This document shows positions 1 to 64,000 of a stretch of 64,000 nt of DNA, piece by piece. Made by a program: the position numbers and the translations under genes. The DNA lies in NCBI GenBank assembly GCA_044337105.1, contig JBIIOE010000005.1, positions 84 to 64,083 of the forward strand, in the 5' to 3' direction. The notes beneath the pieces are model-generated. The model saw only the letters and a list, made by a program, of their open reading frames with translations. It did no database searches and was not told the DNA's origin. Source of the DNA: Bdellovibrionota bacterium. GTDB taxonomy: Bacteria; Bdellovibrionota_C; UBA2361; OMII01. Each line of letters opens with the position of its first letter. Within the stretch, counting starts at the first letter, position 1.

Positions 1-20
1 GATATTTTTGTTACGCGCTC

Positions 21-1001
21 TTAGTACTCGGTTTCGGGCGGATTTGAGGGCCCCGCCGCCGCTATAGTCCAGGCCGGGAACCACTCGATATCCTTAATTA
101 CGAACCCTAAATCGACGGTCAACCGCTTGTGCAGGTCTGCGAGATGCCCTGCCCCATAAAAGATAGCAAGGTGCCTCTTGCCTGCAGCGAGCTCTCGATT
201 CACAACCTCGATAACGGCCTGATTTCTATCGTGAATCAAGGCGAGCCCCTGATCCCCTTCCATAATTTTAAGAAAGGATTCGGACTCCAACATGCCTCTC
301 GCCATAAAACGCTTGATAGTCAGCTGCTCGGGAGGTGTTGGCCCCCGCATTAACATCAAAAGAGGATTGAGCCCTTTGAGCGAATCTGCAGTGCGCTCAA
401 TCTCTTTAGCCCTCCTCTGAAAGCTCGGATCCCTCGACACTGTCAGCATCCTCCACAGGAGATCCAAGAGACTCTCCCCCCTGGCGTTCATCGCCGCCTG
501 AAGCTGCGCCGGAGATAGATCGGCATGCACAAAGTTCGGAGCTTGGTAGTCGATGTACTCTAGCTGAAACGACAACCCCATCAGATCAGAGAGCCGCTTC
601 TGAAACCATCCCAGCCCTGAGCTGGCCGTCTTTGAGTTCAAATGTTTCAATCTTGCCGGATCGGCCACGAGCTCATACAGAACACTCTCGTACTCCTTGA
701 AGCGACGATTCAGATCCCGGTAATACGATTCGTCCCCAATGTGCACCGCTCCTATGTAATCGAGCCTGACACCTTTAGCGCTACCTTTTGCTCCCTCGTA
801 TCGAACCAAAGGAACCTGGAGCACCCCGGCAGTACCGTTCTCCAAGCCCTCTAACCTCATCATCTGAGGCGGCAGCTCGACTCTCGACACCTCCGGGCGA
901 GAGAGGTCCCGAACTGTGAGCACGATCGCAATCGTGAGCGCCACCCCGATGAAAGCGACCGTTTTCAACGACCGTCCAATTCCAAGCATGTTCATACCCA
1001 C
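21..1001 (-). CDS. TraB/GumN (TIKI-superfamily) membrane-anchored protein
   Basis: N-terminal TM; motifs IGAVHIG, YELV, ADLS, RNQAV and FYGAGHL match the TraB/PrgY/GumN metal-ligand pattern. Confidence 0.6.
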   Translation of the reverse strand: MGMNMLGIGRSLKTVAFIGVALTIAIVLTVRDLSRPEVSRVELPPQMMRLEGLENGTAGVLQVPLVRYEGAKGSAKGVRLDYIGAVHIGDESYYRDLNRRFKEYESVLYELVADPARLKHLNSKTASSGLGWFQKRLSDLMGLSFQLEYIDYQAPNFVHADLSPAQLQAAMNARGESLLDLLWRMLTVSRDPSFQRRAKEIERTADSLKGLNPLLMLMRGPTPPEQLTIKRFMARGMLESESFLKIMEGDQGLALIHDRNQAVIEVVNRELAAGKRHLAIFYGAGHLADLHKRLTVDLGFVIKDIEWFPAWTIAAAGPSNPPETEY

Positions 1002-1121
1002 GAAAGTTTAGCGACCTATTAAACCAGGGAAACACGGTGAGTCTGCAAGGAGAGCTCCTGAATCCACCCCTTCCAATCGCAACCCACTTGTGTGTTATAC
1101 AATAGTTCAGGAGAGACGCGC

Positions 1122-2486
1122 ATGATTATTCAGAAATTCGGCGGCACATCGATGGGTTCGAGCACCAGTATTCTTGAGCAGGTGTGCCCTATTATTCAGA
1201 AATCCCTCGCAGAACACTCTCTGCTGACAGTAGTGGTCAGCGCCATGAGCGGCGTAACCTCGTTGTTACTCGAGGCTGCGCATCGCGCCGCTACGAAACA
1301 GGTGGTCGATCTCGAAATCCTACGCACTATTCGTGAAAGACACCTCAGCGTTGCCACTGCACCAGCTATCACGAGCTCTGAACGCCAGAAATTCGAGACC
1401 ACCCTCGACACAGAGCTGCAGCGGCTCAGTAATCTACTATCCGCCATCGGAATCATACAGGACCTGCCAGTAAGGTCGCAGGATGCAATTATAGCCGTAG
1501 GAGAGACCCTCTCTGCACATCTGCTGGTCGCGGCCCTCAACTCTCTCGGCACTCGTGCGGAGTACGTGGACACTGCGCACATCATTTCTTCGGCCTTGCG
1601 TTACGAGTCAGACGAGTATTGGGACAAAGTCGAGACTATCTTCAGAGACACACTACAACAGGTAACTCATGGGCATGTGCCAGTAGTTCCTGGATATTTT
1701 GGAGACACTGCTCTCGGAATCATCGCCTCCGTTGGTAGAGGCTACTCGGATTACTCTGCAAGCTTGATCGGGAGCGCGCTTGGCGCATCCGAGGCGCAGA
1801 TCTGGACGGACGTGGACGGCGTTCTGTCAGCCAATCCGAAGGTCGTTCCCTCTGCCTTCATTTTAAAGCGCATCTCATACGACGAGATGGCAGAGCTGTC
1901 GCAGTTCGGAGCTAAGGTGCTCCATCCCTTTAGCGTCAGACCTGCGGTCAACTCGGGGATTCCGATGCGTATCCTGAACACCTTCAATCCAACCTGCCAA
2001 GGCACACTGATCGAAGTACAGCACTCCTCCTCCGAAAACCCCTTCAAATCAATCGCATACAAGAAGGCCATTACAGTCGTACGAATTACGACCCCGAGAA
2101 TGCTCATGTCTCACGGTTTTCTCGGGCAGATCGGAGAGATCCTTGCGCGACACCATGTCAGCATTGATCTCATCGCCACCTCTGAAGTGAGCATCTCCTT
2201 CACGATGGATGACGGCTCCAAGTACGCACCTGCTCTGCACGAAGACCTCTCTGCCTTGGGAGATGTGTCTGTGTCTGCGGGACAGGCGATAGTAAGTATC
2301 GTCGGTACGGAGATTGCAGGATGTGATGATCTTCTACCGCGCGTATTCACCTCTCTTCATCGCGCAGGGATCAAGGTAAACCTCATCTCTTTTGGAGATC
2401 TGAAAATTAACTTGAGCATCATCGTGGACGATCTCACCTGCGAGCAGGCTGTAAAAACGCTACACGACGAGTTTTTTCGGCGCTAA
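1122..2486 (+). CDS. lysC: Aspartate kinase (monofunctional, two ACT domains)
   Basis: QKFGGTS, VVVSAMSGVT, GRGYSDYSA, IWTDVDGV and ELSQFGAKVLHP motifs; ATG at 1122 follows AGGAGA. Confidence 0.95.
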   Translation: MIIQKFGGTSMGSSTSILEQVCPIIQKSLAEHSLLTVVVSAMSGVTSLLLEAAHRAATKQVVDLEILRTIRERHLSVATAPAITSSERQKFETTLDTELQRLSNLLSAIGIIQDLPVRSQDAIIAVGETLSAHLLVAALNSLGTRAEYVDTAHIISSALRYESDEYWDKVETIFRDTLQQVTHGHVPVVPGYFGDTALGIIASVGRGYSDYSASLIGSALGASEAQIWTDVDGVLSANPKVVPSAFILKRISYDEMAELSQFGAKVLHPFSVRPAVNSGIPMRILNTFNPTCQGTLIEVQHSSSENPFKSIAYKKAITVVRITTPRMLMSHGFLGQIGEILARHHVSIDLIATSEVSISFTMDDGSKYAPALHEDLSALGDVSVSAGQAIVSIVGTEIAGCDDLLPRVFTSLHRAGIKVNLISFGDLKINLSIIVDDLTCEQAVKTLHDEFFRR

Positions 2487-2592
2487 CTTTTGCTGGAGAA
2501 GCGAGGTACAGCGGGCTTCCCTCAAGCAGTCAGAACCACCTCGACATCTTGCTCAAGGAACGCGCGGAGCGAAAAGGCGGCGCCGCCCCTCT

Positions 2593-3711
2593 TTACAGAA
2601 GCTCAACATTTGCTCGTGGCACAGTAACGATGCGGCCATCGTCCAGACGCGCCGTCAGAACTCGCGACCACGCACCCGTTTCGATCCTTTGCGGATCGTG
2701 CGGCAGGTCCTCAACCGTCCCTGATTGACCGAAGAAAGGGACACGAATCAATCGCACCCTGGAGCCGACCTGCAGACCTGTTGCACCAGCCTCCTCGCGA
2801 ATGGACGAGCCAAATTGCACGTGAGCAGCTGAAATTATCTCGGGGCGCACAGCCCCTGCGCGCACCTGCGTCGCTCCGTTGAGCGATGCTCTCGCCCCAT
2901 TCATAGCTCGCAAGGTTTCCCACACACGTTGTCCCATCGGTAGCGGGCCGAATCCTTCGGTTACGATGAGAGTCATCGAAATATTCTCGTCACCCGTAAC
3001 AGCGACGCCGATGTCGCGACCGACATACTCTCGTAATGTGTGGTCGTCTATGGAACCGGTGACAAATCCTACCGCCCCGGCATCGCGCGCTTTCAAAACC
3101 GCTCCCAGAGTCGGGCTCCGACCTCCAATCAATATCGCTCCGGGAGCCTCTGCAGGAACATGAGACTCCGAAACTACCGCGAAAGGTTCGACATCGAGCA
3201 CCTGAACTGTGCCGATTCTTTCACCACCTACCCCGAAAATTCCCTGAACAAACGAAGCTTCGGACTCGAGTACTACCGCGCGCTCCCCTTCCACTTCAAC
3301 GACGAGCCCTTCAAGATATGCGGACAATTCGAGCTTCCGAGGAGCCGCCCGTATTCCGAGGTGACCCGTCGACTCTGTGACGAACTCAACGATTCCCGAG
3401 ATCGGTGCCGTGATGGTGCTCCTGAAGAGTCCCCACAAACCTCGTATCTCTGCGAGAAGCTCGCCTTCGCTTACGTATGTGCCAACAGCAACGCGCAGAG
3501 TCTTTTCTACCTCTTGCGGGGTAACGCACAACGTTTCTGCCACGCGAATCAAGCGCACCTCTCCTTCGAGGTAGGCCCGGGCTATTATCTGCTCTCTGGA
3601 TACCGCATCTCCCTTTTTGACAAGTATCTCTCCCGCGATCGGTAATTCGCGTCGCCTCCTCACTACGTGATGTGAGGACACTGTAAGACCGGGAGCAAAT
3701 ACGTGTGCCAT
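2593..3711 (-). CDS. Uncharacterised protein with repeated barrel-sandwich-hybrid (lipoyl/RnfC-N-like) motifs and a C-terminal KOW/SH3-like module
   Basis: LVKKGDAVSREQIIA, VAVGTYVSEGELLAE..ITAPISGIVE and LQVGSRVRLIRVPFFGQSGTV; starts 4 nt after the stop of the GlmL-like gene. Confidence 0.75.
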   Translation of the reverse strand: MAHVFAPGLTVSSHHVVRRRRELPIAGEILVKKGDAVSREQIIARAYLEGEVRLIRVAETLCVTPQEVEKTLRVAVGTYVSEGELLAEIRGLWGLFRSTITAPISGIVEFVTESTGHLGIRAAPRKLELSAYLEGLVVEVEGERAVVLESEASFVQGIFGVGGERIGTVQVLDVEPFAVVSESHVPAEAPGAILIGGRSPTLGAVLKARDAGAVGFVTGSIDDHTLREYVGRDIGVAVTGDENISMTLIVTEGFGPLPMGQRVWETLRAMNGARASLNGATQVRAGAVRPEIISAAHVQFGSSIREEAGATGLQVGSRVRLIRVPFFGQSGTVEDLPHDPQRIETGAWSRVLTARLDDGRIVTVPRANVELL

Positions 3712-3715
3712 ACGT

Positions 3716-5530
3716 TTACGAGATCAGTTCGAGGTTACGATATACTTGGCTTTGAGCGTGCGCCGTATCTGCCGGCATCACTATGGGCCTGTTCCGACCG
3801 TCACAGAGAATTCCACACTCTCCGAGTTCAACACGCCGCTCTATTACTTCTCCAACACCCGCGCCAACATTCACCGAGCGCTTCAGCGGCACAACTCTAA
3901 TTGTAGCCTTTCCACGTGCAGGAGTAGGAATGCGCACGACCTCGTGGGCGCGAACCTCGCCAACTCGATGGGAATCAAGAAAGACCTCGGCCAGTACGGA
4001 TGATTGGGGTAGCTTGGACGAATACACCGGGACTACCACACAGCCGAGATGAACGAGACAGTCATTCTCGAATATCTCCTGCGCTGCAACGGGATGAACA
4101 GACCCGAGCACACCCAGATGCGGCATCATGAAGATAGAGTCCACAGAGAGCTGAGTGACACCTTCGAGACCAAAGCCTTCGAGCATCATGAGCGCAGCTT
4201 GCATACGAACAGGGGCGTGACTCAGAACTCCTCCCGAACCTATCACGACGTCGAGCTTCATCAGATCGACCAATTCGTATCTCTCGGATGACTGCCGGAA
4301 TACGTCCGCTATTCCTTTATCCTTCGGAGCCTCGAGCCCCACCGCCAAAGAGCGATGGTGCTTGAGCGATAGGCGGAGCGCCTCACGGCACACAGCTTGT
4401 TCCACGAAGAGGTCTTCGACCGTTTGCGGAATAGAAGTTGGACGAATCATCTTGTTGAGCAGCCGATCGCGCAACTCCGAGTCTTCAATCTCGAATGGCA
4501 GCCATCTTTTAATCGATTCAGTGCCTGCTTCGAGCAAAACGTTTGCAACTGAATAGGACATACCAAGATTGGCACTCACCGTCCGATTGAAAGTCGGAAC
4601 CCCTGCCTTGTTTCGAAAAACAGAGAAAACATCGGTCGTGGCGCCGCCTATATCAACACACAAGACATTGTAACCACTCGTGGCACTATAGCGCTCGACT
4701 ATCTCTCCAACCGCAGCCGGCGTCGGCATGATCGGAACAGGACTCCACGACATGAGCCTTCCGTACCCTGGTGAATGACTCATAACATGAGAGAGGAAAA
4801 ACTCGTGAATGGCCCCTCGAGCAGGTCCTAAGTTCTCGCGCTCAATCGTGGGTCGAACATTTGGCACTACCACTAACTGCGCAAATCGCGAGAGAATACT
4901 TTGCACCTCGGCCGCGGCGTCAGCATTACCCGCATAGATCACCGGAAGCTTCAACGTATCTCCGAATCGAGGACGCGGCGCGGCAGCTACAAGTATCTCG
5001 GCCATCTCGACAACGTGCTGCGTAGATCCCCCATCTACCCCGCCGGTCAACAGGACGATATCCGGCTTTATGTGTCGAATTCGCTCAATCCGCTCATAGT
5101 CTTCGCGCGCATCGTCGGCCGAAACCGCATCCATAACGATCGCTCCAGCGCCGAGTGCTGCCCTCTCCGCCGATTCGGTCGTGATGTTTCCCACAACTCC
5201 GGCTACCAGCATCTGCAATCCGCCTCCTGCCGAGCTGGTCGAAAGATAAAGGTCTATCCCAGTCGCAGGATCGCTGCCAGTTAACAGGAACGGACTCTCT
5301 CCGGGTGATAGAATCGAGCGGGCGCTCAGTTCCTGGACCTCAGCAAACGCATTGAGCGCTCCTACTGTGACATCCGCAACTGGTTCCTCGACGGTCGTCG
5401 GCGCCTCACCGCGGAACGTTTGACGCCAGCGATCCGGACCTCGCTCGAAGAGTAGCGCCTTGGTCGTAGTAGACCCGCAGTCCGTTACCAGAACAGTCTT
5501 CAGCTCCTCTATTCTCGTTTTCATCGTCAT
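3716..5530 (-). CDS. GlmL/MutL-like (glutamate mutase L family) ASKHA-fold ATPase with C-terminal extension
   Basis: Actin-like motifs DCGSTTTK, DIGGATTD and GSGGVLSH, plus SSAGGGLQM, RTVSANLGMSYS; ATG at 5530 overlaps upstream TGA (ATGA), so the 5647 start is an over-extension. Confidence 0.88.
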   Translation of the reverse strand: MTMKTRIEELKTVLVTDCGSTTTKALLFERGPDRWRQTFRGEAPTTVEEPVADVTVGALNAFAEVQELSARSILSPGESPFLLTGSDPATGIDLYLSTSSAGGGLQMLVAGVVGNITTESAERAALGAGAIVMDAVSADDAREDYERIERIRHIKPDIVLLTGGVDGGSTQHVVEMAEILVAAAPRPRFGDTLKLPVIYAGNADAAAEVQSILSRFAQLVVVPNVRPTIERENLGPARGAIHEFFLSHVMSHSPGYGRLMSWSPVPIMPTPAAVGEIVERYSATSGYNVLCVDIGGATTDVFSVFRNKAGVPTFNRTVSANLGMSYSVANVLLEAGTESIKRWLPFEIEDSELRDRLLNKMIRPTSIPQTVEDLFVEQAVCREALRLSLKHHRSLAVGLEAPKDKGIADVFRQSSERYELVDLMKLDVVIGSGGVLSHAPVRMQAALMMLEGFGLEGVTQLSVDSIFMMPHLGVLGSVHPVAAQEIFENDCLVHLGCVVVPVYSSKLPQSSVLAEVFLDSHRVGEVRAHEVVRIPTPARGKATIRVVPLKRSVNVGAGVGEVIERRVELGECGILCDGRNRPIVMPADTAHAQSQVYRNLELIS

Positions 5531-6243
5531 CCGTACCCCACCAGTTGGAGAATCGCGGAAAGCCAATCCCGTACGATGAACTGAACACGCTCGACCAGAA
5601 GAGACAAACGAGCCATGACCGTCGAACCAAAGAAGGCGCCGAAACAAACCATAAGGAGCGGCCTACCCAGCGGCGCTATCTTGCCTTGAATCGAGCCCTC
5701 TTTACCAAAGGTGAAGAAGAAATAATTGAATACAAGTAGCAAGGTCGCTACGAAAAGCGCGTTGTTGAAGCTCGCCATCGCTGAGAACTCACCCTCTACA
5801 TACACGATGAGGGGCTTGAAGCTACCGACTATCTGCGGCAGCGCCTCTGCAAAAAAACCTCGGATTGCCAAAGCTCCGGACAAGCCGAGCGAAAAACCTA
5901 TTACAAGGCGCGCCAGCCATGCATGACGCTTGGAATATATGAAGTAGTAGAGTGAGCCAAATGCCATCGGTAGGAGATACAGAAGGAAGAGAGGTTGATA
6001 CAGCTCCGATACGGTACCATCCGGATAAACTACACTGTTCGAACCAAGCATTGGCTCAATAACCTTGGGCCACAAGAAGTCACGAACCGTCAGCACCGGC
6101 AACACAGCGGCTGCCAGACCTATGAAGATGTGCTCGAAGAGGCGATAGAAGGCATTCTCGCGAATGAGGAAGCTGAAGATAGCCAGTGTCGCTACTCCTC
6201 CCAGAAGCACTGAAGACGTCGACCACAAAGAAGCATCAACCAT
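5527..6243 (-). CDS. Polytopic membrane protein, unknown function
   Basis: About 6-7 hydrophobic segments; coupled to both neighbours (GATGGTTGA and ATGA junctions). Confidence 0.8.
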   Translation of the reverse strand: MVDASLWSTSSVLLGGVATLAIFSFLIRENAFYRLFEHIFIGLAAAVLPVLTVRDFLWPKVIEPMLGSNSVVYPDGTVSELYQPLFLLYLLPMAFGSLYYFIYSKRHAWLARLVIGFSLGLSGALAIRGFFAEALPQIVGSFKPLIVYVEGEFSAMASFNNALFVATLLLVFNYFFFTFGKEGSIQGKIAPLGRPLLMVCFGAFFGSTVMARLSLLVERVQFIVRDWLSAILQLVGYG

Positions 6244-7096
6244 CGCCTTGGCTCCTAGCTCGAACAAACCCGACTATGTTTCCCGCTACGATAAGCAGTA
6301 TCAACACTACATGCGCGATGATGAGAGCGGTATTCCGCACCAGAAGGTCCTCATTCGGGCTCTGCGGGTTGTGCTGCTTCAATACCTCCGAGTACCACGC
6401 AGCTCCAGCTACCCCCTCGAGCAATCCATGAAGCTGCTTGGAATCGAGAAAGATGTACGCCTCTGGAATTGTGATAGAGGTGCATCCATGGACAATCGTT
6501 GGACGATACCCACTCTTCTGGAAGAATTGAATAATCGTGTCGAATACCCCAACCAGTCCAGTAATCTCAGCCACGAGCTTCACCTGCTCAATACCGCCGA
6601 TCGACGCGAAGGCGGGATAGTGCGTGAACGGCATCCCGTTGACGTCTCTTCCAAAATACTTCGAAAGGTCCTTTGCAGCGGCCAGATTCTGCATCATCTG
6701 CGCGCCACCGGGCTGGTATCCTGCGTTGATCCAAGCCTCTCCATAACGCCACGACTGAGCAGGCATCTCCTTCTCGAGGCGAGCAGCTACCTCACGCGGT
6801 ATAGAGTTCAAAACAGCTTCTGCCAATTGGTACTGCGAGAGCACCACCACAGGTATGCGACGACGGAATAGGTGCTCGATGACGACCTCGGCCTGCGGCT
6901 TATTTTCCGCGATCGTCCCGGGTCCAAAGTCCATCCAAAGCAACGCTACCTCTCCCTGCTTTATCTGAACTTGCTCGACTACTTCATACATCCGCTCAGC
7001 GGACACCAGACGCGACGGGGGCCACGAGAATTCGAAGATGACCGGGATGGATACCGCGACTATCATCACCAAGTATATCAAGCGTCTCTCAATCAT
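6236..7096 (-). CDS. Membrane protein with N- and C-terminal anchors and a large soluble alpha/beta domain
   Basis: TM at both ends; central domain DFGPGTIAE..GYQPGG..HGCTSITIP; ATGA overlap with upstream gene. Confidence 0.8.
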   Translation of the reverse strand: MIERRLIYLVMIVAVSIPVIFEFSWPPSRLVSAERMYEVVEQVQIKQGEVALLWMDFGPGTIAENKPQAEVVIEHLFRRRIPVVVLSQYQLAEAVLNSIPREVAARLEKEMPAQSWRYGEAWINAGYQPGGAQMMQNLAAAKDLSKYFGRDVNGMPFTHYPAFASIGGIEQVKLVAEITGLVGVFDTIIQFFQKSGYRPTIVHGCTSITIPEAYIFLDSKQLHGLLEGVAGAAWYSEVLKQHNPQSPNEDLLVRNTALIIAHVVLILLIVAGNIVGFVRARSQGDG

Positions 7097-8196
7097 TTTC
7101 TGTCGCCAGCTCCGAAGGATTTCGACTCAATGGAGAGCCACATGCGAATGGCAAGCATGAGGCCGGCGACACCGGCACCGAGCCGAATGGCCCTAAATGC
7201 CGCGCTGTTTGGCACTTCCAGCAACCACTGTCGTACCTGGGGGAGAGTCTTGTAGGCATCTTCACCGAATGTGCCGAGATTGAGCATCAGAAAGACAGCG
7301 GATATCTGGCCTAACATCACGACGACTGCCGCGCTCATCATCAACGCAGATTCAAAGGTTCGAACCCGGAAGGCCCGGTATGCTGCTGCGGCGATGTAAA
7401 CCCCCAAGAGTGAGAACATCGCCGCCCCAAGCTGTACGAAGAGGCCGTTGTACATCACATCGTACAAGCGAGAAAAAACGGTCAGCGACTGGTCTGATTG
7501 CCGTAGCGCCGAGTACGCCCCACCGAGCCGGTTTGCCCCATCGACGAACTCCTTCAAGACAACTTGATTGCTCTCTGTCAGAGATGCAAAGTCTGCTGAT
7601 TGCACCTTCTGCAGGGGTACTGCGAGCGCCTCTGCGGCGCTACGCAATTCGGCTGCCAAGACCTTGCGAGCTTCGTCCGAGGAATCCGCGGCCGAATGAT
7701 GGGAACTCTCTGGGGGCGCAGTCAGCGCAGCCAGCTTTGCCTCGCTATATCGGACGAGCGCCGAAATGCGCTCTGCAAGTGGCGGAACCGCCGATCGCCG
7801 GTCCGCATCCCGCTCGTCGTCTGTTATTCTGGTAGCAAACTCCCCGATGAGCTGCACCTCTCGAATGTCATACGAGGTTGTCAGTCCATTCATCCACTGA
7901 CCACACGTGACCACGAGCATGGACACAAGCGCGACAAGGAGAGCGAGGCTGTTACCCCAACCCGATCGCTTGAACACAACCTTACCACCGTGCCCTATGA
8001 TGAGATTGATCAACCCTAATCCGATCGCCATCGCTCCGACGACGATAAAACCATTGGTGATCGACTCATGACGCTCGCTGACACCAAGGCCCGCGAGTAG
8101 CGACTCCGGAAGGAGAAAATGCAAGAAGAAGTAGACTCCTCCGAGGAGCGTGACGATACGAATAAGAGTAGCGCGTCGATCTATCAAACTGGTCAT
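7093..8196 (-). CDS. Polytopic membrane protein with a helical soluble insertion
   Basis: 3 N-terminal TMs, a helical insert, and C-terminal TMs with FSLLGVYIAAAAYRAFRVR; GGAGG upstream of ATG 8196. Confidence 0.8.
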   Translation of the reverse strand: MTSLIDRRATLIRIVTLLGGVYFFLHFLLPESLLAGLGVSERHESITNGFIVVGAMAIGLGLINLIIGHGGKVVFKRSGWGNSLALLVALVSMLVVTCGQWMNGLTTSYDIREVQLIGEFATRITDDERDADRRSAVPPLAERISALVRYSEAKLAALTAPPESSHHSAADSSDEARKVLAAELRSAAEALAVPLQKVQSADFASLTESNQVVLKEFVDGANRLGGAYSALRQSDQSLTVFSRLYDVMYNGLFVQLGAAMFSLLGVYIAAAAYRAFRVRTFESALMMSAAVVVMLGQISAVFLMLNLGTFGEDAYKTLPQVRQWLLEVPNSAAFRAIRLGAGVAGLMLAIRMWLSIESKSFGAGDRK

Positions 8197-8207
8197 CGGT
8201 CTGGTGC

Positions 8208-9074
8208 CTACCTCCACACACTACTATCAACGAGCGACTCGAATCGCACGAGGGATTCCAGCCACCCTCTCCACACCGTCCAGTCGGCGACCAAGAGGTG
8301 ATGAGGCATCCATTCCCGAAAAACAGGATGGAACTGCGCCGCTGTGGCGCACACCACTCCCAGAACAACGAAGACCCCAAACAGGAGCTTTACGCGGTCC
8401 TGAGCGGCCAGCGCCGCAACCTGGATGGGCTCTCTGCTCATGTACGCCGATGCACCGAAAAGCTCCTCTCCGATCAGTGTGTAGTCACAGGTGCATATGA
8501 AGAAAGCAACCTGCTCGGGACTGACACTCGCTGCAACCTGACGCGCACCAACCTGTTGACCAGCCTCGGCCAAGACGAGAGCCTCAGCCGCGAACACACC
8601 AAACATGAAGGCAGCGCCCGCTTGCTCTCGGTGAACGAGCCCCATGTAACCCGAGGCGAAAGCAAACTGCTCGCTGGAGAGGAACACGATACTTTTCGGA
8701 TCGAATGTATTGGCTCGCCCGGCAGCTCTGTAGGCCTCGCGCACAGTATCTTCCACGATCGCCATCGCTTCTGGGGAGTACTGAGGAACGAGTAATTTCA
8801 ATTTATACTGTGCAGTCCGCTTCGCTATCGAGTGAAGGACTCCGAGACAAGCGAAGAGCACCGGCCCCACATCGGTCAAAGCCGTCGTAAACACCACGGG
8901 CCTGCCCAACTCAGCGCATCGCCCGACCGCGCTCTCGATCGCATCGACCCCAGGAATGCGACGGATGAAGTGCCGATGACCGCTGTTTGCGCGCGCCAAC
9001 TGGCGAAAGAGCATCCATCCCGCAAAAGCGAGCAGTGCTAGTACACCGGGAGTTGCATGTTCGAGACCACCCAT
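8208..9074 (-). CDS. DUF6754-type membrane protein
   Basis: FIRRIPGVDAIESAVGRCAELGRP and CDYTLIGEELFGASAY match my recollection of DUF6754; TMs at both ends. Confidence 0.7.
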   Translation of the reverse strand: MGGLEHATPGVLALLAFAGWMLFRQLARANSGHRHFIRRIPGVDAIESAVGRCAELGRPVVFTTALTDVGPVLFACLGVLHSIAKRTAQYKLKLLVPQYSPEAMAIVEDTVREAYRAAGRANTFDPKSIVFLSSEQFAFASGYMGLVHREQAGAAFMFGVFAAEALVLAEAGQQVGARQVAASVSPEQVAFFICTCDYTLIGEELFGASAYMSREPIQVAALAAQDRVKLLFGVFVVLGVVCATAAQFHPVFREWMPHHLLVADWTVWRGWLESLVRFESLVDSSVWR

Positions 9075-9076
9075 GA

Positions 9077-9421
9077 CTACGCTTCTGTCCCCTTTGCATC
9101 TTCCAGTCGGCGAATTAAGAGCTCCACGTTATCGCTCGACGAAAGGACTCGCTCTAGCGCTGGAGCAAAAGCCGAACTAAAGAGCATGCGCATGAGAGGC
9201 TCCCCAACCTTGTAGATCTCCCGCGCGCATCCGACCAGAGGCTTACTCATCTCCAAAACGAAGATGGCTGGCTCGACAAGTTTTCTCGCTCGAATGGCTC
9301 GAACGAGACATTCGAGATCGGCATCGGCTTCTCCACGCATATCTCGAACGTATTCGAAAACGTCACGTTGGGAAAGGATCTGTTGGGGTAGAGAGCAAAA
9401 AGCTCCCCCTTGTGAAAACAA
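9077..9421 (-). CDS. Small hypothetical helical protein
   Basis: Co-oriented; ends 2 nt before the DUF6754 gene start; protein-like composition. Confidence 0.6.
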   Translation of the reverse strand: MFSQGGAFCSLPQQILSQRDVFEYVRDMRGEADADLECLVRAIRARKLVEPAIFVLEMSKPLVGCAREIYKVGEPLMRMLFSSAFAPALERVLSSSDNVELLIRRLEDAKGTEA

Positions 9422-9466
9422 GGCAACCCCCTTCCCTGCTGCTAAAGCGGATCTTGGGCTGCTTCT

Positions 9467-10306
9467 CTAGCGACCTCTACCTCGAAGATCTCGTTCGAGC
9501 TGCTCACGCTCTTGACGCACGCGCGCAAGTTCACCCTTGACGACATCTATCTGTAGCCCCGTGGTAGCCTCAATCAAGGCCAGTTTCTGCTTCAACTCAG
9601 CCGAGGCCGCTGCAACTCGTTGAAGCGCACTTGCTTCGGTTGTCTTGAGTGCCGTGGATAGATCATTGAGCTGCTCCGAGAGCTCTGCCTCTCGGCGCTG
9701 GAAATTCGGGGGAATCGGTTGTGTTTTCAAGGCCTCAAGATGTCGGGTCGCTAGCCCGAGCGATGTCTGCAACCTTTGCACATCCGAGCTGACTACTTCG
9801 AGCTCGTCCTCGGCATCGACGATCTTGCTCACATTAGCCACCACATCAGCGTCGTCTTGCAGCCGATTGAGCGTCGTCTCCTGCGCACGAAGCTGAACTT
9901 CCCATTTCTCGAGAGCAACTCGCTGCTCGCGCAATCGCGATTCGATCGCAGCATTGTCAAGCAACACGATCGGCTCTGCATCAATCGAGGAGATCTCACG
10001 CACGCCCGAGGCTACCTCTCCGGACTTGGAGACCACGACTGCCAACGAAGAGAGCCGTTCGTCTGCGACCGGAACCGCCAATCTGCCGACGACGAGCACC
10101 TCGTCTTTCACATCTGTATTGACCAGCAGCGCTGCGCTCGCACCAATGATTCCACGATTGGCCGAGACCACGAGAGATGCGGACGCAGGCTCTCCCATAA
10201 CATGAACAGTTTGGCTGATGGTAACCACTCGAACCTGCGCAGTCGCTGATGAGGCTACACCTGCCACGAATGCGAGTGCCACGCGAAATGCCCTACTGCA
10301 AACCAC
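9467..10306 (-). CDS. Exported coiled-coil protein
   Basis: Signal-peptide-like N-terminus (..VASSATAQ); heptad-rich C-terminal half. Confidence 0.7.
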   Translation of the reverse strand: MVCSRAFRVALAFVAGVASSATAQVRVVTISQTVHVMGEPASASLVVSANRGIIGASAALLVNTDVKDEVLVVGRLAVPVADERLSSLAVVVSKSGEVASGVREISSIDAEPIVLLDNAAIESRLREQRVALEKWEVQLRAQETTLNRLQDDADVVANVSKIVDAEDELEVVSSDVQRLQTSLGLATRHLEALKTQPIPPNFQRREAELSEQLNDLSTALKTTEASALQRVAAASAELKQKLALIEATTGLQIDVVKGELARVRQEREQLERDLRGRGR

Positions 10307-11252
10307 GATAGAACTCCTCCTCAGTCGATGTCTCGTCCTCTGTGCCGCGGTACCGATCTAATGTGTCGATCTCCTCTATTCGCCGACGCTCTTCATTGAT
10401 TTCGTCCTGAACCGCCTTTATCCGATTAGCTCGCTCGAGCTGCTCCTCGAAGCCAGGCGTGGTCTCAGGGGCCAATAGCTTGAGGGTAATCTCTATCCAG
10501 CGCGACTCGCGCAGCAAGCTCTCTCGGCTCAGAAACGCCAATCGCCCTGCGGGAGAAACTCGCTGCGAGATCTCGACATTTCGAATCGTGGCATCGAGCG
10601 TCGCCCGTACTTTTCCTAAATCCGTGCGCGCGCCATCCAGCGCACTCGAGGTGCTACTGAGTCGCGATGTTGCCTTTTCTCTGAGAGACTCGTCGTCCAC
10701 GAGAAAACGGCTCAACCTCTCCATCTTGGTCTTTTGGGAGTCATACCTGCGCTTTATCTTCTCGATTGCACCCTCCACCTTCTGCAATTCAGTGACTAGA
10801 GCAACCCACGCAGACAGATCGCTATCTTCTCGACCCCGCCCCTCATCGATCTCTACTTTTTGGAGATACCAGGTACCCCTTCTATTTTTTATTGGATCCA
10901 GGCACTCGCCTTCATAGCGCTTGTCGTCCTTGCGAATACCACTAAGCCTCAAACGAGACTCGCCTCCAGTTACGATCAGCGGCAGACGACTCTTACCGAG
11001 AGGATCCTGGATCGGTGCATATTGCGCTTGGGTAGTTTGGTCGCCGAGAGCGACGAGCAAGGCTGGAGATCTCGTCCCTCGTTCTATATACAAAGGAACA
11101 CCTATATCCTGCCTTTCGTAGAGAACCATTCCCACGTACACACCCTGAGGCAGGTCCGGGAAGGACCGTGACATGTCGCGCCAAAACAGATAGCCAACGA
11201 GAACAAGAGCAACGATCGAAATCGCCAATACAGAGAGAAGAGCCCGTCGCAT
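10293..11252 (-). CDS. Membrane-anchored protein with C-terminal coiled coil
   Basis: MRRALLSVLAISIVALVLVGYLFW anchor (ATG 11252); helical C-terminal half; overlaps next gene by 14 nt. Confidence 0.7.
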   Translation of the reverse strand: MRRALLSVLAISIVALVLVGYLFWRDMSRSFPDLPQGVYVGMVLYERQDIGVPLYIERGTRSPALLVALGDQTTQAQYAPIQDPLGKSRLPLIVTGGESRLRLSGIRKDDKRYEGECLDPIKNRRGTWYLQKVEIDEGRGREDSDLSAWVALVTELQKVEGAIEKIKRRYDSQKTKMERLSRFLVDDESLREKATSRLSSTSSALDGARTDLGKVRATLDATIRNVEISQRVSPAGRLAFLSRESLLRESRWIEITLKLLAPETTPGFEEQLERANRIKAVQDEINEERRRIEEIDTLDRYRGTEDETSTEEEFYRGLQ

Positions 11253-11463
11253 GATTGTGAAGTGTACTAGCCTCCTCGAAGGACAGCAATTTGCCAATCA
11301 GAAGTCGAACAAGAACATCTCGTGCACCCTTACTCAAGGCTCGACCTTGTAGAGTTTCTTCGAAAATCCGTCGTTAACCAACCATCAAGCACCGGATCTC
11401 TCCGGGGTAAGCTCCGACGATCCCTACTGAAGTCTCTGATTAGGCATTTCTGAGCCTTCCGGC

Positions 11464-11485
11464 TTGCATTAGTATTGCACATGCA
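11464..11485 (+). promoter_or_regulatory. Candidate Fur/Zur-type operator (TGCA-N7-TGCA plus a third TGCA)
   Basis: TTGCATTAGTATTGCACATGCA lies about 55-75 nt upstream of the Fur-family gene. Confidence 0.4.
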
Positions 11486-11537
11486 TTATCAATAGCAGCC
11501 CAAGTTGACAGTTATATTAACCTAAAGGTGCCTGAGC

Positions 11538-11921
11538 ATGAAAAGGCAGACTAAACAGCGATCCGTCGTGCAGCGCTTGTTCGAACAAGCGCAACGCCCC
11601 CTCAGCCCTATCGAGGTATTCGAGCAGGCTCGCACCGAGCTACAGGCGATAAGCTTGGCCACTATTTATCGAACTCTTAAAACGCTGCTTGACGAAGGCG
11701 CGCTCGTGCCAGTTTCTCTTCCCGGGCTGCCCGATCGGTATGAGACGCGCGGATGCGCCGATCATCACCACCACCATTTCCACTGCGACGATTGCGGACG
11801 TGTGTTCGACGTCCCAGGGTGCGGCTTGCATTCCAGTGTTCACATTCCATCAGGCTTCTCGGTCAAGAGGCATGAGGTCGTACTGTACGGCGCATGTCGT
11901 GAATGCTCCGCCCTCAATTAA
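11538..11921 (+). CDS. Fur-family transcriptional regulator, probably Zur
   Basis: ISLATIYRTLKTL HTH; HHHHHFHCDDCG and GACREC zinc motifs; directly upstream of a ZnuD-like receptor. Confidence 0.9.
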   Translation: MKRQTKQRSVVQRLFEQAQRPLSPIEVFEQARTELQAISLATIYRTLKTLLDEGALVPVSLPGLPDRYETRGCADHHHHHFHCDDCGRVFDVPGCGLHSSVHIPSGFSVKRHEVVLYGACRECSALN

Positions 11922-11952
11922 CCCAACTGCTTTTTTCAGGTGTCATATGTGT

Positions 11953-13995
11953 ATGAAGATGAAGTTGTATTGCAGCCTATTACTGTCACTCACTGCCGTA
12001 GTATGTTCGTTCGACTACGCACGTGCCGAAGATGCGCCGCAGCCCTCCAGCCCCGACTACAAGCTGGATAAATTGGTAATCGAGTCGTCGCCACTCCAGC
12101 AGACCTTGTTCGAATCGGCTCAACCTGTTTCTGTGCTCTCGGGAAGCGACCTAGATCTCAAGGCACAGACCTCTCTAGGCGACACACTCGCCATGGAACC
12201 AGGTGTCTCCTCGTCGTCGTTCGGACCTGCAGCCGGTCGTCCCGTCATTCGTGGACTTGGTGGCGATCGTATACGCGTACTCGAGAACGGGGTTGGAACA
12301 CAAGACGTATCGAACAGCAGCCCCGATCACGCAGTCACGATCGAACCTTCGTTAGTTGAGAAGATAGAGGTTATCCGCGGACCAGCCTCACTCCTATACG
12401 GAACGAGCGCAGTGGGCGGAATCGTCAACGTCTTCGACAATCGCATCCCTGAAAAGCTTCCTGAGGCCCCTATCGCCGGAAGCGTGGAGGTGCGAGGAGA
12501 GAGCGTGAACTCGGGAAGGAGCGCTCTCATGGACGTGACAGCTCCAGCCGGACCATTTGCCTTCCACGTCGATGGATTCAAGCGACGCACCGATGACATC
12601 CGCATTCCCGGATTTGCGCGCACGGAATCGCTTCAAGAGGACGCCGAGATCGATTATCCCGAGCCGCGCGGAAAGATCCCTTTTAGCGGCAGCGAATCTG
12701 ACAGCTTAACCTTAGGGTCCTCGTACATCTTCGACAAAGGTTTCATCGGGGCGTCAGTCAGCGAACTCAACACCAACTATGGAGTGCCAAACGGAGAGGA
12801 AGACATCAGCATCGATGCCAGAAGGCGGCGTGTCGATGTGCGCGGCGCACTGCGGGACAAAGACTCTTTCATAGAGTCCATTTCGACCCGTATGGGGATC
12901 ACCGATTACGAGCACACGGAATTCGAAGGCTCTGAAGTAGGAACACGCTTCGATCAGAACGCCTTTGAGGGACGAATCGACATGAAACACGCCTCCGTTG
13001 CGTCGATTACAGGCTCGTGGGGTCTTCAGCTTCAAACCAATGAAATCCAAGCCGTCGGAGAAGAGGCGTACCAGCCACCCACAGATAGCAAGATATACTC
13101 GCTATTCGCACTGGAGGAAGCAGCAGTATCAGACTCCCTCACCTTACAGCTCGGCGGTCGCTTCGATTGGTCTGATCTCGACACTTCAGGTTTCGACATT
13201 GGCGCAGAGGATGACAGCAGTCGCTTCTTTACGACCTTCAGTCAGTCAGCCGGTGCAGTATGGGAGCTTTCGAACCCCTATTCGCTGGCGTTGTCAGTTG
13301 CACACTCGGAGCGCGCGCCGAATGGCCAGGAGCTTTTCACCAATGGTCCACACGTCGCCACGGGATCATTCGAGGTTGGCGATCCAGATCTGGACATCGA
13401 GCGCTCTCTTGGCACTGACCTGACTCTGCGTAAGACGAGCGGCACGATTCGCGGATCGATCGGCGGATTCTACAACCACTTCTGGAACTACATCGCCCTC
13501 AATCCCACAGGGGGCGTAGAGGACGACCTGCCAGTGTACGGGTATGAGGCCGTAAACGCGGACTTCGTCGGCTTCGAGTCGCAGGTAGCTGTCTTTGTCG
13601 TGGACAAGCCTGGAGAGGAGATCTCCTTCGACATCCAACCAGACTACGTGCACGCCAAGGATCGCGACAACAACACCAATTTACCTCGTATTCCGCCTTT
13701 CCGTTTGAGGACAGGCGTCAACTACTTCCATGAGGATCTTTTTCGAGCGCGCTTCGAGGTTCAGCAGGTCTTTGCGCAGCGCGAGACAGCCGATTTCGAA
13801 ACATCGACCGACGGCTACACCATGATGAATGCGTATCTCAGCAAGGAGATTCCGATGGGAGATCACGTACTGGAGGTATTTCTGCGCGGTAGCAATCTCC
13901 TGAACGAGAAAGCTCGAAACCACGTCTCTTTCATCAAAGATGTGGCACCACTACCAGGAGCCTCTGCACTCCTCGGCGTGCGCATTCGATTCTGA
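11953..13995 (+). CDS. TonB-dependent receptor, ZnuD-like (zinc uptake)
   Basis: Signal peptide; plug SFGPAAGRPVIRGL..SPDHAV; IEVIRGPASLLYG; C-terminal Phe; true start near 11947-11959, not 11689. Confidence 0.9.
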   Translation: MKMKLYCSLLLSLTAVVCSFDYARAEDAPQPSSPDYKLDKLVIESSPLQQTLFESAQPVSVLSGSDLDLKAQTSLGDTLAMEPGVSSSSFGPAAGRPVIRGLGGDRIRVLENGVGTQDVSNSSPDHAVTIEPSLVEKIEVIRGPASLLYGTSAVGGIVNVFDNRIPEKLPEAPIAGSVEVRGESVNSGRSALMDVTAPAGPFAFHVDGFKRRTDDIRIPGFARTESLQEDAEIDYPEPRGKIPFSGSESDSLTLGSSYIFDKGFIGASVSELNTNYGVPNGEEDISIDARRRRVDVRGALRDKDSFIESISTRMGITDYEHTEFEGSEVGTRFDQNAFEGRIDMKHASVASITGSWGLQLQTNEIQAVGEEAYQPPTDSKIYSLFALEEAAVSDSLTLQLGGRFDWSDLDTSGFDIGAEDDSSRFFTTFSQSAGAVWELSNPYSLALSVAHSERAPNGQELFTNGPHVATGSFEVGDPDLDIERSLGTDLTLRKTSGTIRGSIGGFYNHFWNYIALNPTGGVEDDLPVYGYEAVNADFVGFESQVAVFVVDKPGEEISFDIQPDYVHAKDRDNNTNLPRIPPFRLRTGVNYFHEDLFRARFEVQQVFAQRETADFETSTDGYTMMNAYLSKEIPMGDHVLEVFLRGSNLLNEKARNHVSFIKDVAPLPGASALLGVRIRF

Positions 13996-14036
13996 GGCGC
14001 TCATCGATCAAGGTCTCTGAGCAAGGAATCACACGT

Positions 14037-14108
14037 GGAATGCTGGACGATACTCGCATGAGCGCGACACCGCCCAGCATTCCGAGCTCCGCACAGAGCA
14101 GAGCGGAG
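14037..14108. terminator. Two inverted repeats between convergent genes (possible terminators)
   Basis: GGAATGCTGG (14037-46)/CCAGCATTCC (14074-83) and CTCCGC (14087-92)/GCGGAG (14103-08); no clear U-tract. Confidence 0.35.
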
Positions 14109-14115
14109 GAATCAA

Positions 14116-14568
14116 TTACCCAACACCGAGTAATTCGACCTCGAATATGAGGGTTGCATTGGGAGGAATTACTCCGCCTGCGCCCCGCGAGCCGTATCCA
14201 AGGCCCGGTGGAATCATGAGAGTGCGAACGCCACCGACCTTCATCCCAGCGACGCCTTCATCCCATCCGCTGATGACCTGGCGTGCGCCGAGGTTGAAGT
14301 CGAAGGGCTCCCCACGATCTTTTGAACTGTCAAACTTCGCGCCTGGCGTGCCGTCCTTATCGAGCCACCCAGTGTAGTGCACGGTCACACTCTGTCCTGG
14401 CTTTGCTTCGGCACCGGTGCCTACCTTGTCGTCTCGGTATTTGAGTCCCGACGCTGTTGTCACGACCTCAGCCTGTGTCTTCTCCATCTTCTTATCCTCT
14501 CCGAATCCGGTAACGGGAGCCCCTAAAACGACCCCTACCGCCACTATTATTGCCAGATATCTTTTCAT
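14116..14568 (-). CDS. FKBP-type peptidyl-prolyl cis-trans isomerase, exported
   Basis: [30 protein letters not shown] and [13 protein letters not shown]; signal peptide from ATG 14568. Confidence 0.95.
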
Positions 14569-14886
14569 ATCTTCCTTTATGGTTTCCCCAAGTACCTTTG
14601 CACGGAGCCGCGACATGTCGCAGCGTCGGCTGCCTCTCGTTACCCCATGCGGTACCGCGCATAGTCCACCGACCTGCACTTTCATTCAACTATCGAAAAA
14701 CAGGCTACGTTATTTCAACAGATTACCCGCGCCGCGTCGCCTCCAACGGGTCCCCAGTGGCATATTGTACGCAGGTGAATCAAAATCGGCCTGTAGTGCA
14801 AAAGTAGTGATTTGCCTCGGTTCACTCATGGTCATTTTCGAGCCAACCGGTTATTATATCGAAAGAAATTTTAGTGTGAGCGTTTT

Positions 14887-15444
14887 ATGATGCAGAGTCC
14901 TGACCAGTCCGGTTTTCTGACGACCAACCTCGAGAGCGCCCTTGCCTGGGCTCGGAAGTATTCATTGTTTTCGTATCCGTTCGTCACGGCCTGCTGCGGG
15001 ATGGAGTTCATGTCAGTGAACTGCTCCCACTACGATACAGACCGCTTCGGGGCAGCACTTCCGCGATTCACACCAAGACAATCAGATCTCTTGTGGGTCG
15101 TAGGAACGGTCAACCACAAACTTGCGCCGGTTCTATTGCGAGTTTACGAACAGATGGCTGAACCAAAGTGGGTGGTAGCGTTTGGAGCATGCGCGTCCTC
15201 CGGCGGCTTCTACGACAACTACACGACGGTAGCAGGCATAGACAAAATCATCCCTGTCGATATGTACATCCCTGGATGCCCACCTCGTCCGGAGACGGTG
15301 TTAGACGCGCTCATGAAGTTACAGAGCGACATTCAACGTTCGCGGCAGCAGGTAGTTCCATCTCAAGGCGGAAAACAGTATCACCCCGATCTACCACCCC
15401 TTCTGGGAGAGCCTATCGATACGAGACTTACAAAGCCGGTGTAG
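14887..15444 (+). CDS. nuoB: NADH-quinone oxidoreductase subunit B (stand-alone)
   Basis: TACCGMEF, PRQSDL, FGACASSGG and PGCPPRPE N2-cluster motifs. Confidence 0.92.
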   Translation: MMQSPDQSGFLTTNLESALAWARKYSLFSYPFVTACCGMEFMSVNCSHYDTDRFGAALPRFTPRQSDLLWVVGTVNHKLAPVLLRVYEQMAEPKWVVAFGACASSGGFYDNYTTVAGIDKIIPVDMYIPGCPPRPETVLDALMKLQSDIQRSRQQVVPSQGGKQYHPDLPPLLGEPIDTRLTKPV

Positions 15445-17035
15445 GAAGACCAACCTCGGAGTCCTCTGAGCGAACCCAGGACAGAAGCGACGAGATCTCA
15501 ACCGGCTTACAAAAGAACTCTCGGGCCCCATGAGCGGCACACCGATAGAGCAGGTCTTCAGAACCATCTCCGCTCGCAACGGCAACCCGCGCCTTGATTC
15601 CACGCTCCTTGAAGAGCTCAATTAACTTCAGCGCACCTCCGTCGGGCATCGTAGCGTCACACAAGACGGCCTTGGTTGATGCGGACGCTGCCATCGTTGC
15701 CGCCTCTGTAATCGACGTCACACCACGAACGGTAAGACCACTCGTCGCAAGCACCCTTTGCAGCGCCGCCACCTGTTGCCCGTCGTCATCCACGACGATC
15801 AGATCGATCGATTCGGTCGCTACACCTACCGCCGCGCGATCGTCGTTGTGCGGTGTGGCCGTGCAGAGATCAGGCCCCCTGGGAACAACTATCTCAATCG
15901 TCGTCCCTCGCTCGGTCGAGGAGGCGACACACAGATCTCCCGCGTACCGCTCTACCCGCCGCTTGCTCGAGACCAACCCCATACCCCATCCTGACGCGCT
16001 CGAAACAGTCCTACAGTTCGGCTCACGCAGCTCTGCCAAAATGCGGGGATCGATCCCTGGACCTGTGTCACTCACCACAACAACCACTCGATTGCGGTCA
16101 CACCGCAGAGACACATTCACATCCCCAGCGCGCGAGTACCGAATGGCATTCCCGAGAATGTTCGACAAGATGCGCTCGAACTCGATGTCCGGAATACGCG
16201 CTCCGACTCCCCGCAGCGCACTATCGACGACGATAGAGACACCCTCTTGCGTCCCCTCTGCCCTACTTCGTGCAACTACCCTTTTGACTACCTCCTCTGC
16301 ATCGCACACACCAAGATGAAAGCGATCTCTTTCCACCTGTGCCGGAGACAGAGACGCAAGCAGGCTCCCCATATACGAGAGCTCCTGTGACACGCTCGAG
16401 CGAATCGCAGCATCACTCTCCGCAGCCGCAGGAAACTGCGTCAGCAGATACTTCAGCCCGCCGACTGGCGCTCGAACATCGTGCAAAACAGCGGCCAGCT
16501 CCCTCTCTCTCTCTTCTAATTCAGCTATCCTCGACGAGGCACCTAAAATGGCCGATACGATACCTTCGTATTGCTCGAACCACGTTGCGAGATCACTCGC
16601 CACCTCTCGAACTTCCTCCACAATTCGCGAATGCGCTACCGCGTACAGCCCCACCCAGAGAAAACATTCCCGACGAGCTGAAATCCCAGTCGGCGTAGCT
16701 ATCCTACACGACACCGAGCTACGCGGCGCTGCATCGATGAAACTCGCTCCGTCTAGCGCGTGATCTTTCACCATTAATACGCCTTCACGTCGCTCATGCT
16801 CGAGCACGAGCCCCTTGAGGGTATCGGAAGGCAACGCCATGTGCTCGCGCGCATTCCCCACCACCAGTCGTCCATCGGACGAGCGCAGGATAAGCGCCAA
16901 GTCCGCCGTACCTTCGGGCGCCAGATACAGAAGCTCCCACGCAATACGGCGCAGAAGCATCAGAACAGACGGCTCTCGCTGTGTCGCAAAGAACGTTAGT
17001 GCTCGAGCACACGCGACAGCACACCCCTTGCTCAT
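15428..17035 (-). CDS. Hybrid sensor histidine kinase-response regulator
   Basis: H-box LHDVRAP, N-box NILGNAIRYS, G1 DTGPGI, G2 GWGMGL; receiver VVDDD..CDATMP..KP; ATG 17035 overlaps upstream TGA. Confidence 0.88.
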   Translation of the reverse strand: MSKGCAVACARALTFFATQREPSVLMLLRRIAWELLYLAPEGTADLALILRSSDGRLVVGNAREHMALPSDTLKGLVLEHERREGVLMVKDHALDGASFIDAAPRSSVSCRIATPTGISARRECFLWVGLYAVAHSRIVEEVREVASDLATWFEQYEGIVSAILGASSRIAELEERERELAAVLHDVRAPVGGLKYLLTQFPAAAESDAAIRSSVSQELSYMGSLLASLSPAQVERDRFHLGVCDAEEVVKRVVARSRAEGTQEGVSIVVDSALRGVGARIPDIEFERILSNILGNAIRYSRAGDVNVSLRCDRNRVVVVVSDTGPGIDPRILAELREPNCRTVSSASGWGMGLVSSKRRVERYAGDLCVASSTERGTTIEIVVPRGPDLCTATPHNDDRAAVGVATESIDLIVVDDDGQQVAALQRVLATSGLTVRGVTSITEAATMAASASTKAVLCDATMPDGGALKLIELFKERGIKARVAVASGDGSEDLLYRCAAHGAREFFCKPVEISSLLSWVRSEDSEVGLPTPAL

Positions 17036-18408
17036 GCTGCCTCTTGAAGAGCCACTCGTTGGGTCAAACGTCGAATGTGCGCGCACAACACACGCGGATC
17101 CTTGGCCTTCGAAACGAAGGCATCGGCGCCACGCGCCAGGAGAGCCAGTTCGACATCAACATCTTCATCCGAGGTGAGCATGATGAAAGGCACCTCATTG
17201 AGTCGACTCTGACCTCTGACCTTGTCGAGGAGCTCCTGTCCATTCATGAGCGGCATGTGAAGATCGCACACGATAGCTCGGGGTCGGAACTCTCCAGAAT
17301 TCGCCAGCCGCTCCCATGCAACACTTCCGTTCGGAGCGAAGTGCGGCTCGAACCCATCGCGCTCGAGAAGTCGCTCGAGCACTCGACAGAACATCGGATT
17401 GTCATCAACGACGAGAATCGGCACACGCCCTCCCTGCGCACTCTCGCTCACCGCTGGTGCGGTGGAGGCACTCAGAGCGTCTCCTGTAGATACCGGCACA
17501 GGTAGCATCTGTCGGGCTTCAGGGCTCGAGAGACCCTCCCTAAGCGAATCTTGAGCGGAGGCGAGCACTGAGGTAGGCGCATAGAACGACACGCCTGCGG
17601 ACTCAGACTCTCCCCATGAAAGCCTTACGTTACCTGTCGCCCCGAGGGAGCGAACAAGAACCTCTCCTCGCTTCGAGGAGAGAAAACAGGAACCTTGGTA
17701 GCTGCTCAAGAAACTCGAAATATCCGCTATGACATCGCGCCGAATATTACCCACGCCACACCTACCGTCTGCGGTGGTGAACTGATATCGGGCTCTGCCA
17801 TCCGATGAAACTATCTCAACGCTACGGGCACCATGAGTCGCAGCTTCGTGCACGATCGTCTCAATTAGGGACTCACTCAGCTTGGTCCGCTGCTCAAGGG
17901 CACTTTGGTCCTGAAGAGCCTCGTCTTCGATAACCCGTCGTTCCGCCGCATCGAGAGCGCGAGCTATGTCGGACCAAGCCGCCACACCGATCGGAGCACG
18001 TCCGTCGTACGTCGACAACGATCTAATCTCAGCCGGATCAACCGCAATGTAGCGAACCACCACGCCGTTCTCCATCACCGGAACCGCCCCAACCTTGCGG
18101 AGAGCCGTCAACAGAGCGCGAGCCTCTTGAGGCTCCGTCGGCAATTCAGGTATCGGGACGCGCTCGTGATACTCTACTTTCAGCTCCTGCGCGGCCGCGA
18201 TAGTGAACTCCTTTTCGCTGACACCGACCCAAGCAGCAGCGAGCACGCCCCATTGGCGCCTGTCGTTGCTGGACGCAACGACCTCGCGAAGAACAGATCG
18301 GGGAACCAACCTATCCAGCGCTCTAACCAGAGACGGCAACGGCGCGGGGCCTTTTTTTCGCCGACATTTAGCTACCACGTCACTCACGATTCTTTTGATT
18401 GCCATCAT
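17032..18408 (-). CDS. GspE/PilB N-terminal-like domains fused to a C-terminal receiver; no ATPase domain
   Basis: SEKEFTIAAAQELKVEY..GAVPV..IAVDP (T2SSE_N-like); IETIVHEAATHGARSVEI (N2D-like); receiver VVDDN..CDLHMP..FVSK; no Walker A. Confidence 0.7.
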   Translation of the reverse strand: MMAIKRIVSDVVAKCRRKKGPAPLPSLVRALDRLVPRSVLREVVASSNDRRQWGVLAAAWVGVSEKEFTIAAAQELKVEYHERVPIPELPTEPQEARALLTALRKVGAVPVMENGVVVRYIAVDPAEIRSLSTYDGRAPIGVAAWSDIARALDAAERRVIEDEALQDQSALEQRTKLSESLIETIVHEAATHGARSVEIVSSDGRARYQFTTADGRCGVGNIRRDVIADISSFLSSYQGSCFLSSKRGEVLVRSLGATGNVRLSWGESESAGVSFYAPTSVLASAQDSLREGLSSPEARQMLPVPVSTGDALSASTAPAVSESAQGGRVPILVVDDNPMFCRVLERLLERDGFEPHFAPNGSVAWERLANSGEFRPRAIVCDLHMPLMNGQELLDKVRGQSRLNEVPFIMLTSDEDVDVELALLARGADAFVSKAKDPRVLCAHIRRLTQRVALQEAA

Positions 18409-19040
18409 AACGACACCTCTTCTCTCGGTAGGGAGATATGTACGAACTGAACCATAGATTCCTCACCGACACTTGGCACACCTGTCACCTTTCCGGCCAC
18501 GGCCCCTCCTATCAACACAGCGTACTCCATGTAGCGGGGGGTCCCACCTGAAGCGAACAAGGGATATCCAGAAGCGTGCGCCCGATACTTAGAAAGGTTC
18601 TCCTCGAGAGACATCCGCGCGGACAACGCTCCCCTACCCTCACACACCTCTCTTTCACGCGACGTGAGGCTCCCTGTAGTCTGATTGACTCGAAACACCC
18701 AGAAGCACGCCACCGCCGAAACATCTGAAATTCCACCTACTAGGCTCTTTTCACCGTCAACCATCATCCGATCTCGAATCGACCGAACAACCGATCGCAG
18801 CGCGTCACTGTTGACGTCGACCCGAGCAGTCGCTCCTTCTACACGATAGCGGAGCGCAGGAGCTGAATGCTCGCGTACCGCCGAAACCGGTATATGCTGC
18901 ATTCGGATGTGATCATGCACGACTCCGACTACACCAGCAGCAAGCAACACCACCGGCAGCAAGACTACCGACCACACTGCGATCTCAAGATAGGCGAGGC
19001 CTCGCTCAGCGCAGTTCTTTACACGATACAAACGCCTCAT
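18405..19040 (-). CDS. TadE-like minor pilin
   Basis: RG|LAYLEIAVWSVVLLP prepilin site with E at +5 and a hydrophobic helix. Confidence 0.7.
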   Translation of the reverse strand: MRRLYRVKNCAERGLAYLEIAVWSVVLLPVVLLAAGVVGVVHDHIRMQHIPVSAVREHSAPALRYRVEGATARVDVNSDALRSVVRSIRDRMMVDGEKSLVGGISDVSAVACFWVFRVNQTTGSLTSREREVCEGRGALSARMSLEENLSKYRAHASGYPLFASGGTPRYMEYAVLIGGAVAGKVTGVPSVGEESMVQFVHISLPREEVSL

Positions 19041-19049
19041 TCTCTCCCA

Positions 19050-20126
19050 CTACCTCGATATATGCACATCGTTACCAAGGTGTCCGAGGGATGCCGCAAG
19101 CAACCTCGGATCACTAAGCTGGCTGGATTGAAGTAAAACCTCTCTCCAGCGAACGCCGTAGAAGCCAGGTCTGTACGCTGGTCTCTGATAGCTGCTTGAA
19201 GCATTGACGCCGAAATGCACCATGTTCAAGAAGAGCTGATTATTCCGACTCATGAAATCCAGAACATCGATCGCGGAGTGAATATATCCGTCACCCGCTC
19301 GCCCCCCTCGCACGACCGTCACGAGACCGACCCGCTCGGTTGGGGTTATGGTGCCGCGCGTCAAAATGAGTTGCTCAATCTCGGCCGCGAGCTCCGTCGG
19401 CTGAGGGAGCGCGCGCGCTATGCCTGGCACATGCTCAAACTGACGAGTCGAAACAACAGACACCCCATCACACCCTTGAAGCTCCTCGGCCATCTCGAGG
19501 ACATCAACCGCGCCGCGTGTCCCGGGGGTAAAACCGACCCTCACCGAGTCAATCCCGACCGATTCAAGCGCTGATATCAACGTTCCAACAAATCGTTTCA
19601 CGTCTTGTAGCTCTGGATCCGAGCACTCTTGACCGACGGCTCTGACAGTTCGGTCGAACACGATCAAGGCAGACGAAGAAAACCTTCGAGAGCGCACCTC
19701 GACATCAATCGGGATTGCCGGAAGCCGACTACGGAGAAAATCCCCGCACAGATCAATCAGAACTCCCTGATAGTTAGCCTTGAGAGAGAGGACGCTCGCA
19801 TTCGGCCTGACGGCCGCTTGTATTTCCGGCGATTCAAGAAACGAAGCGAGCTTACCCAATTTACTCTTGATGGAGCCCTTCGCCTCGGACGGAGTATAGC
19901 TGCGCGCAAGCGCCCAATGAGCCTCGTCATCCAAAAGCGCTCGGATGCCCTCTCGTACACTGAAGAATGTCGCTATATCGATGGATATTACCAAGAGGAT
20001 GAGCACGAAGGGCAAAAAGAGAATGGTAAAGACCAGTGAGGCTGCCCCTCGCTCTTGAAGCAACCACGATCCTCCATCTTCCAAATACACTCTTGTCTGC
20101 ACTGCGTTATTGCTCCACTGCGGCAT
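19050..20126 (-). CDS. TadG-like pilin/tip protein with a possible vWA-like domain
   Basis: ERG|AASLVFTILFLPFVLILLVISID N-terminus; ALIVFDRT beta strand; position in tad operon. Confidence 0.65.
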   Translation of the reverse strand: MPQWSNNAVQTRVYLEDGGSWLLQERGAASLVFTILFLPFVLILLVISIDIATFFSVREGIRALLDDEAHWALARSYTPSEAKGSIKSKLGKLASFLESPEIQAAVRPNASVLSLKANYQGVLIDLCGDFLRSRLPAIPIDVEVRSRRFSSSALIVFDRTVRAVGQECSDPELQDVKRFVGTLISALESVGIDSVRVGFTPGTRGAVDVLEMAEELQGCDGVSVVSTRQFEHVPGIARALPQPTELAAEIEQLILTRGTITPTERVGLVTVVRGGRAGDGYIHSAIDVLDFMSRNNQLFLNMVHFGVNASSSYQRPAYRPGFYGVRWREVLLQSSQLSDPRLLAASLGHLGNDVHISR

Positions 20127-20904
20127 TGGACACCTTTGACGTCAGGGATCCAACTTGAATAAGGGGTATAGTCAGAAAGCACACAATCAGGCCGGCAAAG
20201 GTCAGAACTAGGGGTAGCACAGCCTTGACCGGAAGTTTTGCTATCTCCTCTTCGACGCTCTCCTGGTAGTACGTTTGGGTCGCATCACTAAGCTCCTTGA
20301 GTGGGCGGACGAGCTCTCCACCTTGCTGATAGGCCAAGGCGAGATGGACAAAACAGTGCTTCACCGCTGGGCAGGGCACTCCTCGAGATATCGAGCGCAG
20401 CGAGTCCGCCACTGGCAGCCCCGCCTCGGCCAAGTCAACCACCTCGGACAGAAGAGCAGAGACGGGATCAGTGACACGAGATGACGCCTCACGCAGAGCG
20501 GGTACGATATCCAGCCCCGATCCCACCGCCATGACGATACGCTCCATGGTCATGGGGAGATTCAATTCCATACTCTTGACGAGTCGTGCGGCACGTCGCT
20601 CCTTACGACGCCGATACCACAGCTCTCCCGCGAGCGCTCCCAAAAGACCAAACAGTACCTCCTGAGGTCCGACGACAACCCCAAGTGCGCGACGCAGGAG
20701 AAGCATGCAGAGTGCTCCGACGATCCAAGCTACAACTCTGGGCCACTCATAGCATCGATTACCCGATACCTCGCCGCTGTGAGCTTGCGGGGTGGCGTCT
20801 TCGTCAGAGATCAAGGTGGAAGCCACTCTATTGCATCGAGTCTTGTCGGAGCCAACGACAAAAAGCAGCAAGCCAACCGCAAAAATGAGTAAGCTCCACA
20901 TCAT
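20107..20904 (-). CDS. tadC: TadC (T2SS F-family) platform protein
   Basis: LPMTMERIVMAVGSGL..L..LKELSD..EEEIAKLPVKAVLPL pattern. Confidence 0.8.
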   Translation of the reverse strand: MMWSLLIFAVGLLLFVVGSDKTRCNRVASTLISDEDATPQAHSGEVSGNRCYEWPRVVAWIVGALCMLLLRRALGVVVGPQEVLFGLLGALAGELWYRRRKERRAARLVKSMELNLPMTMERIVMAVGSGLDIVPALREASSRVTDPVSALLSEVVDLAEAGLPVADSLRSISRGVPCPAVKHCFVHLALAYQQGGELVRPLKELSDATQTYYQESVEEEIAKLPVKAVLPLVLTFAGLIVCFLTIPLIQVGSLTSKVSNAAVEQ

Positions 20905-20911
20905 AATTCGC

Positions 20912-21745
20912 CTACACCGATGTCTCTCGACCGAGCGACATCATCCACCCGACCCCTATCGCTATGAATACACCACCGGAGATCAGGAGCTTGCTTCCGA
21001 GAGAGTGCTGAAGAACCAATTGAATCCCATCAGGATTGGTTACCACCTGCATGAGCGCGATCAGCGCTGCACACAGAGAGATTCCGACTGCCGACATTCG
21101 GTGCATCACGAGCGCCGCCCGCGTCTTGCGCCTGAAAGACTGGCGCTGACGAACAACGCGCGTGACGCGATGCAACGGCTCCGCGAGCGAGCTTCCGTGT
21201 TTTCTCGAGAGTCGAAGACATCCTTTGAACAGCTCAATGTCAGGCGTTGTTACTTCGCGAAACAGCCTGTCGATGACCTCGTCCTCATCGCCACCCGCTG
21301 CCAGTGTCCGATGAAATCGCTCCAGCTCGGCGGTGAGGGCCGAATCAGAAGGAAGAAACTCGCGGGCCTCGGACAGCGCAACAAGAGGGTCGATCCCCGC
21401 GCGAACCGATGAAGCAACCGAGGTCAAAAGAGCGGGCAGGTCGCGATCCACACTGCGAAGTCGCTGCCGCACCAATCGCCTTTCCTTGAGGAAAAGAAAG
21501 ACAACACCGGCTGTGACGCAGAGGATCCCCTTGAGAATCCCCAACCAAGCAGCGACTATCGAGCCGGCCAACAGCAGTAAGGCCAGTGTAGTCCTACGTT
21601 GGAGCATCGAGAGAAAAAAGCTGCGAGTTTCATCGACAGTAGGCTCGTCTGACGAGGAGCTCAGAGCATTTCTGACTCCCACTTCCGCCATGGGCTTTAC
21701 GAGCTGCTCAACGATTCTGTCTCTCCCTCGCAATGACGCAAACAT
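20912..21745 (-). CDS. tadB: TadB (T2SS F-family) platform protein
   Basis: DLPALLTSVASSVRAGID..HGSSLAEPL pattern; follows the CpaF gene. Confidence 0.82.
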   Translation of the reverse strand: MFASLRGRDRIVEQLVKPMAEVGVRNALSSSSDEPTVDETRSFFLSMLQRRTTLALLLLAGSIVAAWLGILKGILCVTAGVVFLFLKERRLVRQRLRSVDRDLPALLTSVASSVRAGIDPLVALSEAREFLPSDSALTAELERFHRTLAAGGDEDEVIDRLFREVTTPDIELFKGCLRLSRKHGSSLAEPLHRVTRVVRQRQSFRRKTRAALVMHRMSAVGISLCAALIALMQVVTNPDGIQLVLQHSLGSKLLISGGVFIAIGVGWMMSLGRETSV

Positions 21746-21751
21746 CTCGTC

Positions 21752-23101
21752 CTACCTCCCCAGAGACTGCGCGGCTTCACGATAGGAAACCTCCAATGGA
21801 AGCTCGAGCACATCGGGAATCTTGGAGAACGAGAACGGTGCGCACTCCTTTTCGAGCTTTTCACGGAAGGCACTCACACGATTGACGAGACTCCACTGAG
21901 GAGTTCCATGCGTTGCCTTGTATGCGAATATTTCGCGCTGACGCAGTACTCCATCGGCAACAGGGCCAAGCTCTCGCACCTCCATGATGCGACGAACGCC
22001 GGTGACCTTACAGAGATCGACCACAACCACCACCTGTACGGCTGTGACCACTTGTGCACTCAAAAGCGTCTTGTCGGCGTTACGCTGTGCGCGCGCTAAG
22101 AAAAGCTCGAGACGGGTAACTGCATCGAGCGCACTCCTGCCATGCAGCGTCGAAAGCCCTGGATGACCCGATGCACACACATCGACGAAGGCTTCGGCAG
22201 CCTCCGCATCGCGAATCTCTCCGAAGACAATTCGATTCATCGCCATACGCATACCCGCACGAATGCATTGTGCCGGAGCAACGCGTCCCGCTCCTTCGAG
22301 ATTAGCTTCTCGTGTCGTGACATAGCGCACATGAGGGTGATCAAGTCGAATTTCGGGTGTATCCTCGATGACCAGAACCGATTCATCGTGCGGGATAGCC
22401 CCCGCCAGGGCTCGCGCCAGCGTAGTCTTACCGGTGCCCACTTCACCTACGACCAGGAGTGTGCGCCCTATGCTGACAAGACCTCTTAGGTATTCGAAGA
22501 TCGGCCTGGGAGCCAACCCTACCGCCACGAGATCGTCGAGCGAGACTGAGGTGTAGCGATTGATACGAATGGTCAAATACGGACCTTCGTCGCACAGCAC
22601 TTTATGGACGGCATGAACACGTACGAGCGCCCCGATCATTCCGTCTGCTATGGGCTGCTTGGTAGAATACGAGGTTCCGGCGCGATGAAGGAGTCGCTCG
22701 ACAAACGCTTCGTAAGAGCGCTGATCCGCGAACCTGATCTGCGTTCGGATATTTCTCCTTCCTTGCTGGATCGAAACCTTTCCGAAACTGGATACGATGA
22801 TATCCGAAATCCGCACGTCGTCTATGAGCGGTTGTAAGACTCCAAAGGAGAACCAATCTCCTTCTAAATGGGTCAGTATCTCGTCGCGCTCGAGACTCGA
22901 GAGCTCGACACCGAGCCGGGTCGCCGCCTCCAATACCAATGCGCCAGCATCACGATATCCGCCGGGGAAATTTTGCTGTTGGGAAGCTTTAGAGTTCTGA
23001 CGACGCGCCTCCTCGAGCACATGCGCGAGCACCGGAGGTAGCGTAGGCGTCTCGCGCGAAGAGACCACCCTATCTTTGACTGGCACTTCTCCCATCACCA
23101 C
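21752..23101 (-). CDS. cpaF: CpaF/TadA pilus assembly ATPase
   Basis: Walker A GEVGTGKTT, IEDTPEI, RMAMNRIVFGEIR and STLHG; start may be GTG near 23068. Confidence 0.93.
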   Translation of the reverse strand: MVMGEVPVKDRVVSSRETPTLPPVLAHVLEEARRQNSKASQQQNFPGGYRDAGALVLEAATRLGVELSSLERDEILTHLEGDWFSFGVLQPLIDDVRISDIIVSSFGKVSIQQGRRNIRTQIRFADQRSYEAFVERLLHRAGTSYSTKQPIADGMIGALVRVHAVHKVLCDEGPYLTIRINRYTSVSLDDLVAVGLAPRPIFEYLRGLVSIGRTLLVVGEVGTGKTTLARALAGAIPHDESVLVIEDTPEIRLDHPHVRYVTTREANLEGAGRVAPAQCIRAGMRMAMNRIVFGEIRDAEAAEAFVDVCASGHPGLSTLHGRSALDAVTRLELFLARAQRNADKTLLSAQVVTAVQVVVVVDLCKVTGVRRIMEVRELGPVADGVLRQREIFAYKATHGTPQWSLVNRVSAFREKLEKECAPFSFSKIPDVLELPLEVSYREAAQSLGR

Positions 23102-23984
23102 CTTCTCTCAACAAAAATCCGGCTGGAATGCCTTCCGTCGGAACCCAGGCTCCGTCAACCAGTGCGAAGCTCTTCTTTTCCGGCCCACTACCCACAGAAA
23201 CCACTCCGCTTACCCGGGCACCGCTGGAGGGCTTGCGATCATGAGACAAGGAATCGGCCGAAAACTGGGTCGTTCTCCAGGTATCCGGATCACGGGCACT
23301 TCGCAGCGCGAATGCTATTTTTCCGAGCGCTACCGCTGTATTAATCGCGAGACACTGGTCCTGCGTAACTAGCAGGGTCACAGTGCTCGGGATCGGGGCC
23401 TGCGTCGATTCGTCACCAGGCGAGAGAGAGCGTTCGGCAGATATGACTTTGACCTGCTCAGCAACGACTGTGGTTCGGGATGGTTGCACCAGAAGGACGT
23501 CCACGATCGATCCGCTGCGAACCCATCCTTCGACAGCCGCAGTGGCATCGACACGCACAGTCATCGCACGCATCCCGGGCGGGATTCTTCCTACTATTGG
23601 GTTGGAGACCTCGTCTGGAGACCCCAGATTCGACGTTACTATGGGCAAACCTCCCGGAAGTGCCACCAAAGCAACCGCGTCGCGCCACGTACCTAAATCA
23701 CGAACCGCCGCTTCCGGCAATTGATGCTCAGGAAAGGGCTCCATCCGCACCGGAATGTCCCTCACATGAGTGCCAGCAGGTACCGGCCCCTGTGGGACCG
23801 GTATGTGCACGACGTTGAACTCCGGGACAAATGCTCGTTGCCGCTCAACTACGGGAACAGAGACATATGCCCGTCCGAGCTGATACGCTCCGAGCAACAT
23901 CGCAACACACAGCGAAAGCAGCCCGAGCGAGCGCGCCCCAGCAGGAGTGCGACGGGGCCGCACTGTCGCAGATCGAACAACCAC
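23070..23984 (-). CDS. cpaB: CpaB/RcpC Flp pilus assembly protein
   Basis: N-terminal TM, SAF-like region, IPPGMRAMTVRVD..GWVRSGSIVDVL; GTG 23984 follows GGAG. Confidence 0.88.
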   Translation of the reverse strand: MVVRSATVRPRRTPAGARSLGLLSLCVAMLLGAYQLGRAYVSVPVVERQRAFVPEFNVVHIPVPQGPVPAGTHVRDIPVRMEPFPEHQLPEAAVRDLGTWRDAVALVALPGGLPIVTSNLGSPDEVSNPIVGRIPPGMRAMTVRVDATAAVEGWVRSGSIVDVLLVQPSRTTVVAEQVKVISAERSLSPGDESTQAPIPSTVTLLVTQDQCLAINTAVALGKIAFALRSARDPDTWRTTQFSADSLSHDRKPSSGARVSGVVSVGSGPEKKSFALVDGAWVPTEGIPAGFLLREGGDGRSASQR

Positions 23985-23994
23985 ACCTACTCCG

Positions 23995-24174
23995 TTAGTT
24001 TGATATGCCTGCGGAGCGCCGCTGAGCCCATTGCCCAACGGCGGCGAGCAAGTCACTCAGATTCCCACCCAAGGCATTGAGCGCTGTCCATAAAATTCCA
24101 GCTATTATCGCTGCCCCTGCGCAGTATTCCAGCAAAGTGTAGCCTTTCTCACTCGTTCTATTCTTCTTGTTCAT
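23995..24174 (-). CDS. flp: Flp (type IVc) major pilin
   Basis: KG|YTLLEY with E+5/Y+6 Flp motif and a hydrophobic helix; about 59 aa. Confidence 0.88.
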   Translation of the reverse strand: MNKKNRTSEKGYTLLEYCAGAAIIAGILWTALNALGGNLSDLLAAVGQWAQRRSAGISN

Positions 24175-24194
24175 GCAGCGCATCCTTTCATCTA

Positions 24195-25556
24195 TCAACC
24201 ACTTACTACTGCCTTGGATACGAGCGCATCCTCGACATCTCCTTGTTCAAAAGACTGCTCGGTTCTGCCTGCGGGAAGGAGTGCAGTCGAGCCAAAATCC
24301 TGCCCGCTCGAAACCACCAGCTTACCCGCTGTTTTAGGCGCTCTTTTCTTCGGCATAATGCGTCGAGCCGACGATAGCAGCGCCATGAGCACCTTACCGA
24401 CTCCTCGCTGGGCGTTCTCCTCACCATCGTCGAGGAGCGGCTGAATACTTCGCTTGAGAGCAGGAAAGGCTGTACGCCCGCTGCACGCCCAGCGGGCCCC
24501 CTGCGAGGAGTAAGGGAGCACAAATGTACGAGTTGGAATATCGTTGTGCACCAATACCTGTTGACGAACCACGCAGAGCGACGCTTGAGCTTTACTGTTC
24601 TGGTTAATCACTGAAGTCAGACGTGCGATAGGTCTCAGATACCCACCTATCAACGAGACCGCTTGCCTATTGGCAAATGCTCCTGCCGGATCTCTGTTTG
24701 CGACCAAAACCACTTCGTCGGTGCATTGATACAGTGCTTGTCTACACCCGCCTACGAGCGGCGCTGCGTCAACTACCACGGCCTGGAATTGAGATTGAAG
24801 AACCTCCAATACTGCCACGAAGGTCCGACAAGCTTGCGAGGAGGAGAGAAGTGCTTCATCTGTCGCTACCGGAGGAGGGACACATTTGAAGCGCGACTCG
24901 TCTCGCCATACGGGAAACGCACACTCAGCTACGGTCTCAGCCGTCACTACTCGCTGACAATCAAGTAGCAGCCGCAAAGGCTCGTTCACATAGGGGCGAA
25001 CCTGTAGGCAGCGGGTCAGGTCCTGCGAGAAGATATCCCCGTCCACAACACAAACATTTTTCCCGGCATCGAGCCACGCCTCGGCAAGCGCGGCCGTGAC
25101 CAAGGTCGCCCCTACTCCTCCTCGCGCAGCATCCACTACGATGAGCCGTCCCTTCTCAGCTGAAGCGACTCGCCGCTTCAAGAGGACCAAGCGCCGAAAG
25201 AATTCCTCACTCGAGGCCGTATCCATGAGGACGTCGTCTACACCGAGGCGGCCTAACTGCTCAATCATTCCGAAGGAAAACGTGGCGCTATCGAGCACGC
25301 ACAGCACCACCTTGCCTGGCAACTGCTGTCGAATCAGATTAACGTAAGCGGCATCGGCTGAGATGAGCTCGGGGCCTATGAGACAAACATCAAGATCGCC
25401 GTGGAAACGGACTTCCTGCGGAGCAAGGAGGTGAAGCGATACCCGAGGAAGAGAAAAATGCCGCGCTTCGGGCTGGGACCAGGTCCAGCGTTCGACAAGC
25501 TGAGCCAATCTTCTGCGGCCCTCTGCACTCAAGTCGATCAATCCAAGCTCGATCAT
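24195..25556 (-). CDS. cpaE: CpaE/TadZ-like ParA/MinD ATPase with N-terminal pseudo-receiver
   Basis: Deviant Walker A ARGGVGAT, VCVVDGD, AVVVDAAP; first gene of the tad operon. Confidence 0.8.
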   Translation of the reverse strand: MIELGLIDLSAEGRRRLAQLVERWTWSQPEARHFSLPRVSLHLLAPQEVRFHGDLDVCLIGPELISADAAYVNLIRQQLPGKVVLCVLDSATFSFGMIEQLGRLGVDDVLMDTASSEEFFRRLVLLKRRVASAEKGRLIVVDAARGGVGATLVTAALAEAWLDAGKNVCVVDGDIFSQDLTRCLQVRPYVNEPLRLLLDCQRVVTAETVAECAFPVWRDESRFKCVPPPVATDEALLSSSQACRTFVAVLEVLQSQFQAVVVDAAPLVGGCRQALYQCTDEVVLVANRDPAGAFANRQAVSLIGGYLRPIARLTSVINQNSKAQASLCVVRQQVLVHNDIPTRTFVLPYSSQGARWACSGRTAFPALKRSIQPLLDDGEENAQRGVGKVLMALLSSARRIMPKKRAPKTAGKLVVSSGQDFGSTALLPAGRTEQSFEQGDVEDALVSKAVVSG

Positions 25557-25870
25557 TTCGCCCCATGACGCAACGCTCTACTGATGACTGACACAGGCGT
25601 CGCACTACTACTGCAAGACACGATGGCGGACTCTAGCATGGCTCTTTCTGCTTATGTCACATCTTTTTCCCATGTCGGCTACGATGAGCCTACTTGCGTT
25701 CAGTTATTTACTAAAAGAAACATCCTGGCGGATGCCTTTTATGGGTCGATTGTCTGATTGCCGATTGACTTAGTAGTCAGTTGACTCATTTTTGCTTTCC
25801 TGCAGCGTTGGCTCAAAGGGAGGCAAGAATCCCATGATTGCGCCCGCTGTTTATTCGGAGCAAACTTCGT

Positions 25871-26578
25871 ATGAGTATGGGATTACTAGAGCTTCGAAAA
25901 AACTGGGTATTCGGCGGTTATTCGTGCACCTTCGCTTCGACTGCACAACTTTCAGACCCGGGACTATGTGACCTGGTAGATGGATGCCTCAGAACGCTCC
26001 TCCCGACTTTGAGTCCGGAGGGTACAGGGGCAGAGCTCGTAGACTTCAAAGGGCGCAACCACTTGGACGAGGTCCTTCCGGGTCTTCCCGCAGCCCACAA
26101 AGACGAGCTGTTTAGGGTTGGGGGAGAATGCGCAATCCACGAAGAGCCTGAAGGGTTTGCGTGGGACCACTTCGACCTCTGTTGCTACTCCCCGTTTACT
26201 CGCTTCGAGGGCGCCCACCACATCGTTCACTCGCTGGAGATTCACCGAACCGGGGCGCTCCCGTCATGGCTTGCACCTCGACTGCTCGGATGTGCCGCAC
26301 CTATCAAACTCCGCTACTTCCGTTTTGGCCTCGAGCATTTTCGGACGAGGAGAACCTTTGCGTCTCTTGGTTATACTCCTCAGATCACCGAATCTCTCTT
26401 GCTCGATTGCTGCTCCAACACCCTCAGCTTACGCATGACGGTAGAGTCCGATTCGAGGAAGGCAGAAAACCCGTTCGATAGGGTTACGCAACTAGGACTT
26501 TTCGCCAAAGTCTTGCGCCAAACCTCTGGAATAGACATTGAAGGTGACTACATGAGGGACCTTAGGAATAATTGGTGA
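25871..26578 (+). CDS. Hypothetical protein
   Basis: Long ORF filling the gap, divergent from cpaE; no recognised motif. Confidence 0.6.
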   Translation: MSMGLLELRKNWVFGGYSCTFASTAQLSDPGLCDLVDGCLRTLLPTLSPEGTGAELVDFKGRNHLDEVLPGLPAAHKDELFRVGGECAIHEEPEGFAWDHFDLCCYSPFTRFEGAHHIVHSLEIHRTGALPSWLAPRLLGCAAPIKLRYFRFGLEHFRTRRTFASLGYTPQITESLLLDCCSNTLSLRMTVESDSRKAENPFDRVTQLGLFAKVLRQTSGIDIEGDYMRDLRNNW

Positions 26579-26672
26579 GACAGGGTGCGCGAGTCTCTCA
26601 CTGTTGCTATTGTGGCGCACAGTAGGAAGGGGCTTTGCCTCGCTTCCCAAGAAATCCTATACGGCGGAAATC

Positions 26673-27407
26673 ATGCCAAGAATGTTCAGAATCCCCTATT
26701 TTTCCTTCCACCACTCAGCGCACGTCTTGACGGTAGCTATCGTTGTACTCTCGGTCGTGCAAGGGCTCTTGATGCAGCAAGGCGCCTACGCTTTTTTCTT
26801 TATTCCGCTCGCAGTCATTTACGACTTGCACGTATGGCGGCCTTTTACCGCTCTGTTCTTAGCACCCAACCCATTAGAGATTATTTTCGGCGGATTGATC
26901 ATCTACAGCGTCGGAGGAAACCTCGAGAGCTTGTGGGGCAGGAAGAGATTTCTCCGCATCGCTCTGGGCATACCACTGGCAGCTGAAATCGTCGTTCTAG
27001 GCATAGCCCTTCTCTTCCCCTCAATATTTAGCGCCTCTGCCTACGCAGGAGCGCGCCAGATTATAACGACCATCTGGATAATGTTTGGTCTTACATCTCA
27101 CTTCCAGGGACAGCGCCTCAATTTCTGGGGCACCCCGCTCAAGGGCAATACGTTTGCCTTGATAGGACTGGGCTTCGTTCTTCTCGGCGCCGTTTTTAAT
27201 GGGCTCGTTCCAGTCCTTCCAGAACTCATTACCGCTGGGCTGTGCTATGGCTATATGTACAGAGGAGAACTTCCAGACGTACGACGTCGAGCAGAGCTTG
27301 CGTATTACAACTGGAAGCTTGCTCGGCTAAAGAGCAAGAAAGGACTTCGCCTCGTCAAAGGCAAGCGAAACGGTAACGATCAAGAGCCCGGGCCTCACAT
27401 ACACTAA
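26673..27407 (+). CDS. Rhomboid-fold membrane protein, apparently lacking catalytic residues
   Basis: WRPFTALF, GGNLESLWGRKRFL rhomboid scaffold; YAGARQ replaces the GxSG motif; no catalytic His in the TM6 region. Confidence 0.7.
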   Translation: MPRMFRIPYFSFHHSAHVLTVAIVVLSVVQGLLMQQGAYAFFFIPLAVIYDLHVWRPFTALFLAPNPLEIIFGGLIIYSVGGNLESLWGRKRFLRIALGIPLAAEIVVLGIALLFPSIFSASAYAGARQIITTIWIMFGLTSHFQGQRLNFWGTPLKGNTFALIGLGFVLLGAVFNGLVPVLPELITAGLCYGYMYRGELPDVRRRAELAYYNWKLARLKSKKGLRLVKGKRNGNDQEPGPHIH

Positions 27408-27515
27408 GCGAACTCGCCATAGTTCTGTAGATACCCGAGAAAGTACGCGCGCAAGCAACCCCGTCGGCTGAGCGATTGGACATAAACCCTGCGCGAGTGA
27501 TGAGGCTGGGTTTAC

Positions 27516-28496
27516 TTACCCAACCAACGACAACACCATGAATATTCCCATCAACGCACAGGAGATGCCTGCACTCACCAAAACGACAGCCGGCATTCCT
27601 TTGATATCGATCTTGGGATTGAGGTCAAAGCGGTGGGCGTGCGGCTTCATCACAGAAACGAAACCGATCGTCATCAAGACAGCCCCCAAAAACAACATAC
27701 CAGTATACGCTTGCTTAGCACCTTGAGACATCGCGTCGAGCAACTCGTTCGCTGTGTGACGTCCTCTTTGGATGAACACCTCACCGGCAGGACGTGAGCC
27801 CACCAGGGACATTTCGTCTACCTGTCGAGCGATCACAGTGTAGTCGCCGGCAGGAAGAGACTCGTACCACACACGCATGTCGCCCAGAGAAACGCCCTCC
27901 ATGCCTGGCTCTCTTTTTATAAGCAGCTTGTTGTCTTTGATTTGGTGCGATGAGTCCTTGAGCATCTCGGGCGCAATCCGCACCGGAGATAACGCCTCGA
28001 TGACATCCACAATCCGAGCGCCATCGAACTCTCCAAAGAACATCGTAGGGGCACGCTTGTCAAAGGGCTGCACCTTCATGACCGGATTTTCGTGCCCTTC
28101 CGGTGCTCGGAAGCGAAAGAAATCGACCTCTCGTGGAACCCACTCCAGCGAATACGCAGCAGGATCAGAAGGCTTATCCTCTAGCTCAACATTCTCGACC
28201 CATTGGAACATCTCGACGTGCCGCACGAGACGAATCGCTGGCAACGGGTGCAAAAATTCATCCTCCAAAGGAACATCCCCTCGTAGAGCTCCCGAGGCTA
28301 CGACGACCTTGCCGTTATTGCCTGCATTCGGTCGAGACGCATCGACCTCGACAGCGCCTTGAAGGGCGTCCATGAGGGACGAACGCGTAGTCGACCCGCC
28401 AAGGCTACTGGCCCACATCATCACAAACCCGCAGGCCACCGTAAAAATGCCCAAAGCGGAATTCGTCTTCTTTCCGAGATCCTTGATCTTGACCAT
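27516..28496 (-). CDS. TMEM43/DUF1625-family protein
   Basis: NNGKVVVASG..LEDEF..IRLVRHVEMFQWVE signature; one N-terminal and two C-terminal TMs. Confidence 0.75.
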   Translation of the reverse strand: MVKIKDLGKKTNSALGIFTVACGFVMMWASSLGGSTTRSSLMDALQGAVEVDASRPNAGNNGKVVVASGALRGDVPLEDEFLHPLPAIRLVRHVEMFQWVENVELEDKPSDPAAYSLEWVPREVDFFRFRAPEGHENPVMKVQPFDKRAPTMFFGEFDGARIVDVIEALSPVRIAPEMLKDSSHQIKDNKLLIKREPGMEGVSLGDMRVWYESLPAGDYTVIARQVDEMSLVGSRPAGEVFIQRGRHTANELLDAMSQGAKQAYTGMLFLGAVLMTIGFVSVMKPHAHRFDLNPKIDIKGMPAVVLVSAGISCALMGIFMVLSLVG

Positions 28497-28508
28497 GCAA
28501 CAACCTCT

Positions 28509-29030
28509 CTACAGATACCCTTGCACCATCGCCCGCATCAGCAGCGCAATTGACTTTGAATCGCGTAGTCGACCCGTACGGACCGCATCCAACGCCTCAT
28601 CTTTTGACATCAGCACCGTCACGATGTTCTCATCCTCGTCGGGAGTTCCCTTCTCCGGCCGCAAGGCCCGAGCACAAAAAAGATACTGTCGTTCGTTACA
28701 AAACCCCGGCGTAGGAATCAAATCGCCGAGCGACACAAGATCATCAGAGGTCATCCCTATCTCTTCCGTCAACTCCCGACGAGCACACTCGCGAGGATCC
28801 TCCCCTGACTCCAGAGTCCCCGCCGGTAATTCCAGAAGAACCTCACGAATCGAGTGACGATACTGCTCGACAAAAACGAACCTTCCTTCGTTATCGATAG
28901 GAAGCACGACCACTGCTCCCGGATGCTCTATAGTCTCGTGTCGAAACAACTTCCCCTCGGGATTTTCCACCACCTCGCGAACCGCCCGCAGCCGGCCTTC
29001 GTACAAAACCTCGGAACTAATGATCTTCAT
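28509..29030 (-). CDS. Nudix hydrolase (ADP-ribose pyrophosphatase-like)
   Basis: Nudix box ELPAGTLESGEDPRECARRELTEEIG; EQYRH, HPGAV. Confidence 0.92.
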   Translation of the reverse strand: MKIISSEVLYEGRLRAVREVVENPEGKLFRHETIEHPGAVVVLPIDNEGRFVFVEQYRHSIREVLLELPAGTLESGEDPRECARRELTEEIGMTSDDLVSLGDLIPTPGFCNERQYLFCARALRPEKGTPDEDENIVTVLMSKDEALDAVRTGRLRDSKSIALLMRAMVQGYL

Positions 29031-30438
29031 ACCCCACCCCCTTGTTGTTGTTCATCATCTCGGCGATCCGCTCGATCAACTCTGCGGCTGTAAAAATAGG
29101 AACAGAACATCTCTTGTTCGCGCACATGAAGGCTGCAGGTTTCGACAGCCTCGGGTAATACATCTCTGCACCCAGCTTCAAGGCCGAGACACTCGAAAAT
29201 CGCTCGCGCCTAACATAGTGCGGCAGCCTCGACAACATGGCCCGCCAGAGTTCTTCGGTACGGCTGTCCTCACTACTCCCGAGGAGAACCGCATGCGGTG
29301 GCTCGACCCCCAGCTCTTCCTCCGCGAGCAGCAAGCGCGCCGCATCGACCACACCCGCTTGCTCACAGCGACCCGACAGAACCGAGGCGAGCGCTCGTTT
29401 CGCCATTTCTCGATACCGATCTTCCTTGACAGTCGAGTATATCAGGTTCGAGAAGCGTGCGAGAGCGGCGCCAGCTTCGATGCGACTCGACACTGCGACT
29501 CTCTCTTCGAGACTCCTCACGAATACGCCGCTGTCGCCAACGATTTGATTGAGAACCGCAATAGCCTCGCGCAGCCATTCGGTATCTCCGGTGATGGAGT
29601 AAAGAGCGTACAAAGCGCGCCCGATCGCCACCCTATCGAGCAACTCGCGAGTGGCGGAGTCCGGTTCTATTACGACAACGCTCTCCGGCCGTCCGCTCTC
29701 GTCAGCCATCAACTTTCGAGCGCCCTGAATGGCCAATTCCTTGAACCTCTCGCGAGTCGAAACAGCATAGAGTTCGGTGAGTGCGCGCACAAAGTTCGCG
29801 TTCTCAGCTAACGAAACCCGTTCGTCCTTCTCGATAGCGCCGCGCTTTATCACGTACGCCTCCCCGGAGTCCGCTTCAGGGCTATCCCCGAAGTCACAAG
29901 AACCGCGAGAAGCAAAATAGTAGCCCGAGCTCGCTTTCATATAGCTCTCCACATAATTAACGGAGCGCTCGGCGATCGAAAGATATTCCTCTATCCCTAG
30001 AATACGATAGGCAGCTGCATACAGAGCTATCGTCACACTTTGTTGAGCTAACGTCTTTGTAAAGCAGGGGTGCTTCCAATCGCCCCCGAGCGAATATTCG
30101 TAAGCTCCACCCATGAGGGCATCAACAAGCTCTACATGCGCACGCAAAGTTCCCTTGGCCCAGCGATCAACTCGATCGGACGGCGCCCGATACCACGCCA
30201 AGGCCCACTCCAGAGTTGCCAGGTCGAGGTGCTTGCGCTGGGCCATCAAGCCATAGCGCTCCATGTCGAGTCCTCGCATATAGGCAGCCTCCAAGCGCTC
30301 GCGGCACCGGGAACTCCCCGATGTGGGTTCGTTATGCTCTTTGCTCAACTGCGTCGGGTCTGCATGGGCCGACCAACAGCCCATAACGAAAGCCGCTATA
30401 CCAAGGAAGATGCCCCTGTAATCCATAATCATCTGCAT
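29017..30438 (-). CDS. YyaL/SPATA20-like alpha6/alpha6-barrel protein without thioredoxin domain, exported
   Basis: GGAYEYSLGGDWKHPCFTKTL resembles YyaL GGFHRYS..W.VPHFEKML; C-terminal AFMCANKRCSVP; start uncertain (30438-30477). Confidence 0.65.
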   Translation of the reverse strand: MQMIMDYRGIFLGIAAFVMGCWSAHADPTQLSKEHNEPTSGSSRCRERLEAAYMRGLDMERYGLMAQRKHLDLATLEWALAWYRAPSDRVDRWAKGTLRAHVELVDALMGGAYEYSLGGDWKHPCFTKTLAQQSVTIALYAAAYRILGIEEYLSIAERSVNYVESYMKASSGYYFASRGSCDFGDSPEADSGEAYVIKRGAIEKDERVSLAENANFVRALTELYAVSTRERFKELAIQGARKLMADESGRPESVVVIEPDSATRELLDRVAIGRALYALYSITGDTEWLREAIAVLNQIVGDSGVFVRSLEERVAVSSRIEAGAALARFSNLIYSTVKEDRYREMAKRALASVLSGRCEQAGVVDAARLLLAEEELGVEPPHAVLLGSSEDSRTEELWRAMLSRLPHYVRRERFSSVSALKLGAEMYYPRLSKPAAFMCANKRCSVPIFTAAELIERIAEMMNNNKGVGYEDH

Positions 30439-30674
30439 CACTAAAGAGAGCCTCCCGGCCGATAAAGCTCCGAACACGATCCTCCCCGAAACAAACTCTG
30501 TTAGACCTACTCGGAAATCCCTGTTTTAAGACCCTCGCAGGCGATGTATAGTTTCCAAGCAGTTAACGCCTCCTCCCTCCTTCCGAGGAGGATAGCGAGT
30601 ACCCACGAGTACGAGACTCCTCAGTTTTGTGAGAATCTAACCGATACCCTATACGACTGAAACAAGCATATTGC

Positions 30675-31766
30675 ATGGGCACGGATTTACACTTTGACGG
30701 CGGGTTTACAGAGGAGAGCTGGGAGTACGCGACTGCGTTCGCGATGTCTCTCGGCACGCTCCCAGCCTCCGTCACAAGCGTCGTTCGACTGCTCTTGTCC
30801 GATTACCAAGCCGACCCCTCAGCTCTCTCGGATTACGGTCGTTTCTTTGTATCTCGCTTCCTGAAAAGCAAAACTCTGCAGGCCGTCTATTACCACACCT
30901 GCCGACATTTCAGACCGGAGAGCCTTCCTGAGATTAGCGAGCCAGTCGGAAGCGACGAGCTCTTGCGTGCATTCTCGGGGGAGGAACATGCGTACATGCT
31001 CTCCTTCGTGTTCTTTCACCGCCAAGCCAAAAAATACTGCGACCAAGCTCTCTTCGAGAACGCCACGAGCATGCTCCAACGGGGACTCAATCTCGGAGGA
31101 ATGATAGGGAAAATGCTTCCTGCGGTGGGCTTTGGAACCGGCTTTCTCTGCGGTGGCTTTCGCTACCTGGCGTTTTTTACTTTCATTCGCCACGATCCAG
31201 ATGGATTCCTGAAATACACTCGACACTTGAAGTCCAACGACCTGTCGAGTGATTGGGCCTTCGAATTCGACAGATGGCAGTGCAACAGTTTGCAAGTAGC
31301 GATCATAATACTCCAGCGTGCCGGCTTGGGCGCTGACAGGCTCTCGCAACTTATGAGGGCCATAGGTACTCGCTCCCCCATACTACCTGACGATCCATTC
31401 CAGGCCGCATGCCGCTCTGCGGATATCTGGCTTCAATGCCTGGCTCAGAAGCGCAGAGCTCCTGCGGTGCCTCTTCCTCCGCAATTTTATTTAGGCCCCG
31501 ATGAACTCCAATCGATTTTTGCGTCTGTCTCACCGCCAGACAACTCGAATCTCGCTGCGTGGCTCGAACGGGACAAGGACGACATCTCCCCTGAAAAGAC
31601 ACCCCAACTCTTCCTCAAACGAGAACTCACTACCGCCCAGGACGACCCTCGTGCCGCCCTCGCGCCCGAGGTACCGCCAGACCTCGAGAGTACGCTTTCG
31701 AGCGAGACAGTCGACTCACTGTCGGAAAAGCTCCTCCAGGATATCCTAGCTATCGAAACAGATTAG
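30675..31766 (+). CDS. Degenerate HDOD-like domain protein
   Basis: GFGTGFLCGGFRYLA..EFDRWQCNSLQVAIIILQRAGL parallels HDOD AFLAGLLHDIG..E....G.DH..VG..L. Confidence 0.5.
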   Translation: MGTDLHFDGGFTEESWEYATAFAMSLGTLPASVTSVVRLLLSDYQADPSALSDYGRFFVSRFLKSKTLQAVYYHTCRHFRPESLPEISEPVGSDELLRAFSGEEHAYMLSFVFFHRQAKKYCDQALFENATSMLQRGLNLGGMIGKMLPAVGFGTGFLCGGFRYLAFFTFIRHDPDGFLKYTRHLKSNDLSSDWAFEFDRWQCNSLQVAIIILQRAGLGADRLSQLMRAIGTRSPILPDDPFQAACRSADIWLQCLAQKRRAPAVPLPPQFYLGPDELQSIFASVSPPDNSNLAAWLERDKDDISPEKTPQLFLKRELTTAQDDPRAALAPEVPPDLESTLSSETVDSLSEKLLQDILAIETD

Positions 31767-31779
31767 TTGTACCGAACCC

Positions 31780-32625
31780 ATGACAGAGACTCCTGAGCAT
31801 TACACAAACTGGATAGCCCGCCAAACGACTACTACCTCACCGGTCGCACTGAGCATTGTTGTACCTGCGTTCAATGAGGAACGGAGGCTACCTCCGACAT
31901 TGATCGATATGGTGGATTACTTCGATAGAGCCGGAACGGAATACGAGGTAATCGTGGTGGACGACGGAAGCACCGACAGGACTTCGGAAGTAGTGCGCAA
32001 ATTCGAGCGGGTTCGTTCATGTATCAAGCTCATCCAGCTCCCTCGGAATTACGGGAAAGGTCATGCAGTGCGCTTGGGAGTGCTCAACAGCAGAGGTAAT
32101 CGCATCCTGTTCGCGGACGCAGATGGGTCGACCCCCATTCAAGAGATCTCGCGACTCTTAGCAGCGCTCGACAAAGGAGCGGATATCGCCATAGGGTCGC
32201 GTGCTCTTTCCTCCTCTGAGACCAAGGTAGAGACATCCGTTCATCGCCGCTACCTGGGAAGAGTATTCAACTGGTGCGTTAACGCGGTCCTCCTTCCAGA
32301 CATCGCTGACACACAGTGCGGATTCAAGATGTTTTCCCGCCAAAGCGCACTATTCCTCTTCAAACATCAACGCTCCGACAGATTCAGCTTCGACGTAGAG
32401 ATCCTTTTTCTCGCGCGCAAGGTGGGCCTGACGATCGCGGAGGTTGCCATCAACTGGACGAACGTCGCAGGCTCAAAGGTCAACCTCATCGCCGACGCTC
32501 TCTCGATGTTCCGGGATATCTTTCGATTCAGAGTCATGCACAGAGGGGTAAATCCTGAAAGCTTTCTCGCCTTCAAGGATGCAGAGGCCGACCTCCTTGG
32601 GAAGCGAGGCACAACGTATCCGTAG
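31780..32625 (+). CDS. GT2 polyprenyl/dolichyl-phosphate glycosyltransferase
   Basis: VPAFNEE, VDDGSTD, NYGKGHAV, FADADGS and DTQCGFKMF. Confidence 0.9.
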   Translation: MTETPEHYTNWIARQTTTTSPVALSIVVPAFNEERRLPPTLIDMVDYFDRAGTEYEVIVVDDGSTDRTSEVVRKFERVRSCIKLIQLPRNYGKGHAVRLGVLNSRGNRILFADADGSTPIQEISRLLAALDKGADIAIGSRALSSSETKVETSVHRRYLGRVFNWCVNAVLLPDIADTQCGFKMFSRQSALFLFKHQRSDRFSFDVEILFLARKVGLTIAEVAINWTNVAGSKVNLIADALSMFRDIFRFRVMHRGVNPESFLAFKDAEADLLGKRGTTYP

Positions 32626-32652
32626 CGAGAAAGCGAGGATTAGGTTGCTTCC

Positions 32653-32901
32653 CTAGCGCATCAGATGCGGCGGAACAGGAACACCTGCTAATTCATAGCC
32701 GCGCCTCTCGCCATCTGCGAGACGTTGTCCGATGAGCTCGGATATCTGCTTATGATGCTGCTCAAGCACGCGTAGGATATGGAACTGCTCATCTCCCGAC
32801 ATGCGGGGATTGCCGATAACGCTTCTGAGAACTGTAACGAGAGCTTCTTGACTACGGTCGAGGTAAAACTGCACCTCTTGTTCCTTTGAACGACTTTGCA
32901 C
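32653..32901 (-). CDS. Small hypothetical protein
   Basis: GTG 32901 after AGAGG; amphipathic helical sequence. Confidence 0.5.
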   Translation of the reverse strand: MQSRSKEQEVQFYLDRSQEALVTVLRSVIGNPRMSGDEQFHILRVLEQHHKQISELIGQRLADGERRGYELAGVPVPPHLMR

Positions 32902-33139
32902 AGACACACCTCTTAAACTTCTGACTACAAATACTAGGGCCACTACTTCCGATAGGATTCTTATCGGCGCAAACACATTCGAACAAAAGATGAATCGGAG
33001 GCACATTCTGACTTTCCCGATAGGCCCGTGGCGGAGCGAACAGCGGGCGCCCTCAAGGCGCGAGCGGCAAAAAGGTGGTCACTTAGCTTCGATAACCTGG
33101 CTTAACCACCGGGTGTAGGGATGAAAAGAAACATCATCC

Positions 33140-34033
33140 ATGCCATACTGCCCTCCTATGGTTGAGCAAATACCTGGATATGCCCTTCTAGACTCCGGAG
33201 ATCAGCGAAAGCTCGAGCGGTTCGGCTCTATATTAATCGATCGCCCATCCTCCTTAAGCACATGGAGAAGGCGACTCCCTGCGGCTACATGGGAGGCAGC
33301 AGATGCTACCTACCTCCCCCCGGATCGATGGGAGTTTCGGAGCAAGCCCTTCACAACCTGGGAAACAACTGTCGCCGGGGTAACCCTTCAGCTCGAACTG
33401 ATGTCCAACGGACAGCTCGGGATCTTTCCGGAGCACGCGCTGTACTTACCCCTTCTGCGCACCTACCTCGATAAACTACACCGCAAGGCGCAGCGCCCTT
33501 TGAAAATCCTCAACTTATTTGCCTACACTGGGCTTGCCACAGCCTTTTGCGCGAAACTTCCTCACACCTTAGTGACACACGTCGATCTGGCCAAACGTGC
33601 CATCGAGTGGGCCAAGAAAAACGTAGACGCCAACGAAATAGGTACAGACAAAGTTCGTTGGATTACGGACGACGCACTCGGCTTCATGGCGCGAGAAGGT
33701 CGGAAAGGGAGCCACTATGACGTGGTAATCATTGATCCCCCATCCTTTAGTCGAGTTTCGAAGAACAATACGTGGACGCTCGAGGAGAAAGCTCCGGAGA
33801 TAGTGAGCTTGTGCCTCAATGTGCTCGATCCCTCCGCGGGGGCTGTTTTCTTCACCAACCATTCGACCGCAAGCACCTCCGACGTCGCCCGTAACATCAT
33901 GTTGGATTATTTTGAGGATCGAGATGTCGAGACTTCCATCGAATCCCTCTCCTTGCGAGAGAGCGAGACGCCTCGACTCCTGCCCGCGGGCTCCCTTATA
34001 GTGCTCTCTCACGCCAAAGACGGCTGGACCTGA
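33140..34033 (+). CDS. Class I SAM-dependent methyltransferase (RlmI/RlmK-like)
   Basis: LLDSGDQRKLERFG, GIFPEH, LNLFAYTG and IIDPPSF. Confidence 0.88.
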   Translation: MPYCPPMVEQIPGYALLDSGDQRKLERFGSILIDRPSSLSTWRRRLPAATWEAADATYLPPDRWEFRSKPFTTWETTVAGVTLQLELMSNGQLGIFPEHALYLPLLRTYLDKLHRKAQRPLKILNLFAYTGLATAFCAKLPHTLVTHVDLAKRAIEWAKKNVDANEIGTDKVRWITDDALGFMAREGRKGSHYDVVIIDPPSFSRVSKNNTWTLEEKAPEIVSLCLNVLDPSAGAVFFTNHSTASTSDVARNIMLDYFEDRDVETSIESLSLRESETPRLLPAGSLIVLSHAKDGWT

Positions 34034-34055
34034 TTATCAAGACAGAGGAAAAGAT

Positions 34056-34706
34056 ATGATTGATACAATGAATGAAACCGTTGAGCGCCAACTCTCGTGG
34101 CGCTACGCCACCAAAAAGTTCGATTCGACCAAGAGCATCTCAGAGCGCAACTGGGAAACCCTGGAACATTCACTGCTTCAGGCACCCTCATCCTTTGGAC
34201 TCCAGCCATGGAGAGTCATTACGGTGCGAGAGGATGGGCTGCGCGAGAAGCTGCGTGCGGTATCCTGGAATCAGCCACAAGTGGTCGAAAGCTCGCATTT
34301 CGTCGTACTAGCCGCCAAAACCTCAGTGGACGAGCCGGACATTGACGAGGCTATGCGGCGCATGTGCGAGATTCGCCAGCTCGCTCCAGAAACGCTCTCC
34401 CCGTACCGAGCCGTAATTATCTCTTTCCTCGATACCCTCAAAGCGCAAGGAGCCCTCGAGGCGTGGTGTACTCACCAAGCGTACCTGGCACTCGGAGTCC
34501 TCCTATCCTCTTCAGCGATGCTCAACATCGATGCGTGCCCACTCGAAGGTATCTCAGCAAGCGCATACGACGAGATCTTGGGACTGAGCAACACAGGGCT
34601 TCGCACAAAAGTGGCCTGCGCATTAGGATATCGGTCCGAACAGGACTCCTCCGCACAGTTTAAGAAGGTTCGCATCGCCCGAGACGAGCTCTTCTTGCGC
34701 CGCTGA
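34056..34706 (+). CDS. Nitroreductase-family NAD(P)H oxidoreductase (NfsB-like)
   Basis: WRYATKKFD, APSSFGLQPW, WNQPQV and DACPLEG. Confidence 0.93.
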   Translation: MIDTMNETVERQLSWRYATKKFDSTKSISERNWETLEHSLLQAPSSFGLQPWRVITVREDGLREKLRAVSWNQPQVVESSHFVVLAAKTSVDEPDIDEAMRRMCEIRQLAPETLSPYRAVIISFLDTLKAQGALEAWCTHQAYLALGVLLSSSAMLNIDACPLEGISASAYDEILGLSNTGLRTKVACALGYRSEQDSSAQFKKVRIARDELFLRR

Positions 34707-34731
34707 TCACTGCCGCCATAGATTGGTGATC

Positions 34732-36699
34732 ATGCGTTTGCGCTTACTCAGCTACGTCTGTGTTCTATTCGCCATTCTCGGCGTCGTGTGTGCGTTGTAT
34801 CGTCCTCTTGTCGAGTCAAATACTCGCTATTTCCGACATGAGGACGATGGACACCATTTCAATCGCACAGCCGAGATGGCTAAGAACGGGGATTTGAACC
34901 CCCACTACTTCAAGAAGCCTTCGCTGCATTTTTATCTGCGCATACCGATCATCTTAGCGAGCACCGCCTGGGCGAAGCGACACGGAGAGCTCCAGAGCAT
35001 CAAGGAGATACGAACGAGAGATCCATACGGACTCGCGCGGTACGCATACACCGCTTCTCATCCAACTATCTTACGATGGAGTCGCTATGGCAGCGTGGTA
35101 TCGACGCTTCTTCTGATCGCTCTAACGTTCGTCTTGACCTACCAACTCTCTTCATCGGTCGCTCTCGGCACCTTTGCAGCGTGCATTACGACTCTTTCAA
35201 ACGAGGTGCTCCGAAACTCCCACATCATCGGCGTGGACATGCTCATGGCGCTTTTGTGTGTGGCGTGCTCGGTGCTCGGGGTATGGGCGTACAAGAGATA
35301 CTCGCCTGTCAAATTAGCTGCGTGCGCATTAGCTGCGGGACTGGCCGGTTCGGCGAAGTACAACGCTGCTCCAATCTCGCTGGTGCCTCTTGCTGTGTGG
35401 TATCTGAGAGGGCGAGACCTCAAGTCAGTGATCATCCCGCTGCTATTCCCCTTGCTCGGACTCGCGCTCGGGAGCCCGTACATAATCGCCTCTTTTCCAG
35501 AGTTTTGGACGGACATGACCTTCGAGGTGTGGCACTACGGGGTGGCGGGGCACGAGGGAAACAGCGCCCCTCGAGGTCTCCCACAGGCGCTCTTCTACGT
35601 ACGCTGGCTACTCAATGACGGCGTAGGAGTTGCCCCGGCTATCCTCGCCGCGGTCGGACTATTGGCTGCGTTAAGGCAAAGAGAGCGCGTATATCTGGTG
35701 TTGCTCGCGTTCCCGTTCGCCTATGCCGGACTTATGATCATGCAAAAAGCGAACTTTACTCGCAACATGATCGTAATCGTTCCTTACGTGGCTCTGCTTG
35801 CGGCGTTTGGGCTCAACACCGTCGTCTCGCGCATCACTCGACGCGATCGTCGCAGCGCCGCATACTTCCTCTTGGCGGCGCTCTCACTTGTTCAAACTAC
35901 GCGCACTTCGATGAGCACGATAGCCGAAGCGACGCATCATCGAGATTCACGTGACACGCTCGCTACATGGCTCGAGCAGGATCAACTACGAGACTCCGAG
36001 ATCGCGGTCGCGGGGCCACTACAAGTGCCGTTTCATCTCTTCTCCCTGCCTGGCGTAGACTCCTTCAATCCGAAGGAATCCTCTGCCGCGCTCCTAGCGC
36101 AGCGTGGGTACGACTATATCGTGGTACCAGACAACCTCGAGCTGTCGGGGTATCTGCGACACATACTTCCAATCGAGACCACGATTACTGGCGTAGCTCT
36201 ACCTCAACGAGTGCCTGACAATCCGGCGATAACAATATTCCGCGTAGCGCCAGAGACGACTCGCACGCTCGCAGCTGAAGCTCCTGCAACAATGACCATC
36301 ACCGTGACCGATCATACGGCAAGCCCTGCGTGTCCAGGATCCTCGGAACCGTATTGTTGGATTTCGAATCGCATCACGGGCCTCGAAATCTCTCCGCCGA
36401 CTGCACTTCCTCGCTCCTTGACGCTTGAAGCGATGACCCCCTGGGCCGAGCAAGCGCTCTCGACTCTCACAGCACAGGGAAGAGAGCTTTCAACTCAGAA
36501 ACTAGACACTCCGGGCTCGTGGACCACCCTGCGGATCCCGATCCCATCAGATCTAGGGCCTCACGATCTTCCGCTTCGAGTCAGTGTTGCGCGCATCTCA
36601 TCTCCCTCATCGCGTAGCTCGAGTAACGATTCGCGACGGCTTGGCGTTGCGCTTCGTCAGACTACGCGAGCCGAGAACCGTGAAATACCGCCACAGTAG
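34732..36699 (+). CDS. GT39/ArnT/PMT-like (GT-C) membrane glycosyltransferase
   Basis: HEDD loop after TM1; many TMs; GLAGSAKYNA; periplasmic C-terminal domain. Confidence 0.8.
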   Translation: MRLRLLSYVCVLFAILGVVCALYRPLVESNTRYFRHEDDGHHFNRTAEMAKNGDLNPHYFKKPSLHFYLRIPIILASTAWAKRHGELQSIKEIRTRDPYGLARYAYTASHPTILRWSRYGSVVSTLLLIALTFVLTYQLSSSVALGTFAACITTLSNEVLRNSHIIGVDMLMALLCVACSVLGVWAYKRYSPVKLAACALAAGLAGSAKYNAAPISLVPLAVWYLRGRDLKSVIIPLLFPLLGLALGSPYIIASFPEFWTDMTFEVWHYGVAGHEGNSAPRGLPQALFYVRWLLNDGVGVAPAILAAVGLLAALRQRERVYLVLLAFPFAYAGLMIMQKANFTRNMIVIVPYVALLAAFGLNTVVSRITRRDRRSAAYFLLAALSLVQTTRTSMSTIAEATHHRDSRDTLATWLEQDQLRDSEIAVAGPLQVPFHLFSLPGVDSFNPKESSAALLAQRGYDYIVVPDNLELSGYLRHILPIETTITGVALPQRVPDNPAITIFRVAPETTRTLAAEAPATMTITVTDHTASPACPGSSEPYCWISNRITGLEISPPTALPRSLTLEAMTPWAEQALSTLTAQGRELSTQKLDTPGSWTTLRIPIPSDLGPHDLPLRVSVARISSPSSRSSSNDSRRLGVALRQTTRAENREIPPQ

Positions 36700-37387
36700 A
36701 GCCCTCGGCAATAAACGAGAACTCCGGTTTTTGGCTGAGCACTTCACGCCAGTCAGGGCCGTATGACAGCGCAATATCGGGAGAGATCTCTACCTGGCAC
36801 TCCGTCCAGAGCCGCCAGGTAGGATGTTCTACGCGATACTCCATAGTGCGGCCGTTTCGAAGGCGCGAATATCCCCAGTAATGCTCCGCGATGAACATCT
36901 CGCGAGAATCGCTCGGTGCCATAGACGGTAGACCTTCAGCCGATGCGCGCACGAAGTGCTTACCTCCGTTATCTCTCCAGCCATAGGTAGCGCGTGTCAT
37001 GCCCTCCGCACTCACTACCTCATGCGTCATCGGAACAGCTCTATACCGCTCATTGTAGAGCGCTCGTGCAAGCGCTGCGACCCAGAAACGCGGCACCAAC
37101 TCGCTGATGAATACAACGCCTCGACGAATCTCTCCATCGACCTCGCGACGCACATAGAACCGCAAATTCACCTCGTCGAAATCACGGTGCCACGGCACGG
37201 GAATGCCCACTACTTTAGTATCGAGAAACCGGAATGCCACGATGCTCGCATATAACTTCGCCCCAAGGCGATCGAGCTCGACTCCACGCGGCAGGTACGG
37301 AAGCAGCAGACTCTCCGGCACCTCCCAGTTGAGCATAACGAGAGATCTCCACTCTGCGGTGAGAAACGGCCTAGGCTGTTTGATCAT
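36662..37387 (-). CDS. DUF2071/YqjF-family protein
   Basis: FLTAEWRSLVMLNW, EVNLRFYVR, FIAEHYWGY and YRVEHPTW; 3' end overlaps the convergent GT39 gene. Confidence 0.88.
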   Translation of the reverse strand: MIKQPRPFLTAEWRSLVMLNWEVPESLLLPYLPRGVELDRLGAKLYASIVAFRFLDTKVVGIPVPWHRDFDEVNLRFYVRREVDGEIRRGVVFISELVPRFWVAALARALYNERYRAVPMTHEVVSAEGMTRATYGWRDNGGKHFVRASAEGLPSMAPSDSREMFIAEHYWGYSRLRNGRTMEYRVEHPTWRLWTECQVEISPDIALSYGPDWREVLSQKPEFSFIAEGSTVAVFHGSRLA

Positions 37388-37554
37388 ACCGACCATCGTA
37401 CCGTGCGGAGCTTGGAGGCACAAACGCGCCCTCACTCGTAGAGCGTGGACTGAGAACGTCGCGTCAAGCACTTACGACGCAGCCTGCCTTTTGTGCCCCT
37501 CCCCGACACGCCTTGCATAGACATCACCTGGTTTAGGCGGGTATTCTAGGAGGC

Positions 37555-38526
37555 ATGTTCATAGTCACAGGTGGAGCCGGTTTCATAGGAAGCGCTTTCA
37601 TAGCGAAACTCAACTCAGAAGGTATCAAGGATATTCTGGTAGTAGACGAACTCGCGAGTTCGCCGCGCTGGAAAAACCTTATTCGTAAGTCCTTCCGCGA
37701 ATATGTGCACAAGGACCGCTTCTTGGAGATGGTCCGCAGTGGTGCATTACCGGCGTCGGTCGAGGGGATTGTGCACCTCGGAGCCTGCTCAAGTACGACT
37801 GAACGCAACGTCGAATACCTCCTTCAGAACAACTACGAGTACACCAAGACCCTTGCAGAGTACTCCATCAAACATGCCATCCGTTTCGTGTACGCCAGCA
37901 GCGCGGCGACTTATGGCGATGGAGCCCTCGGATACGAGGATGACGAATCTCGCCTGGATCACCTCGCTCCACTCAATGCGTATGGATACTCCAAGCATCT
38001 CTTCGATTTATGGGCTAGGAAGCAGGGGCTTTTTTCTCACGTAGCCGGCTTGAAGTTCTTCAACGTCTACGGCCCAAATGAATACTACAAAGAGGATATG
38101 GCGAGTGTCGTGTGGAAGGCCTTCCATAAAATTCGAGACTCGGGCTCGTTCTCACTCTTCAAATCGTATCGCCCTGAGTACAAGGACGGTGAACAGATGC
38201 GCGACTTCGTCTACGTCAAGGATTGCTGCGACGTAATGTGGTGGCTTCTGAACAACCGCGCCGCCAACGGCCTCTTCAATGTTGGGTCAGGCAAGGCGCG
38301 ACCGTGGAATGACCTCGTGGGGTCCGTATTTAACTCGTTAAAACAGACATCTCAGATAGAGTACATCGAGATGCCGCTCCACCTGCGGGACCAATACCAG
38401 TATTTCACTGAGGCTCCAATGTCGAAGCTGCGAGACGCTGGATTCGAGAAGCCGTTCCACACGCTCGAGGAGGGCATTGAGGACTATGTATCTCAACATC
38501 TACTGAAGAGCGATCCTCACTGGTAG
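37555..38526 (+). CDS. hldD: ADP-L-glycero-D-manno-heptose 6-epimerase
   Basis: TGGAGFIGS, HLGACSST, YASSAATYG, YGYSK and FNVYGPNEYYK. Confidence 0.95.
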   Translation: MFIVTGGAGFIGSAFIAKLNSEGIKDILVVDELASSPRWKNLIRKSFREYVHKDRFLEMVRSGALPASVEGIVHLGACSSTTERNVEYLLQNNYEYTKTLAEYSIKHAIRFVYASSAATYGDGALGYEDDESRLDHLAPLNAYGYSKHLFDLWARKQGLFSHVAGLKFFNVYGPNEYYKEDMASVVWKAFHKIRDSGSFSLFKSYRPEYKDGEQMRDFVYVKDCCDVMWWLLNNRAANGLFNVGSGKARPWNDLVGSVFNSLKQTSQIEYIEMPLHLRDQYQYFTEAPMSKLRDAGFEKPFHTLEEGIEDYVSQHLLKSDPHW

Positions 38527-38753
38527 AAGAGCTTGATGAACCGCATTGGCATAACCAGCCGATGCCCTGCAAATTCATTAGGTTGGAGCCTCACAGGCTA
38601 CGCAAAATGCTCGATCTCCACGTCGAGGCGAGTATGAGGGTCGCTCCCTCCCCGCACGACCTCTCCGAGGTGCTACAGCCGGCCCTTCAGGCAATAGGAA
38701 TGACCGAATCTTTTTGAGCAGTTACATCATCAATCATCTCGTAAGGAGTTGAG

Positions 38754-41606
38754 ATGGGAACAGATGCTCAGAACGAAACAGTGCTACGCTTCGATGTTGT
38801 GGTACACGGTGCCTCATACAGGGCCCTTGTAGAGGGGCTGCGTTCACCCCATCTTGCAGGCAAATCCCGTACCTCTCCCCGTAAGCCGGTCAAAGCCGCG
38901 ATAGAGCTCGATCTTCAATCCAAGCAGTATTCTCTCAGCACGATTGGAAGACACAGACTTCCCAAGGGACTACGAGTGCAACCGGGTAGTCGTACCCACT
39001 CCAATCTTACGGGCTATCTAGCATCTCACCTAACAGGAGACACCGCTCGCACCATATCGCACCTTCTGAGCAGCATCATTGAGTCGACCCCCGTTATTCA
39101 CACAGACGCACTGAAGCTGTTCAGGGAAGACATTCAGATTCAAGATCCGACGCGACCTTCGACTGCGAGCCTCCTGTCGCAAAAGGTTTTTGTAGTCGAC
39201 GACATCTCTACTGAAATCTCACTCGATATCGACGATATCCCGACACCCATACTCCCGGAGGTCGAGCGATCTCACCTTGAAGATGCGGTCCAGCATCTCG
39301 AAAGCTCCATAGAGCTCCTAGCGCCCGTGACTGCTAGTGTCGTTGGAAACCTCGTAGAGATCTCGGCTGCCTTACTTCTACCAGTAGAGCTTAGCGCTCA
39401 AACGGAGATCTTTCTGCACTGGGGAAGCTACGAGGAATCGTCGCCACCATGGCAGGACGAGTTGGTCGTTCTTCGGAGCGACCTTTCAGGCTCGCGCCAT
39501 ACGCTGCTCCACCGTCTCCACATCCCCACCCGAGGCAACTACGGGCTTACACTTTTTGCTCAGATAAGGGGAACAACCAAGCCGGTCTGGTTGGGCAGGT
39601 CGTGGGTCGATGACGCGCGCGTCTCGATTGTGGCGGACGACCTCAAGGTTGCCCAGGAGAGAGCTCAAGCTTTTGAAAAGATCCAAGGTGTCGCTCTGAG
39701 AGAGCTATCGCGCTGCATTTCGCTCCAACACGATCCCTCCCAGCGTTGCGAGATGATCGCTGCAGACGCTCCTCATCTAGGGCTTGGCGCGCTCCTCGCT
39801 CAAGCATCGGAGTCCCAGGAAAGCCGGCAACACCTCGCTGCTCTCGCTCAGTCACTTGATCAAGGGAGCAGCCCAAGCGCGCTACTGTCAGCGTTGCTCA
39901 ATTACGGAATCGGCGAGATCGTATTCGCCACCCCGGAAGGACCTCACGCCGCTGCTGGCGGCCTCGCCCAAGTCATCTCGGGCCTTCCTCCGGAACTGTG
40001 CCGGGCTGGCATCCCCGTCACGGTCATCGCCCCCCTGTACTGCAAGGAGAATGGAAATCGGCACACTTCGGCGCAGCAGCTTCTTCGCCATGGAGTAAAG
40101 CTGGGAGGTGAAAAAATCCGCCCGACATTGCTCGGAACAATCTCGGTTCCCTTAGGACCTACGTATCACAGCGGAACGACCTGTGTTCGAAGGCAGCCAG
40201 CCACGATTCCCTTGAAAGTATACCTTGCGCAACGCGGCGCCCTGCGATTGTTTCTTTTGTCCAACTCGTCGGTTTTTGATCGGCTATATCAGCCGGTATT
40301 TTCAGACGAGCAGCTACGCCGCTCGGTCATCCTTTCTCGTGGCGCTCTAGAGCTCATAGCACTACCGCAGTTCGGGATCCGCCCCAGCGCGATCGTTTCG
40401 AATGATTGGATGACTGCGTGCATTCCGCCAATTCTTTCGCTCGATACACGCTATCAGACGACTCCCTGGCTACGCTCCTGCAAAACAATGCACATGATCC
40501 ACAACGGTGGGGCCGATTATCACGGGCGGCTACCCGCTAACTTGAACAACGAAGATCTCTGGCCCCTACTAGGTCTTGCTCCTGAGCATTTCCTCGGATT
40601 TCAAGACCCTCACAACGGAGACCTTCTCAATCTTACAATGGCAGCCACCAGGCACGTGAGTGGAGCCGTTTTGACAGTGAGCCAAACCTACGCAACAGAG
40701 CTTGCCACACCAGGATGCGGCGATGGCCTCGAGTGGAACCTCCTCGACAAACGGGAGCGAGTGTTTGGAATAAGCAACGGAATCAACCGCCCCGAGGTGG
40801 AGCGCTTCTTGTGCGCACTCACGGGACAGCCCAGCCGCTCGTTCACGACGCTCGAGGAGCTCCTTGCTGGAAAGCGCGCTATCCAGACCGAGATCCAGCG
40901 CCGATTCGGACTGAATGCTCGCGAAGATGCGCGCATCATCAGCTTCGTAGGGCGCTTGGCCGAACAGAAGGGACTTAGCTTACTTTCTGGACTCGTTTCG
41001 AACGGAACACACTCGGTGCTCGAGGAGATCCTCATCACCAATCCGGACGTGCAGATCTTGCTAGCTGGTCCCATGACCGACGGAGATAGAGAAGCACGAA
41101 ATTTGAGCGAGTGTCTCGCTTACCTGACTCCGAGGTATCCCGGAAGAATCTGCGCGCACCTCGATTATGTACCACACGCACAAGCTCTCGAGATCATTTT
41201 TGGAAGCACCTTCTTCCTCATGCCATCTCGATTCGAGCCCGGAGGTATTACTCAGCTCGAGGCACTTGCTGCGGGAACCCTGGTGGTCGGCAGACGGGTT
41301 GGGGGCATAGCCGCCACTATCGACAACTACTGCCAAGAAGACGGAACCGGAAGCGGTTTCTTGTGCAACGACTACACTCCAGGTGCCTTTGCGGCAACCG
41401 TTCAGTGGGCACTCGGTAGCACCCGCGATCGCAATGCCTATGGTACCTTGGTGCGCAATGCAGTCGAAGCACGACATGATTGGTCAAGTCGCGTTCCGTT
41501 GTACCGTGCGCTCTTCCAACAGACCCTTCTCGGTCGCGAAGCATGCGCCAGTATGCCGTGGCTTCAGGAAAACATGGGCCACATCCGGCTCTGCGCTATC
41601 TCGTGA
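38754..41606 (+). CDS. glgA: Glycogen/starch synthase (GT5) with a roughly 385-aa N-terminal extension
   Basis: AGGLAQV, NDWMTA, GISNGI, VGRLAEQKG and MPSRFEPGG; extension contains an LHWG motif. Confidence 0.8.
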   Translation: MGTDAQNETVLRFDVVVHGASYRALVEGLRSPHLAGKSRTSPRKPVKAAIELDLQSKQYSLSTIGRHRLPKGLRVQPGSRTHSNLTGYLASHLTGDTARTISHLLSSIIESTPVIHTDALKLFREDIQIQDPTRPSTASLLSQKVFVVDDISTEISLDIDDIPTPILPEVERSHLEDAVQHLESSIELLAPVTASVVGNLVEISAALLLPVELSAQTEIFLHWGSYEESSPPWQDELVVLRSDLSGSRHTLLHRLHIPTRGNYGLTLFAQIRGTTKPVWLGRSWVDDARVSIVADDLKVAQERAQAFEKIQGVALRELSRCISLQHDPSQRCEMIAADAPHLGLGALLAQASESQESRQHLAALAQSLDQGSSPSALLSALLNYGIGEIVFATPEGPHAAAGGLAQVISGLPPELCRAGIPVTVIAPLYCKENGNRHTSAQQLLRHGVKLGGEKIRPTLLGTISVPLGPTYHSGTTCVRRQPATIPLKVYLAQRGALRLFLLSNSSVFDRLYQPVFSDEQLRRSVILSRGALELIALPQFGIRPSAIVSNDWMTACIPPILSLDTRYQTTPWLRSCKTMHMIHNGGADYHGRLPANLNNEDLWPLLGLAPEHFLGFQDPHNGDLLNLTMAATRHVSGAVLTVSQTYATELATPGCGDGLEWNLLDKRERVFGISNGINRPEVERFLCALTGQPSRSFTTLEELLAGKRAIQTEIQRRFGLNAREDARIISFVGRLAEQKGLSLLSGLVSNGTHSVLEEILITNPDVQILLAGPMTDGDREARNLSECLAYLTPRYPGRICAHLDYVPHAQALEIIFGSTFFLMPSRFEPGGITQLEALAAGTLVVGRRVGGIAATIDNYCQEDGTGSGFLCNDYTPGAFAATVQWALGSTRDRNAYGTLVRNAVEARHDWSSRVPLYRALFQQTLLGREACASMPWLQENMGHIRLCAIS

Positions 41607-41631
41607 TGCCATCGCCTCGGCCGTGCCGACA

Positions 41632-42498
41632 CTAGACGTGCTCGAGCACCAGAATCAGCAAACCTGCGTACACGCACAATGCAGCGATAAAGCGACGGAG
41701 GGTATTACGCTCACCGAACCAGAGCCTTCCCGCGATAACAGAGACGATCAGCGAGACGCGCGTGCCACCGACTACCACATGGGCAGGAAGCATCGTCAGC
41801 GCAAATAGTTTACTGACCATGAAAAGAGCCTCAAAGGCGCCTCGCACCAGAAACGACGAAGAGTTCAAGCTCAGAGCGTGCCCTGCCCCGTGATGCCGGA
41901 AGGCTAGAGGAAGGGTAAAGAGCGCTGCGAGAAGGGTCATCGCCAATCCTGATACGATCGGCCCACTCTCCATGACTGCCAAGCGGTCGAAGCAACTGTT
42001 GAGCGCGAATGCCACAGAGGCCGCAAGTGCAAACAAGACAGCCTTCAATTGAAACACCTTCCCTGTTGATGCATCACGTTGGATCAAGAGAAGACCACCC
42101 GCTACTATCAATCCTAGAGCCAGGAGATCGATCACCGTAACATTATCGCCGGTAGTGAAGGGTGACAGGATTGCAAGGAATATCGGAGACAGGGAGAGAA
42201 ACGTGGATACAAGCGAGAGGTCTCCCGAAGCAAAGGCTTTCATCTTGAGGCTCTCTGCAAAGACATCGGTGACGCTTCGCGCCAGAACGAGCCAAAAAAA
42301 GGACCCCGAAAATGCAAGAGGCTCAAGCCCCAGGAGTGTAGCTACAACGACGATCAAAGCGTAGAAAGGCAAAGCGAACAGGAACGACGCGAAAGTGGAC
42401 ACATCGCTATGCACCCGACTCGCCAGGCCCTTACTGACGATGTCTTTAGCAGTCGAGCACAGCGCACTAAAAATCGTTACGAGGATCCCCATACACAA
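41632..42498 (-). CDS. EamA/DMT-family transporter
   Basis: About 10 TMs in two repeats; GDLSLVSTFLSLSPIF. Confidence 0.85.
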   Translation of the reverse strand: MCMGILVTIFSALCSTAKDIVSKGLASRVHSDVSTFASFLFALPFYALIVVVATLLGLEPLAFSGSFFWLVLARSVTDVFAESLKMKAFASGDLSLVSTFLSLSPIFLAILSPFTTGDNVTVIDLLALGLIVAGGLLLIQRDASTGKVFQLKAVLFALAASVAFALNSCFDRLAVMESGPIVSGLAMTLLAALFTLPLAFRHHGAGHALSLNSSSFLVRGAFEALFMVSKLFALTMLPAHVVVGGTRVSLIVSVIAGRLWFGERNTLRRFIAALCVYAGLLILVLEHV

Positions 42499-42577
42499 CC
42501 ATCTGTTACTCTAATCGGGAGTGCTTCCCCAGGGAAGCGCGGCGAAACCTACCCCATAGTCTCACTTTTGAAATAAC

Positions 42578-42678
42578 CACGTGAACGTGCTCGTGCTCGT
42601 AAACGTGAACGTACCCGAAAAACTTGAGGTTTTTGTTTCGGGTACGTTTACGTTCACGTTTACGAGCACGTTCACGTG
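42578..42678. repeat. 101-bp inverted repeat built from NNCGTR hexamers
   Basis: Left arm CACGTG AACGTG CTCGTG CTCGTA AACGTG AACGTA CCCGAAA; right-arm reverse complement CACGTG AACGTG CTCGTA AACGTG AACGTA AACGTA CCCGAAA; 15-nt loop. Confidence 0.9.
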
Positions 42679-42747
42679 CGAGGAAACATAGGTTTTGCCT
42701 CGCTTCCCTAGCGAAGTACCTACGGATATAATAGATTGCCAACTACC

Positions 42748-43350
42748 ATGATAGTCATACGACTCCGTTCCCTTATCTTTTGCATTCTCGCCACCTGCCT
42801 CTCTGTGTATACGCTCATCGCAGCGAGAGAGTCGTTAGCTCAAACAAAGACAGAAGCGACTGTTATCACGGTCGTTGACGGGGACACCCTGCGACTTCGC
42901 ATCGGTCAAGACCGCGAGCTCCTACGATTGATCGGGATCGACACTCCTGAGACGCGCATTAACAAGAGAGCTGAAAAGCAAGCGGAGCGAAACTTTACGG
43001 ACACTGATACGATCATCAAACTCGGAGAGCGAGCTAAATCTGCCGTTAACGGAATGGCACCCGTGGGCACGCGAATCCGGGTAGAATTCGATGTGGAGCG
43101 CAGGGACCATTACGGACGACTCCTCGGATACGTGTACCTCCCCGACGGAAGCATGCTGAACGAGAAGATCCTTTCAATGGGATATGGCAAGCTCTTGACG
43201 GTACCACCCAATGTCCGTCACTCCGATCGCCTGCGAGTCGCTTTCACCGAAGCACGCAGCGCTCGCCGCGGACTCTGGTCGATGGAGGGGTTCGAAAGCA
43301 CCCAGCCCAGGCCGCACCCTCCCCTACCATCGCTGTTCAAGCGTCGCTAG
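42748..43350 (+). CDS. Thermonuclease (SNase-like) family protein, exported
   Basis: VVDGDT, RLIGIDTPE, RDHYGRLLGYV and ARRGLW. Confidence 0.92.
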   Translation: MIVIRLRSLIFCILATCLSVYTLIAARESLAQTKTEATVITVVDGDTLRLRIGQDRELLRLIGIDTPETRINKRAEKQAERNFTDTDTIIKLGERAKSAVNGMAPVGTRIRVEFDVERRDHYGRLLGYVYLPDGSMLNEKILSMGYGKLLTVPPNVRHSDRLRVAFTEARSARRGLWSMEGFESTQPRPHPPLPSLFKRR

Positions 43351-43475
43351 GGGAGCGAGGTACAGCCCCTCCCTGCTACGGGTAGGTTTTCCCTCGATTC
43401 CTTAGGAGAGCTCGTGGAGGCTTGGCCCCGCTTCCCCAAGGTGCGAGTCGTCGACGCTCGTGCTACTATTTTCTC

Positions 43476-45629
43476 ATGAATACTCCCTCCTCCGATCCTC
43501 GGCGACCTGCACGAGAAGTGGCCCTGCGCGTCACGGGCCTCAACTGTACCAACTGCGCCCTCTCACTCGAGCGTCACCTAACCCGAGTTGGGGCAGAGAT
43601 CCCTTCTGTAGACTTTGCGAGCGGTCGCACTACCTTTTTATTGGGAGATATAGAGCGCCTAACGGACATCAAGAAGAGCATCCAACGACTCGGCTACTCG
43701 GTTTTCGAGATCTCCGAGCAGCCGACCTATAGTCGAAAAACGGCGCTGTATGTGAAAACAGCGATATCGGCACTCCTGACCCTTCCGATGCTGGTGGGCA
43801 TGTTCCTGCACATTCCTGCCTTACACGATCCGTGGACACAGCTCATTCTAGCAACACCGGTCTTCTTGATAGGCATTGCCCATTTTGGCGTTAGCGGACT
43901 CCGCTCTTTACGGGCCGGCGTTGCCAACATGGACGTCCTGATCGCTTCTGGTATCCTTGCAGGCTATACAGCTAGCATCCTTACTCTAGCGTTCGGACTC
44001 GGACACGAGCTGATCTTTTTCGAGGCAGTTGCGTCGATAACAACCTTTATTTTGGTTGGACACCTACTCGAAGAGCGTGCAGTTCAAAAGACGACGTCCG
44101 CAATCAAGGATCTCTCGAATCTTCAGCCCACATACGCCAAAAAAATTCTCGTCGACGAGCACGGACTGGAGCGCCTCGAAACCGTGGCATCGAGTGACGT
44201 TGAGGTTGGAGATCTGTTGCAGGTAAACACCGGAGACAAAATCCCGTCCGATGGAGCTGTCGAACGCGGGGCGTGCTCACTCGACGAATCGATGCTAACC
44301 GGAGAGTCCGTGCCGGTCGATCGTGCGGTAGGCGACCAGGTTGTCGGAGGAACACTCCTTGTCGCAGGTTCGGTCGTCATCCGTGCAACCGCTGTGGGGG
44401 ACGACACAGAGCTGGCTGCTATCGTGCGAATAGTGCGGGATGCTCAACAGCGAAAGCCCTCCATTCAGCGCGTTGGGGATGCCGTGAGCGCCTGGTTCGT
44501 GCCCTCCGTGCTGTTGATCTCAATCCTCGCGCTGTTGCTCAGTATCGTCTTCTTCGAAGTCCCCCTTTCGCAAGCGCTCGTACGCTCTCTTGCGATCGTG
44601 GTGGTTGCATGCCCCTGCGCCATGGGATTGGCAACGCCCACAGCTATAATGGTCGCGCTTGGGCGAGCGGCCAAGAATGGCATCCTAATCCGGGGTGGCG
44701 ACACACTCGAGAGGCTTGCAAGTGTCAAGCATGTGGCGTTCGACAAGACAGGAACGTTAACCAAGGGCTCGCTTCACGTCGGAGAGATCTCATTGCACGA
44801 AGGGCAAGAGGCTTCAACGGCGAAGGCGATTCTCGTGGCGCTTCAACGCGCCTCTTCACATCCGATTGCTCGAGCCATAATCAGTGCATATCAAGGAAGC
44901 TACTCTAACGACGTCAAGCTACACTCGATCGTCGAGACAAAAGGGGTCGGCATCGAGGGCATCGGAGAAGATGGCTCTCAATATGTGTGTGGTGGACGTC
45001 TTGTCTCTAAACGCTTCGGGATCGAGACACATGATGATATCGTTCTCATTAAAAATGGCACCCTGATCGCGTCACTGCAACTTCGAGACGAACTTCGACC
45101 GGAGGCAGCGCAGGTCGCTTCACTACTTCAACGCGCGGGTCTCTCGACGTCAATCATCAGTGGCGACACGGTCGCTAAATGCGCAAATATCGCCAAGCAG
45201 GTGGGAATCGAGCAGGTTTATGCAGAGCAGCTTCCCGAGCAGAAATTGGCTATTCTGAGGCAGGCCCAAGCACAAGCGCCGCTCGCGTATATTGGTGATG
45301 GGATCAACGATGCTCCTGCCCTGGCGGAAGCTGCCGTAGGTATCTCGCTGGGCTCGGCCTCCGATGTAGCCATGAAATCGGCCCAAGTCCTGTTGACGGG
45401 TGGCACGATCGCCGCTCTTCCTAAAACGATTCAGCTCGGTCGGCTCACGGTCCGAATCATAAAGCAGAACCTATTCTGGGCACTCTTTTACAACATCGCT
45501 GCCATTCCCTTGGCGGCTCTGGGGTACATCTCTCCCCTCGCCGCTGCACTTCTGATGACTTTTTCGGATATTGTTATCGTAGGAAACTCTTTGAGGATAC
45601 GGTATCGTCCCCTGGGACCTCGAACGTAA
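43476..45629 (+). CDS. Heavy-metal P1B-type ATPase (CopA-like)
   Basis: HMA GLNCTNC, TGES, ACPCAMG, DKTGT, HP, GDGIND and YN; TM8 reads MTFSD. Confidence 0.93.
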   Translation: MNTPSSDPRRPAREVALRVTGLNCTNCALSLERHLTRVGAEIPSVDFASGRTTFLLGDIERLTDIKKSIQRLGYSVFEISEQPTYSRKTALYVKTAISALLTLPMLVGMFLHIPALHDPWTQLILATPVFLIGIAHFGVSGLRSLRAGVANMDVLIASGILAGYTASILTLAFGLGHELIFFEAVASITTFILVGHLLEERAVQKTTSAIKDLSNLQPTYAKKILVDEHGLERLETVASSDVEVGDLLQVNTGDKIPSDGAVERGACSLDESMLTGESVPVDRAVGDQVVGGTLLVAGSVVIRATAVGDDTELAAIVRIVRDAQQRKPSIQRVGDAVSAWFVPSVLLISILALLLSIVFFEVPLSQALVRSLAIVVVACPCAMGLATPTAIMVALGRAAKNGILIRGGDTLERLASVKHVAFDKTGTLTKGSLHVGEISLHEGQEASTAKAILVALQRASSHPIARAIISAYQGSYSNDVKLHSIVETKGVGIEGIGEDGSQYVCGGRLVSKRFGIETHDDIVLIKNGTLIASLQLRDELRPEAAQVASLLQRAGLSTSIISGDTVAKCANIAKQVGIEQVYAEQLPEQKLAILRQAQAQAPLAYIGDGINDAPALAEAAVGISLGSASDVAMKSAQVLLTGGTIAALPKTIQLGRLTVRIIKQNLFWALFYNIAAIPLAALGYISPLAAALLMTFSDIVIVGNSLRIRYRPLGPRT

Positions 45630-45701
45630 AAAGCGAGAGACATACTCGCTGCTTGCCATTCTTCGTATCGCTCTCTTCAAGGTACAAAACACAGGGTACA
45701 G

Positions 45702-46937
45702 ATGACAGACCTCCCCTCACACAATGTAGACAAGCTCCACCTAGACGATCGTGAGATCTACTTGGTTGGAACTGCCCATGTAAGCGCACAAAGCGTCGAA
45801 TTGGTGGAGAATGTCATCTCGCAGGTAAACCCTGACGCTGTCGCCGTAGAGCTGTGCGAGGGCAGACTGCGCTCGATGAAAGACCCGGACCGCTGGAAGA
45901 ACACCAACATAGCAACCGTTGTCAGAGAGGGGCGCGCCCACGTTCTGCTTACCCAACTCCTCCTCGCTGCGTATCAGAGAAAGCTCGGTTTGAAGCTCAA
46001 GGTAAAACCCGGCGCAGAGATGATGGCGGCAGTCAACGCCGCCGAACGTCTCGGCGTTCCTCTCGGTCTGGCAGATAGAGAGGTAGGCATCACGCTTCGA
46101 AGAGCCATGGCATCCCTAGGCATAGTCGGCATGTTCAAGATCTTTTATGCCGGGCTGGTGGGAATGATGCAGAAGCCTCAAGAAGTCTCTGAAGAGGAGA
46201 TTGAGCGGCTCAAGAACACGGATGCCCTCGAGGAGATCCTTCGAGAGTTCGGGGCTCTTTTACCCGATCTGCGAGAATCACTGATCGATGAGCGTGACAT
46301 TTACCTCGCTCAAAAAATCAGGCAGGTCGAGGGAAAGCGGATAGTCGCCGTGGTGGGCGCTGCGCATGTTCCCGGCATCAAGAAGCACATCAGTGTCCCA
46401 TCAGATCTTGCGCCACTCACAGTCGTGCCACCTAAAAGCCTCATGTTGCGCATAATCGCGTGGTCGATCCCCGGACTCATAGTCGCAGGTCTCGTGTACG
46501 GGCTCATGACCTCCGGCGCGGAAACATTCACTCGAATGCTCACGACGTGGTTCTGGATTACAGGGATAGCGGGCGCTTTGGGTGCCGCTGTAGTGCGAGC
46601 GCATCCTCTCACGGTGGTCGCGTCATTCGTAGCCGCGCCGATCGCTGCGCTCCATCCGCTGCTCGCGACCGGATGGATCTCTGGGCTCGTGGAGGCCGTC
46701 GTGAGAAAGCCCCGGGTGTGCGATCTAGAGACTATTATGGAGGACATGTCATCGATACGCGGCATGCTCTCGAACCGCGTGAGTCGCACCCTTCTCATCG
46801 TTGCCTCCACGAACCTGTTCGTGATGGTCGGCATGGTACTTGGCGCGAGGGAGATGCTTTCCATCGCAAGCGAAAAAGCCCCTTCAAGCGTCGCCGCGCC
46901 TGTTCAATCTCCCGAGCCATCTGAAACGCCTCGATGA
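45702..46937 (+). CDS. TraB/GumN family protein (TraB pheromone-shutdown type)
   Basis: LVGTAHVS, VAVELC, PGAEM, LIDERD and VVGAAH; C-terminal TMs. Confidence 0.9.
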   Translation: MTDLPSHNVDKLHLDDREIYLVGTAHVSAQSVELVENVISQVNPDAVAVELCEGRLRSMKDPDRWKNTNIATVVREGRAHVLLTQLLLAAYQRKLGLKLKVKPGAEMMAAVNAAERLGVPLGLADREVGITLRRAMASLGIVGMFKIFYAGLVGMMQKPQEVSEEEIERLKNTDALEEILREFGALLPDLRESLIDERDIYLAQKIRQVEGKRIVAVVGAAHVPGIKKHISVPSDLAPLTVVPPKSLMLRIIAWSIPGLIVAGLVYGLMTSGAETFTRMLTTWFWITGIAGALGAAVVRAHPLTVVASFVAAPIAALHPLLATGWISGLVEAVVRKPRVCDLETIMEDMSSIRGMLSNRVSRTLLIVASTNLFVMVGMVLGAREMLSIASEKAPSSVAAPVQSPEPSETPR

Positions 46938-47074
46938 TGCAAGGAGATCGACAAACCCTTGTTCTGTATGCATTTTCAGAGATCCGACTAGGCACCCTGA
47001 CGCTGCTTGGGAAGACGCGGATTGGATTATTCCGGACCACCTGAGTATACTCGAACGATCCAAGGAAACCCGCG

Positions 47075-48079
47075 ATGGACGACAGTAAGCACATAGATTA
47101 CCTCGAATACGGCAAGTATATTATCCGCGAGGAGATCGCAGCTCTCACCTGCGTTGCAGATAACCTCGACGCACGATTCTTACGTGCGGTTCACACGATC
47201 CTCGAGCTTCAACCCGGATCGCGCATCGTCGTATCCGGTATCGGCAAGGCGGGATTCGTCGCCATGAAGCTTTCCGGAACCCTCGCGAGTATCGGCTTTC
47301 CCAGCTTTTACCTGCACCCCGCCGATGCTATTCACGGAGACCTCGGACGACTGACAAAGCATGACATAGCACTACTGCTCTCGAATTCGGGCGAGACGAG
47401 CGAGGTCCTCCGTTTACTTCCTGCCCTCAAACAAACTGGCTGCTGCATTATCTCAATGACGGGATCGGCACACTCGACACTCGCTCAACACAGCGATGTA
47501 GTGCTCGAAATGGGGAAGTTCCCAGAGGCGGGCCCGTTGGGCCTCGCCCCGACTACGAGCACTACAGTAATGATGGCTATGGGTGATGCGCTAGCGATGA
47601 CCCTCGTACGCCTCAAAGGCTTCACAAGGGAAGAGTTCGCCGCTTTTCATCCCGGCGGAGACCTCGGCCGCTCATTGATGCTGATATCCGAAATTATGAG
47701 AACCGGTGATGCGCACTGCGTTCTTCACTGCGCCACAATTACCCGCAAGGGATTGCGTGCAATTACGGAAACGCAGGGGCGCCCGGGCGCGGCGGCGATT
47801 GTAGACGATAGCGGCTCGGTCATCGGTATATTCACAGACGGCAACCTACGCCGTCACCTCGAACAGGACACCTCTTTTCTCGACAAGCCGATCGGGGAGA
47901 CCTGTAGCCGCAATCCTCTGACCGTCAAGGCGAACCAACTTGCACAAGAAGCCTCTCGCCTCATACAAGAGAGAAAGGTTGACCAGTTGATCGTCGTTGA
48001 CGAGGCCCAGGTGCCGGTGGGATTGGTGGACATACAAGATCTACTGGCCCACGGCATGATCCGGCCCGGCTCGACGTAA
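47075..48079 (+). CDS. kdsD: Arabinose-5-phosphate isomerase (KpsF/GutQ; SIS plus CBS domains)
   Basis: GIGKAG, HPADAIHGDLG, SNSGET, APTTST, FHPGG and CBS FTDGNLRR. Confidence 0.93.
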   Translation: MDDSKHIDYLEYGKYIIREEIAALTCVADNLDARFLRAVHTILELQPGSRIVVSGIGKAGFVAMKLSGTLASIGFPSFYLHPADAIHGDLGRLTKHDIALLLSNSGETSEVLRLLPALKQTGCCIISMTGSAHSTLAQHSDVVLEMGKFPEAGPLGLAPTTSTTVMMAMGDALAMTLVRLKGFTREEFAAFHPGGDLGRSLMLISEIMRTGDAHCVLHCATITRKGLRAITETQGRPGAAAIVDDSGSVIGIFTDGNLRRHLEQDTSFLDKPIGETCSRNPLTVKANQLAQEASRLIQERKVDQLIVVDEAQVPVGLVDIQDLLAHGMIRPGST

Positions 48080-48134
48080 CTCGCGCACCCCCAGCCCTGT
48101 TTCCCCTCGTGCCCAGAAGAAGTACTATCTCTGT

Positions 48135-49295
48135 GTGCTGACGATCGCCCTCAAAATGTTGGTTGGAAATCGCGGGAAGTTCTTCGCCATGCTCTTCGGC
48201 GTCGCACTGACGTCGCTGATCATTACGCAGCAGGCATCTATCTTCGTGGGGCTGATGTCGCGTACGGTCGGCTTCATCTGGGATACCTCGCAGCCCGATC
48301 TCTGGATCGTCGATCCGAAGGCTCAATTCGTTGACGACCTCAAGCCACTTCAAGACACAAAGCTTCTGCAGGTTCGAGGAGTAGAGGGCGTTGCGTGGGC
48401 CGTTCCACTGTACAAAGGATCCCTGCGTGCTCGGTTAGCAAACGGAACCTTTCAAACCTGCAACGTGATCGGACTAGATGATGCCACCCTTGTCGGGGGT
48501 CCTCCCACAATGATCGAGGGGCACCTTGCAGATCTACGTCGCGCAGACGGAGTCATCGTCGACGAAGCCGGAGCCACGGGGAAGCTCGCCAAGCGCAGCC
48601 CGATCCCCGGCACTCCTCCCGTTCCGCTCAAAGTAGGAGACACCCTGGAACTCAACGACAATCGCGCCGTGGTCGTTGGAATAGCGCGCACAACCCGAAC
48701 CTTCCAATCTCAGCCAGTCGTGTACACCACGTATTCCCGAGCGATGCGATTTGCACCGCGAGAACGTAAACTGCTGTCTTTCGTTCTTGCAAAGGTTCGC
48801 GACGGCACCGATCCCGGCGTTGTCATCAAGAGAATTGCTCAACAAACCGGGCTGGCAGCGTATACGCCGCAGCAATTCAAAGGGATCACGATCCGCTACT
48901 TCATGCGCAACACCGGTATACCGATCAATTTTGGTATGGCGGTCGGTCTTGGTTTTTTGGTCGGCGTGGCGATCGTTGGACAAACGTTCTACAGCTTTAT
49001 CCTCGACAACATGCGTTACCTCGGCATCCTCAAAGCGATGGGCGCCTCGAACGGAACTTTGTTCACCATGATTGGGCTGCAAACAGCTCTCGTTGGATTC
49101 ATCGGCTGCGGTCTGGGGATGGGGATAGCTTCGTTGACCAGTATCCTAGCAAAGAACTCCGAACTCGCCTTTTGGATGCCTTGGCAGATCCCCGTCGTTA
49201 CAGTGCTCGCGACTGCCCTCATCACGCTGCTCACCATTCTGTTGAGCCTCTGGAAGGTTCTCCGTCTCGAGCCGGCTATCGTCTTTCGGGGATAA
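48135..49295 (+). CDS. ABC exporter permease (FtsX/MacB/DevC-like)
   Basis: N-terminal TM, periplasmic domain, LGILKAMGAS and three C-terminal TMs. Confidence 0.9.
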   Translation: MLTIALKMLVGNRGKFFAMLFGVALTSLIITQQASIFVGLMSRTVGFIWDTSQPDLWIVDPKAQFVDDLKPLQDTKLLQVRGVEGVAWAVPLYKGSLRARLANGTFQTCNVIGLDDATLVGGPPTMIEGHLADLRRADGVIVDEAGATGKLAKRSPIPGTPPVPLKVGDTLELNDNRAVVVGIARTTRTFQSQPVVYTTYSRAMRFAPRERKLLSFVLAKVRDGTDPGVVIKRIAQQTGLAAYTPQQFKGITIRYFMRNTGIPINFGMAVGLGFLVGVAIVGQTFYSFILDNMRYLGILKAMGASNGTLFTMIGLQTALVGFIGCGLGMGIASLTSILAKNSELAFWMPWQIPVVTVLATALITLLTILLSLWKVLRLEPAIVFRG

Positions 49296-49296
49296 C

Positions 49297-50001
49297 ATGA
49301 ACACTGCTATATCTTGCTCAGGCATAACCAAGAGCTACGTGACCAGGACCAGTGTCACCCCCGCCCTGCGAGGCATCGACCTGGAAATCCAAGCTGGAGA
49401 GCTCTTTATGCTCGTAGGTCCCTCTGGTTGTGGGAAAACAACGCTCATTTCGATCATTGCTGGAATCCTGACCCAAGATGGCGGATCGTGTCGTGTCTTC
49501 GATCAAGACATGAAGGCGATGAGTGATATCGAGCGCACCTCGTATCGCGGAAAGAACGTCGGCTTTGTGTTCCAGTCGTACAACCTCATACCATCGCTGA
49601 CCACGACGGAGAACGTGAGCATCCCACTACTCTTGAACGGAATATCCCGCGCCTCCGCCCACGAACGAGCAGAGGAGGTCTTGGTGGAAGTAGGCCTTAA
49701 GGACAAGCTCAAGACCCTGCCGACGGAGCTCTCGGGCGGCCAACAGCAACGTGTAGCCATCGCCCGAGCGCTGGTACACAATCCCAAGCTCATCGTGTGC
49801 GACGAACCGACGAGCGCCCTCGATCATACGACGGGAGAGGAGATTATGGAGCTCTTCCGCGCAGAAGCTATGCTAGGGAAGAGAACTCTTGTCATTGTGA
49901 CTCACGACGCACGTATCTTTCGCTTTGCCGATAGGATCGGAGCGATGGACGATGGAAGAATTACCAAAGTAGCGAACTCACCTGCGGAGTTCGGCGTTTA
50001 A
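49297..50001 (+). CDS. ABC transporter ATP-binding protein (LolD/MacB-like)
   Basis: GPSGCGKTT, LSGGQQQR, DEPTSALD and VTHD. Confidence 0.95.
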   Translation: MNTAISCSGITKSYVTRTSVTPALRGIDLEIQAGELFMLVGPSGCGKTTLISIIAGILTQDGGSCRVFDQDMKAMSDIERTSYRGKNVGFVFQSYNLIPSLTTTENVSIPLLLNGISRASAHERAEEVLVEVGLKDKLKTLPTELSGGQQQRVAIARALVHNPKLIVCDEPTSALDHTTGEEIMELFRAEAMLGKRTLVIVTHDARIFRFADRIGAMDDGRITKVANSPAEFGV

Positions 50002-50022
50002 CAAACTGCATCTCGGGGAACC

Positions 50023-50925
50023 ATGATTCGATTCTACATACTTCCTGCTTTAGCGCTCGTAGGAATCATTTTCGTCATCCGCACGGTGATCGCTGGAAGC
50101 GTCCCGGCTCCTGTGGCTGCCCCCGTGGTCGAGCCCGCCAAGGCACCGTTCGAAACCTTCGTAGCGGGCTCAGGTATCGTCGAATCGATCTCTGAGAACA
50201 TCGCTATAGCTTCGGCGTTGCCCGGAGTCGTCAGAGAGGTCTTCGTCAAAGCGGGAGACCCGATCTCGGTGAATCAACCGCTCTTTTCGTTGGACAATCG
50301 CGAGTCGATGGCAGAGCTTTCAGTTCGGAAAGCTCAGGTAGAGAGAGCCAAGGCTCAACTAGCAGACGCTCAGACTCAACTCTCTATCTACAAGACTGTG
50401 GGAGATGCTCGCGCAATCACTCGTGGAGAGCTGCTCAAGCGTGAGAGCGCTGTCGAGATATCGAAAGCAGCGCTCGCAGAAGCGGAGTCTCTCGTAAAAG
50501 CGACCGAAACAACCCTGGAACGAATAGTTGTTCGTTCTCCGATTAACGGGACCGTACTGCAGTCGAAGATTCGCATCGGCGAATTCGCTCCTGCTCAATC
50601 CCTCTCGTCGCCCCTGATGATAGTCGGGACGACCTCGCCGCTGGCCGTACGCGTTGACGTCGACGAGAACGATGCATGGAGAGTGAAATCCGGCAGCTCC
50701 GCATCGGCGGTACTGCGCGGAAATACGTCAATCACCTTCCCCCTCTCCTTTGTAAGGTTTGAGCCTTACGTGATTCCAAAACGCTCACTGACAGGAGAGA
50801 GCTCTGAGCGCGTGGATACTCGCGTTCTTCAAACTGTCTACTCTTTTGACAACAAGAATCTACCGATATATGTCGGACAGCTGGTGGATGTCTTCATCGA
50901 AACCACGGAAAAGCTGCCAGAGTAG
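50023..50925 (+). CDS. Periplasmic adaptor (MFP/HlyD family)
   Basis: PGVVREVFVKAGD, alpha-hairpin, VRSPINGTV and VDVDEND. Confidence 0.9.
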   Translation: MIRFYILPALALVGIIFVIRTVIAGSVPAPVAAPVVEPAKAPFETFVAGSGIVESISENIAIASALPGVVREVFVKAGDPISVNQPLFSLDNRESMAELSVRKAQVERAKAQLADAQTQLSIYKTVGDARAITRGELLKRESAVEISKAALAEAESLVKATETTLERIVVRSPINGTVLQSKIRIGEFAPAQSLSSPLMIVGTTSPLAVRVDVDENDAWRVKSGSSASAVLRGNTSITFPLSFVRFEPYVIPKRSLTGESSERVDTRVLQTVYSFDNKNLPIYVGQLVDVFIETTEKLPE

Positions 50926-50942
50926 CCCAGGTAACGACCAAC

Positions 50943-51992
50943 CTACGGATACGAAACCAACTGCAACCCCTTGTCGACGACGACGAACCACGCGCGATTT
51001 TCCTCGCTCTTCACCAATGCCATGTCCATCATCGAGTCCTCTTGAGCCCTCGAGTACACGACTGTTCGTTTCCATATATCTTCTGGGCCATATATGACGA
51101 GCTGTTTCGGTCCAAGCGCTGCCACGTGCCGTTTTCCATCAATCATGAAATCAACGAACTTCGAAAACCCGTACTGCGCATCGTCCTTATCGACGATCTG
51201 AAGAGCGTACTTTTTGGTTTGGGGATCCTTCCGTAAAAGGCTGACACGCCCCTGCGCGAGCTGACCGTAATTTTGATGCCATCCGTCAGCGACAAAGATG
51301 GAGGGGTCGTCCGGATCTCCCACCAACCTAACAGCACGAACTCCACGATAGCTCGGGAGCAGCTCTCGCATGCCATCCTTCAAGAGTGCGAGATCGCCGT
51401 CCTGTCCTTGAATGTCACCGTACGGTCGCCCCACAACGATAAGCTTACCATGCGCATCTACTGCGGTGCCCATGCGCAGCGACGAAACCTCCTCGAAGCG
51501 CCACGGAGCATCCTCCGAAGGGCTGAGAAAGCCGATCTTAGTCACGTACTTGGATTCGAAAAAGGCGATACCAGCCTTCGATGGAGCGCCCTTGGCGCTG
51601 AGCCACTTCAGGAAGGGAACCTCTGCCCTCTCACTGGAAAAAGAGAAAACCTCTCGTGAGCTTTTCAGATCCTTCGTGAAGGAGAGCACCCGGACCGGCG
51701 CATCGAGAGCCGTACGTCCCATCCCCGTAGCAACGAGGTACTGCGTCGGCGATGCCGTCACCTGCCACACATTTCCCGGCACATTCACGCTCACTCGCTC
51801 GCGTAGAGAGCCGCCTTCGACCGTTACTATCGAAAGCTTACCCGACTGAGGCTCGAAGGTAGCCACTTCGTCTTGAAGTCCAAAAACTGCTGAGACGCCC
51901 TCACTCTTTGGGCTTTGAGCATGCACGCTCGAAAACAACCCAGTTGTCAGCAGCGCCACTACACACAGTTTACTGAACTTGAATACACCCAT
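50943..51992 (-). CDS. Exported beta-rich (propeller-like) hypothetical protein
   Basis: Signal peptide ..SSVHAQ; repeated short beta strands. Confidence 0.65.
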   Translation of the reverse strand: MGVFKFSKLCVVALLTTGLFSSVHAQSPKSEGVSAVFGLQDEVATFEPQSGKLSIVTVEGGSLRERVSVNVPGNVWQVTASPTQYLVATGMGRTALDAPVRVLSFTKDLKSSREVFSFSSERAEVPFLKWLSAKGAPSKAGIAFFESKYVTKIGFLSPSEDAPWRFEEVSSLRMGTAVDAHGKLIVVGRPYGDIQGQDGDLALLKDGMRELLPSYRGVRAVRLVGDPDDPSIFVADGWHQNYGQLAQGRVSLLRKDPQTKKYALQIVDKDDAQYGFSKFVDFMIDGKRHVAALGPKQLVIYGPEDIWKRTVVYSRAQEDSMMDMALVKSEENRAWFVVVDKGLQLVSYP

Positions 51993-52074
51993 ATATTCCT
52001 CCGATAAGCACTTACAGTGTGCATTCGATCTGCATCTGTGAAAATACCGAAACCGCTATAAGGGAGACCACTAA

Positions 52075-53484
52075 CTACCGAGTGCTCAAGGCCCGAGCGG
52101 CGCTGATAATTCCAGGCGTTGCCAACCTGCCCTGCAGATCGGGGAGTGGCTTGGAAGATCGCTTCAGGATCGAGATCACCTGCGCCGGCGTTAGTTGTGG
52201 TCTTTCAGAGAGCACGAGAGCTGCCGCCCCACTGACAAAAGGAGCTGCCATCGACGTTCCATCGAAGGGCAAATAAAAGCCAAAGAGAAACGAGCTCCAG
52301 ATGAAAACTCCTGGCGCGCCCACGTCGACGGTTTTTTCTCCGTAATTCGAAAACGACGCGAGCCGACCGGATGAATCGAGCGCCGCGACGGAGATCACGT
52401 TTGGAGAAGGATAGTTCGCCGGATAGGTCGGCTCTTCGTCGTTGTTTTTACCGTCGTTACCAGCCGCCGCGACGAACACGATCCCGTATCGATTCGCCTC
52501 ATCCAGAAGCTCTTTGAATGACTCTAAATACTCACCGCCCCCAAGAGATGCCGAGATGACGCGGATATTCTCGCCACGCTTGCGAAGATCAATGGCGTAG
52601 CGAACCGCCTTGAGCAACCCCACAGTGTCTCCCTCGCCCTTGGCATTCAGAACTCGCAGCGGCAAGAGCTTCACACGTGGGGCGACCCCACACAGCCCAC
52701 GATTGTTGTCGAGCGACGCTGCTATGATACCGGCACAGTGCGTACCGTGAAACATCTCGTCGTTCGGATTGCTGTCGTTGTCGACGATATCCCAGCCGTT
52801 GACGTCATCTACGAATCCATTTTTATCATCGTCGATACCGTTATTCGCGATCTCACCCGGGTTACGCCATATATTAGAGACCAAGTCCGGATGGTTCAGG
52901 TAGACCCCTGTATCGACAACCGCAACTACGAGATCGGGATTACCCACTGAGATCTCCCACGCCGCCAAGGCATCGATATCAACTCCCGACACACCTCCGA
53001 GCACTCCAGTATTTTTTATGCCCCAGAGGAATCCCAACCGGTACAGGAAATCATTCGGCTCAGCGAAGGCGTTGACGCGGTAGTTCGGCTCCACCCGAGA
53101 AACCAACCCTCTTCGTTTGAGCTTCTGAAGCTTCGCATTGTTCACGGAGGCCCCACTTAACAAGAACGAGGCCCCCGAGATCTGCGATCCAGTTCGGAGA
53201 CCGAAAAGTCTAGCGATCTCTCTCAGAAGTATGTGGCTACTGGGAGCCTCAATCCTGTGCCGCCTTCTGAGTGAGTCCCTGGCGATACGAAACGCAGAGG
53301 GTTGCAGTTTGACCAAAACCTGTCCCTTCCTGCTGACGGATGATGCAAAGCCGGTGAAGGGCCCTTCGGGAAGATCGCCAGGCGGCAGTAGGTTAGCTGA
53401 TTGCGCGACTCCTTCTGATGCGAACAAAGACACGCATACCAACAGCGCCACAAGTGCGCGATTCCAGAAAATCCCTGCATCCAT
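52075..53484 (-). CDS. S8 subtilisin-like serine peptidase
   Basis: Catalytic VVDTG, HGTHCAG and GTSMAAP; oxyanion AAGNDG; signal peptide and prodomain. Confidence 0.95.
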   Translation of the reverse strand: MDAGIFWNRALVALLVCVSLFASEGVAQSANLLPPGDLPEGPFTGFASSVSRKGQVLVKLQPSAFRIARDSLRRRHRIEAPSSHILLREIARLFGLRTGSQISGASFLLSGASVNNAKLQKLKRRGLVSRVEPNYRVNAFAEPNDFLYRLGFLWGIKNTGVLGGVSGVDIDALAAWEISVGNPDLVVAVVDTGVYLNHPDLVSNIWRNPGEIANNGIDDDKNGFVDDVNGWDIVDNDSNPNDEMFHGTHCAGIIAASLDNNRGLCGVAPRVKLLPLRVLNAKGEGDTVGLLKAVRYAIDLRKRGENIRVISASLGGGEYLESFKELLDEANRYGIVFVAAAGNDGKNNDEEPTYPANYPSPNVISVAALDSSGRLASFSNYGEKTVDVGAPGVFIWSSFLFGFYLPFDGTSMAAPFVSGAAALVLSERPQLTPAQVISILKRSSKPLPDLQGRLATPGIISAARALSTR

Positions 53485-53612
53485 GCATTCCTCGCCAAGC
53501 CAAACTATCCCAACTTCGTTATGGTGAAACGCTCAACCAGCGTGCGCTAGTATCTGACAAAAAAACCAAGAATAATTCCCAGATCTTAACGGCCCATCAC
53601 TGCCGCTTCGGA

Positions 53613-54509
53613 CTATCTGCGGCGCTCCAGGACAACCATCCACAGCGAAGTTCCTACGACTACCAGGGCGCCGCATGTTTGAAGCGTGGTAAGGCCCTCG
53701 TTGAATACCAACCACGCTATCGGAGCTGCGATCACCGGGCCTACACAGCGCAATGCAGAGGCTAACCAAGCCGGTACCTCCTTCAAAGAGAAGAACCACA
53801 GACCCGTACTCAAGACATAAAAGACCACTACCGTAGCCAGAGCGTAGTACCATCCCGTTACATGCTCTGGGCTACCGATGTACGAATCAGGGGAAGTTGC
53901 TATGAGAAACGGGATAAGCACGACTCCACCGATGAGCTGTGAGAGACCACTCGCGTAAAAAGCCCCCATCTGCTGGGCATAGCGCTGAGATGGGCCGTAC
54001 AACGCCGCATTTCCGGTCACCGCAACTAAGATCAAAAGATCTCCAAGAGTGTCTGCCGAAATGACCAGGGAGCCGCCCGTGGACAGAACTATTGCTCCCG
54101 CAAGATGGATCGCGAGGAGAAGTACATGAGCGGGCGTGGTCCTATGACCATAAAAAACGATCTGAATGAGCAAGACGATGTACGGCTCTATCTTGGTCAG
54201 GAACATCGTCTTCGTGCTACTTGTCAGCGTGAGGCAGTACCCAAACAAGAGCGAAATTACTGCCGAACGAAGGATAGAGAAGAGTATGAAGGAGATGGTG
54301 ACCGAAGATACAGCATTCCTTATCTGTCGGCTGCCGGTAAGGTAGCCCGCAGAGAGCAGACACGCCCCACCAAGGAGCGACGAGATACAGATGACAGGAA
54401 CGGGGGCAAGGCGGGCTATCGCCTCACCCTCGAATATCCATCCGATACTCGAGAGCATCGATGCCAACAGGATGGCGCACACCCCGGCGATAAATCTCTC
54501 CTGCTTCAT
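53613..54509 (-). CDS. EamA/DMT-family transporter
   Basis: About 10 TMs in two EamA repeats. Confidence 0.85.
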   Translation of the reverse strand: MKQERFIAGVCAILLASMLSSIGWIFEGEAIARLAPVPVICISSLLGGACLLSAGYLTGSRQIRNAVSSVTISFILFSILRSAVISLLFGYCLTLTSSTKTMFLTKIEPYIVLLIQIVFYGHRTTPAHVLLLAIHLAGAIVLSTGGSLVISADTLGDLLILVAVTGNAALYGPSQRYAQQMGAFYASGLSQLIGGVVLIPFLIATSPDSYIGSPEHVTGWYYALATVVVFYVLSTGLWFFSLKEVPAWLASALRCVGPVIAAPIAWLVFNEGLTTLQTCGALVVVGTSLWMVVLERRR

Positions 54510-54538
54510 CAGTTATCGCTAACGGTCGCACGCATTTA

Positions 54539-54598
54539 AGCGGTGCGTTAGCACCGCTGTGCGGCACAACCACACTCGCGCGTGGTTGTGCCGCTTTT
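54539..54598. terminator. Tandem hairpins immediately downstream of glnA
   Basis: AGCGGTGC-gtta-GCACCGCT (54539-58) and perfect 13-bp GCGGCACAACCAC/GTGGTTGTGCCGC (54561-94); the T-tract is on the + strand only. Confidence 0.55.
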
Positions 54599-54600
54599 CA

Positions 54601-56046
54601 TTAGAAGTTCTTCCAGATGTGCTGATTGGTTACTTCGTGATGGAAGATTACCTCGCCAGTCTTGACGAGCGTACCCAGCTCACGCGGGCAGCGATCGGCC
54701 GCCGCAACTTTTCGCTCGATGAACTTCTCCTTCGGAATCTCTCCCAACATCTCTGTGACGAAATCGCTTTGCTTACAGAGGCGAATTGCGTCGTAGATGT
54801 TGCCGGGAAGGAATCGCGTGCGAGAGCGACGATTCTCCGTCACCTGCTGGTCGTTCTTTGGTCCTATCAAACCTGTATGGAGAATCGACAGGAAAGTCAG
54901 GTATGGATTCGCATCGGGCGCTACCGTACGCACCTCTATACGAGCAGACTTTTCGTTTCCAAGGGGAATACGAATCATCGATGTACGGTCTACCGCGGAG
55001 GAGCGTATCTGATTTGGCGCTTCGAAGTTTGGATCGAGGCGGCGATACGCATTCACGCTGGAGTTAATCAACAGACACATGTCGTTAGCGTTGTTCAGGA
55101 TTCTGTCGATAAAATCCCACGCGCTCGAGCTCAAGCCGTCCTCACCTTGGGCATCATAGAAGAGGTTCTTTCCCTTCTTGGACAAGGAGAGGTTAGTGTG
55201 CATTCCACTCCCATTGATCCCAGCGATCGGCTTCGGCAGAAAACTCGCAGTCAGGCCGTTGTTGGCCGCAATTTGACGAGCTGTCAACTTGTAGAGCTGC
55301 ACCTGGTCTGCGGCTAACAGCGCATCGCAGTAGGTATAGTTCAATTCGAACTGGGAGGGAGCAACCTCAGGATGATCCTTCTCGTTCTCGAAAGCCATAG
55401 CTCTTTGCGCTTCAGCTAGCGCATCGATGAAGGTCTTGAGCGGATCACGAGGGAGAGAGTTGTAGTACCCGCTGCTCGATACGAGATCAAAACCACTCAA
55501 TTCGTTGAAACGCTGCTCTGCGTCTATCCCATTAAAGAGGAACCCTTCGCACTCAACAGAGATGTTGGCGATTACGCCCTCCCTCGAATACAGGTCGTCG
55601 CAGAACATCTTGAGGCGACCGCGCATGTCGGACATGTATCCGTTGCCATCCTTGTCTTTGATGAGCGCAAAGACCATCACCTTGCCAGGTCCGAACACAT
55701 CGCTCGGTAGCCAGCGAAATGATCCCCAATCTATCTCGAGACGAAGGTCTGATTCTTTTACGACGGAGAAACCGCGAATCGATGAGCCATCGAAGGTCAG
55801 ATTGTCGTACGACTTCAGGAGAAACTTCTTGTCGTAATCCAACATGTGGAAACGCCCTTCGATGTCAGTGAAGCATACCGTCACAGCTTTGATACGCTTC
55901 TCCTCGTGCAAGTACCGCAGATAGTACTCCGTGAGCTCCCCTTCAGGGGTACGCTTGGCGACCTTCTCTTTGGCCTCCAAATTCAAATCTTCTAGCTCGT
56001 CGTAGGGTATTTCCAGAAAGTTCCTGAGAGTCGTCTCCATAGCCAC
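54601..56046 (-). CDS. glnA: Glutamine synthetase (type I)
   Basis: FDGSS, ECEGF, PEVAPSQFE, PKP..NGSGMH, EAP, IRIP and RIEVR; metal ligands present. Confidence 0.92.
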   Translation of the reverse strand: MAMETTLRNFLEIPYDELEDLNLEAKEKVAKRTPEGELTEYYLRYLHEEKRIKAVTVCFTDIEGRFHMLDYDKKFLLKSYDNLTFDGSSIRGFSVVKESDLRLEIDWGSFRWLPSDVFGPGKVMVFALIKDKDGNGYMSDMRGRLKMFCDDLYSREGVIANISVECEGFLFNGIDAEQRFNELSGFDLVSSSGYYNSLPRDPLKTFIDALAEAQRAMAFENEKDHPEVAPSQFELNYTYCDALLAADQVQLYKLTARQIAANNGLTASFLPKPIAGINGSGMHTNLSLSKKGKNLFYDAQGEDGLSSSAWDFIDRILNNANDMCLLINSSVNAYRRLDPNFEAPNQIRSSAVDRTSMIRIPLGNEKSARIEVRTVAPDANPYLTFLSILHTGLIGPKNDQQVTENRRSRTRFLPGNIYDAIRLCKQSDFVTEMLGEIPKEKFIERKVAAADRCPRELGTLVKTGEVIFHHEVTNQHIWKNF

Positions 56047-56640
56047 TTATCCTTAAAAAGAGGAAATTTAACCTTAAATACCACCAAATAAGGACTAGGG
56101 GCCACATATTTATCGTTGAGAACCGTAGTTTTATGCCGCCGCACAACACTTCAGGACGCGAGTCGCTAGAACCCGCAGCCCGGGGATCAGGACGCCGCTT
56201 GGCTCAACAGGCTGCTGACATGAAATACAATCGAATTGTTACTACATTAGCTCCACTCGAGGAGCGCTTCCTTTTCTTGCTCGGGCCCCTTTAGACGGGA
56301 GAGGCCATATTACTGCAGGAGCTCTCTTCGGCAGAGATTCGCCGCGGACCAAGCGCATACACATCTTGGTTGAGCGCTCGTCTAGCCGAAACAGCGGCGG
56401 TCGCTCTTCCACCGAATGAGCCTTCCGTATTTTGCACAACCCTGGATAACGACCAGAACGACCAGTGAAGCTCTGCGACGTGCTGACGCCCCCTTTTCTT
56501 TCCGCTGGACTGCCGTTTTGCCGGGGAACGCATAGCAGGGAGGGCCCGTCCGGTATTGATGAAGGCTTCATTTACGACGAACACTGCCCTTCATTGGATA
56601 CTCATGTACAGCTTATCCACCCCTACCCTTTTAATTCACA

Positions 56641-56670
56641 TTGACAAGACCCGGAGATCTGGGGGAAAAT
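56641..56670 (+). promoter_or_regulatory. Candidate sigma70 promoter giving a leaderless transcript
   Basis: TTGACA-18 nt-GAAAAT-7 nt-ATG (56678); no SD. Confidence 0.45.
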
Positions 56671-56677
56671 TCCGAGT

Positions 56678-57895
56678 ATGCTCAAGCGATCTATTAACCT
56701 ATCGACTCAACAGAGTTTTTTCCTCTTTGGAGCTCGTGGCACGGGCAAGACGAGTCTAGTTAAAGAGCTTTATTCAGTGAGTCATACATCGAGCAAGGCG
56801 CTGTACCTCGATCTTCTAAATCTAGATCTCGAGGCCAAATACCAGCTGAATCCGGAGCAGTTGTTTAAAGAGCTCGAGGCCCTACCACCTGAGACCAAGA
56901 CGGTCATTATCGATGAGATTCAGAAGGTGCCGAAGTTGCTCGATGTGGTGCACAGAAAGATCGAGAACTCCTCATTGCAATTTGTGCTCACAGGGTCGAG
57001 CGCTCGCAAGCTCAAGCTTGGTGGGGCTAACTTGCTTGCGGGGCGTGCGGTCGTATTTAATCTCTTTCCTCTTACTGCTAATGAGCTAGGCGAGCGACTC
57101 GATCTGCAAAACGCTCTGATGTTCGGTACACTCCCACGCATAATCAACCTAGCCGATGCGACCGAGAAACGACGAAGCCTTAAAGCTTATGCGAACACCT
57201 ATTTGAAAGAAGAGGTGTGGGGTGAGCAGTTAGTGCGCAAAATCGAGCCTTTTAGGCGGTTCCTCCAGATCGCCGCTCAAACTCACGGGCAGCCCGTTAA
57301 CTACAATAAAATTTCCCGTAGTGTCGGTGTCGATGACAGCACTGTCCGTTCTTACTACTCTATTCTTGAGGATACACTGGTGGGATTCTTTCTCTCGGCT
57401 TATGCCGGGTCTGAGCGGCAAAAGCTCCGAAAAACTCCGAAGTTTTACCTCTTTGATAACGGGGTGAAGCGAGCACTGGACGGCAGTATCGATTTCGACC
57501 TCCAACACGGGTCGTTTGAGTACGGGATTCTTTTTGAGCAATTTGTACTCGTCGAGATATTACGCCGCCTCGCATATCGTGAGTTGTCGATAACCCCCTC
57601 TTTTCTAGCAACTGAAGGAGGAGCCGAAATAGACCTTATTTTGGAACGCGCAGGTGTAGTAGTAGCCTTAATCGAGATCAAGTCAGGTAGCAAGATTGAC
57701 GGCCAGGACCTGCGTCACATTCGAGCACTTGGCCCCGATTTTAAGCGTGCTCGGTCTTACTGCTTGTATGGCGGAGATACTCGATACCTCGAGGGGAACA
57801 TTATCGTTTCGCCTTGGTTAACGGGCATAGAGGAAATAGTCAGCGATGTAACGCGGGGCACTGCAGCATCAGATCGTGTACCACTCTCACGATGA
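56678..57895 (+). CDS. AAA_14 ATPase with DUF4143 domain
   Basis: GARGTGKT, IIDEIQK, LTGSSARKL, KTPKFYLFDNG, GILFEQFV and EIDLIL..IEIKS. Confidence 0.92.
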   Translation: MLKRSINLSTQQSFFLFGARGTGKTSLVKELYSVSHTSSKALYLDLLNLDLEAKYQLNPEQLFKELEALPPETKTVIIDEIQKVPKLLDVVHRKIENSSLQFVLTGSSARKLKLGGANLLAGRAVVFNLFPLTANELGERLDLQNALMFGTLPRIINLADATEKRRSLKAYANTYLKEEVWGEQLVRKIEPFRRFLQIAAQTHGQPVNYNKISRSVGVDDSTVRSYYSILEDTLVGFFLSAYAGSERQKLRKTPKFYLFDNGVKRALDGSIDFDLQHGSFEYGILFEQFVLVEILRRLAYRELSITPSFLATEGGAEIDLILERAGVVVALIEIKSGSKIDGQDLRHIRALGPDFKRARSYCLYGGDTRYLEGNIIVSPWLTGIEEIVSDVTRGTAASDRVPLSR

Positions 57896-58541
57896 GCTGG
57901 AGCACGTCTACGAGTCCAGATTCAAACACCAGTACGGCTGACTACGAAACAGCGCTGTTCTGCGCTTGTCTTTGGCTCTATCCGTGAGTCTCACGTAGAA
58001 ACCTATCGCAACGTGTTCCTCCAGTACTACAAAGATCATCGGCAATTGCGCAGCAGAGATAACCCGCATATCCAAGCAGCTGCATGGTTTAGTTCTCTAT
58101 AAGGCAAACGTTTCGCAGTTCTCAGAACTGACAGAGTCAAGCGCAGCACCAGGCAACAAATAGCAATTTGCCCCAGTAAATTTTAGGCCGAAGGCCTTTC
58201 AAGAAAGGGACTAAGGAGCTACAGCCTAGTCGCGTAGCCTGTCTCAGTCTTTTTGCAAATTGCTATACAAGAGCCGCACAGGGCCTCGATGGCAGCAGGG
58301 ATACACACGGACATAGTGTTGCGGACATCCCCGAATTTTCGAGGCGTTTCATCGAGCAGATTCGAGAGTGACGCCGCGCGCGTCAGGCACTAAAGCGGAC
58401 AGCGTGAGCGATCGGCAGGGAGCGGTTAGAGTGGTAGGGGGTAAGGGGGGTAGGGGTAGGCGATTGGAACCTATGGCGCACAGAGTGGCCAAACGGATAC
58501 CAACTGACTACCCCTTAAGCCCTGGGCTGCATCATCCAGCC

Positions 58542-58844
58542 CTACGCTGCGAACTCCTTACACAGTAGTTCGCAGCCGAGGTTGCCGTGTAGATCCCTGG
58601 AAACGAGGATATCCCCATCCCAGACAATCCGAAGGTCTCGTGTCGGTCGGTAGAACAGGAAGTGTTCATCCGAGGAAATCACGAGACCGGTGCTGGTGGC
58701 GGCGAATCGAACACCGTGAAGCTCGAAAGCATCACAGCCGTCTGCCCACAGGTCCTCCACGAAATACTCGTAGACGTCCCAGGGGTTCAACCCGTTTCTG
58801 ACCAGCACCACCACGGCGCCCCTCTGCTTTTTGACTTCCACCAT
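58542..58844 (-). CDS. Small hypothetical protein (100 aa)
   Basis: Good SD (AAAGGA) before ATG; acidic/aromatic, beta-rich. Confidence 0.55.
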   Translation of the reverse strand: MVEVKKQRGAVVVLVRNGLNPWDVYEYFVEDLWADGCDAFELHGVRFAATSTGLVISSDEHFLFYRPTRDLRIVWDGDILVSRDLHGNLGCELLCKEFAA

Positions 58845-58885
58845 CGTAATTCCTTTCTAGATGGAGTGGGAAATCGAGGCTCGTC

Positions 58886-58936
58886 GTGAACCTCCTGCAA
58901 ACGCTCCGCTGGTCGAAGCGGTTCCAGGAGGTTCAC
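58886..58936. other. Two-tier stem-loop
   Basis: GTGAACCTCCTG (58886-97)/CAGGAGGTTCAC (58925-36) enclose CCGCT/AGCGG. Confidence 0.7.
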
Positions 58937-59010
58937 AATCGACAGTTGGTCAAACCAAAAAACCTTTGCAGCTTACCCCTACCTCATAAGTATCTCCTTT
59001 TGGTGAGCCT

Positions 59011-59035
59011 TTAACAGCCTTCCGAAGCCTGTTAA
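59011..59035. promoter_or_regulatory. 25-bp near-perfect palindrome (operator-like)
   Basis: TTAACAGCCTTC-C-GAAGCCTGTTAA, one mismatch. Confidence 0.5.
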
Positions 59036-59157
59036 GAGAGCTGTGAAGATATGAGTGTTATGTAACATTCAGTCGCATGAAGCTCATATCCATACAACTT
59101 TGTGCCCCCCCCCAAACTGTGGCGATTACGAAGTAGCTGGAAAGCACCCATACCGCC

Positions 59158-59460
59158 TTAGTAGTAGCGGGACGGGATTAGGTTTTGATTTGCTGAAACG
59201 CGCTGCTGAGATAGCGGTGAAAGTAGAACTGGTCTCAAAAGTAGCTTCGTAGCGAGGTTGGCGAGATGCGAGGCGAGACGAGGAAAACGAGCGAAACAAC
59301 CGGAGGTGTATCCACTGCGACGCCCTGAGGATTTTTCCACTTCACCAAAATAGGAGAGTAACAAAATATCCGCTTTCGTAGCAGGGAGGAAGGGCCCGCC
59401 TCCCTGAACCAGCAGCTGCTTGAATCGTTGAATGAGGTCAACTACAAGATGGGAACCCAT
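59158..59460 (-). CDS. Possible hypothetical protein or remnant downstream of the TrmB-like gene
   Basis: GGAG before ATG 59460; no motif. Confidence 0.25.
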   Translation of the reverse strand: MGSHLVVDLIQRFKQLLVQGGGPFLPATKADILLLSYFGEVEKSSGRRSGYTSGCFARFPRLASHLANLATKLLLRPVLLSPLSQQRVSANQNLIPSRYY

Positions 59461-59482
59461 CGGCTCCAAATTGTCTGTATAA

Positions 59483-60301
59483 CTACCGAGGCACAACATC
59501 CTTTGCCCCCTTCCACATAGCGTCAAACAGCTGCGTCATCATTAGGCTCAAATTCGGATGATGAATCTCAACTGCCATCTGCTGCTGCTTTGAGTAATCG
59601 AGCAGGGTAACTATGTCGTCGTAGACATACATTTCGAATGTAATATCGAGGATACTCGGATCGATGTATCGCATCTTTGCCTTTGAAAGATTCACAGGCT
59701 CGAGATCTGATCGCTTAACCGTCTTCAGGTTCGTCAGGTCATAACTGAGGAGACCTCGCTCGATTATCCGCTCGCGACAGCGACGAGCAAACGCGGGATC
59801 GAGGTGCTGGGAGAGGTGTCGCGCTTCGAAAACTCGAAACTCTTTTCGAGCCTTCGTAAGATTCCAGTTTGCTTGGCGAAGGCCTGCGATGCCGTAGTAG
59901 TGACGGACCGTTGCTTTCAGTCCAGATGTCCCCGCGATGACCTGCATCGACTGCACCATCGAAGCGAGATCCTTCGATAGGGTCTCGTTGACAGCTTTAC
60001 GATTCTCGAGAAGCGCCTCTACATTCTCCAGAGGCAAGGCTCTGAACAGCGTGCCGTAGCTCAGCTTGTCAGCGCTTACCAGAGCTATCTCCTCGAGCGT
60101 TTCCAATTCTCGATACACCTGCGTACGCGGCACTCCGAGCGTCTTCGAGATCTTTAATGCCGTAGTGGGCCCTACCTTGAAGAGCTCAATATATACCGCC
60201 GCGCCCTTGTCGCTGAGTCCCAGCCGCTTCAAATAAGTCTTCACTCTTCTCAATTCGTCCATAGGCTCAATTATATCCAAGTTGTCCGCTTTTTTGGACA
60301 A
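59483..60301 (-). CDS. TrmB-family wHTH transcriptional regulator
   Basis: LGLSDKGAAVYIEL..ISKTLGVPRTQVYRELETL; C-terminal effector-like domain ending QLFDAMW. Confidence 0.82.
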   Translation of the reverse strand: MSKKADNLDIIEPMDELRRVKTYLKRLGLSDKGAAVYIELFKVGPTTALKISKTLGVPRTQVYRELETLEEIALVSADKLSYGTLFRALPLENVEALLENRKAVNETLSKDLASMVQSMQVIAGTSGLKATVRHYYGIAGLRQANWNLTKARKEFRVFEARHLSQHLDPAFARRCRERIIERGLLSYDLTNLKTVKRSDLEPVNLSKAKMRYIDPSILDITFEMYVYDDIVTLLDYSKQQQMAVEIHHPNLSLMMTQLFDAMWKGAKDVVPR

Positions 60302-60377
60302 CTATTTGCACAAGCTCCCAGATCTCGGCTTACAGTAGCACTACTCGAATTCGCAGCTTTTTAGGGAACGGCGGAGT

Positions 60378-61109
60378 ATGAAGAGATATATAGTAACCGG
60401 AGCATCCCGAGGAATCGGCAACGCTATCGCTCGATCGTTGCTTGGAGGCGGCAACCACGTGTTGTGCGGCTACAACACCTCTCTCGAAGAAATAGCACGG
60501 CTGGAGGCGGAGTTTCCTGGCTTGTGTAAACCCGTCAGAGCCGACTTCTCCAGCACAAGCGGCGTAGGAGAATTCGTCTCCTCGATAGACAACTTTGTCT
60601 TCGATGGTCTCGTGAACAACGCTGGCATATTCGAGATGGACGGCTTCGACGATTGGAGTTCGGAAGCGTGGCAGCGCGTATTACATGTAAATCTCAATAC
60701 TCCGATCGCATTGACGATGGCGTTGCGTGACCAATTCAACTCGAACGCCTCCATAGTAAACGTCTCGAGTCTTGACGGCCTCGTGGGGAGCTATCACTCT
60801 ATGGCCTACTCAGTGGCAAAAGCCGGACTCATCAGCGCAACAAAAACGCTGGCGAATAATTTTGGGAAGCTCAACATTCGGGTTAACACCGTTGCGCCCG
60901 GCTGGATCGATACCGGGATGTCGACACCAGAGTCGCTACTCGCTCGAGAGCTAACCCCACTCGGCCGGAACGGTCGCCCCGACGAAGTAGCTAAGCTCGT
61001 ATCGTTTCTTTTGAGCAGCGCCTCGTCCTTCATATCAGGGGCCTGCCTCGTAATCGATGGCGGCTATGCCAATATCGACTACATTATGTTGCAGGAGAGT
61101 CGAAGATAG
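60378..61109 (+). CDS. SDR-family oxidoreductase
   Basis: TGASRGIG, VNNAG, YSVAK and VAPGWIDT. Confidence 0.93.
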   Translation: MKRYIVTGASRGIGNAIARSLLGGGNHVLCGYNTSLEEIARLEAEFPGLCKPVRADFSSTSGVGEFVSSIDNFVFDGLVNNAGIFEMDGFDDWSSEAWQRVLHVNLNTPIALTMALRDQFNSNASIVNVSSLDGLVGSYHSMAYSVAKAGLISATKTLANNFGKLNIRVNTVAPGWIDTGMSTPESLLARELTPLGRNGRPDEVAKLVSFLLSSASSFISGACLVIDGGYANIDYIMLQESRR

Positions 61110-61427
61110 CTCTACGCGCGGAGTAAGCAGATCGCTTTCGTGCATGCATTTATTCCAGCGAGTCAGACACGATCTCCGCTCGCTCAGAAAGCGTTACCAC
61201 TACTGAGGAAGCAAAAACTCCGACTCAGCACACTACGGAAACCTTTCATTTCAGACATATGAGGTGCCCACGTTGCTATGTTTCCTGTCGCACCTGTCGT
61301 CGTCTCCTGTCGAAATCTGACTACTGTCGACTGTATGAGCCCTACCTCGCCCAAACTGGGACCGGACATAGGTGCCGCAACGTGTGATATCGTACGCTGA
61401 AGACTTGGCACACAAGAGCGTACAATT

Positions 61428-62012
61428 ATGATGAACCTGTCACAGACACCCAGGAGGCTCGAACGAGCTCCCGAGCATGTCGAGAATATTTCGATCGAAG
61501 ATAAATCGTTTACCTTGATCAAGCCCAATTTATTCTACGCTGGTAGCTGCGATCTGGGGCGCGGCCTCTTTTGCCGAGTCGATTTAGAGCCGGGTGATAT
61601 TTGGTAGCTCAACAACTTAGACGACAAGCGCTTTACGAGACAGCTTATAAACCTACAAGAGTTCAATCAGATGCACCCCTGGACACAGGGGCCTATAAAG
61701 AAGTACGGCTACATCGATCTGCCCTCTGGATTGATAGTTATGTGCACAAGCCCATTCGATCTTACGAATCACGCCAATCCGCGGAATGCGAATTCAAATT
61801 CGGACAATTATGGGAACTCGATTGCTACCAAAGCTATACGTGCCGGGGAGGAGATCCGCATAGGATACGAGTACGATGCGATGCTTTCGACGATCTGGAA
61901 ATTCCCAGAGATAGCAAAGTCATTTTCCCAGCAGCAATTATCCAACAAGGAATTCCTTCTATCTCCGGCATCGGCACATCCGGCGGCGGTCGATTTTCTC
62001 GACCAGTTGTAG
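61428..62012 (+). pseudogene. SET-domain protein interrupted by an in-frame TAG
   Basis: Frame reads ..LGRGLFCRVDLEPGDIW-TAG(61605-07)-LNN..NHANPRNAN..ATKAIRAGEEIRIGY; both SET motifs are in one frame. Confidence 0.8.
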
Positions 62013-62241
62013 ATCAACTCGGTGCACGACAGGTGCGGATGTTGCGCGACCCGAACGCACAGCTTCTCGAGCATATGCTCTGCAGGTACTTGCGCATCTG
62101 GCTTAAAGGCATATTTCAGCAGAAATTTTCTTTTATATTGCTGAAACAGGTACATTATTACTTAGCATTGCTCGATACCGCAGTCATCTCTTACGGTCGT
62201 TTCAGTGCCCCTTGCGCCACGTCTTTAGGAGAAGAACGAAC

Positions 62242-63591
62242 ATGTCCGCTATCGCACTCACGACCACACCTGAACACGACCCACTCATGCTCGACATAGC
62301 CGCACTGAACGTGCCGAAGCCCTCACTCGGCGACAGGGAGGTCGCCTTGGTGAATCGTTCACTCGACGGCGAAAAGATTCTCCTAGTCGTCACAGGAAGC
62401 ATAGCCGCTATCAAGGCACCGAGCCTTGCCCGAACGCTTCGGAGGTACGGCGCCGAGGTAGATGTACGAGCCACCGAGAGCGCCGAGCAATTCGTAGGGC
62501 CACTCGCCTTGTCCTGGGCCGCCGAGAAGGGGCGAGTCTACTCCGGCAGGGTACTCTCTGGAGAAGTTGAACACCTCGCGAACTACACCACGTATCTTGT
62601 AGCGCCTGCGAGCTACGACTTCATCAACGGCATGGCTCAGGGGCGCGCCGACACACCGGCCCTGGCGACTATGGCGACAGCGCTCGGGCGGGTGGAGCGC
62701 GGTGAGGCGAAGATGCTCGCCCTTCCCTGCATGAACGGCGACATGGTTAATTCCATCTTCCGAGAGAGTGTCGCCAAACTGAGATCGCTCGGTGTGAGGT
62801 TTATCAAGCCTGACACAACCGGAGGAAAGCTGGAATTTCCAGGAGCTCGCACCGTTGCGGCAGCCACAGCGCGACACGTGTCACGCAGCCCGCTGAAGGG
62901 GGCCTCGATACTCGTGTCCGGAGGGCCAACACCGGTACCACTCGATGACGTGCGCGTTGTAACCAACATCTTCACCGGTAAGCTTGGCCGAGAGATAGCG
63001 AAGGAGCTCGTCCTCAAGGGCGCAGATGTTTCCTTCCTTCTCGGTAGTAACTTGGAGATCGAAGAGTGGCTGCGCCCCTTCACCGTAGCCCACAAAACGT
63101 ACGATGAGTACCGCGATCGTGTCCTCGCTAAAGCGCAAGCGGCGAACCGTCCGGACCTCATGATACTGAGCGCCGCCGTTGCCGACTATCGCCCCAAGGA
63201 GGTCTTCGCGGGTAAGATCGCTAGTAAGAGCCCCGAGCTCAATCTCCCTCCGTTTGTTCCTACAGAGAAGGTCGTCGATAAGGCGCACGAGCTTGCGCCA
63301 GACATGCCGATCGTTTCCTTCAAGCTCCTCTCGCGTGTTTCAGTCGACGAACTTATCGCCGAGGCGAGGTCACGACTTGAGACACACTCCCAGATAGTGG
63401 TCGCCAATCGACAAGAGGACTGCTCTGAAACGAACCAAACCGTGTACATCGTGAGCAAGCAGGGGATCTCTCGGGTAGCAGGGACAAAGCGCGATGTGGC
63501 TGCCGCAATCGTAGAGGCTGTTGAAGCTCTGCACGTCTCTCTACACACGCGCCAGGTGCCTTCTCTTGATGTTGAAAGGATGGCGTCATGA
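62242..63591 (+). CDS. coaBC: Bifunctional phosphopantothenoylcysteine decarboxylase/ligase, atypical
   Basis: VTGSIAAIKA, VAPASYD, SGGPT..DDVR..TGKLG and SAAVADY; ATG 62242 after AGGAGA. Confidence 0.88.
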   Translation: MSAIALTTTPEHDPLMLDIAALNVPKPSLGDREVALVNRSLDGEKILLVVTGSIAAIKAPSLARTLRRYGAEVDVRATESAEQFVGPLALSWAAEKGRVYSGRVLSGEVEHLANYTTYLVAPASYDFINGMAQGRADTPALATMATALGRVERGEAKMLALPCMNGDMVNSIFRESVAKLRSLGVRFIKPDTTGGKLEFPGARTVAAATARHVSRSPLKGASILVSGGPTPVPLDDVRVVTNIFTGKLGREIAKELVLKGADVSFLLGSNLEIEEWLRPFTVAHKTYDEYRDRVLAKAQAANRPDLMILSAAVADYRPKEVFAGKIASKSPELNLPPFVPTEKVVDKAHELAPDMPIVSFKLLSRVSVDELIAEARSRLETHSQIVVANRQEDCSETNQTVYIVSKQGISRVAGTKRDVAAAIVEAVEALHVSLHTRQVPSLDVERMAS

Positions 63592-64000
63592 CACACTACG
63601 ACAAAAAGTCCCTTGTACCCACCGACTCTGGGGAGCTTTCGGATACCAGTTTCTTCCAAAGCATAAAAACTCCAACTGAATCGCTGGAATTTCCTCTCCG
63701 CACCACGGTACTCGGAACAAGCGAAGACCCGGATCACTATCGGCACATAAATATATCAAGAGAGACCCAAATCCCCCTTCCTCCTCACCCTGGGGCCTTT
63801 GGAGTGGTACGGAAGTTTCACACACATGAGGGAGTTGACCTCTACTGTGATGATGGTGCTCCGGTATTCGCACTGGAATCAGGCACGATAGTGGCTATTG
63901 AGAACTTTACCGGTGTTGCGGCAGACAGCCCGTGGTGGTGCGACACGAAATCGCTCTTGGTGGAGGGACAAGCCGGGGTTGTGTGCTACGGAGAGATTGA
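63588..64000 (+). CDS. M23-family metallopeptidase-like protein, truncated by window end (not in ORF track)
   Basis: ATG 63588 overlaps coaBC TGA; open to the end; ..HPGAFGVVRKFHTHEGVDLYCDDGAPVFALESGTIV.. contains HxxxD. Confidence 0.75.
   Translation, partial: MTHYDKKSLVPTDSGELSDTSFFQSIKTPTESLEFPLRTTVLGTSEDPDHYRHINISRETQIPLPPHPGAFGVVRKFHTHEGVDLYCDDGAPVFALESGTIVAIENFTGVAADSPWWCDTKSLLVEGQAGVVCYGEI

Follow-up and report, generated by a model that had tools for sequence, protein, structure and literature searches.

Members of the ASKHA superfamily include kinases, chaperones, reactivases and filaments. The only function that has been ascribed to the GlmL family is the reactivation of glutamate mutase (PMC4682846), and one listing of the actin superfamily counts MutL with the families that do not polymerise (PMC5597319). 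The canonical glmL gene sits between glmS and glmE. The window analysed here, a stretch of 64,000 nt from a Bdellovibrionota bacterium (GCA_044337105.1, contig JBIIOE010000005.1, positions 84–64,083 of the forward strand), encodes a GlmL/MutL-family ASKHA ATPase, E, which, unlike GlmL, never adjoins glmS or glmE and is linked instead to a DUF6754 protein and three further membrane proteins.

An earlier note on this DNA had described six tightly packed minus-strand genes between 2593 and 9074, and we found all six ORFs there, with protein sizes (taken from RBS-supported starts) that agree. From upstream to downstream, they encode the DUF6754 protein A (8208..9074, 288 aa; Pfam PF20539, E=3e-76), the polytopic membrane protein B (7093..8196, 367 aa from the ATG at 8196, in an ORF reaching 8217), the membrane protein C, with a transmembrane (TM) helix at either end (6236..7096, 286 aa), the polytopic membrane protein D (5527..6243, 238 aa from the ATG at 6243, in an ORF reaching 6267), the ATPase E (3716..5530, 604 aa from the ATG at 5530, in an ORF reaching 5647) and F, a soluble partner of E (2593..3711, 372 aa). 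Gaps of 11 and 4 nt separate A from B and E from F, the B/C, C/D and D/E junctions overlap by 4, 8 and 4 nt, and no promoter-like or terminator-like sites beyond chance were found inside the six-gene run. The operon is larger than these six genes: 2 nt upstream of A and on the same strand lies u114 (9077..9421, at most 114 aa), a small helical protein with the conserved motif PAIFxLE..KPL, which is also a conserved member. Rather than the single six-gene unit proposed previously, the locus contains two separable modules, ABCD and E-F, bridged by u114.

E belongs to the same family as GlmL/MutL and the ornithine-degradation protein Or-4 (PF13941; NF040745, NF040744), and has the same ASKHA fold and three nucleotide motifs. 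The phosphate-1 motif DCGSTTTK (aa 17–24; 5459..5482, minus strand), the phosphate-2 motif DIGGATTD (aa 293–300; 4631..4654, minus strand) and the adenosine motif GSGG (aa 431–434; 4229..4240, minus strand), already recognised in the note, are all present in the translation and invariant in a cross-phylum alignment. A Pfam profile search matched E to PF13941 (MutL, E=2e-118), but its score was under every NCBIfam GlmL-type cut-off (GlmL, Or-4 and TIGR01319), and E differs further from these proteins in a C-terminal segment of ~110 aa that is absent from canonical GlmL. An annotated GlmL was collinear with E over aa 10–490 (~480 residues) at 29% identity, whereas E orthologues are 46–64% identical between phyla, with a mean column identity of 62% in the cross-phylum alignment; E is exceptionally conserved across phyla, far beyond its resemblance to GlmL. 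Using genuine GlmS, GlmE and methylaspartate ammonia-lyase (Mal) from an annotated glmS-glmL-glmE locus as queries, we obtained no match in the window (phmmer on ORFs of at least 40 aa; tblastn at E≤1) or in 165 related loci. No B12-binding partner was found near E, and none of the 94 E-bearing loci had a mutase nearby. In agreement with the earlier description of a mutase-less locus, E is, judging from its sequence and surroundings, a distant relative of GlmL and not a canonical glutamate-mutase accessory protein.

The partner F, which is missing from the canonical locus, follows E in 36 of the 42 loci with room, and it pairs obligately with E, not with the membrane genes. No signal peptide or TM segment was predicted in F. 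Its AF2 model (pLDDT 87) shows an N-terminal barrel-sandwich hybrid and beta-barrel (~aa 11–171), a central alpha/beta domain (~190–295) and a C-terminal KOW/SH3-like barrel (318–371). Foldseek returned matches at the level of domains only (NusG/Spt5 KOW, barrel-sandwich domains, and RraA- or PA-like alpha/beta folds) and no specific solved relative of the whole protein. The Pfam matches of F, to RnfC_N (E=4e-4; 20.9 bits, cut-off 25.6) and Biotin_lipoyl_2, were all sub-threshold, and the sequence at the tip of its hairpin, RGLWGLF, lacks a lipoyl or biotinyl lysine.

On the membrane side, A is predicted to consist of an N-terminal TM helix, a cytoplasmic Rossmann-like alpha/beta domain and a C-terminal TM helix. 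Its AF2 model (pLDDT 85) gave weak generic Rossmann matches in Foldseek, with no specific solved relative. Most long A homologues (98/109) begin with a signal-like or TM-like segment before an exported extension, and the extensions include PQQ_2/BamB-like propellers, PKD and fn3 domains; together with positive-inside counts, these exported N-terminal extensions place the DUF6754 domain in the cytoplasm. The A of the window has no exported domain. B has ~6 TM segments and carries an insertion of ~150 aa in a predicted periplasmic loop after TM3; in other loci, B is typically ~215 aa long. Long B accompanies short A: the insertion is present in 21/29 cases where A has no exported extension versus 6/69 otherwise, which suggests that some periplasmic part is required. 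C is predicted to hold a periplasmic alpha/beta domain of ~220 aa between its two terminal helices, with both termini cytoplasmic by positive-inside counts, and its sole profile match is a weak one to tryparedoxin, of thioredoxin fold (E=0.012). D has ~5–6 TM segments and invariant N30, E37 and R212. No Pfam family was found for B in 34 diverse members, for C in 32 or for D in 27. B immediately follows A in 79/83 loci, and C and D are present in 75/83 and 73/83, respectively.

The A-B-C-D block is nearly invariant in at least 592 loci from ~18 phylum-level groups, and the operon is carried by hundreds of bacteria, mostly uncultured. Of the A-anchored loci, 24/83 have E or F no more than 10 kb from DUF6754, as do 11/28 loci in which each flank is 6 kb or longer, and 7/14 E-anchored loci with room have ABCD no more than 8 kb from E. 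The two modules are linked in ~40–50% of loci with enough flank, against less than 1% expected for an unlinked single-copy gene, a rough estimate (20 kb of ~3.5 Mb) and not a computed control. Conversely, ABCD occurs without E-F within 10 kb in ~60% of loci with enough flank (Cloacimonadota, WOR-3, Poribacteria, Armatimonadota), and u114-E-F occurs without ABCD within 8–10 kb in six loci (L092, L099, L101, L108, L121 and L131). At least five gene orders recur across phyla: u114-ABCD-EF, u114-EF-ABCD, EF-u114-ABCD, ABCD sets divergent from E-c7-F, and EF followed by three ABCD sets. They were seen in Bdellovibrionota, Binatia, Fermentibacteria, Eisenbacteria, Sumerlaeota, Nitrospirota, Zixibacteria, Ignavibacteria, Coatesbacteria and Muiribacteriota. 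In the gene-neighbourhood comparison that the note had proposed, the membrane genes thus co-occur with E in other genomes over many phyla and in several orders, which argues for functional coupling. Depending on the lineage, u114 is immediately upstream of A (u114-ABCD-EF, EF-u114-ABCD and Armatimonadota) or of E (u114-EF-ABCD and EF followed by three ABCD sets), the pattern expected of a bridging subunit. Where a single E-F pair stands beside two or three ABCD sets, each of the four proteins is 38–57% identical between sets, indicating that ABCD evolves as a unit and has E-F in common. The note had mentioned comparable clusters, functionally undescribed, in anaerobes and candidate phyla; such clusters do exist, and we found no paper describing the function of the system, which is new, broadly distributed and testable.

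Our leading proposal, to which we give an even chance, is that E-F and ABCD form a bipartite, ATP-coupled inner-membrane machine of an undescribed kind. A cytoplasmic module would comprise E, F and the small u114, and a membrane module the polytopic B and D, A with its cytoplasmic DUF6754 domain and C with its periplasmic alpha/beta domain; in most lineages A would also extend into the periplasm with an exported domain of variable type (beta-propeller, PKD or FN3). E would bind and hydrolyse ATP, and F, probably with u114, would dock it on the cytoplasmic face of ABCD, most plausibly at the DUF6754 domain of A. A nucleotide-driven conformational change relayed via ~16 TM helices would then energise the complex, either to move a substrate across the inner membrane or to do work on the periplasmic side by mechanotransmission; given such a machine, we consider the two outcomes about equally probable. 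Since one E-F appears able to serve one to three diverged ABCD sets, ABCD may confer specificity and E-F may be the common engine. It counts against the proposal that no member of the ASKHA ATPases is known to drive transport or mechanotransmission complexes.

Described systems offer partial parallels to this arrangement. Type VII ABC mechanotransmission complexes (FtsEX-EnvC, MacB, LolCDE) likewise couple an ATPase in the cytoplasm, through a membrane module, to periplasmic domains that act on the periplasmic side, and our system may work in a comparable way; in Cloacimonadota an M23 (EnvC-like) peptidase gene directly upstream of A recalls EnvC. However, E has an actin fold and not a P-loop ABC domain, the subunit composition differs, and no FtsX or MacB family signal was found in B or D. 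In ECF transporters and ABC importers an energising module is common to several membrane components, as E-F, which occurs beside one to three membrane modules or apart, would be; unlike in ECF, there is no EcfA, EcfT or EcfS homology and no P-loop, and each ABCD module has four subunits, including exported domains. The layout also loosely resembles Rnf/Nqr, with a soluble barrel-sandwich protein (F, which has the sub-threshold RnfC_N match), a Rossmann-like subunit in the cytoplasm and another subunit in the periplasm, both anchored, and two polytopic subunits of ~200 aa. Against this likeness, the system has no flavin or Fe-S motifs and E has no Rnf/Nqr counterpart. NqrA and RnfC were not among the Foldseek matches to F, and B and D showed no Rnf-Nqr family match or conserved cysteines.

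Recurrent neighbours of the system include Opp/Dpp transporters and glycine cleavage genes on the one hand, and cdsA, rseP (by eye), an M23 peptidase, an RlpA-like protein and Tol-Pal on the other. They point to a possible role in peptide or amino-acid use and in envelope biogenesis, and are heterogeneous, naming no single substrate.

Part of the evidence can be read differently. E-F could be a GlmL-type chaperone or reactivase that spends ATP on repairing, or loading the cofactor of, a membrane enzyme formed by ABCD, with no transport involved; the Rossmann-like DUF6754 domain would then bind the cofactor or be the catalytic subunit. We consider this unlikely, yet several observations would fit it. 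The invariant residues of A (R38, R52, E55, E164, E170, C196-D197-Y198 and E203-E204) include acidic, Cys and Tyr residues that the model puts at strand ends of the Rossmann-like fold, positions typical of Rossmann ligand sites, and model confidence is lowest in the invariant stretch, as is frequent for ligand or partner sites; this stretch could serve catalysis or cofactor binding and not docking. One chaperone with several paralogous clients would agree with one E-F per three ABCD sets. The reactivases of diol dehydratase and ethanolamine ammonia-lyase (DdrAB, EutA) likewise use an ASKHA ATPase as a repair chaperone, and we take the combination of an ASKHA protein with a swivelling-type alpha/beta domain in E-F to resemble their domain composition, as a lead only. 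The central domain of F weakly matches RraA-like folds, and one domain of diol dehydratase reactivase belongs to a related fold class. The collinearity of E with real GlmL, whose family has mutase reactivation as its one ascribed function (PMC4682846), is on the same side. However, neither a B12 enzyme client nor a sequence or profile match to solved structures was found. No B12-binding, radical-SAM or other cofactor family was detected in A, B, C or D, no B12-binding domain was among the top Foldseek matches to A, and the 165 loci lack a mutase. Nor would this reading account for the periplasmic domain of C or for the variable domains that A exports.

It is distinctly unlikely that E is instead a cytoskeletal or scaffolding actin-fold protein that organises ABCD, with ATP controlling assembly. 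MreB with MreCD/RodZ, FtsA, and PilM with PilNO are ASKHA proteins with bitopic and polytopic partners. In these precedents, as in PilM-PilNOP as a whole and GspL, the actin-fold cytoplasmic protein is encoded together with its membrane partners, as E is here; the column identity of E across phyla is that of cytoskeletal actin-fold proteins, and the envelope and division genes listed above recur nearby. Yet E is in the MutL family, which is listed as non-polymerising (PMC5597319), its C-terminus shows no amphipathic membrane-targeting helix on inspection, and its partners have no PilN/O, MreC/D or similar family match. Multiple ABCD sets per E-F and Opp/gcv neighbours would also be atypical of cytoskeletal systems.

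We give little credence to a view in which the two modules are functionally independent: E-F, together with u114, would be a soluble enzyme that uses ATP in the breakdown of amino acids or peptides, and ABCD would be a separate membrane system, syntenic by chance in some lineages. Each module does occur alone, with ABCD by itself in many phyla, GcvP is directly upstream of E-F in 20 loci, in almost every case no more than 430 bp away, and the characterised relatives of E are found in amino-acid fermentation operons. Linkage in at least five orders over many phyla is nevertheless hard to explain by inherited synteny. In addition, u114 changes between the modules, and E-F occurs beside duplicated ABCD sets; in one locus (L150), Opp genes separate E from F and the operon still runs on into ABCD.

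Slightly less probable is an outside-in receptor, in which the exported domains of A would sense a periplasmic ligand and DUF6754 would signal to E-F. An architecture with an exported part that varies, a TM helix and a cytoplasmic part that is conserved is indeed receptor-like, but across 165 loci no transcription factor, kinase or cyclase was conserved with the system as an output component, the A of the window has nothing exported with which to sense, and four membrane subunits plus an ATPase would be heavy for a sensor. Finally, that E is an ordinary GlmL for a mutase (of glutamate, ornithine or lysine) whose genes lie outside the window, as its placement in PF13941 would allow, is very improbable given its sub-cut-off scores, its low identity to GlmL relative to its own orthologues, its extra C-terminal domain and fixed partner F, the negative GlmS, GlmE and Mal searches of the window and 165 loci, and the position of canonical glmL between the two mutase genes.

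Beyond u114, two co-oriented, clade-specific genes lie upstream of the bipartite locus: u279 (9467..10306, minus strand), with a signal peptide and a coiled coil, and u334 (10293..11297, minus strand), with an N-terminal TM segment and a coiled coil. Homologues of u279 were found in close relatives only (L001, L004, L006 and L008), and those of u334 in three of these (L001, L004 and L006). The transcription unit probably starts with u334, and fur and a TonB-dependent receptor gene, both divergent, are located upstream of it.

All six minus-strand ORFs that the earlier note had placed at 2593–9074 were found there, each with a Shine-Dalgarno-like sequence at its start: A, the DUF6754 protein (8208–9074, 288 aa); B and D, two polytopic membrane proteins (7093–8196, 367 aa, and 5527–6243, 238 aa); C, with a TM anchor at both ends (6236–7096, 286 aa); E, a GlmL/MutL-family ASKHA ATPase (3716–5530, 604 aa); and F, its soluble barrel-sandwich partner (2593–3711, 372 aa). 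A lies 11 nt from B, the next three junctions overlap by 4, 8 and 4 nt, and 4 nt separate E from F; no internal promoter-like or terminator-like site above chance was detected in the six-gene cluster. The limit set to the unit did not stand, as the operon continues past A into three further minus-strand genes: u114 (9077–9421), which lies 2 nt from A and is conserved across phyla as a member of the system, u279 (9467–10306; signal peptide and coiled coil) and u334 (10293–11297; TM and coiled coil). The last two are conserved only in close relatives; the closest come from freshwater, as MAGs under the labels Bdellovibrionales, Oligoflexia or 'delta proteobacterium'. The system thus reads u114-A-B-C-D-E-F in the window, and the gene downstream, encoding an aspartate kinase, is convergent with F. 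A riboswitch or other RNA regulator was rejected, since no Rfam match was found in the window or in seven loci containing u114-E (gcv genes lie upstream in five of these).

E matched Pfam PF13941 (MutL) over the full-length model (396 bits, cut-off 27, E=2e-118) and fell below the cut-offs of NCBIfam NF040745 (GlmL; 213 bits, cut-off 475), NCBIfam NF040744 (Or-4; 204 bits, cut-off 600) and TIGR01319 (171 bits, cut-off 204). As reference for GlmL, GlmS, GlmE and Mal we used the annotated glmS-glmL-glmE-mal locus of Peptoclostridium acidaminophilum. E is 29% identical to the GlmL of this locus across residues 10–490 and differs from it by about 110 further C-terminal residues that have no counterpart there. 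Orthologues of E from Bdellovibrionota, Nitrospirota, Fermentibacteria, Eisenbacteria and Sumerlaeota are mutually 46–64% identical (88% between two Fermentibacteria-group sequences), and the mean column identity of the E alignment is 62%. The earlier note had described E as keeping the actin/ASKHA motifs in a locus lacking the mutase, and both points were borne out. DCGSTTTK (aa 17–24), DIGGATTD (aa 293–300) and GSGG (aa 431–434) are all present, and the phosphate-1, phosphate-2 and adenosine motifs are invariant among 11 sequences from at least six phyla. Genuine GlmS, GlmE and methylaspartate ammonia-lyase had no match in the window (all ORFs of at least 40 aa; tblastn E≤1) or among 165 related loci, so that 'mutase-less' is true of the window and of the E subfamily within ±10 kb. 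A B12-binding domain or mutase nearby was rejected on these negative queries; a further GlmS query and a scan for the DxHxxG motif were also negative.

A matched Pfam PF20539 (DUF6754) with 256 bits (cut-off 27, E=3e-76). Its AF2 model (pLDDT 85) contains a TM helix at residues 9–30, a six-stranded Rossmann-like alpha/beta domain at about 40–215 and a long C-terminal TM helix. Against the PDB, Foldseek returned only weak generic Rossmann matches, none with E<1e-3, including GT-B halves (e.g. OtsA), a molybdenum-cofactor carrier protein and universal stress proteins. The best-conserved stretch of the protein, AESLILAETG ... FFIxxCDYTLIGEE, is the lowest-confidence region of the model. In 109 of 150 A representatives the N-terminus is extended by at least 100 aa (median 301, maximum 1020), and 98 of these 109 have a signal-like or TM-like start, which indicates that the extensions are exported and that the DUF6754 domain is cytoplasmic. 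Positive-inside counts agree with this placement of DUF6754 and make the alpha/beta domain of C periplasmic. Domains found in the extensions (n=73) comprised PQQ_2/BamB-like propellers (8), PKD (7) and fn3 (3). A fusion of DUF6754 to B or C in homologues of 800–1000 aa was rejected, the extra parts being PKD/Ig-type exported domains.

The window A is a short form. Short A accompanies long B (21/29 vs 6/69; Spearman −0.47, not corrected for phylogeny), the length of long B coming from an insertion within the predicted periplasmic loop after TM3; in the window B this insertion is helical, about 150 aa long, and spans residues ~105–255. The periplasmic part missing from A in the window lineage may come from u279 and u334. 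The window B, C and D matched no Pfam family; Pfam searches with 27–34 diverse members each of B, C and D gave no family and nothing consistent, and C had a marginal profile match to tryparedoxin (thioredoxin fold; E=0.012). Paralogy among A, B, C and D was not detectable, and internal paralogy of A with C or of B with D was rejected (hhalign probabilities all ≤8%). No solved-structure relative was found for A, B, D, E or F by sequence or profile.

The AF2 model of F (pLDDT 87) begins with a barrel-sandwich and beta-barrel region, has an alpha/beta domain in the middle and ends in a KOW/SH3-like barrel, with Foldseek matches at the level of domains only (NusG/Spt5 KOW, barrel-sandwich domains, RraA-/PA-like folds). 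A weak match to RnfC_N (20.9 bits, below the cut-off of 25.6), together with the subunit layout, prompted the idea of an Nqr/Rnf-like redox pump. This was rejected, as neither NqrA nor RnfC is among the best 50 of 1444 Foldseek matches of F, and B and D have no Rnf-Nqr match and no conserved cysteines. A Biotin_lipoyl_2 match was likewise sub-threshold, and the barrel-sandwich hairpin tip, A-E-x-R-G-L-W-G-L-F-R-S (RGLWGLF in the window; G, L and W nearly invariant), has no modifiable (lipoyl/biotinyl) lysine, so that F was rejected as a biotinyl or lipoyl carrier protein. Homologues of F carry faint BSH_YknX matches in precomputed Pfam annotation, and F itself has a weak fold match to BesA. 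F lacks a signal peptide, a hydrophobic N-terminus was found neither in the window protein nor in the consensus of 63 homologues, and a periplasmic adaptor of the HlyD/MFP type was rejected for want of a signal peptide or TM anchor.

Queried with A, the cluster representatives gave 1,839 clusters at 50% identity, 563 of them with E≤1e-30, and an alignment scan of GTDB species-representative genomes confirmed at least 592 DUF6754 loci in about 18 phylum-level groups. The best 80 of these (at least 592) loci belong to Bdellovibrionota, Binatia, Planctomycetota, WOR-3, Cloacimonadota, Zixibacteria, Fermentibacteria (including Aegiribacteria), Eisenbacteria, Armatimonadota, Ignavibacteria, Sumerlaeota, Coatesbacteria, Muiribacteriota, Myxococcota, Poribacteria, Elusimicrobia and Nitrospirota, with one Bacillota MAG (L081) and one Bathyarchaeia MAG (L082); ABCD on these last two contigs could reflect binning contamination or horizontal transfer. 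Metagenome contigs, scanned independently with a Fermentibacteria E as anchor, yielded 80 further loci. Genes in the fetched loci were called crudely, as longest ORFs, which makes the following counts approximate and probably underestimates. Among 83 A-anchored loci, A was called in 82, B in 79, C in 75 and D in 73, almost always in the order A-B-C-D, and E and F in 24 each. Counting loci with room, F follows E in 36/42, ABCD lies within 8 kb of E in 7/14 that were E-anchored, and E is present in 11/28 that were A-anchored. The A-anchored and E-anchored sets together define two modules: ABCD, a conserved membrane module that extends to either side of the inner membrane, and E-F, a conserved cytoplasmic pair whose actin-fold ATP site is intact.

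At least six arrangements of these genes were seen. The window order, u114-A-B-C-D-E-F, is shared with its relatives and Binatia, and (gcvT-H-PA-PB)-(c2)-u114-E-F-A-B-C-D is found in Fermentibacteria, Eisenbacteria, Sumerlaeota, Nitrospirota and Kofleriaceae. The others are cdsA-E-F-u114-A-B-C-D; one to three ABCD sets divergent from E-c7-F-tolQ-tolR-tolA-tolB-pal; u114-E-F alone; and E-F followed by three complete ABCD sets, in a Zixibacteria locus (L017, 1–14109) and an Ignavibacteria locus (L047, 1–12929). Two or three ABCD sets were also seen in loci L028, L055, L111–L113 and L115. Paralogous sets within a locus are 38–57% identical for each of the four proteins, indicating that ABCD duplicates and diverges as a unit, with one E-F in common. 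u114 adjoins A in some lineages, including Armatimonadota without E-F nearby, and E in others, including loci without ABCD nearby, as expected for a subunit touching both modules. Two further genes are lineage-specific: c2, upstream of u114, encodes two TM helices and a small domain, and c7, between E and F, encodes an exported protein anchored at its C-terminus, made up of a signal peptide, a ~190-aa domain and a TM helix. No other broadly conserved gene was found in the loci, and the hallmarks seen in the window (the order A-B-C-D, E followed by F, and u114 beside A or E) recur in the 165 loci.

We then considered what E-F and ABCD might do together. E-F, with u114, would dock onto the cytoplasmic face of ABCD, most plausibly onto DUF6754; ATP turnover would produce a conformational change through the membrane, the outcome being either substrate movement or work done in the periplasm. 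The genomic context and the predicted structures point to such docking and ATP-driven action, to which we give about even chances. More tentatively, and with somewhat less confidence, the system may represent an unrecognised class of prokaryotic membrane machine, widely distributed across diderm phyla without model organisms, in which one ASKHA ATPase module, in place of a P-loop ABC, AAA+ or rotary ATPase, powers several hetero-oligomeric ABCD specificity modules that translocate a substrate or transmit force to periplasmic domains. It would resemble ECF and ABC systems in sharing an ATPase, or FtsEX/MacB mechanotransmission in its mode of working; the ATPase fold of E differs from both, and neither likeness amounts to family membership. 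ABC_tran, BPD_transp, FtsX and ECF families had no match in the six core proteins or u114, and an ABC or ECF transporter identity was rejected on the lack of any P-loop or permease family match in the core proteins.

Among other explanations, the most probable takes its cue from the GlmL/MutL family, whose sole attributed role is the chaperoning of glutamate mutase (PMC4682846): E-F would be a GlmL-type chaperone or reactivase, here for a membrane enzyme. No cofactor family was detected in A, B, C or D, and we regard this explanation as unlikely. Rather less probable is that E acts as an actin-like scaffold; the MutL family is listed as non-polymerising (PMC5597319). That E-F and ABCD are independent neighbours fits the loci carrying a single module, and is improbable beside their linkage in many gene orders, including one E-F next to several ABCD sets. 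Linkage of the two modules is far commoner than would be seen for unlinked single-copy genes, for which a rough estimate gives an expectation of <1%. We give slightly less credence still to ABCD as an outside-in receptor, to which the exported extensions of A would lend themselves. A canonical GlmL serving a distant mutase, compatible with the MutL match of E, is very improbable given the mutase-less surroundings of the whole E subfamily.

The genes adjoining the system were also compared, in counts not corrected for shared ancestry. GcvP (glycine cleavage) lies near the system in 20 loci, nearly all within 430 bp; gcvT, gcvH, gcvPA and gcvPB sit directly upstream of u114-E in L018 (1273–6469) and roughly 19 further loci, with GC contents in this group between 0.33 and 0.66, and no F was found after E in four gcv-bearing loci (L094, L118, L128 and L140). 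cdsA is near the system in 13 loci, nearly all within 100 bp, and OppA in 8, six of these within 300 bp. Any Opp-like gene (Opp/Dpp-type ABC transporter) was present in 23/165 loci: OppA, B and C are inserted between E and F in L150 (1310–8529), Opp genes flank the system on both sides in L164 (1–14602; a 4.06-Mb genome contig), and they lie directly upstream of E in L148 (547–6276) and L157. These neighbouring Opp genes are separate, complete systems. In one lineage, a Tol-Pal operon directly follows F in five sequenced loci (L087, L090, L112, L113 and L115), with tolQ, tolR, a tolA-like gene, tolB and pal immediately after E-c7-F (L087, 5128–11375; L112, 14266–19555) and a last gene presumed to be cpoB-like; three shorter contigs of this lineage end at tolQ. 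In Cloacimonadota (L025, L038, L042 and L044; positions 1–7700), an M23 peptidase gene directly precedes A, and rseP, tgt, cmk, plsC, ispH and rpsA, identified by eye, are divergent upstream of it. Since contigs of other organisms read ispH-E-F (L152) and rpsA-(258-aa gene)-u114-E-F (L162), the Cloacimonadota E-F may sit just past the 10-kb flank, which we note as a lead only. The neighbour themes are peptide or amino-acid use and envelope biogenesis, neither of them decisive. A role in anti-phage defence is unlikely, given the high conservation across phyla and the housekeeping neighbours.

DUF6754 carries no described function, and the proteins appear under public names such as 'hypothetical' or 'uncharacterized protein (TIGR01319 family)'. 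The literature searched contained no mention of DUF6754, PF13941 or TIGR01319, and nothing linking GlmL to membrane proteins or ASKHA. The system matches no known kind, and its putative function is drawn from gene neighbourhoods and structure models. If E-F drives ABCD, this would be a new form of energy coupling in bacterial membranes, with an actin-fold ATPase replacing the well-known P-loop motors. DUF6754, with its 1,839 clusters, would then gain its first function, as would three unannotated membrane-protein families and the largest and best-conserved branch of 'MutL/GlmL', presently mis-suggested as a glutamate-mutase helper. The number of loci and of phylum-level groups makes a basic physiological role probable in its poorly studied carriers, which include Cloacimonadota, WOR-3, Fermentibacteria, Zixibacteria, Armatimonadota, Poribacteria, Nitrospirota and Bdellovibrionota.

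Finally, several features lie beyond the operon in the window. Upstream of u334 and divergent from it are fur and a TonB-dependent receptor gene (11538–13995, plus strand). The listed receptor ORF (11689–13995) overlaps fur, and its true start is probably near the MKMKLYCSLL signal peptide, ~90 codons into this ORF. A lone NuoB-like gene follows (14887–15444, plus strand; Oxidored_q6, NADH:quinone oxidoreductase 20-kDa subunit), with no other nuo gene identified beside it in a scan that left out the ORF at 14116–14685. The minus strand then carries hybrid histidine kinase and response regulator genes (15428–18408) and, within 15428–25556, Tad/Flp-pilus-like genes encoding T2SSF (20107–20904), a T2SSE/CpaF-like ATPase (21752–23101) and a ParA/CpaE-like protein (24195–25556).

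Follow-up and report, generated by a model that had tools for sequence, protein, structure and literature searches.

Tad pili are both extended and retracted by a single ATPase, and how cells control this motor is an open question. Other type IV filament motors are contacted by receiver proteins, as in Synechocystis, where the PATAN-REC proteins PixE and PixG bind PilB1, and the Tad protein TadZ itself carries a receiver, which is atypical and non-phosphorylatable. Suppl. Table 4 of Wang et al. 2016 (PMC5013675) lists proteins of the ‘MshEN - REC’ type, such as Glov_2262 of Geobacter lovleyi; the same study gives Bd2402 of Bdellovibrio bacteriovorus as ‘REC - MshEN_N - UNK’ and reports that it binds c-di-GMP. 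The N1D of the ATPases serves in stator or platform docking and the N2D in packing on the adjacent CTD (reviewed in PMC11656802).

Here we analyzed a 64,000-nucleotide stretch of DNA from a Bdellovibrionota bacterium (the window), in which a Tad operon encodes a response regulator, NREC, with a putative PilB/GspE-like N1-N2 module as its output. The original prediction for this gene implied that its architecture was unprecedented, which was an overstatement given the ‘MshEN - REC’ entries in Suppl. Table 4 of PMC5013675. We propose, with about even confidence, that NREC is a dedicated and conserved regulatory subunit of the Tad-type (type IVc) pilus machine of an uncultured, predatory-type Bdellovibrionota lineage.

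Results

The NREC Gene and Its Translational Coupling

All coordinates refer to the window, and all features described here lie on its minus strand. NREC is encoded at 17032..18408, the coordinates originally predicted, by a 458-aa ORF, and its homologues, of ∼440 aa, fall into >120 clusters when grouped at 90% identity. Translational coupling to tadE upstream and to the kinase downstream had also been proposed, and the start and stop codons indeed overlap at both junctions: the NREC ATG at 18408 shares ATGA with the stop of the upstream gene, and the NREC TGA overlaps the kinase ATG at 17035 as ATGA. Because of the latter overlap, the kinase most likely starts at ATG 17035 rather than at GTG 17086. 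NREC and the kinase are coupled via ATGA, GTGA, TTGA or TAATG in all loci but two, which have a short gap between the genes.

Residues 1–24 (18337..18408) form a basic N-terminal helix (MMAIKRIVSDVVAKCRRKKG...) that is poorly conserved. The database gene call P0001 begins at V55, which would truncate the invariant motif of NREC. At the other end, residues 451–458 and the stop codon (17032..17058) make up a tail, ..LQEAA-COOH, whose terminal Ala-Ala is conserved through synonymous codon changes. For both alanines, overlap with the Shine-Dalgarno sequence and start codon of the kinase was rejected as the sole cause of ..EAA, because all four GCN codons occur and because AA is kept where the stop is TAA or TAG and where the starts do not overlap. 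A scan for promoters and terminators of the operon gave counts at the chance level. In public records, proteins of the NREC family are named only ‘response regulator’ or ‘CheY-like’.

NREC Has an Intact Receiver and Lacks an ATPase

The REC domain (residues 329–450; 17059..17424) was assigned by Pfam, by CheY-like matches in the PDB and by Foldseek matches to CheY-like receivers (TM 0.84–0.94). Response_reg (PF00072) matched residues 331–446 with 70.6 bits (cutoff 30.2; E=1.6e-19). D335, D336, D382, T412/S413 and K434 were invariant across 56 NREC homologues, and D336, D382 and K434 were all invariant in 99 wider relatives. The phospho-acceptor pocket (D335/D336/D382/T412/K434) is thus complete, in line with the intact receiver read from the DNA at the outset. 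The receiver was rejected as a paralogue of the kinase receiver, to which its identity is only 21%.

The receiver is preceded by a tether of variable length (residues 267–328; 17425..17610) that is disordered and rich in Ser, Ala and Pro. Within it, the Ser/Ala-rich residues 270–325 had pLDDT <50 and a mean pairwise identity of 13%. This is the low-complexity linker of the original prediction. The absence of an ATPase was likewise confirmed: NREC contains no Walker A, no P-loop domain and no T2SSE (PF00437) match, and REC ends the protein.

The N-terminal Module Is Matched by Predicted Fold

Pfam searches with NREC gave no MshEN/T2SSE_N (PF05157), GspE N1E or T2SSE match at E<=1. MshEN was reached by only 1/18 family N-terminal fragments searched at E<=10 (E=0.22), and one remote family member reached it at E=0.039, short of the cutoff. 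NCBIfam returned nothing relevant and significant for the N-terminal region, and phmmer and hmmsearch against the PDB with the NREC protein and two family profiles found no relevant match for the module. With hhalign, alignments to E. coli GspE alone or to a 30-sequence GspE N-terminal profile were weak (E 0.011–0.09); in 5/5 runs, all weak, the segment singled out in the original prediction (NREC 178–212; SESLIETIVHEAATHGARSVEIV..RYQF) was aligned in one and the same register, collinear with the structural matches, to the start of GspE N2 (..IRFRI). Derivation of the module by duplication of the N-domain of the operon CpaF was rejected (hhalign E=0.69).

Foldseek with the full-length model returned receivers only, and residues 1–275 were therefore modelled separately (AF2, pLDDT 92.1). 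With this model, the first 19 matches in the PDB were all N-terminal parts of T2SS/T4P ATPases. The best match, over 138 columns, was c-di-GMP-bound PilF GSPII-B (8pdk, 8pfa, 9glg; probability 1.0, E 1.1e-4 to 4e-4); full-length GspE of V. vulnificus was aligned over 188 columns, and XpsE-N (2d28) and GspE (4pht) also matched the N1 part. The N2 matches to EpsE, PilF and PilB (1p9r, 5oiu, 5zfr, 5tsh, 5it5, 6olj, 8dze, 4ksr) covered 101–114 columns with an rmsd of 3–6 Å, probability 0.96–1.0 and E 0.04–0.14. TM-scores were modest (0.46–0.51, target-normalised), with an rmsd of ∼6 Å over the N1 part.

This Foldseek comparison, proposed together with the original prediction, thus matched the predicted structure to T2SS/T4P ATPases in their N1 and N2 parts; the predicted T2SSE_N-like and N2D-like segments stood by fold and went undetected by sequence models. 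In the AF2 model, the output region is shown to copy, without the motor, the module of N1 (MshEN/GSPII) and N2 found in PilB/GspE-type ATPases. Its proposed homology to MshEN and N2 is based on predicted structure, sequence HMMs and hhalign being short of significance, and the family would imply that MshEN-type domains exist beyond the reach of current Pfam models.

The module begins with a four-helix bundle (residues 25–78; 18175..18336), the putative equivalent of MshEN_N by its AF2 helices (27–34, 37–46, 50–61 and 65–76) and invariant columns. It is the best-conserved region of NREC, with a mean pairwise identity of 77% versus 65% for REC, and its motif D49-R50-R51-Q52-W53..A58.W60.G62-V63-S64-E65 is invariant among the 56 homologues. 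The DRRQWG patch occupies the position of the second RLG motif of MshEN, a motif that is degenerate in NREC, as had been noted from the DNA; W53 and G54 are not conserved in the wide family. The bundle is followed by an alpha/beta subdomain (residues 79–145; 17974..18174), which AF2 and Foldseek matches to PilF GSPII-B, GspE and XpsE-N suggest to be the MshEN_C/T2SSE_N1 equivalent; its consensus is ..LRKVGAvPv..G..v.fiAVDPaE.., and D124, P125 and W145 are invariant in the family. A long connecting helix (residues 146–191; 17836..17973; AF2 helix H145–191) leads on to the N2-like domain (residues 192–266; 17611..17835) and merges in the model with its first helix. The N2-like domain has a predicted beta3-alpha-beta3 fold, as in the N2D of PilB/GspE (Foldseek), and Y208 and G220 are invariant in it throughout the wide family. 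No ATPase CTD comes after it.

We considered whether NREC is mainly a small-molecule receptor whose bundle binds a second messenger, either c-di-GMP in a non-canonical manner or another ligand, and controls Tad together with phosphorylation. The top structural matches are c-di-GMP-bound domains, the best-conserved part of NREC lies at the second RLG site of MshEN, and imperfect motifs can bind, for example in Bd2402 and Bd1509/Bd1596 (Wang et al. 2016, PMC5013675). However, the motif of Wang et al. 2016, two tandem 24-residue RLGxx(L)(V/I)xxG(I/F)(L/V)xxxxLxxxLxxQ elements, occurs in strict or relaxed form in 0/56 close and 0/99 wider members, W53 and G54 of the patch vary in the wide family, and c-di-GMP binding is lacking in XpsE/GspE-type N domains whose motifs are degenerate (PMC5013675). 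A motif scan of the window also found no GGDEF, EAL, HD-GYP or PilZ genes. We regard a receptor as possible but unlikely.

NREC Is a Conserved Member of a Tad Operon

The operon begins with a TadZ/CpaE-like ParA/MinD ATPase (24195..25556; ParA/AAA_31/CpaE-type matches), followed by the Flp pilin (23995..24174; ..EKG/YTLLEY.. with the G/xxxxEY motif; Flp_Fap E=1.5e-4, below the gathering score), CpaB/RcpC (23070..24056; PF16976, and TIGR03177 above cutoff), the CpaF/TadA motor ATPase (21752..23101; PF00437 E=1.3e-30, TIGR03819 TadA family E=6.7e-59) and the platform proteins TadB (20912..21745) and TadC (20107..20904), both with PF00482 T2SSF. Next come a TadG-like pseudopilin of 358 aa (19050..20126) with a hydrophobic N-terminal segment and a TadE-like pseudopilin of 211 aa (18405..19040) with the N-terminal motif ..ERG/LAYLEIAVWSVVLLPVV.., which is syntenic across loci and has no Pfam match. 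These putative pseudopilins were assigned from their N-terminal motifs and from a weak PF13400 Tad match that is carried, in locus L030, by the protein at the TadG-like operon position. NREC and a hybrid histidine kinase (15428..17035) follow; by Pfam and NCBIfam, the kinase has HATPase_c, a C-terminal REC and an H-box (LHDVRAPV), and its N-terminal region is without a Pfam match.

The Tad set at the locus thus comprises TadZ, Flp pilin, CpaB/RcpC, CpaF, TadB, TadC and TadE/G-like pseudopilins, and the matches to the first six place NREC inside a Tad operon, as originally predicted. Also in agreement with that prediction, which held that Tad motors lack these N-domains, the operon CpaF consists of the T2SSE core only, without an MshEN/N1 domain. 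A linked secretin or prepilin peptidase was not found by tblastn with E. coli GspD and GspO in the window and 33 related loci, a search of low sensitivity for genes that are possibly elsewhere.

Among loci long enough to show gene order, the order tadZ-flp-cpaB-cpaF-tadB-tadC-(pseudopilins)-NREC-hybrid kinase is kept in 27/27 Bdellovibrionota genome loci and at three remote members of roughly 25–30% identity (P0140, P0268 and P0219; 6 loci); the kinase adjoins NREC in every locus that extends far enough. At E<1e-3, the family comprises 176 clusters at 50% identity, and among the 150 clusters listed of these 176, all lengths were 120–521 aa. All of the remote members scanned (10/10) have a C-terminal REC and no ATPase.

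The original prediction had raised the alternative of a recent truncation of a full ATPase, and these ATPase-less remote members speak against it. Homologue comparisons support an ancient and conserved architecture rather than a recent truncation. A broader version of this alternative, in which NREC is a decaying PilB/GspE remnant or a pseudogene without a function of its own, is suggested by nothing but the absent ATPase domain. Against it stand the ∼440-aa architecture in more than 120 clusters at 90% and 176 at 50% identity, invariant motifs in every domain, conserved synteny and translational coupling, and the terminal Ala-Ala kept via synonymous changes. This alternative is effectively refuted and retains hardly any probability.

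The linkage data also bear on whether NREC acts as a decoy or adaptor for another machine, its N1-N2 module docking on a GspL/PilM/PilC-type platform of a separate T4aP/T2SS and coupling or cross-inhibiting both systems. NREC is strictly Tad-linked even at 25–30% identity; moreover, the window and the 27 genome loci gave no Walker A signature of the PilB/GspE type, and homologues of GspL and GspD were not detected in the window or any of the 33 related loci. Sequence methods fail to link NREC to the N domains of PilB/GspE, a divergence that argues against mimicry of a contemporary PilB. The fold of NREC does resemble PilB/GspE N domains, unlike the CpaF N domain, and N1E of GspE binds GspL (4PHT, 2BH1, cited in PMC11656802), but we consider such a target very unlikely.

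Discussion

The strict co-inheritance of NREC and Tad genes points to the Tad machine itself as the target. A Tad motor target also fits an operon CpaF that has the T2SSE core only and the published roles of N1D and N2D (PMC11656802). Given the ATPase-less N1 and N2 parts, the phospho-competent REC, co-translation with the pseudopilin gene and the kinase, and the ancient architecture, the role of a phosphorylation-controlled adaptor is reasonable. Of the adaptor originally predicted to couple Tad to a T4aP/T2SS, the pilus-machine adaptor stands as a reasonable proposal and the coupling is unsupported, no GspL/PilM/PilB-type partner being found in the window and 33 related loci. In our best reading, the Tad motor has in NREC an accessory subunit or adaptor that is switched by phosphorylation, with gene linkage as the one pointer to this target.

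As such a subunit, NREC would be phosphorylated at D382 by the co-translated hybrid kinase; the route of phosphotransfer is uncertain because a receiver is also present in the kinase and an Hpt protein was not observed. Phosphorylation may alter the receiver's hold on, or release of, the N1-N2 module, which is tethered to it by a disordered linker of ∼55 residues. The freed module could then dock by protein contact on the cytoplasmic Tad motor complex, be it at the CpaF ring, at the TadB/TadC platform or at TadZ, in parallel with N1 of GspE on GspL and with N2 packed on the neighboring ATPase CTD, and docking would gate pilus assembly or the extension/retraction state. The invariant DRRQW..W.GVSE patch of the bundle is a candidate for the key interaction or ligand site.

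A more specific possibility is that the module serves a pilus motor with a single ATPase as its phospho-regulated clutch. Released by phosphorylation, it would take the surface on CpaF or TadB/TadC that is normally used by an ATPase N-domain, and would determine the face or state in which the CpaF ring meets the platform; inversion of CpaF on the platform is an idea from bioRxiv 10.64898/2026.02.24.707734. A secretin-less Tad-like machine might thereby be switched between extension and retraction, possibly at prey contact in Bdellovibrionota. Taken jointly, these steps are quite unlikely; if true, they would make the clutch the first regulator of Tad pilus directionality to be derived from a motor and to act in trans.

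NREC resembles a PilB/GspE motor reduced to its regulatory and docking half, without the engine, placed under two-component control and kept lineage-wide in a Tad operon. If NREC docks on the Tad motor, its kinase, receiver and N1-N2 module would provide a genetically linked handle on Tad regulation, as well as a natural experiment on the roles of N1 and N2 apart from ATP hydrolysis.

We found no description in the literature of NREC or of a Tad-linked MshEN-REC regulator. In comparison with the MshEN/GSPII (PF05157) and N2 domains of MshE, PilB, PilF and GspE, NREC has the same predicted order of bundle-alpha/beta N1, helix and N2. Its conserved patch coincides in position with the RLG ligand site, and a receiver takes the place of the ATPase CTD. 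Unlike MshEN domains, NREC goes unrecognized by the Pfam models MshEN, GspE N1E and T2SSE and lacks the canonical c-di-GMP motif, and unlike PilB/GspE, its gene resides in a Tad operon and not in a T4aP or T2SS operon.

The ‘MshEN - REC’ proteins, such as Glov_2262, and the ‘REC - MshEN_N - UNK’ protein Bd2402 share with NREC an ATPase-less MshEN-type domain (putative in NREC) and a receiver in one protein, and such proteins likewise occur in delta-proteobacteria-like lineages, including Bdellovibrio. They were found by the MshEN motif, whereas the NREC family lacks the motif and is invisible to Pfam, Glov_2262 being compared by description. Also by description, the N2-like domain sets NREC apart from the catalogued proteins; the domain order of Bd2402 is opposite, and none of the catalogued proteins is reported as a fixed Tad-operon component, unlike NREC.

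TadZ/CpaE resembles NREC in being a cytoplasmic Tad accessory protein with a receiver-like domain encoded in the same operon, but TadZ has an ATPase domain, whereas the receiver of NREC is canonical and an NTPase is absent. PilG/PilH and PixE/PixG, which act directly on type IV pilus motors, and PprA-PprB connect two-component signalling to a type IV filament machine, as proposed for NREC, and the two-component genes pprAB of P. aeruginosa adjoin tad genes, as at the NREC locus. PprB, however, regulates by binding DNA, and a DNA-binding domain is absent from NREC. The output surfaces of PilG/H and PixE differ as well. In NREC the output domain itself appears to be derived from the N terminus of a motor.

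Results

A single ORF fills positions 17032..18408 on the minus strand and encodes NREC, a protein of 458 aa. We found that NREC is the ninth of ten consecutive same-strand genes of a Tad operon, which comprises a tadZ/cpaE-like gene (24195-25556), the flp pilin gene (about 23995-24174; ..EKG/YTLLEY..), cpaB/rcpC (23070-24056), cpaF/tadA (21752-23101), tadB (20912-21745), tadC (20107-20904), the genes of a TadG-like protein of 358 aa (19050-20126) and a TadE-like protein of 211 aa (18405-19040), NREC (17032-18408) and a hybrid histidine kinase gene (15428-17035), all on the minus strand. The cpaB ORF as listed (GTG at 24056) overlaps the flp 3' end by 62 nt (23995-24056, minus strand), and the actual cpaB start is probably further downstream.

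ATGA overlaps join NREC to both neighbours, in agreement with the translational coupling proposed in the original prediction. At the 5' junction, the stop codon of the upstream gene is shared with the ATG at 18408; this overlap and the homologues show that the true NREC start is at 18408. The public record of the protein (P0001, 404 aa) begins instead at V55, which drops the N-terminal helix and breaks up an invariant DRRQW motif (18246-18408, minus strand). At the 3' junction, the NREC TGA is shared with an ATG at 17035 preceded by AAGAGG, and the kinase therefore most likely starts there rather than at the GTG at 17086 of the ORF list.

Scanning a single genome for each GTDB species recovered 27 loci carrying NREC, all from uncultured and mostly freshwater organisms; about half bear the title Bdellovibrionota or Bdellovibrionales, and the remainder are labelled more broadly (e.g. 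Pseudomonadota, Proteobacteria or delta-proteobacterium). The ten-gene order was identical in every locus long enough to show it. The remote members P0140, P0268 and P0219, which match the family profile with E values of 1.7e-25, 5.7e-8 and 6.0e-14 at roughly 25-30% identity, also sit in the same Tad operon, each followed directly by a hybrid kinase; one of these three loci is without pseudopilin genes and has NREC directly after tadC. The NREC-kinase coupling was of the ATGA, GTGA, TTGA or TAATG type in all loci but two, which have a short gap. The predicted location within a Tad operon holds in every one of these loci long enough to show it.

Low-sensitivity tblastn searches, limited to the E. 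coli queries GspD and GspO, detected no secretin (RcpA/CpaC) or prepilin peptidase gene in the 64-kb window or, at 33 related loci, within about 10 kb; either the genes are located at other sites, or this is an unusual machine for a diderm. Low-sensitivity searches of the window and related loci also found no GspL homologue and no PilB/GspE-type ATPase other than CpaF. The original prediction had NREC coupling Tad to a T4aP or T2SS machine, which we consider unlikely, as the gene neighbourhoods give it no support.

Pfam placed a Response_reg domain (PF00072) on residues 331-446 (E=1.6e-19), and both sequence and fold searches of the PDB with NREC returned CheY-like receivers. All 56 homologues share D335, D336, D382, T412/S413 and K434, and D336, D382 and K434 are also unchanged in 99 relatives of about 25-50% identity, indicating a phospho-competent receiver. 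Residues 270-325, which precede it, are disordered, Ser/Ala-rich and unconserved, and Walker A is absent from NREC. The intact receiver, the low-complexity linker and the missing Walker A motif had all been anticipated correctly.

The N-terminal 270 residues had been described as T2SSE_N-like and N2D-like segments, a claim upheld by predicted fold and not by sequence. Pfam gave no match of NREC to MshEN, GspE N1E or T2SSE even at E<=1, and MshEN was reached by just one of 18 family N-termini (E=0.22); NREC family profiles retrieved no GspE or PilB chain from the PDB. Alignment by hhalign to E. coli GspE and to a 30-sequence GspE profile was not significant (E 0.011-0.09), although all five runs shared one register, with NREC 178-212 (SESLIETIVHEAATHGARSVEIVSSDGRARYQFTT) on the start of GspE N2, and one run continued collinearly backwards through N1.

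AlphaFold2 with the 56-sequence alignment gave pLDDT above 90 over residues 27-265 (N-terminal model on its own: mean pLDDT 92.1, pTM 0.73) and predicted four helices (27-76), an alpha/beta unit (93-142), a 47-residue helix (145-191) and a beta3-alpha-beta3 domain (196-265). The top 19 Foldseek matches of this model in the PDB all cover N-terminal regions of T2SS/T4P ATPases. Nine are PilF GSPII-B entries with bound c-di-GMP (E 1.1e-4 to 4.2e-4, probability 1.0, 22% identity, 138 columns). The others are V. vulnificus GspE (187-189 columns; the full-length protein with its N1E, in a structure that includes GspL), XpsE-N, and N2 domains from EpsE, PilF and PilB (about 100-112 columns, rmsd 3-4 Å, probability 0.97-1.0). 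On the basis of this predicted structure and of Foldseek matches with modest TM-scores, and not of significant sequence similarity, we accept that residues 1-270 match N1-N2 in fold and domain order.

Mean pairwise identity within the close subfamily was highest in the four-helix bundle (residues 25-78, 77%), followed by the receiver (65%), the N1 alpha/beta subdomain, long helix and N2 (47-51%), and the linker (13%). The bundle holds invariant D49-R50-R51-Q52-W53, A58, W60 and G62-V63-S64-E65, of which D49 and R51 remain invariant over the sampled wide family. The DRRQW patch falls at the N-terminus of helix 3, the position of the second RLG motif of MshEN. The RLG motif is degenerate, as the original prediction stated. 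None of 56 close and none of 99 wide family members fits even the relaxed form of the c-di-GMP motif (Wang et al. 2016), and we accordingly do not predict that the bundle binds c-di-GMP in the canonical manner. At the DRRQW position we predict a conserved site for a ligand or a partner. That the bundle acts as a ligand receptor is a tentative idea with a fairly small chance of being right, and it is compatible with the docking model discussed below.

The N-terminal region alone retrieved >120 clusters at 90% identity, all of about 380-490 aa and with PF00072 as sole Pfam domain. An exhaustive HMMER scan of 1.84 billion representatives gave 176 clusters with E<1e-3, the best 150 of which span 120-521 aa; the 26 weakest may conceivably lead to a distant connection with true ATPases. 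Another remote member, P0150, belongs to a cluster bearing the name 'response regulator [Bdellovibrionales bacterium]'. In each of the ten remote members scanned, the C-terminal domain is a receiver and an ATPase is absent. Recent truncation of a full ATPase, named in the original prediction as an outcome that would refute it, was rejected on this family-wide architecture, and we regard a decaying remnant as highly improbable.

The NREC C-terminus is Ala-Ala (17032-17046, minus strand; same position in L001-L034, the loci with NREC relatives), as ..QEAA in close relatives and ..RRAA, ..SWAA or ..KKVA in remote ones. Because all four GCN codons are in use and stop codon and overlap type vary between loci, the constraint is not confined to the overlapping start of the kinase gene but bears on the residues themselves. 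A C-terminal Ala-Ala is reminiscent of degrons read by ClpXP, for instance those of ssrA or CtrA.

The close-subfamily kinase (15428-17035, minus strand) looks soluble, as it has no obvious transmembrane segment; its first 190 aa or so match no Pfam family. Remote kinases (L029 9580-11547, L030 11074-12879, L033 11572-13515) have 600-655 aa, a recognisable HisKA and an initial hydrophobic, probably transmembrane segment. No Hpt protein was seen. The kinase gene faces a convergent, stand-alone NuoB-like gene (14887-15444, plus strand; motifs CCGMEF...GCPP), with a 3' overlap of 17 nt (15428-15444), and in the remote locus L030 a PF01058 (Oxidored_q6) gene likewise lies downstream, a few kb beyond the operon. 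Genes of a TonB-dependent receptor (11689-13995, plus), a TMEM43-family membrane protein (27516-28496, minus), a rhomboid-like protein (26604-27407, plus) and an exported FKBP-type PPIase (14116-14685, minus) have no obvious tie to the operon.

Discussion

Our analysis establishes the domain architecture of NREC, its age, its fixed place in the Tad operon, its translational coupling to the kinase and its intact phospho-acceptor site. GspE N1 docks on GspL, PilB N1D is believed to touch the stator or platform, and N2D packs on the neighbouring subunit's CTD (reviewed in PMC11656802); in Tad systems one ATPase, CpaF, drives both directions (in part, PMC6920026). We propose that the adjoining kinase would phosphorylate D382, which would alter the receiver's sequestering or release of the tethered N1-N2 module, and that this module may dock on the CpaF-TadB/C-TadZ complex and gate pilus assembly or dynamics. 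This is the reading we favour, and as a whole it has about even odds of being right.

No description of the NREC family was found in the literature searched. ATPase-less MshEN-receiver fusions are already known: 'MshEN - REC' (Geobacter lovleyi Glov_2262; PMC5013675, Supplementary Table 4) and 'Pkinase - MshEN - UNK - REC' (PMC5013675) have been catalogued, and Bdellovibrio Bd2402 ('REC - MshEN_N - UNK') binds c-di-GMP (PMC5013675). Unlike the catalogued MshEN-REC proteins, the NREC family retains an N2-like domain, has no MshEN sequence motif and is missed by the Pfam model, and occupies a fixed place in a Tad operon; relative to Bd2402, its domain order is reversed.

Follow-up and report, generated by a model that had tools for sequence, protein, structure and literature searches.

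A GT5 clade of Bdellovibrionota without the donor-loop lysine, carrying a predicted glucan-binding module: a candidate UDP-glucose-dependent glycogen synthase

Bacterial glycogen synthesis is, in the textbook account, ADP-glucose-dependent, and the KXGGL motif of the donor loop is the signature of the GT5 family. Loss of the lysine in this motif is not required for the use of UDP-glucose, as the archaeal, Aeromonas, Chlamydia and eukaryotic GT5 enzymes that accept this donor keep it as far as is known. Plant synthases of the SSIII and SSIV type place a long non-catalytic N-terminus, a starch-binding or coiled-coil extension that includes carbohydrate-binding-type beta-sandwich and helices, in front of the GT5 domain. 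In Arabidopsis SSIV (AtSSIV) the KXGGL lysine, Lys39, and a nearby aspartate, Asp45, contact the ribose hydroxyls of ADP (PMC6086201), and prokaryotic GT5 synthases with UDP-glucose as donor are already known (PMC11046441). Among the carbohydrate-binding modules, CBM45 of plastid GWD1 and AMY3 contains an HWG/A motif, the tryptophan of which is reported to bind glucan (PMC12458248).

The gene described here lies in a 64,000-nucleotide stretch of DNA from an uncultured, predatory-type lake-water bacterium of the Bdellovibrionota, the whole of which stretch is referred to as the window. Its reading frame opens with ATG and encodes a protein of 950 residues, with about 385 residues upstream of the GT5 domain that include the LHWG motif, as the earlier note had described (Table 1). 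An AlphaFold model of the full protein has a mean pLDDT of 82.6 and a pTM of 0.77. The first domain carries the conserved motifs LRFEI, LGRHRLP and PGSRTH in alignments of homologues; in deep-branch members it is missing or of a different kind, and it appears to be specific to the genus-level clade of the source bacterium. The linker that follows is probably disordered, and within its conserved patch D160, P163, T164 and L165 are nearly invariant. The helical connector is partly deleted in three homologues (P0080, P0082 and P0083), and the distance from sandwich to GT5 domain, about 100 residues, is retained even in giant proteins of Omnitrophota. Searches of the N-terminus against Pfam, NCBIfam and the PDB, the last with both single sequence and profile, returned nothing usable.

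Table 1. Features of the 950-residue synthase and their positions in the window.
Feature	Residues	Nucleotides	Strand	Evidence
Whole gene, synthase of the lysine-less HWG subfamily of GT5	1-950	38754..41606	+	ORF, translation, homologues
N-terminal alpha/beta domain	9-111	38778..39086	+	predicted strands and helices, pLDDT about 60-75
Linker with conserved LDLDDxPTL patch	113-169	39090..39260	+	pLDDT <50 in both models
Beta-sandwich, starch-binding-domain-like module	186-296	39309..39641	+	pLDDT 85-95
LHWG motif	221-224	39414..39425	+	read from sequence
Helical connector joining beta-sandwich to catalytic domain	297-382	39642..39899	+	five helices, pLDDT about 90
GT5 N-terminal Rossmann domain, Pfam PF08323	389-662	39918..40739	+	E 2.9e-30
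Donor loop PEGPHAAAGGLAQV, Ala400 and Gln406 in place of Lys and Asp	394-407	39933..39974	+	alignment to SSI, GBSS
HNGGADYHGR, HNxxYQG acceptor/donor motif lengthened by two residues	583-592	40500..40529	+	conservation
GT-B C-terminal nucleotide-binding domain, Pfam PF00534	717-897	40902..41444	+	E 3.7e-15, structural match
VGRLAEQKG, phosphate-binding pair Arg734 and Lys739 (E. coli R300/K305)	732-740	40947..40973	+	invariant; aligned to SSI FIGRLDYQKG
SRFEPGG, catalytic Glu828 (E. coli E377)	825-831	41226..41246	+	invariant; aligned to PSRFEPCGL of SSI, GBSS

The catalytic half has the GT-B fold of CAZy family GT5, with PF08323 followed by a GT1-type C-domain, and its model superimposes on AtSSIV and E. 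coli GlgA with TM scores of 0.81-0.85 at 20-23% identity (Foldseek). In common with GlgA and the plant starch synthases (2qzs, 6gne, 4hln) it has the catalytic glutamate, the Arg/Lys clamp, the histidine of the HN motif, the aspartate of the NDW motif and the Gly-Gly of the donor loop; it differs from them in Ala400 and Gln406, in the longer HN motif, in the N-terminal extension and in a genome without GlgC. Five residues, D551, H583, R734, K739 and E828 (E. coli D137, H161, R300, K305 and E377), are invariant in 72 sequences, confirming that the arginine of VGRL, the lysine of QKG and the glutamate of FEP had been correctly read as retained. The same 72 homologues also keep N584, G585, G586, D588, Y589, H590 and G591 of the HN motif without exception, and deep branches read HN[CAG]G[RK]DY[QH]G at this site. 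The stacking aromatic is kept too, as Tyr805 (matched to E. coli Tyr355 in a manual alignment), so that a purine nucleotide could still be accommodated. Every GlgA model of NCBIfam falls far short of its cut-off, the best equivalog reaching 201.8 bits against 603 and TIGR02095 194.7 against 328. Decay to a pseudogene can be ruled out from the intact frame, the invariant catalytic residues and conservation down to 33% identity, and since the loop and W223, G224, Y226, W233 and W279 of the sandwich are invariant over the same range, these features are not due to chance. Together the observations support the view of the protein as an intact GT5 synthase under selection.

Within the donor loop, HMMER alignment with barley SSI (PYAKSGGLGDV) and rice GBSS (PWSKTGGLGDV) places Ala400 at the KXGGL lysine, the residue that CAZy GT5 would lead one to expect, and Gln406 at the aspartate of GGLGDV. 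The reading HAAAGGL instead of KTGGL is therefore borne out, although the motif (residues 398-404, nucleotides 39945-39965) begins one codon before position 39948, where it had been placed. Among 133 family sequences surveyed, none has lysine at the lysine position and 121 have glutamine at the aspartate position, whereas 35 of 38 outgroup GlgAs have both lysine and aspartate. More than 200 sequence clusters show the loop with little or no variation, and its Gly-Gly is invariant in the family. The same pair of changes, lysine to alanine and aspartate to glutamine, has arisen independently in one GlgA from Anaerolineae, which indicates that the two positions act as a unit.

The enzymes found alongside the synthase bear directly on its donor. 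GlgC, on which the classical GlgC-GlgA pathway depends, is absent from the source genome (best TIGR02091 match 35 bits, cut-off 425), and none of the 41 genomes searched within the order has a match above this cut-off; GalU is likewise absent. The genome does encode a UGPase (PF01704, 401 bits; 315 bits to Trypanosoma brucei UGP), whose best PDB matches are the trypanosomatid, plant, yeast and human enzymes. Its branching enzyme matches human GBE1 at 705 bits and bacterial GlgB at 177, an alpha-glucan phosphorylase (TIGR02094, above cut-off) lies on contig C213 and the sole GH13 genes of the genome are on contig C24. A glycogen pathway of the eukaryote-like, UDP-glucose-based kind would combine a UGPase, a branching enzyme of GH13_8/GBE1 type and a synthase that takes UDP-glucose. 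A debranching enzyme, including the GDE type, and an amylomaltase were not found in the genome. The window itself contains no glgC, glgB, glgX or glgP, as had been noted, and a search of the whole genome for canonical glgA and glgC found neither, leaving the 950-residue protein as its only GT5-type synthase. Two further PF08323 matches were considered as a second GT5 gene and set aside, as they are a GT4-like protein (contig C145) and an ordinary GT4 (contig C207), not GlgA. Within the genus the synthase and the UGPase each occur in 22 of 24 genomes and the branching enzyme in 20 of 24, and all three are present in families G031 and G037 of the same order; shared phylogeny confounds this co-occurrence. 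A UGPase-like gene is found 6 kb away from the synthase in G031. Elsewhere outside the genus the profiles are imperfect, with G029 having the synthase only, G033 the UGPase only and G036 the branching enzyme only.

With no ADP-glucose pyrophosphorylase in the lineage, and the UGPase as the one UDP-glucose source that can be recognised, UDP-glucose is the most likely donor. The proposal in the earlier note of altered donor use is thus plausible, given an order without GlgC, the replacement of both ribose-contacting residues and the co-occurring UGPase. Judged by gene content the genome also makes dTDP-glucose and CDP-glucose, so these too could serve as donors. A different possibility is that the protein is an ordinary ADP-glucose-dependent glycogen synthase that tolerates the loop change without effect or compensates for it, and that draws its ADP-glucose from a source not yet recognised, for instance a promiscuous enzyme of the RmlA type or uptake of the compound from prey. 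Contig C67 indeed encodes an RmlA-like protein with a 125-residue N-terminal extension, the GT5 fold and the nucleotide-binding residues of the C-domain are conserved, and the E. coli K15 mutants of Furukawa et al. reportedly keep their kcat. Such a synthase would nevertheless have to account for the lack of GlgC throughout the order, for a UGPase that co-occurs with it, and for two ribose-contacting residues whose replacements have since stayed unchanged over a long time, and we regard it as unlikely.

Our preferred reading, to which we attach moderate confidence, is that the gene encodes an active, probably UDP-glucose-dependent glycogen synthase with a glucan-binding module of its own, the architecture, conservation, fold, gene content and co-occurrence being shown and the donor, binding and product inferred. 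The protein would be the glycogen synthase of the cell, a catalytically competent, retaining GT5 alpha-1,4-glucan synthase. Its C-terminal 560 residues form the two-Rossmann GT-B enzyme, with acid/base and phosphate-binding residues intact, and in the loop that closes over the nucleotide sugar, alanine and glutamine jointly take the place of the lysine and aspartate by which canonical enzymes hold the ADP ribose. UDP-glucose would be supplied by the eukaryote-type UGPase, and the chains would be branched by the GBE1-like enzyme and later degraded by the alpha-glucan phosphorylase; these partner enzymes point to branched glycogen as the product. The beta-sandwich, with its three invariant tryptophans, would most likely hold growing or pre-existing glucan beside the active site by way of the rigid helical connector. 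In its donor the enzyme would resemble the UDP-glucose GT5 synthases of archaea, Aeromonas, Chlamydia (GlgA) and eukaryotes, which also work without ADP-glucose and are fed by a UGPase. The granule targeting and priming role that had been suggested for the protein found no support.

That a large, conserved GT5 clade does without the lysine as well as the aspartate paired with it, in lineages with no GlgC at all and with a eukaryote-type UGPase and branching enzyme, is of wider interest. Should the donor be UDP-glucose, the clade would be a natural experiment on nucleotide selection by GT5 enzymes, would offer a candidate new starch- or glycogen-binding module and would give a first lead to the function of the GT5 domains within giant Omnitrophota proteins. 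The clade also has a bearing on the storage of prey-derived carbon by predatory bacteria. A literature search on glycogen metabolism in Bdellovibrionota returned nothing relevant.

More than 200 homologous clusters share the architecture of the synthase, and a long branch (SH-aLRT 99) parts the family from 38 canonical GlgAs. The family is a well-separated and previously undescribed GT5 clade, found in Bdellovibrionota and in giant proteins of Omnitrophota. A search with residues 388-950 only was filled up by family members and yielded no outgroup from which to read the sister group. The Omnitrophota versions nest within the same clade and consist of the same three parts, HWG beta-sandwich, connector of about 100 residues and lysine-less GT5. 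In Omnitrophota these parts belong to much larger proteins, of 2,000-7,000 residues, together with PEP-utilizers_C, metallo-beta-lactamase and other domains, in contrast to the free-standing enzyme of the source bacterium. GT5 domains have been described as common in the Omnitrophota 'Archaeovorins' (bioRxiv 10.1101/2023.11.21.568195). It is possible, as a tentative and rather speculative suggestion, that Bdellovibrionota and Omnitrophota, both predatory or epibiotic, share a private UDP-glucose-driven alpha-glucan module. This would consist of a new CBM family, founded by the beta-sandwich, the connector and the lysine-less GT5, would work with a eukaryote-type UGPase and a GBE1-type enzyme, and in Omnitrophota would have been built into giant predation-associated proteins. 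Such a module could be a bacterial counterpart, or a relative, of the eukaryotic UDP-glucose-specific GT5 glycogen/starch synthases.

The same giant proteins, which are partly extracellular, and the frequency of GT5 domains in 'Archaeovorins' raise the question of whether the enzyme serves glycogen storage at all. It might instead make or modify an alpha-glucan that is secreted or displayed at the surface, or a glycoconjugate connected with predation, and there is a precedent in Aeromonas, which exports a surface glucan made by GlgA (PMC11046441). The synthase is flanked by genes for an HldD-like epimerase, DUF2071, EamA, SNase and a Cu-ATPase, none of them a glycogen gene. Conserved neighbours with a link to envelope sugars (epimerase, GT-C, GT2) would fit a role at the cell surface, and the epimerase lies upstream of the synthase in 23 loci. 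We examined this arrangement as a possible operon and rejected it, as the neighbours are conserved only through general collinearity within the clade and the synteny is gone in deep branches. ADP-heptose, suggested as a donor by the adjacent epimerase, was discarded on the same loss of adjacency, and its anomeric configuration would be wrong for a retaining alpha-glucan synthase. As the protein also has no signal peptide or N-terminal transmembrane segment, and occurs together with the two enzymes that mark storage glycogen, a branching enzyme and a phosphorylase, a function outside storage seems improbable to us.

The beta-sandwich is predicted with confidence, reaching pLDDT >90, and has eight invariant residues, W223, G224, Y226, W233, G261, G264, W279 and D287. 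HWG varies little or not at all within the family, and more than 200 sequence clusters keep the HWG..W..W signature unchanged or nearly so. In Foldseek searches the best PDB matches were the CBM21 domains of PTG/PPP1R3 with beta-cyclodextrin (PTG/PPP1R3C 7qfa and 7qm2; PPP1R3B 2eef), which bind glycogen or cyclodextrin. Similarity to them is weak (E 1e-4, 11-14% identity, TM 0.44-0.57), with different conserved residues and with generic Ig-like folds ranking close behind, and Pfam CBM_21 gave no match to the domain even at E 10. A profile built from 37 of these domains and run exhaustively against 1.84 billion proteins gave 61 matches, nearly all of them N-terminal to GT5 domains, and every full-length match with a recognisable GT5 domain carries the donor loop of the family. 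One secreted pullulanase-like protein has tandem copies of the domain. These copies, the three invariant tryptophans and the nearly exclusive link to GT5 synthases are indirect signs that the domain may bind alpha-glucan.

The N-terminal region had been likened to CBM45 and to the extensions of plant starch synthases, and each comparison holds in part. A beta-sandwich of starch-binding type is present, but its assignment to CBM45 is not supported, as no sequence link was found, the domain is single and the best solved folds are CBM21, with the proviso that no CBM45 structure exists for comparison (PMC12458248). The likeness to SSIII and SSIV is one of architecture and not of close kinship: their extensions have no detectable sequence homology to this one, SSIII has three CBM53 copies where there is a single unclassified domain here, and the plant enzymes keep KXGGL and use ADP-glucose. 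HxG..W-type motifs are found in further starch-binding families, which weakens the HWG motif as a mark of descent. We give little credence to the idea that the sandwich is a genuine CBM45 that has diverged strongly from a common ancestor with the GWD1 and AMY3 modules. It does share with them an HWG with a conserved tryptophan (W223, followed by the invariant G224), a predicted beta-sandwich and a place N-terminal to an alpha-glucan-active enzyme. Of the 37 members one also touches PF23166, the N-terminal Ig-like domain of GWD1, at E 0.18, which is within chance for 37 queries. CBM45 occurs as a tandem pair N-terminal in plastidial enzymes that act on starch, whereas this domain is a single copy in a bacterial protein of cytoplasmic type. 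No GWD- or AMY3-like protein was found in the 61 profile matches, and none of the 15 checked with Pfam has a dikinase or alpha-amylase architecture.

It is highly improbable that the protein is a catalytically dead pseudo-synthase acting as a glucan-binding scaffold or regulator, as the missing hallmark lysine and low NCBIfam scores might suggest, since its remaining catalytic residues are invariant across deep divergence, its genome retains a branching enzyme and a phosphorylase and has no other synthase of GT5 type, and its loop retains the Gly-Gly that in E. coli GlgA matters more for kcat than the lysine.

No RNA runs containing the gene were found. Its DNA was present in metagenomes from lake and freshwater only, except for two runs labelled as fungus metagenome.

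The long glycogen synthase encoded in the window is a member of a distinct GT5 subfamily, marked by a particular N-terminal module and donor loop and found in both Bdellovibrionota and Omnitrophota; we refer to this subfamily here as the HWG family. ORF reading, Pfam and HMMER alignments confirmed what the earlier note had described from the sequence: a 950-aa GT5 ORF with an N-terminal extension of about 385 residues, an LHWG motif and a donor loop without its lysine, with R734, K739 and E828 all retained. Aligned with barley SSI and rice GBSS, the protein has Ala400 in place of the KXGGL lysine and Gln406 in place of the GGLGDV aspartate. The first 385 residues gave no Pfam match, and every NCBIfam GlgA model scored far under its cut-off (best 202 bits vs 603).

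Coordinates of the long synthase, its parts and the other genes discussed
Feature	Location	Strand	Basis
Long synthase ORF, 950 codons, uninterrupted	window 38754-41606	+	ORF reading
Alpha/beta domain	residues 9-111		AlphaFold2, moderate confidence
Disordered stretch (predicted linker)	residues 113-169, nt 39090-39260		AlphaFold2
Beta-sandwich	residues 186-296		AlphaFold2, confident, pLDDT ~90
LHWG	residues 221-224, nt 39414-39425	+	sequence reading
Five helices (connector)	residues 297-382		AlphaFold2
Starch-synthase catalytic domain PF08323	residues 389-662		Pfam, E 2.9e-30
HAAAGGL	residues 398-404, nt 39945-39965	+	sequence reading
GT1-type C-domain PF00534	residues 717-897		Pfam
HldD-like epimerase	window 37555-38526
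Eukaryote-type UDP-glucose pyrophosphorylase (UGPase)	C156:11508-12767 (L098:5401-6867)		PF01704, 401 bits
Branching enzyme, GH13_8/GBE1 type	C24:43664-45685 (L099:7665-9683)
RmlA-like nucleotidylyltransferase	C67:632-1804
GT4-like glycosyltransferase	C145:5297-6724 (L002:1498-2925)
Its orthologue in G031	L096:2757-4076	-
Anaerolineae GlgA with YAATGGLAQV	L053:1004-2497 and L058:1273-2766

A word-based search returned about 85 full-length homologues of identical architecture (41-79% identity, ~950 aa each), and a restricted search matched 203 clusters by the catalytic region alone. The homologues come from uncultured freshwater Bdellovibrionota MAGs, and many metagenomes of lake water contain the gene. 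Alignments of 25 and 72 sequences show little or no variation in the loop PEGPHAAAGGLAQV or in D551, H583, R734, K739 and E828, and at 33-38% identity the deep branches still show PEGP[HQ]A[IT][AF]GG. In a maximum-likelihood catalytic-domain tree, the family (55 rows) was set apart from 38 canonical enzymes with an SH-aLRT of 99. Decay of the gene is ruled out by this large conserved family with identical architecture.

In the structure of AtSSIV with ADP and acarbose, the ADP ribose hydroxyls are hydrogen bonded by both the KXGGL Lys39 and Asp45, and main-chain amides together with a C-domain Arg/Lys pair bind the phosphates (PMC6086201). In the HWG family it is precisely the two ribose-contacting residues that have changed; the Gly-Gly and the Arg/Lys clamp remain. 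None of 133 family sequences has lysine at the first position (Ala in 84, Ile in 27, others in 22) and 121 have glutamine at the second; the same scan found Lys and Asp together in 35 of 38 outgroup GlgAs. The identical double change, Lys to Ala and Asp to Gln, was observed in an otherwise canonical 498-aa GlgA from Anaerolineae MAGs, with a normal HN motif (HNLGYQG). This protein is placed among Chloroflexota GlgAs in the catalytic-domain tree, and its change is therefore independent of the Bdellovibrionota family. The covariation of the pair supports an altered holding of the nucleotide ribose rather than random drift.

In the genome that contains the window (3.8 Mb, 96% complete) we found neither GlgC nor GalU, and the long synthase is its sole GT5-type synthase; a search for glgC and a canonical glgA had been proposed in the earlier note. 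The glucose-1-phosphate nucleotidylyltransferases are RmlA, RfbF and an RmlA-like protein with a 125-residue N-terminal extension, which scores 205 bits to TIGR01207, below cut-off. The genome also encodes a UGPase, whose closest PDB matches are the T. brucei (315 bits to UGP), Leishmania, plant, yeast and human enzymes; PF01704 was found in none of 14 control prokaryote genomes. The branching enzyme resembles human GBE1 (705 bits) far more than bacterial GlgB (177). The genome also has a TIGR02094-type alpha-glucan phosphorylase that scores over cut-off and one further GH13 protein; GlgX, a GDE-type debranching enzyme and GH77 amylomaltase were not found in this genome.

GlgC is absent from all 40 relatives. 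Among 24 same-genus genomes the synthase and the UGPase each occur in 22 and the branching enzyme in 20, and across 16 other families of the order all three genes are present in two (genomes G031 and G037) and none in most, profiles that are phylogenetically confounded and imperfect (exceptions G029, G033 and G036). G031 has a UGPase-like gene about 6 kb away from its long synthase. Taken together, the gene profiles indicate that the donor available is UDP-glucose. Such use would be a variant and no new principle, since prokaryotic GT5 synthases using UDP-glucose are already known (PMC11046441). With the loop pair replaced, GlgC absent and a UGPase present, the altered donor use proposed in the earlier note is plausible; its CBM45 reading of the N-terminal module was not supported.

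Mean pLDDT in AlphaFold2 was 82.6 (pTM 0.77) for the full-length protein and 74.6 when residues 1-387 were modelled separately. The full-length model matches AtSSIV and E. coli GlgA with TM 0.81-0.85 in Foldseek. The first 170 residues are specific to the genus-level clade of the window's gene. Within the predicted linker an LDLDDxPTL patch is nearly invariant (D160, P163, T164, L165) and is a possible short linear interaction motif. In Foldseek against the PDB, the N-terminal model matched best the CBM21 modules of PTG and PPP1R3B, PP1 subunits that target glycogen, and several of these structures contain beta-cyclodextrin. The matches were at only E 1e-4 and TM 0.44-0.57, and generic Ig-like folds ranked next.

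An exhaustive search of 1.84 billion representative proteins with a 37-sequence profile of the sandwich found only 61 clusters. The sandwich lies ~100 residues upstream of GT5 in every GT5-bearing protein with coordinates examined, including giants of 2,000-7,100 aa. Eight giants of 2,500-7,100 aa (P0091, P0102, P0110, P0118, P0120, P0127, P0130 and P0135) carry the sandwich, connector and lysine-less GT5. The giants form one clade within the family; two are annotated as Candidatus Omnitrophota glycogen/starch synthase, and P0091 and P0135 carry additional PEP-utilizers_C and metallo-beta-lactamase domains, respectively. The giant Omnitrophota 'Archaeovorins' are reported to carry GT5 domains commonly (bioRxiv 10.1101/2023.11.21.568195). 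A weaker match (E 4e-4), P0143, is a 755-aa signal-peptide-bearing pullulanase-type fragment (Pullulanase_N2 and CBM48) from an ENA metagenome, with at least four tandem modules of ~125 aa sharing the signature F[L]HWDGF..W..YG[FY]T. These unclassified modules are related to the HWG sandwich and are a candidate new CBM family.

With three invariant tryptophans and a position almost only before alpha-glucan enzymes, sometimes in tandem, the sandwich behaves like a starch/glycogen-binding module. CBM45 occurs only in GWD1 and AMY3, has no experimental structure and carries a characteristic, conserved HWG/A motif with a binding tryptophan (PMC12458248); the CBM45 lead was therefore reasonable. 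However, no GWD- or AMY3-like architecture appeared among the examined matches of the exhaustive search, the Pfam GWD1 N-terminal Ig-like model touched one of 37 sandwich members at E 0.18, within chance, and the module in the long synthase is single, not tandem. We leave it outside CBM45 and regard it as an unclassified starch-binding-domain-like module.

The long synthase is thus a conserved GT-B GT5 enzyme with its catalytic set intact and its ribose-contacting loop remodelled, in a genome that encodes UGPase, branching enzyme and phosphorylase without GlgC; we propose that it uses UDP-glucose. The confidently predicted sandwich and helical connector keep a fixed distance from the catalytic domain. 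The sandwich would tether glucan, raising local acceptor concentration and perhaps processivity, and the product would be branched glycogen, a carbon store. Three alternatives compete with this reading: an ADP-glucose enzyme served by a cryptic ADP-glucose source, a non-storage glucan or glycoconjugate role linked to predation, and a pseudoenzyme. A pseudoenzyme is unlikely, because the catalytic residues are invariant and the genome has no other GT5-type synthase.

The HldD-like NAD-dependent epimerase gene directly upstream of the synthase keeps this adjacency in 23 related loci, which probably reflects general collinearity and not a functional connection. Elsewhere in the genome, a 476-aa GT4-like glycosyltransferase gene adjoins glucokinase; its product has the N-terminus GWEYPPHIAGGLGTAC and a low-complexity insert, and its top PDB match is the maltose-1-phosphate synthase GlgM (84 bits). 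In G031 its orthologue (41% identity) is 3 kb away from the long synthase, and the protein may act in the alpha-glucan pathway of the synthase.
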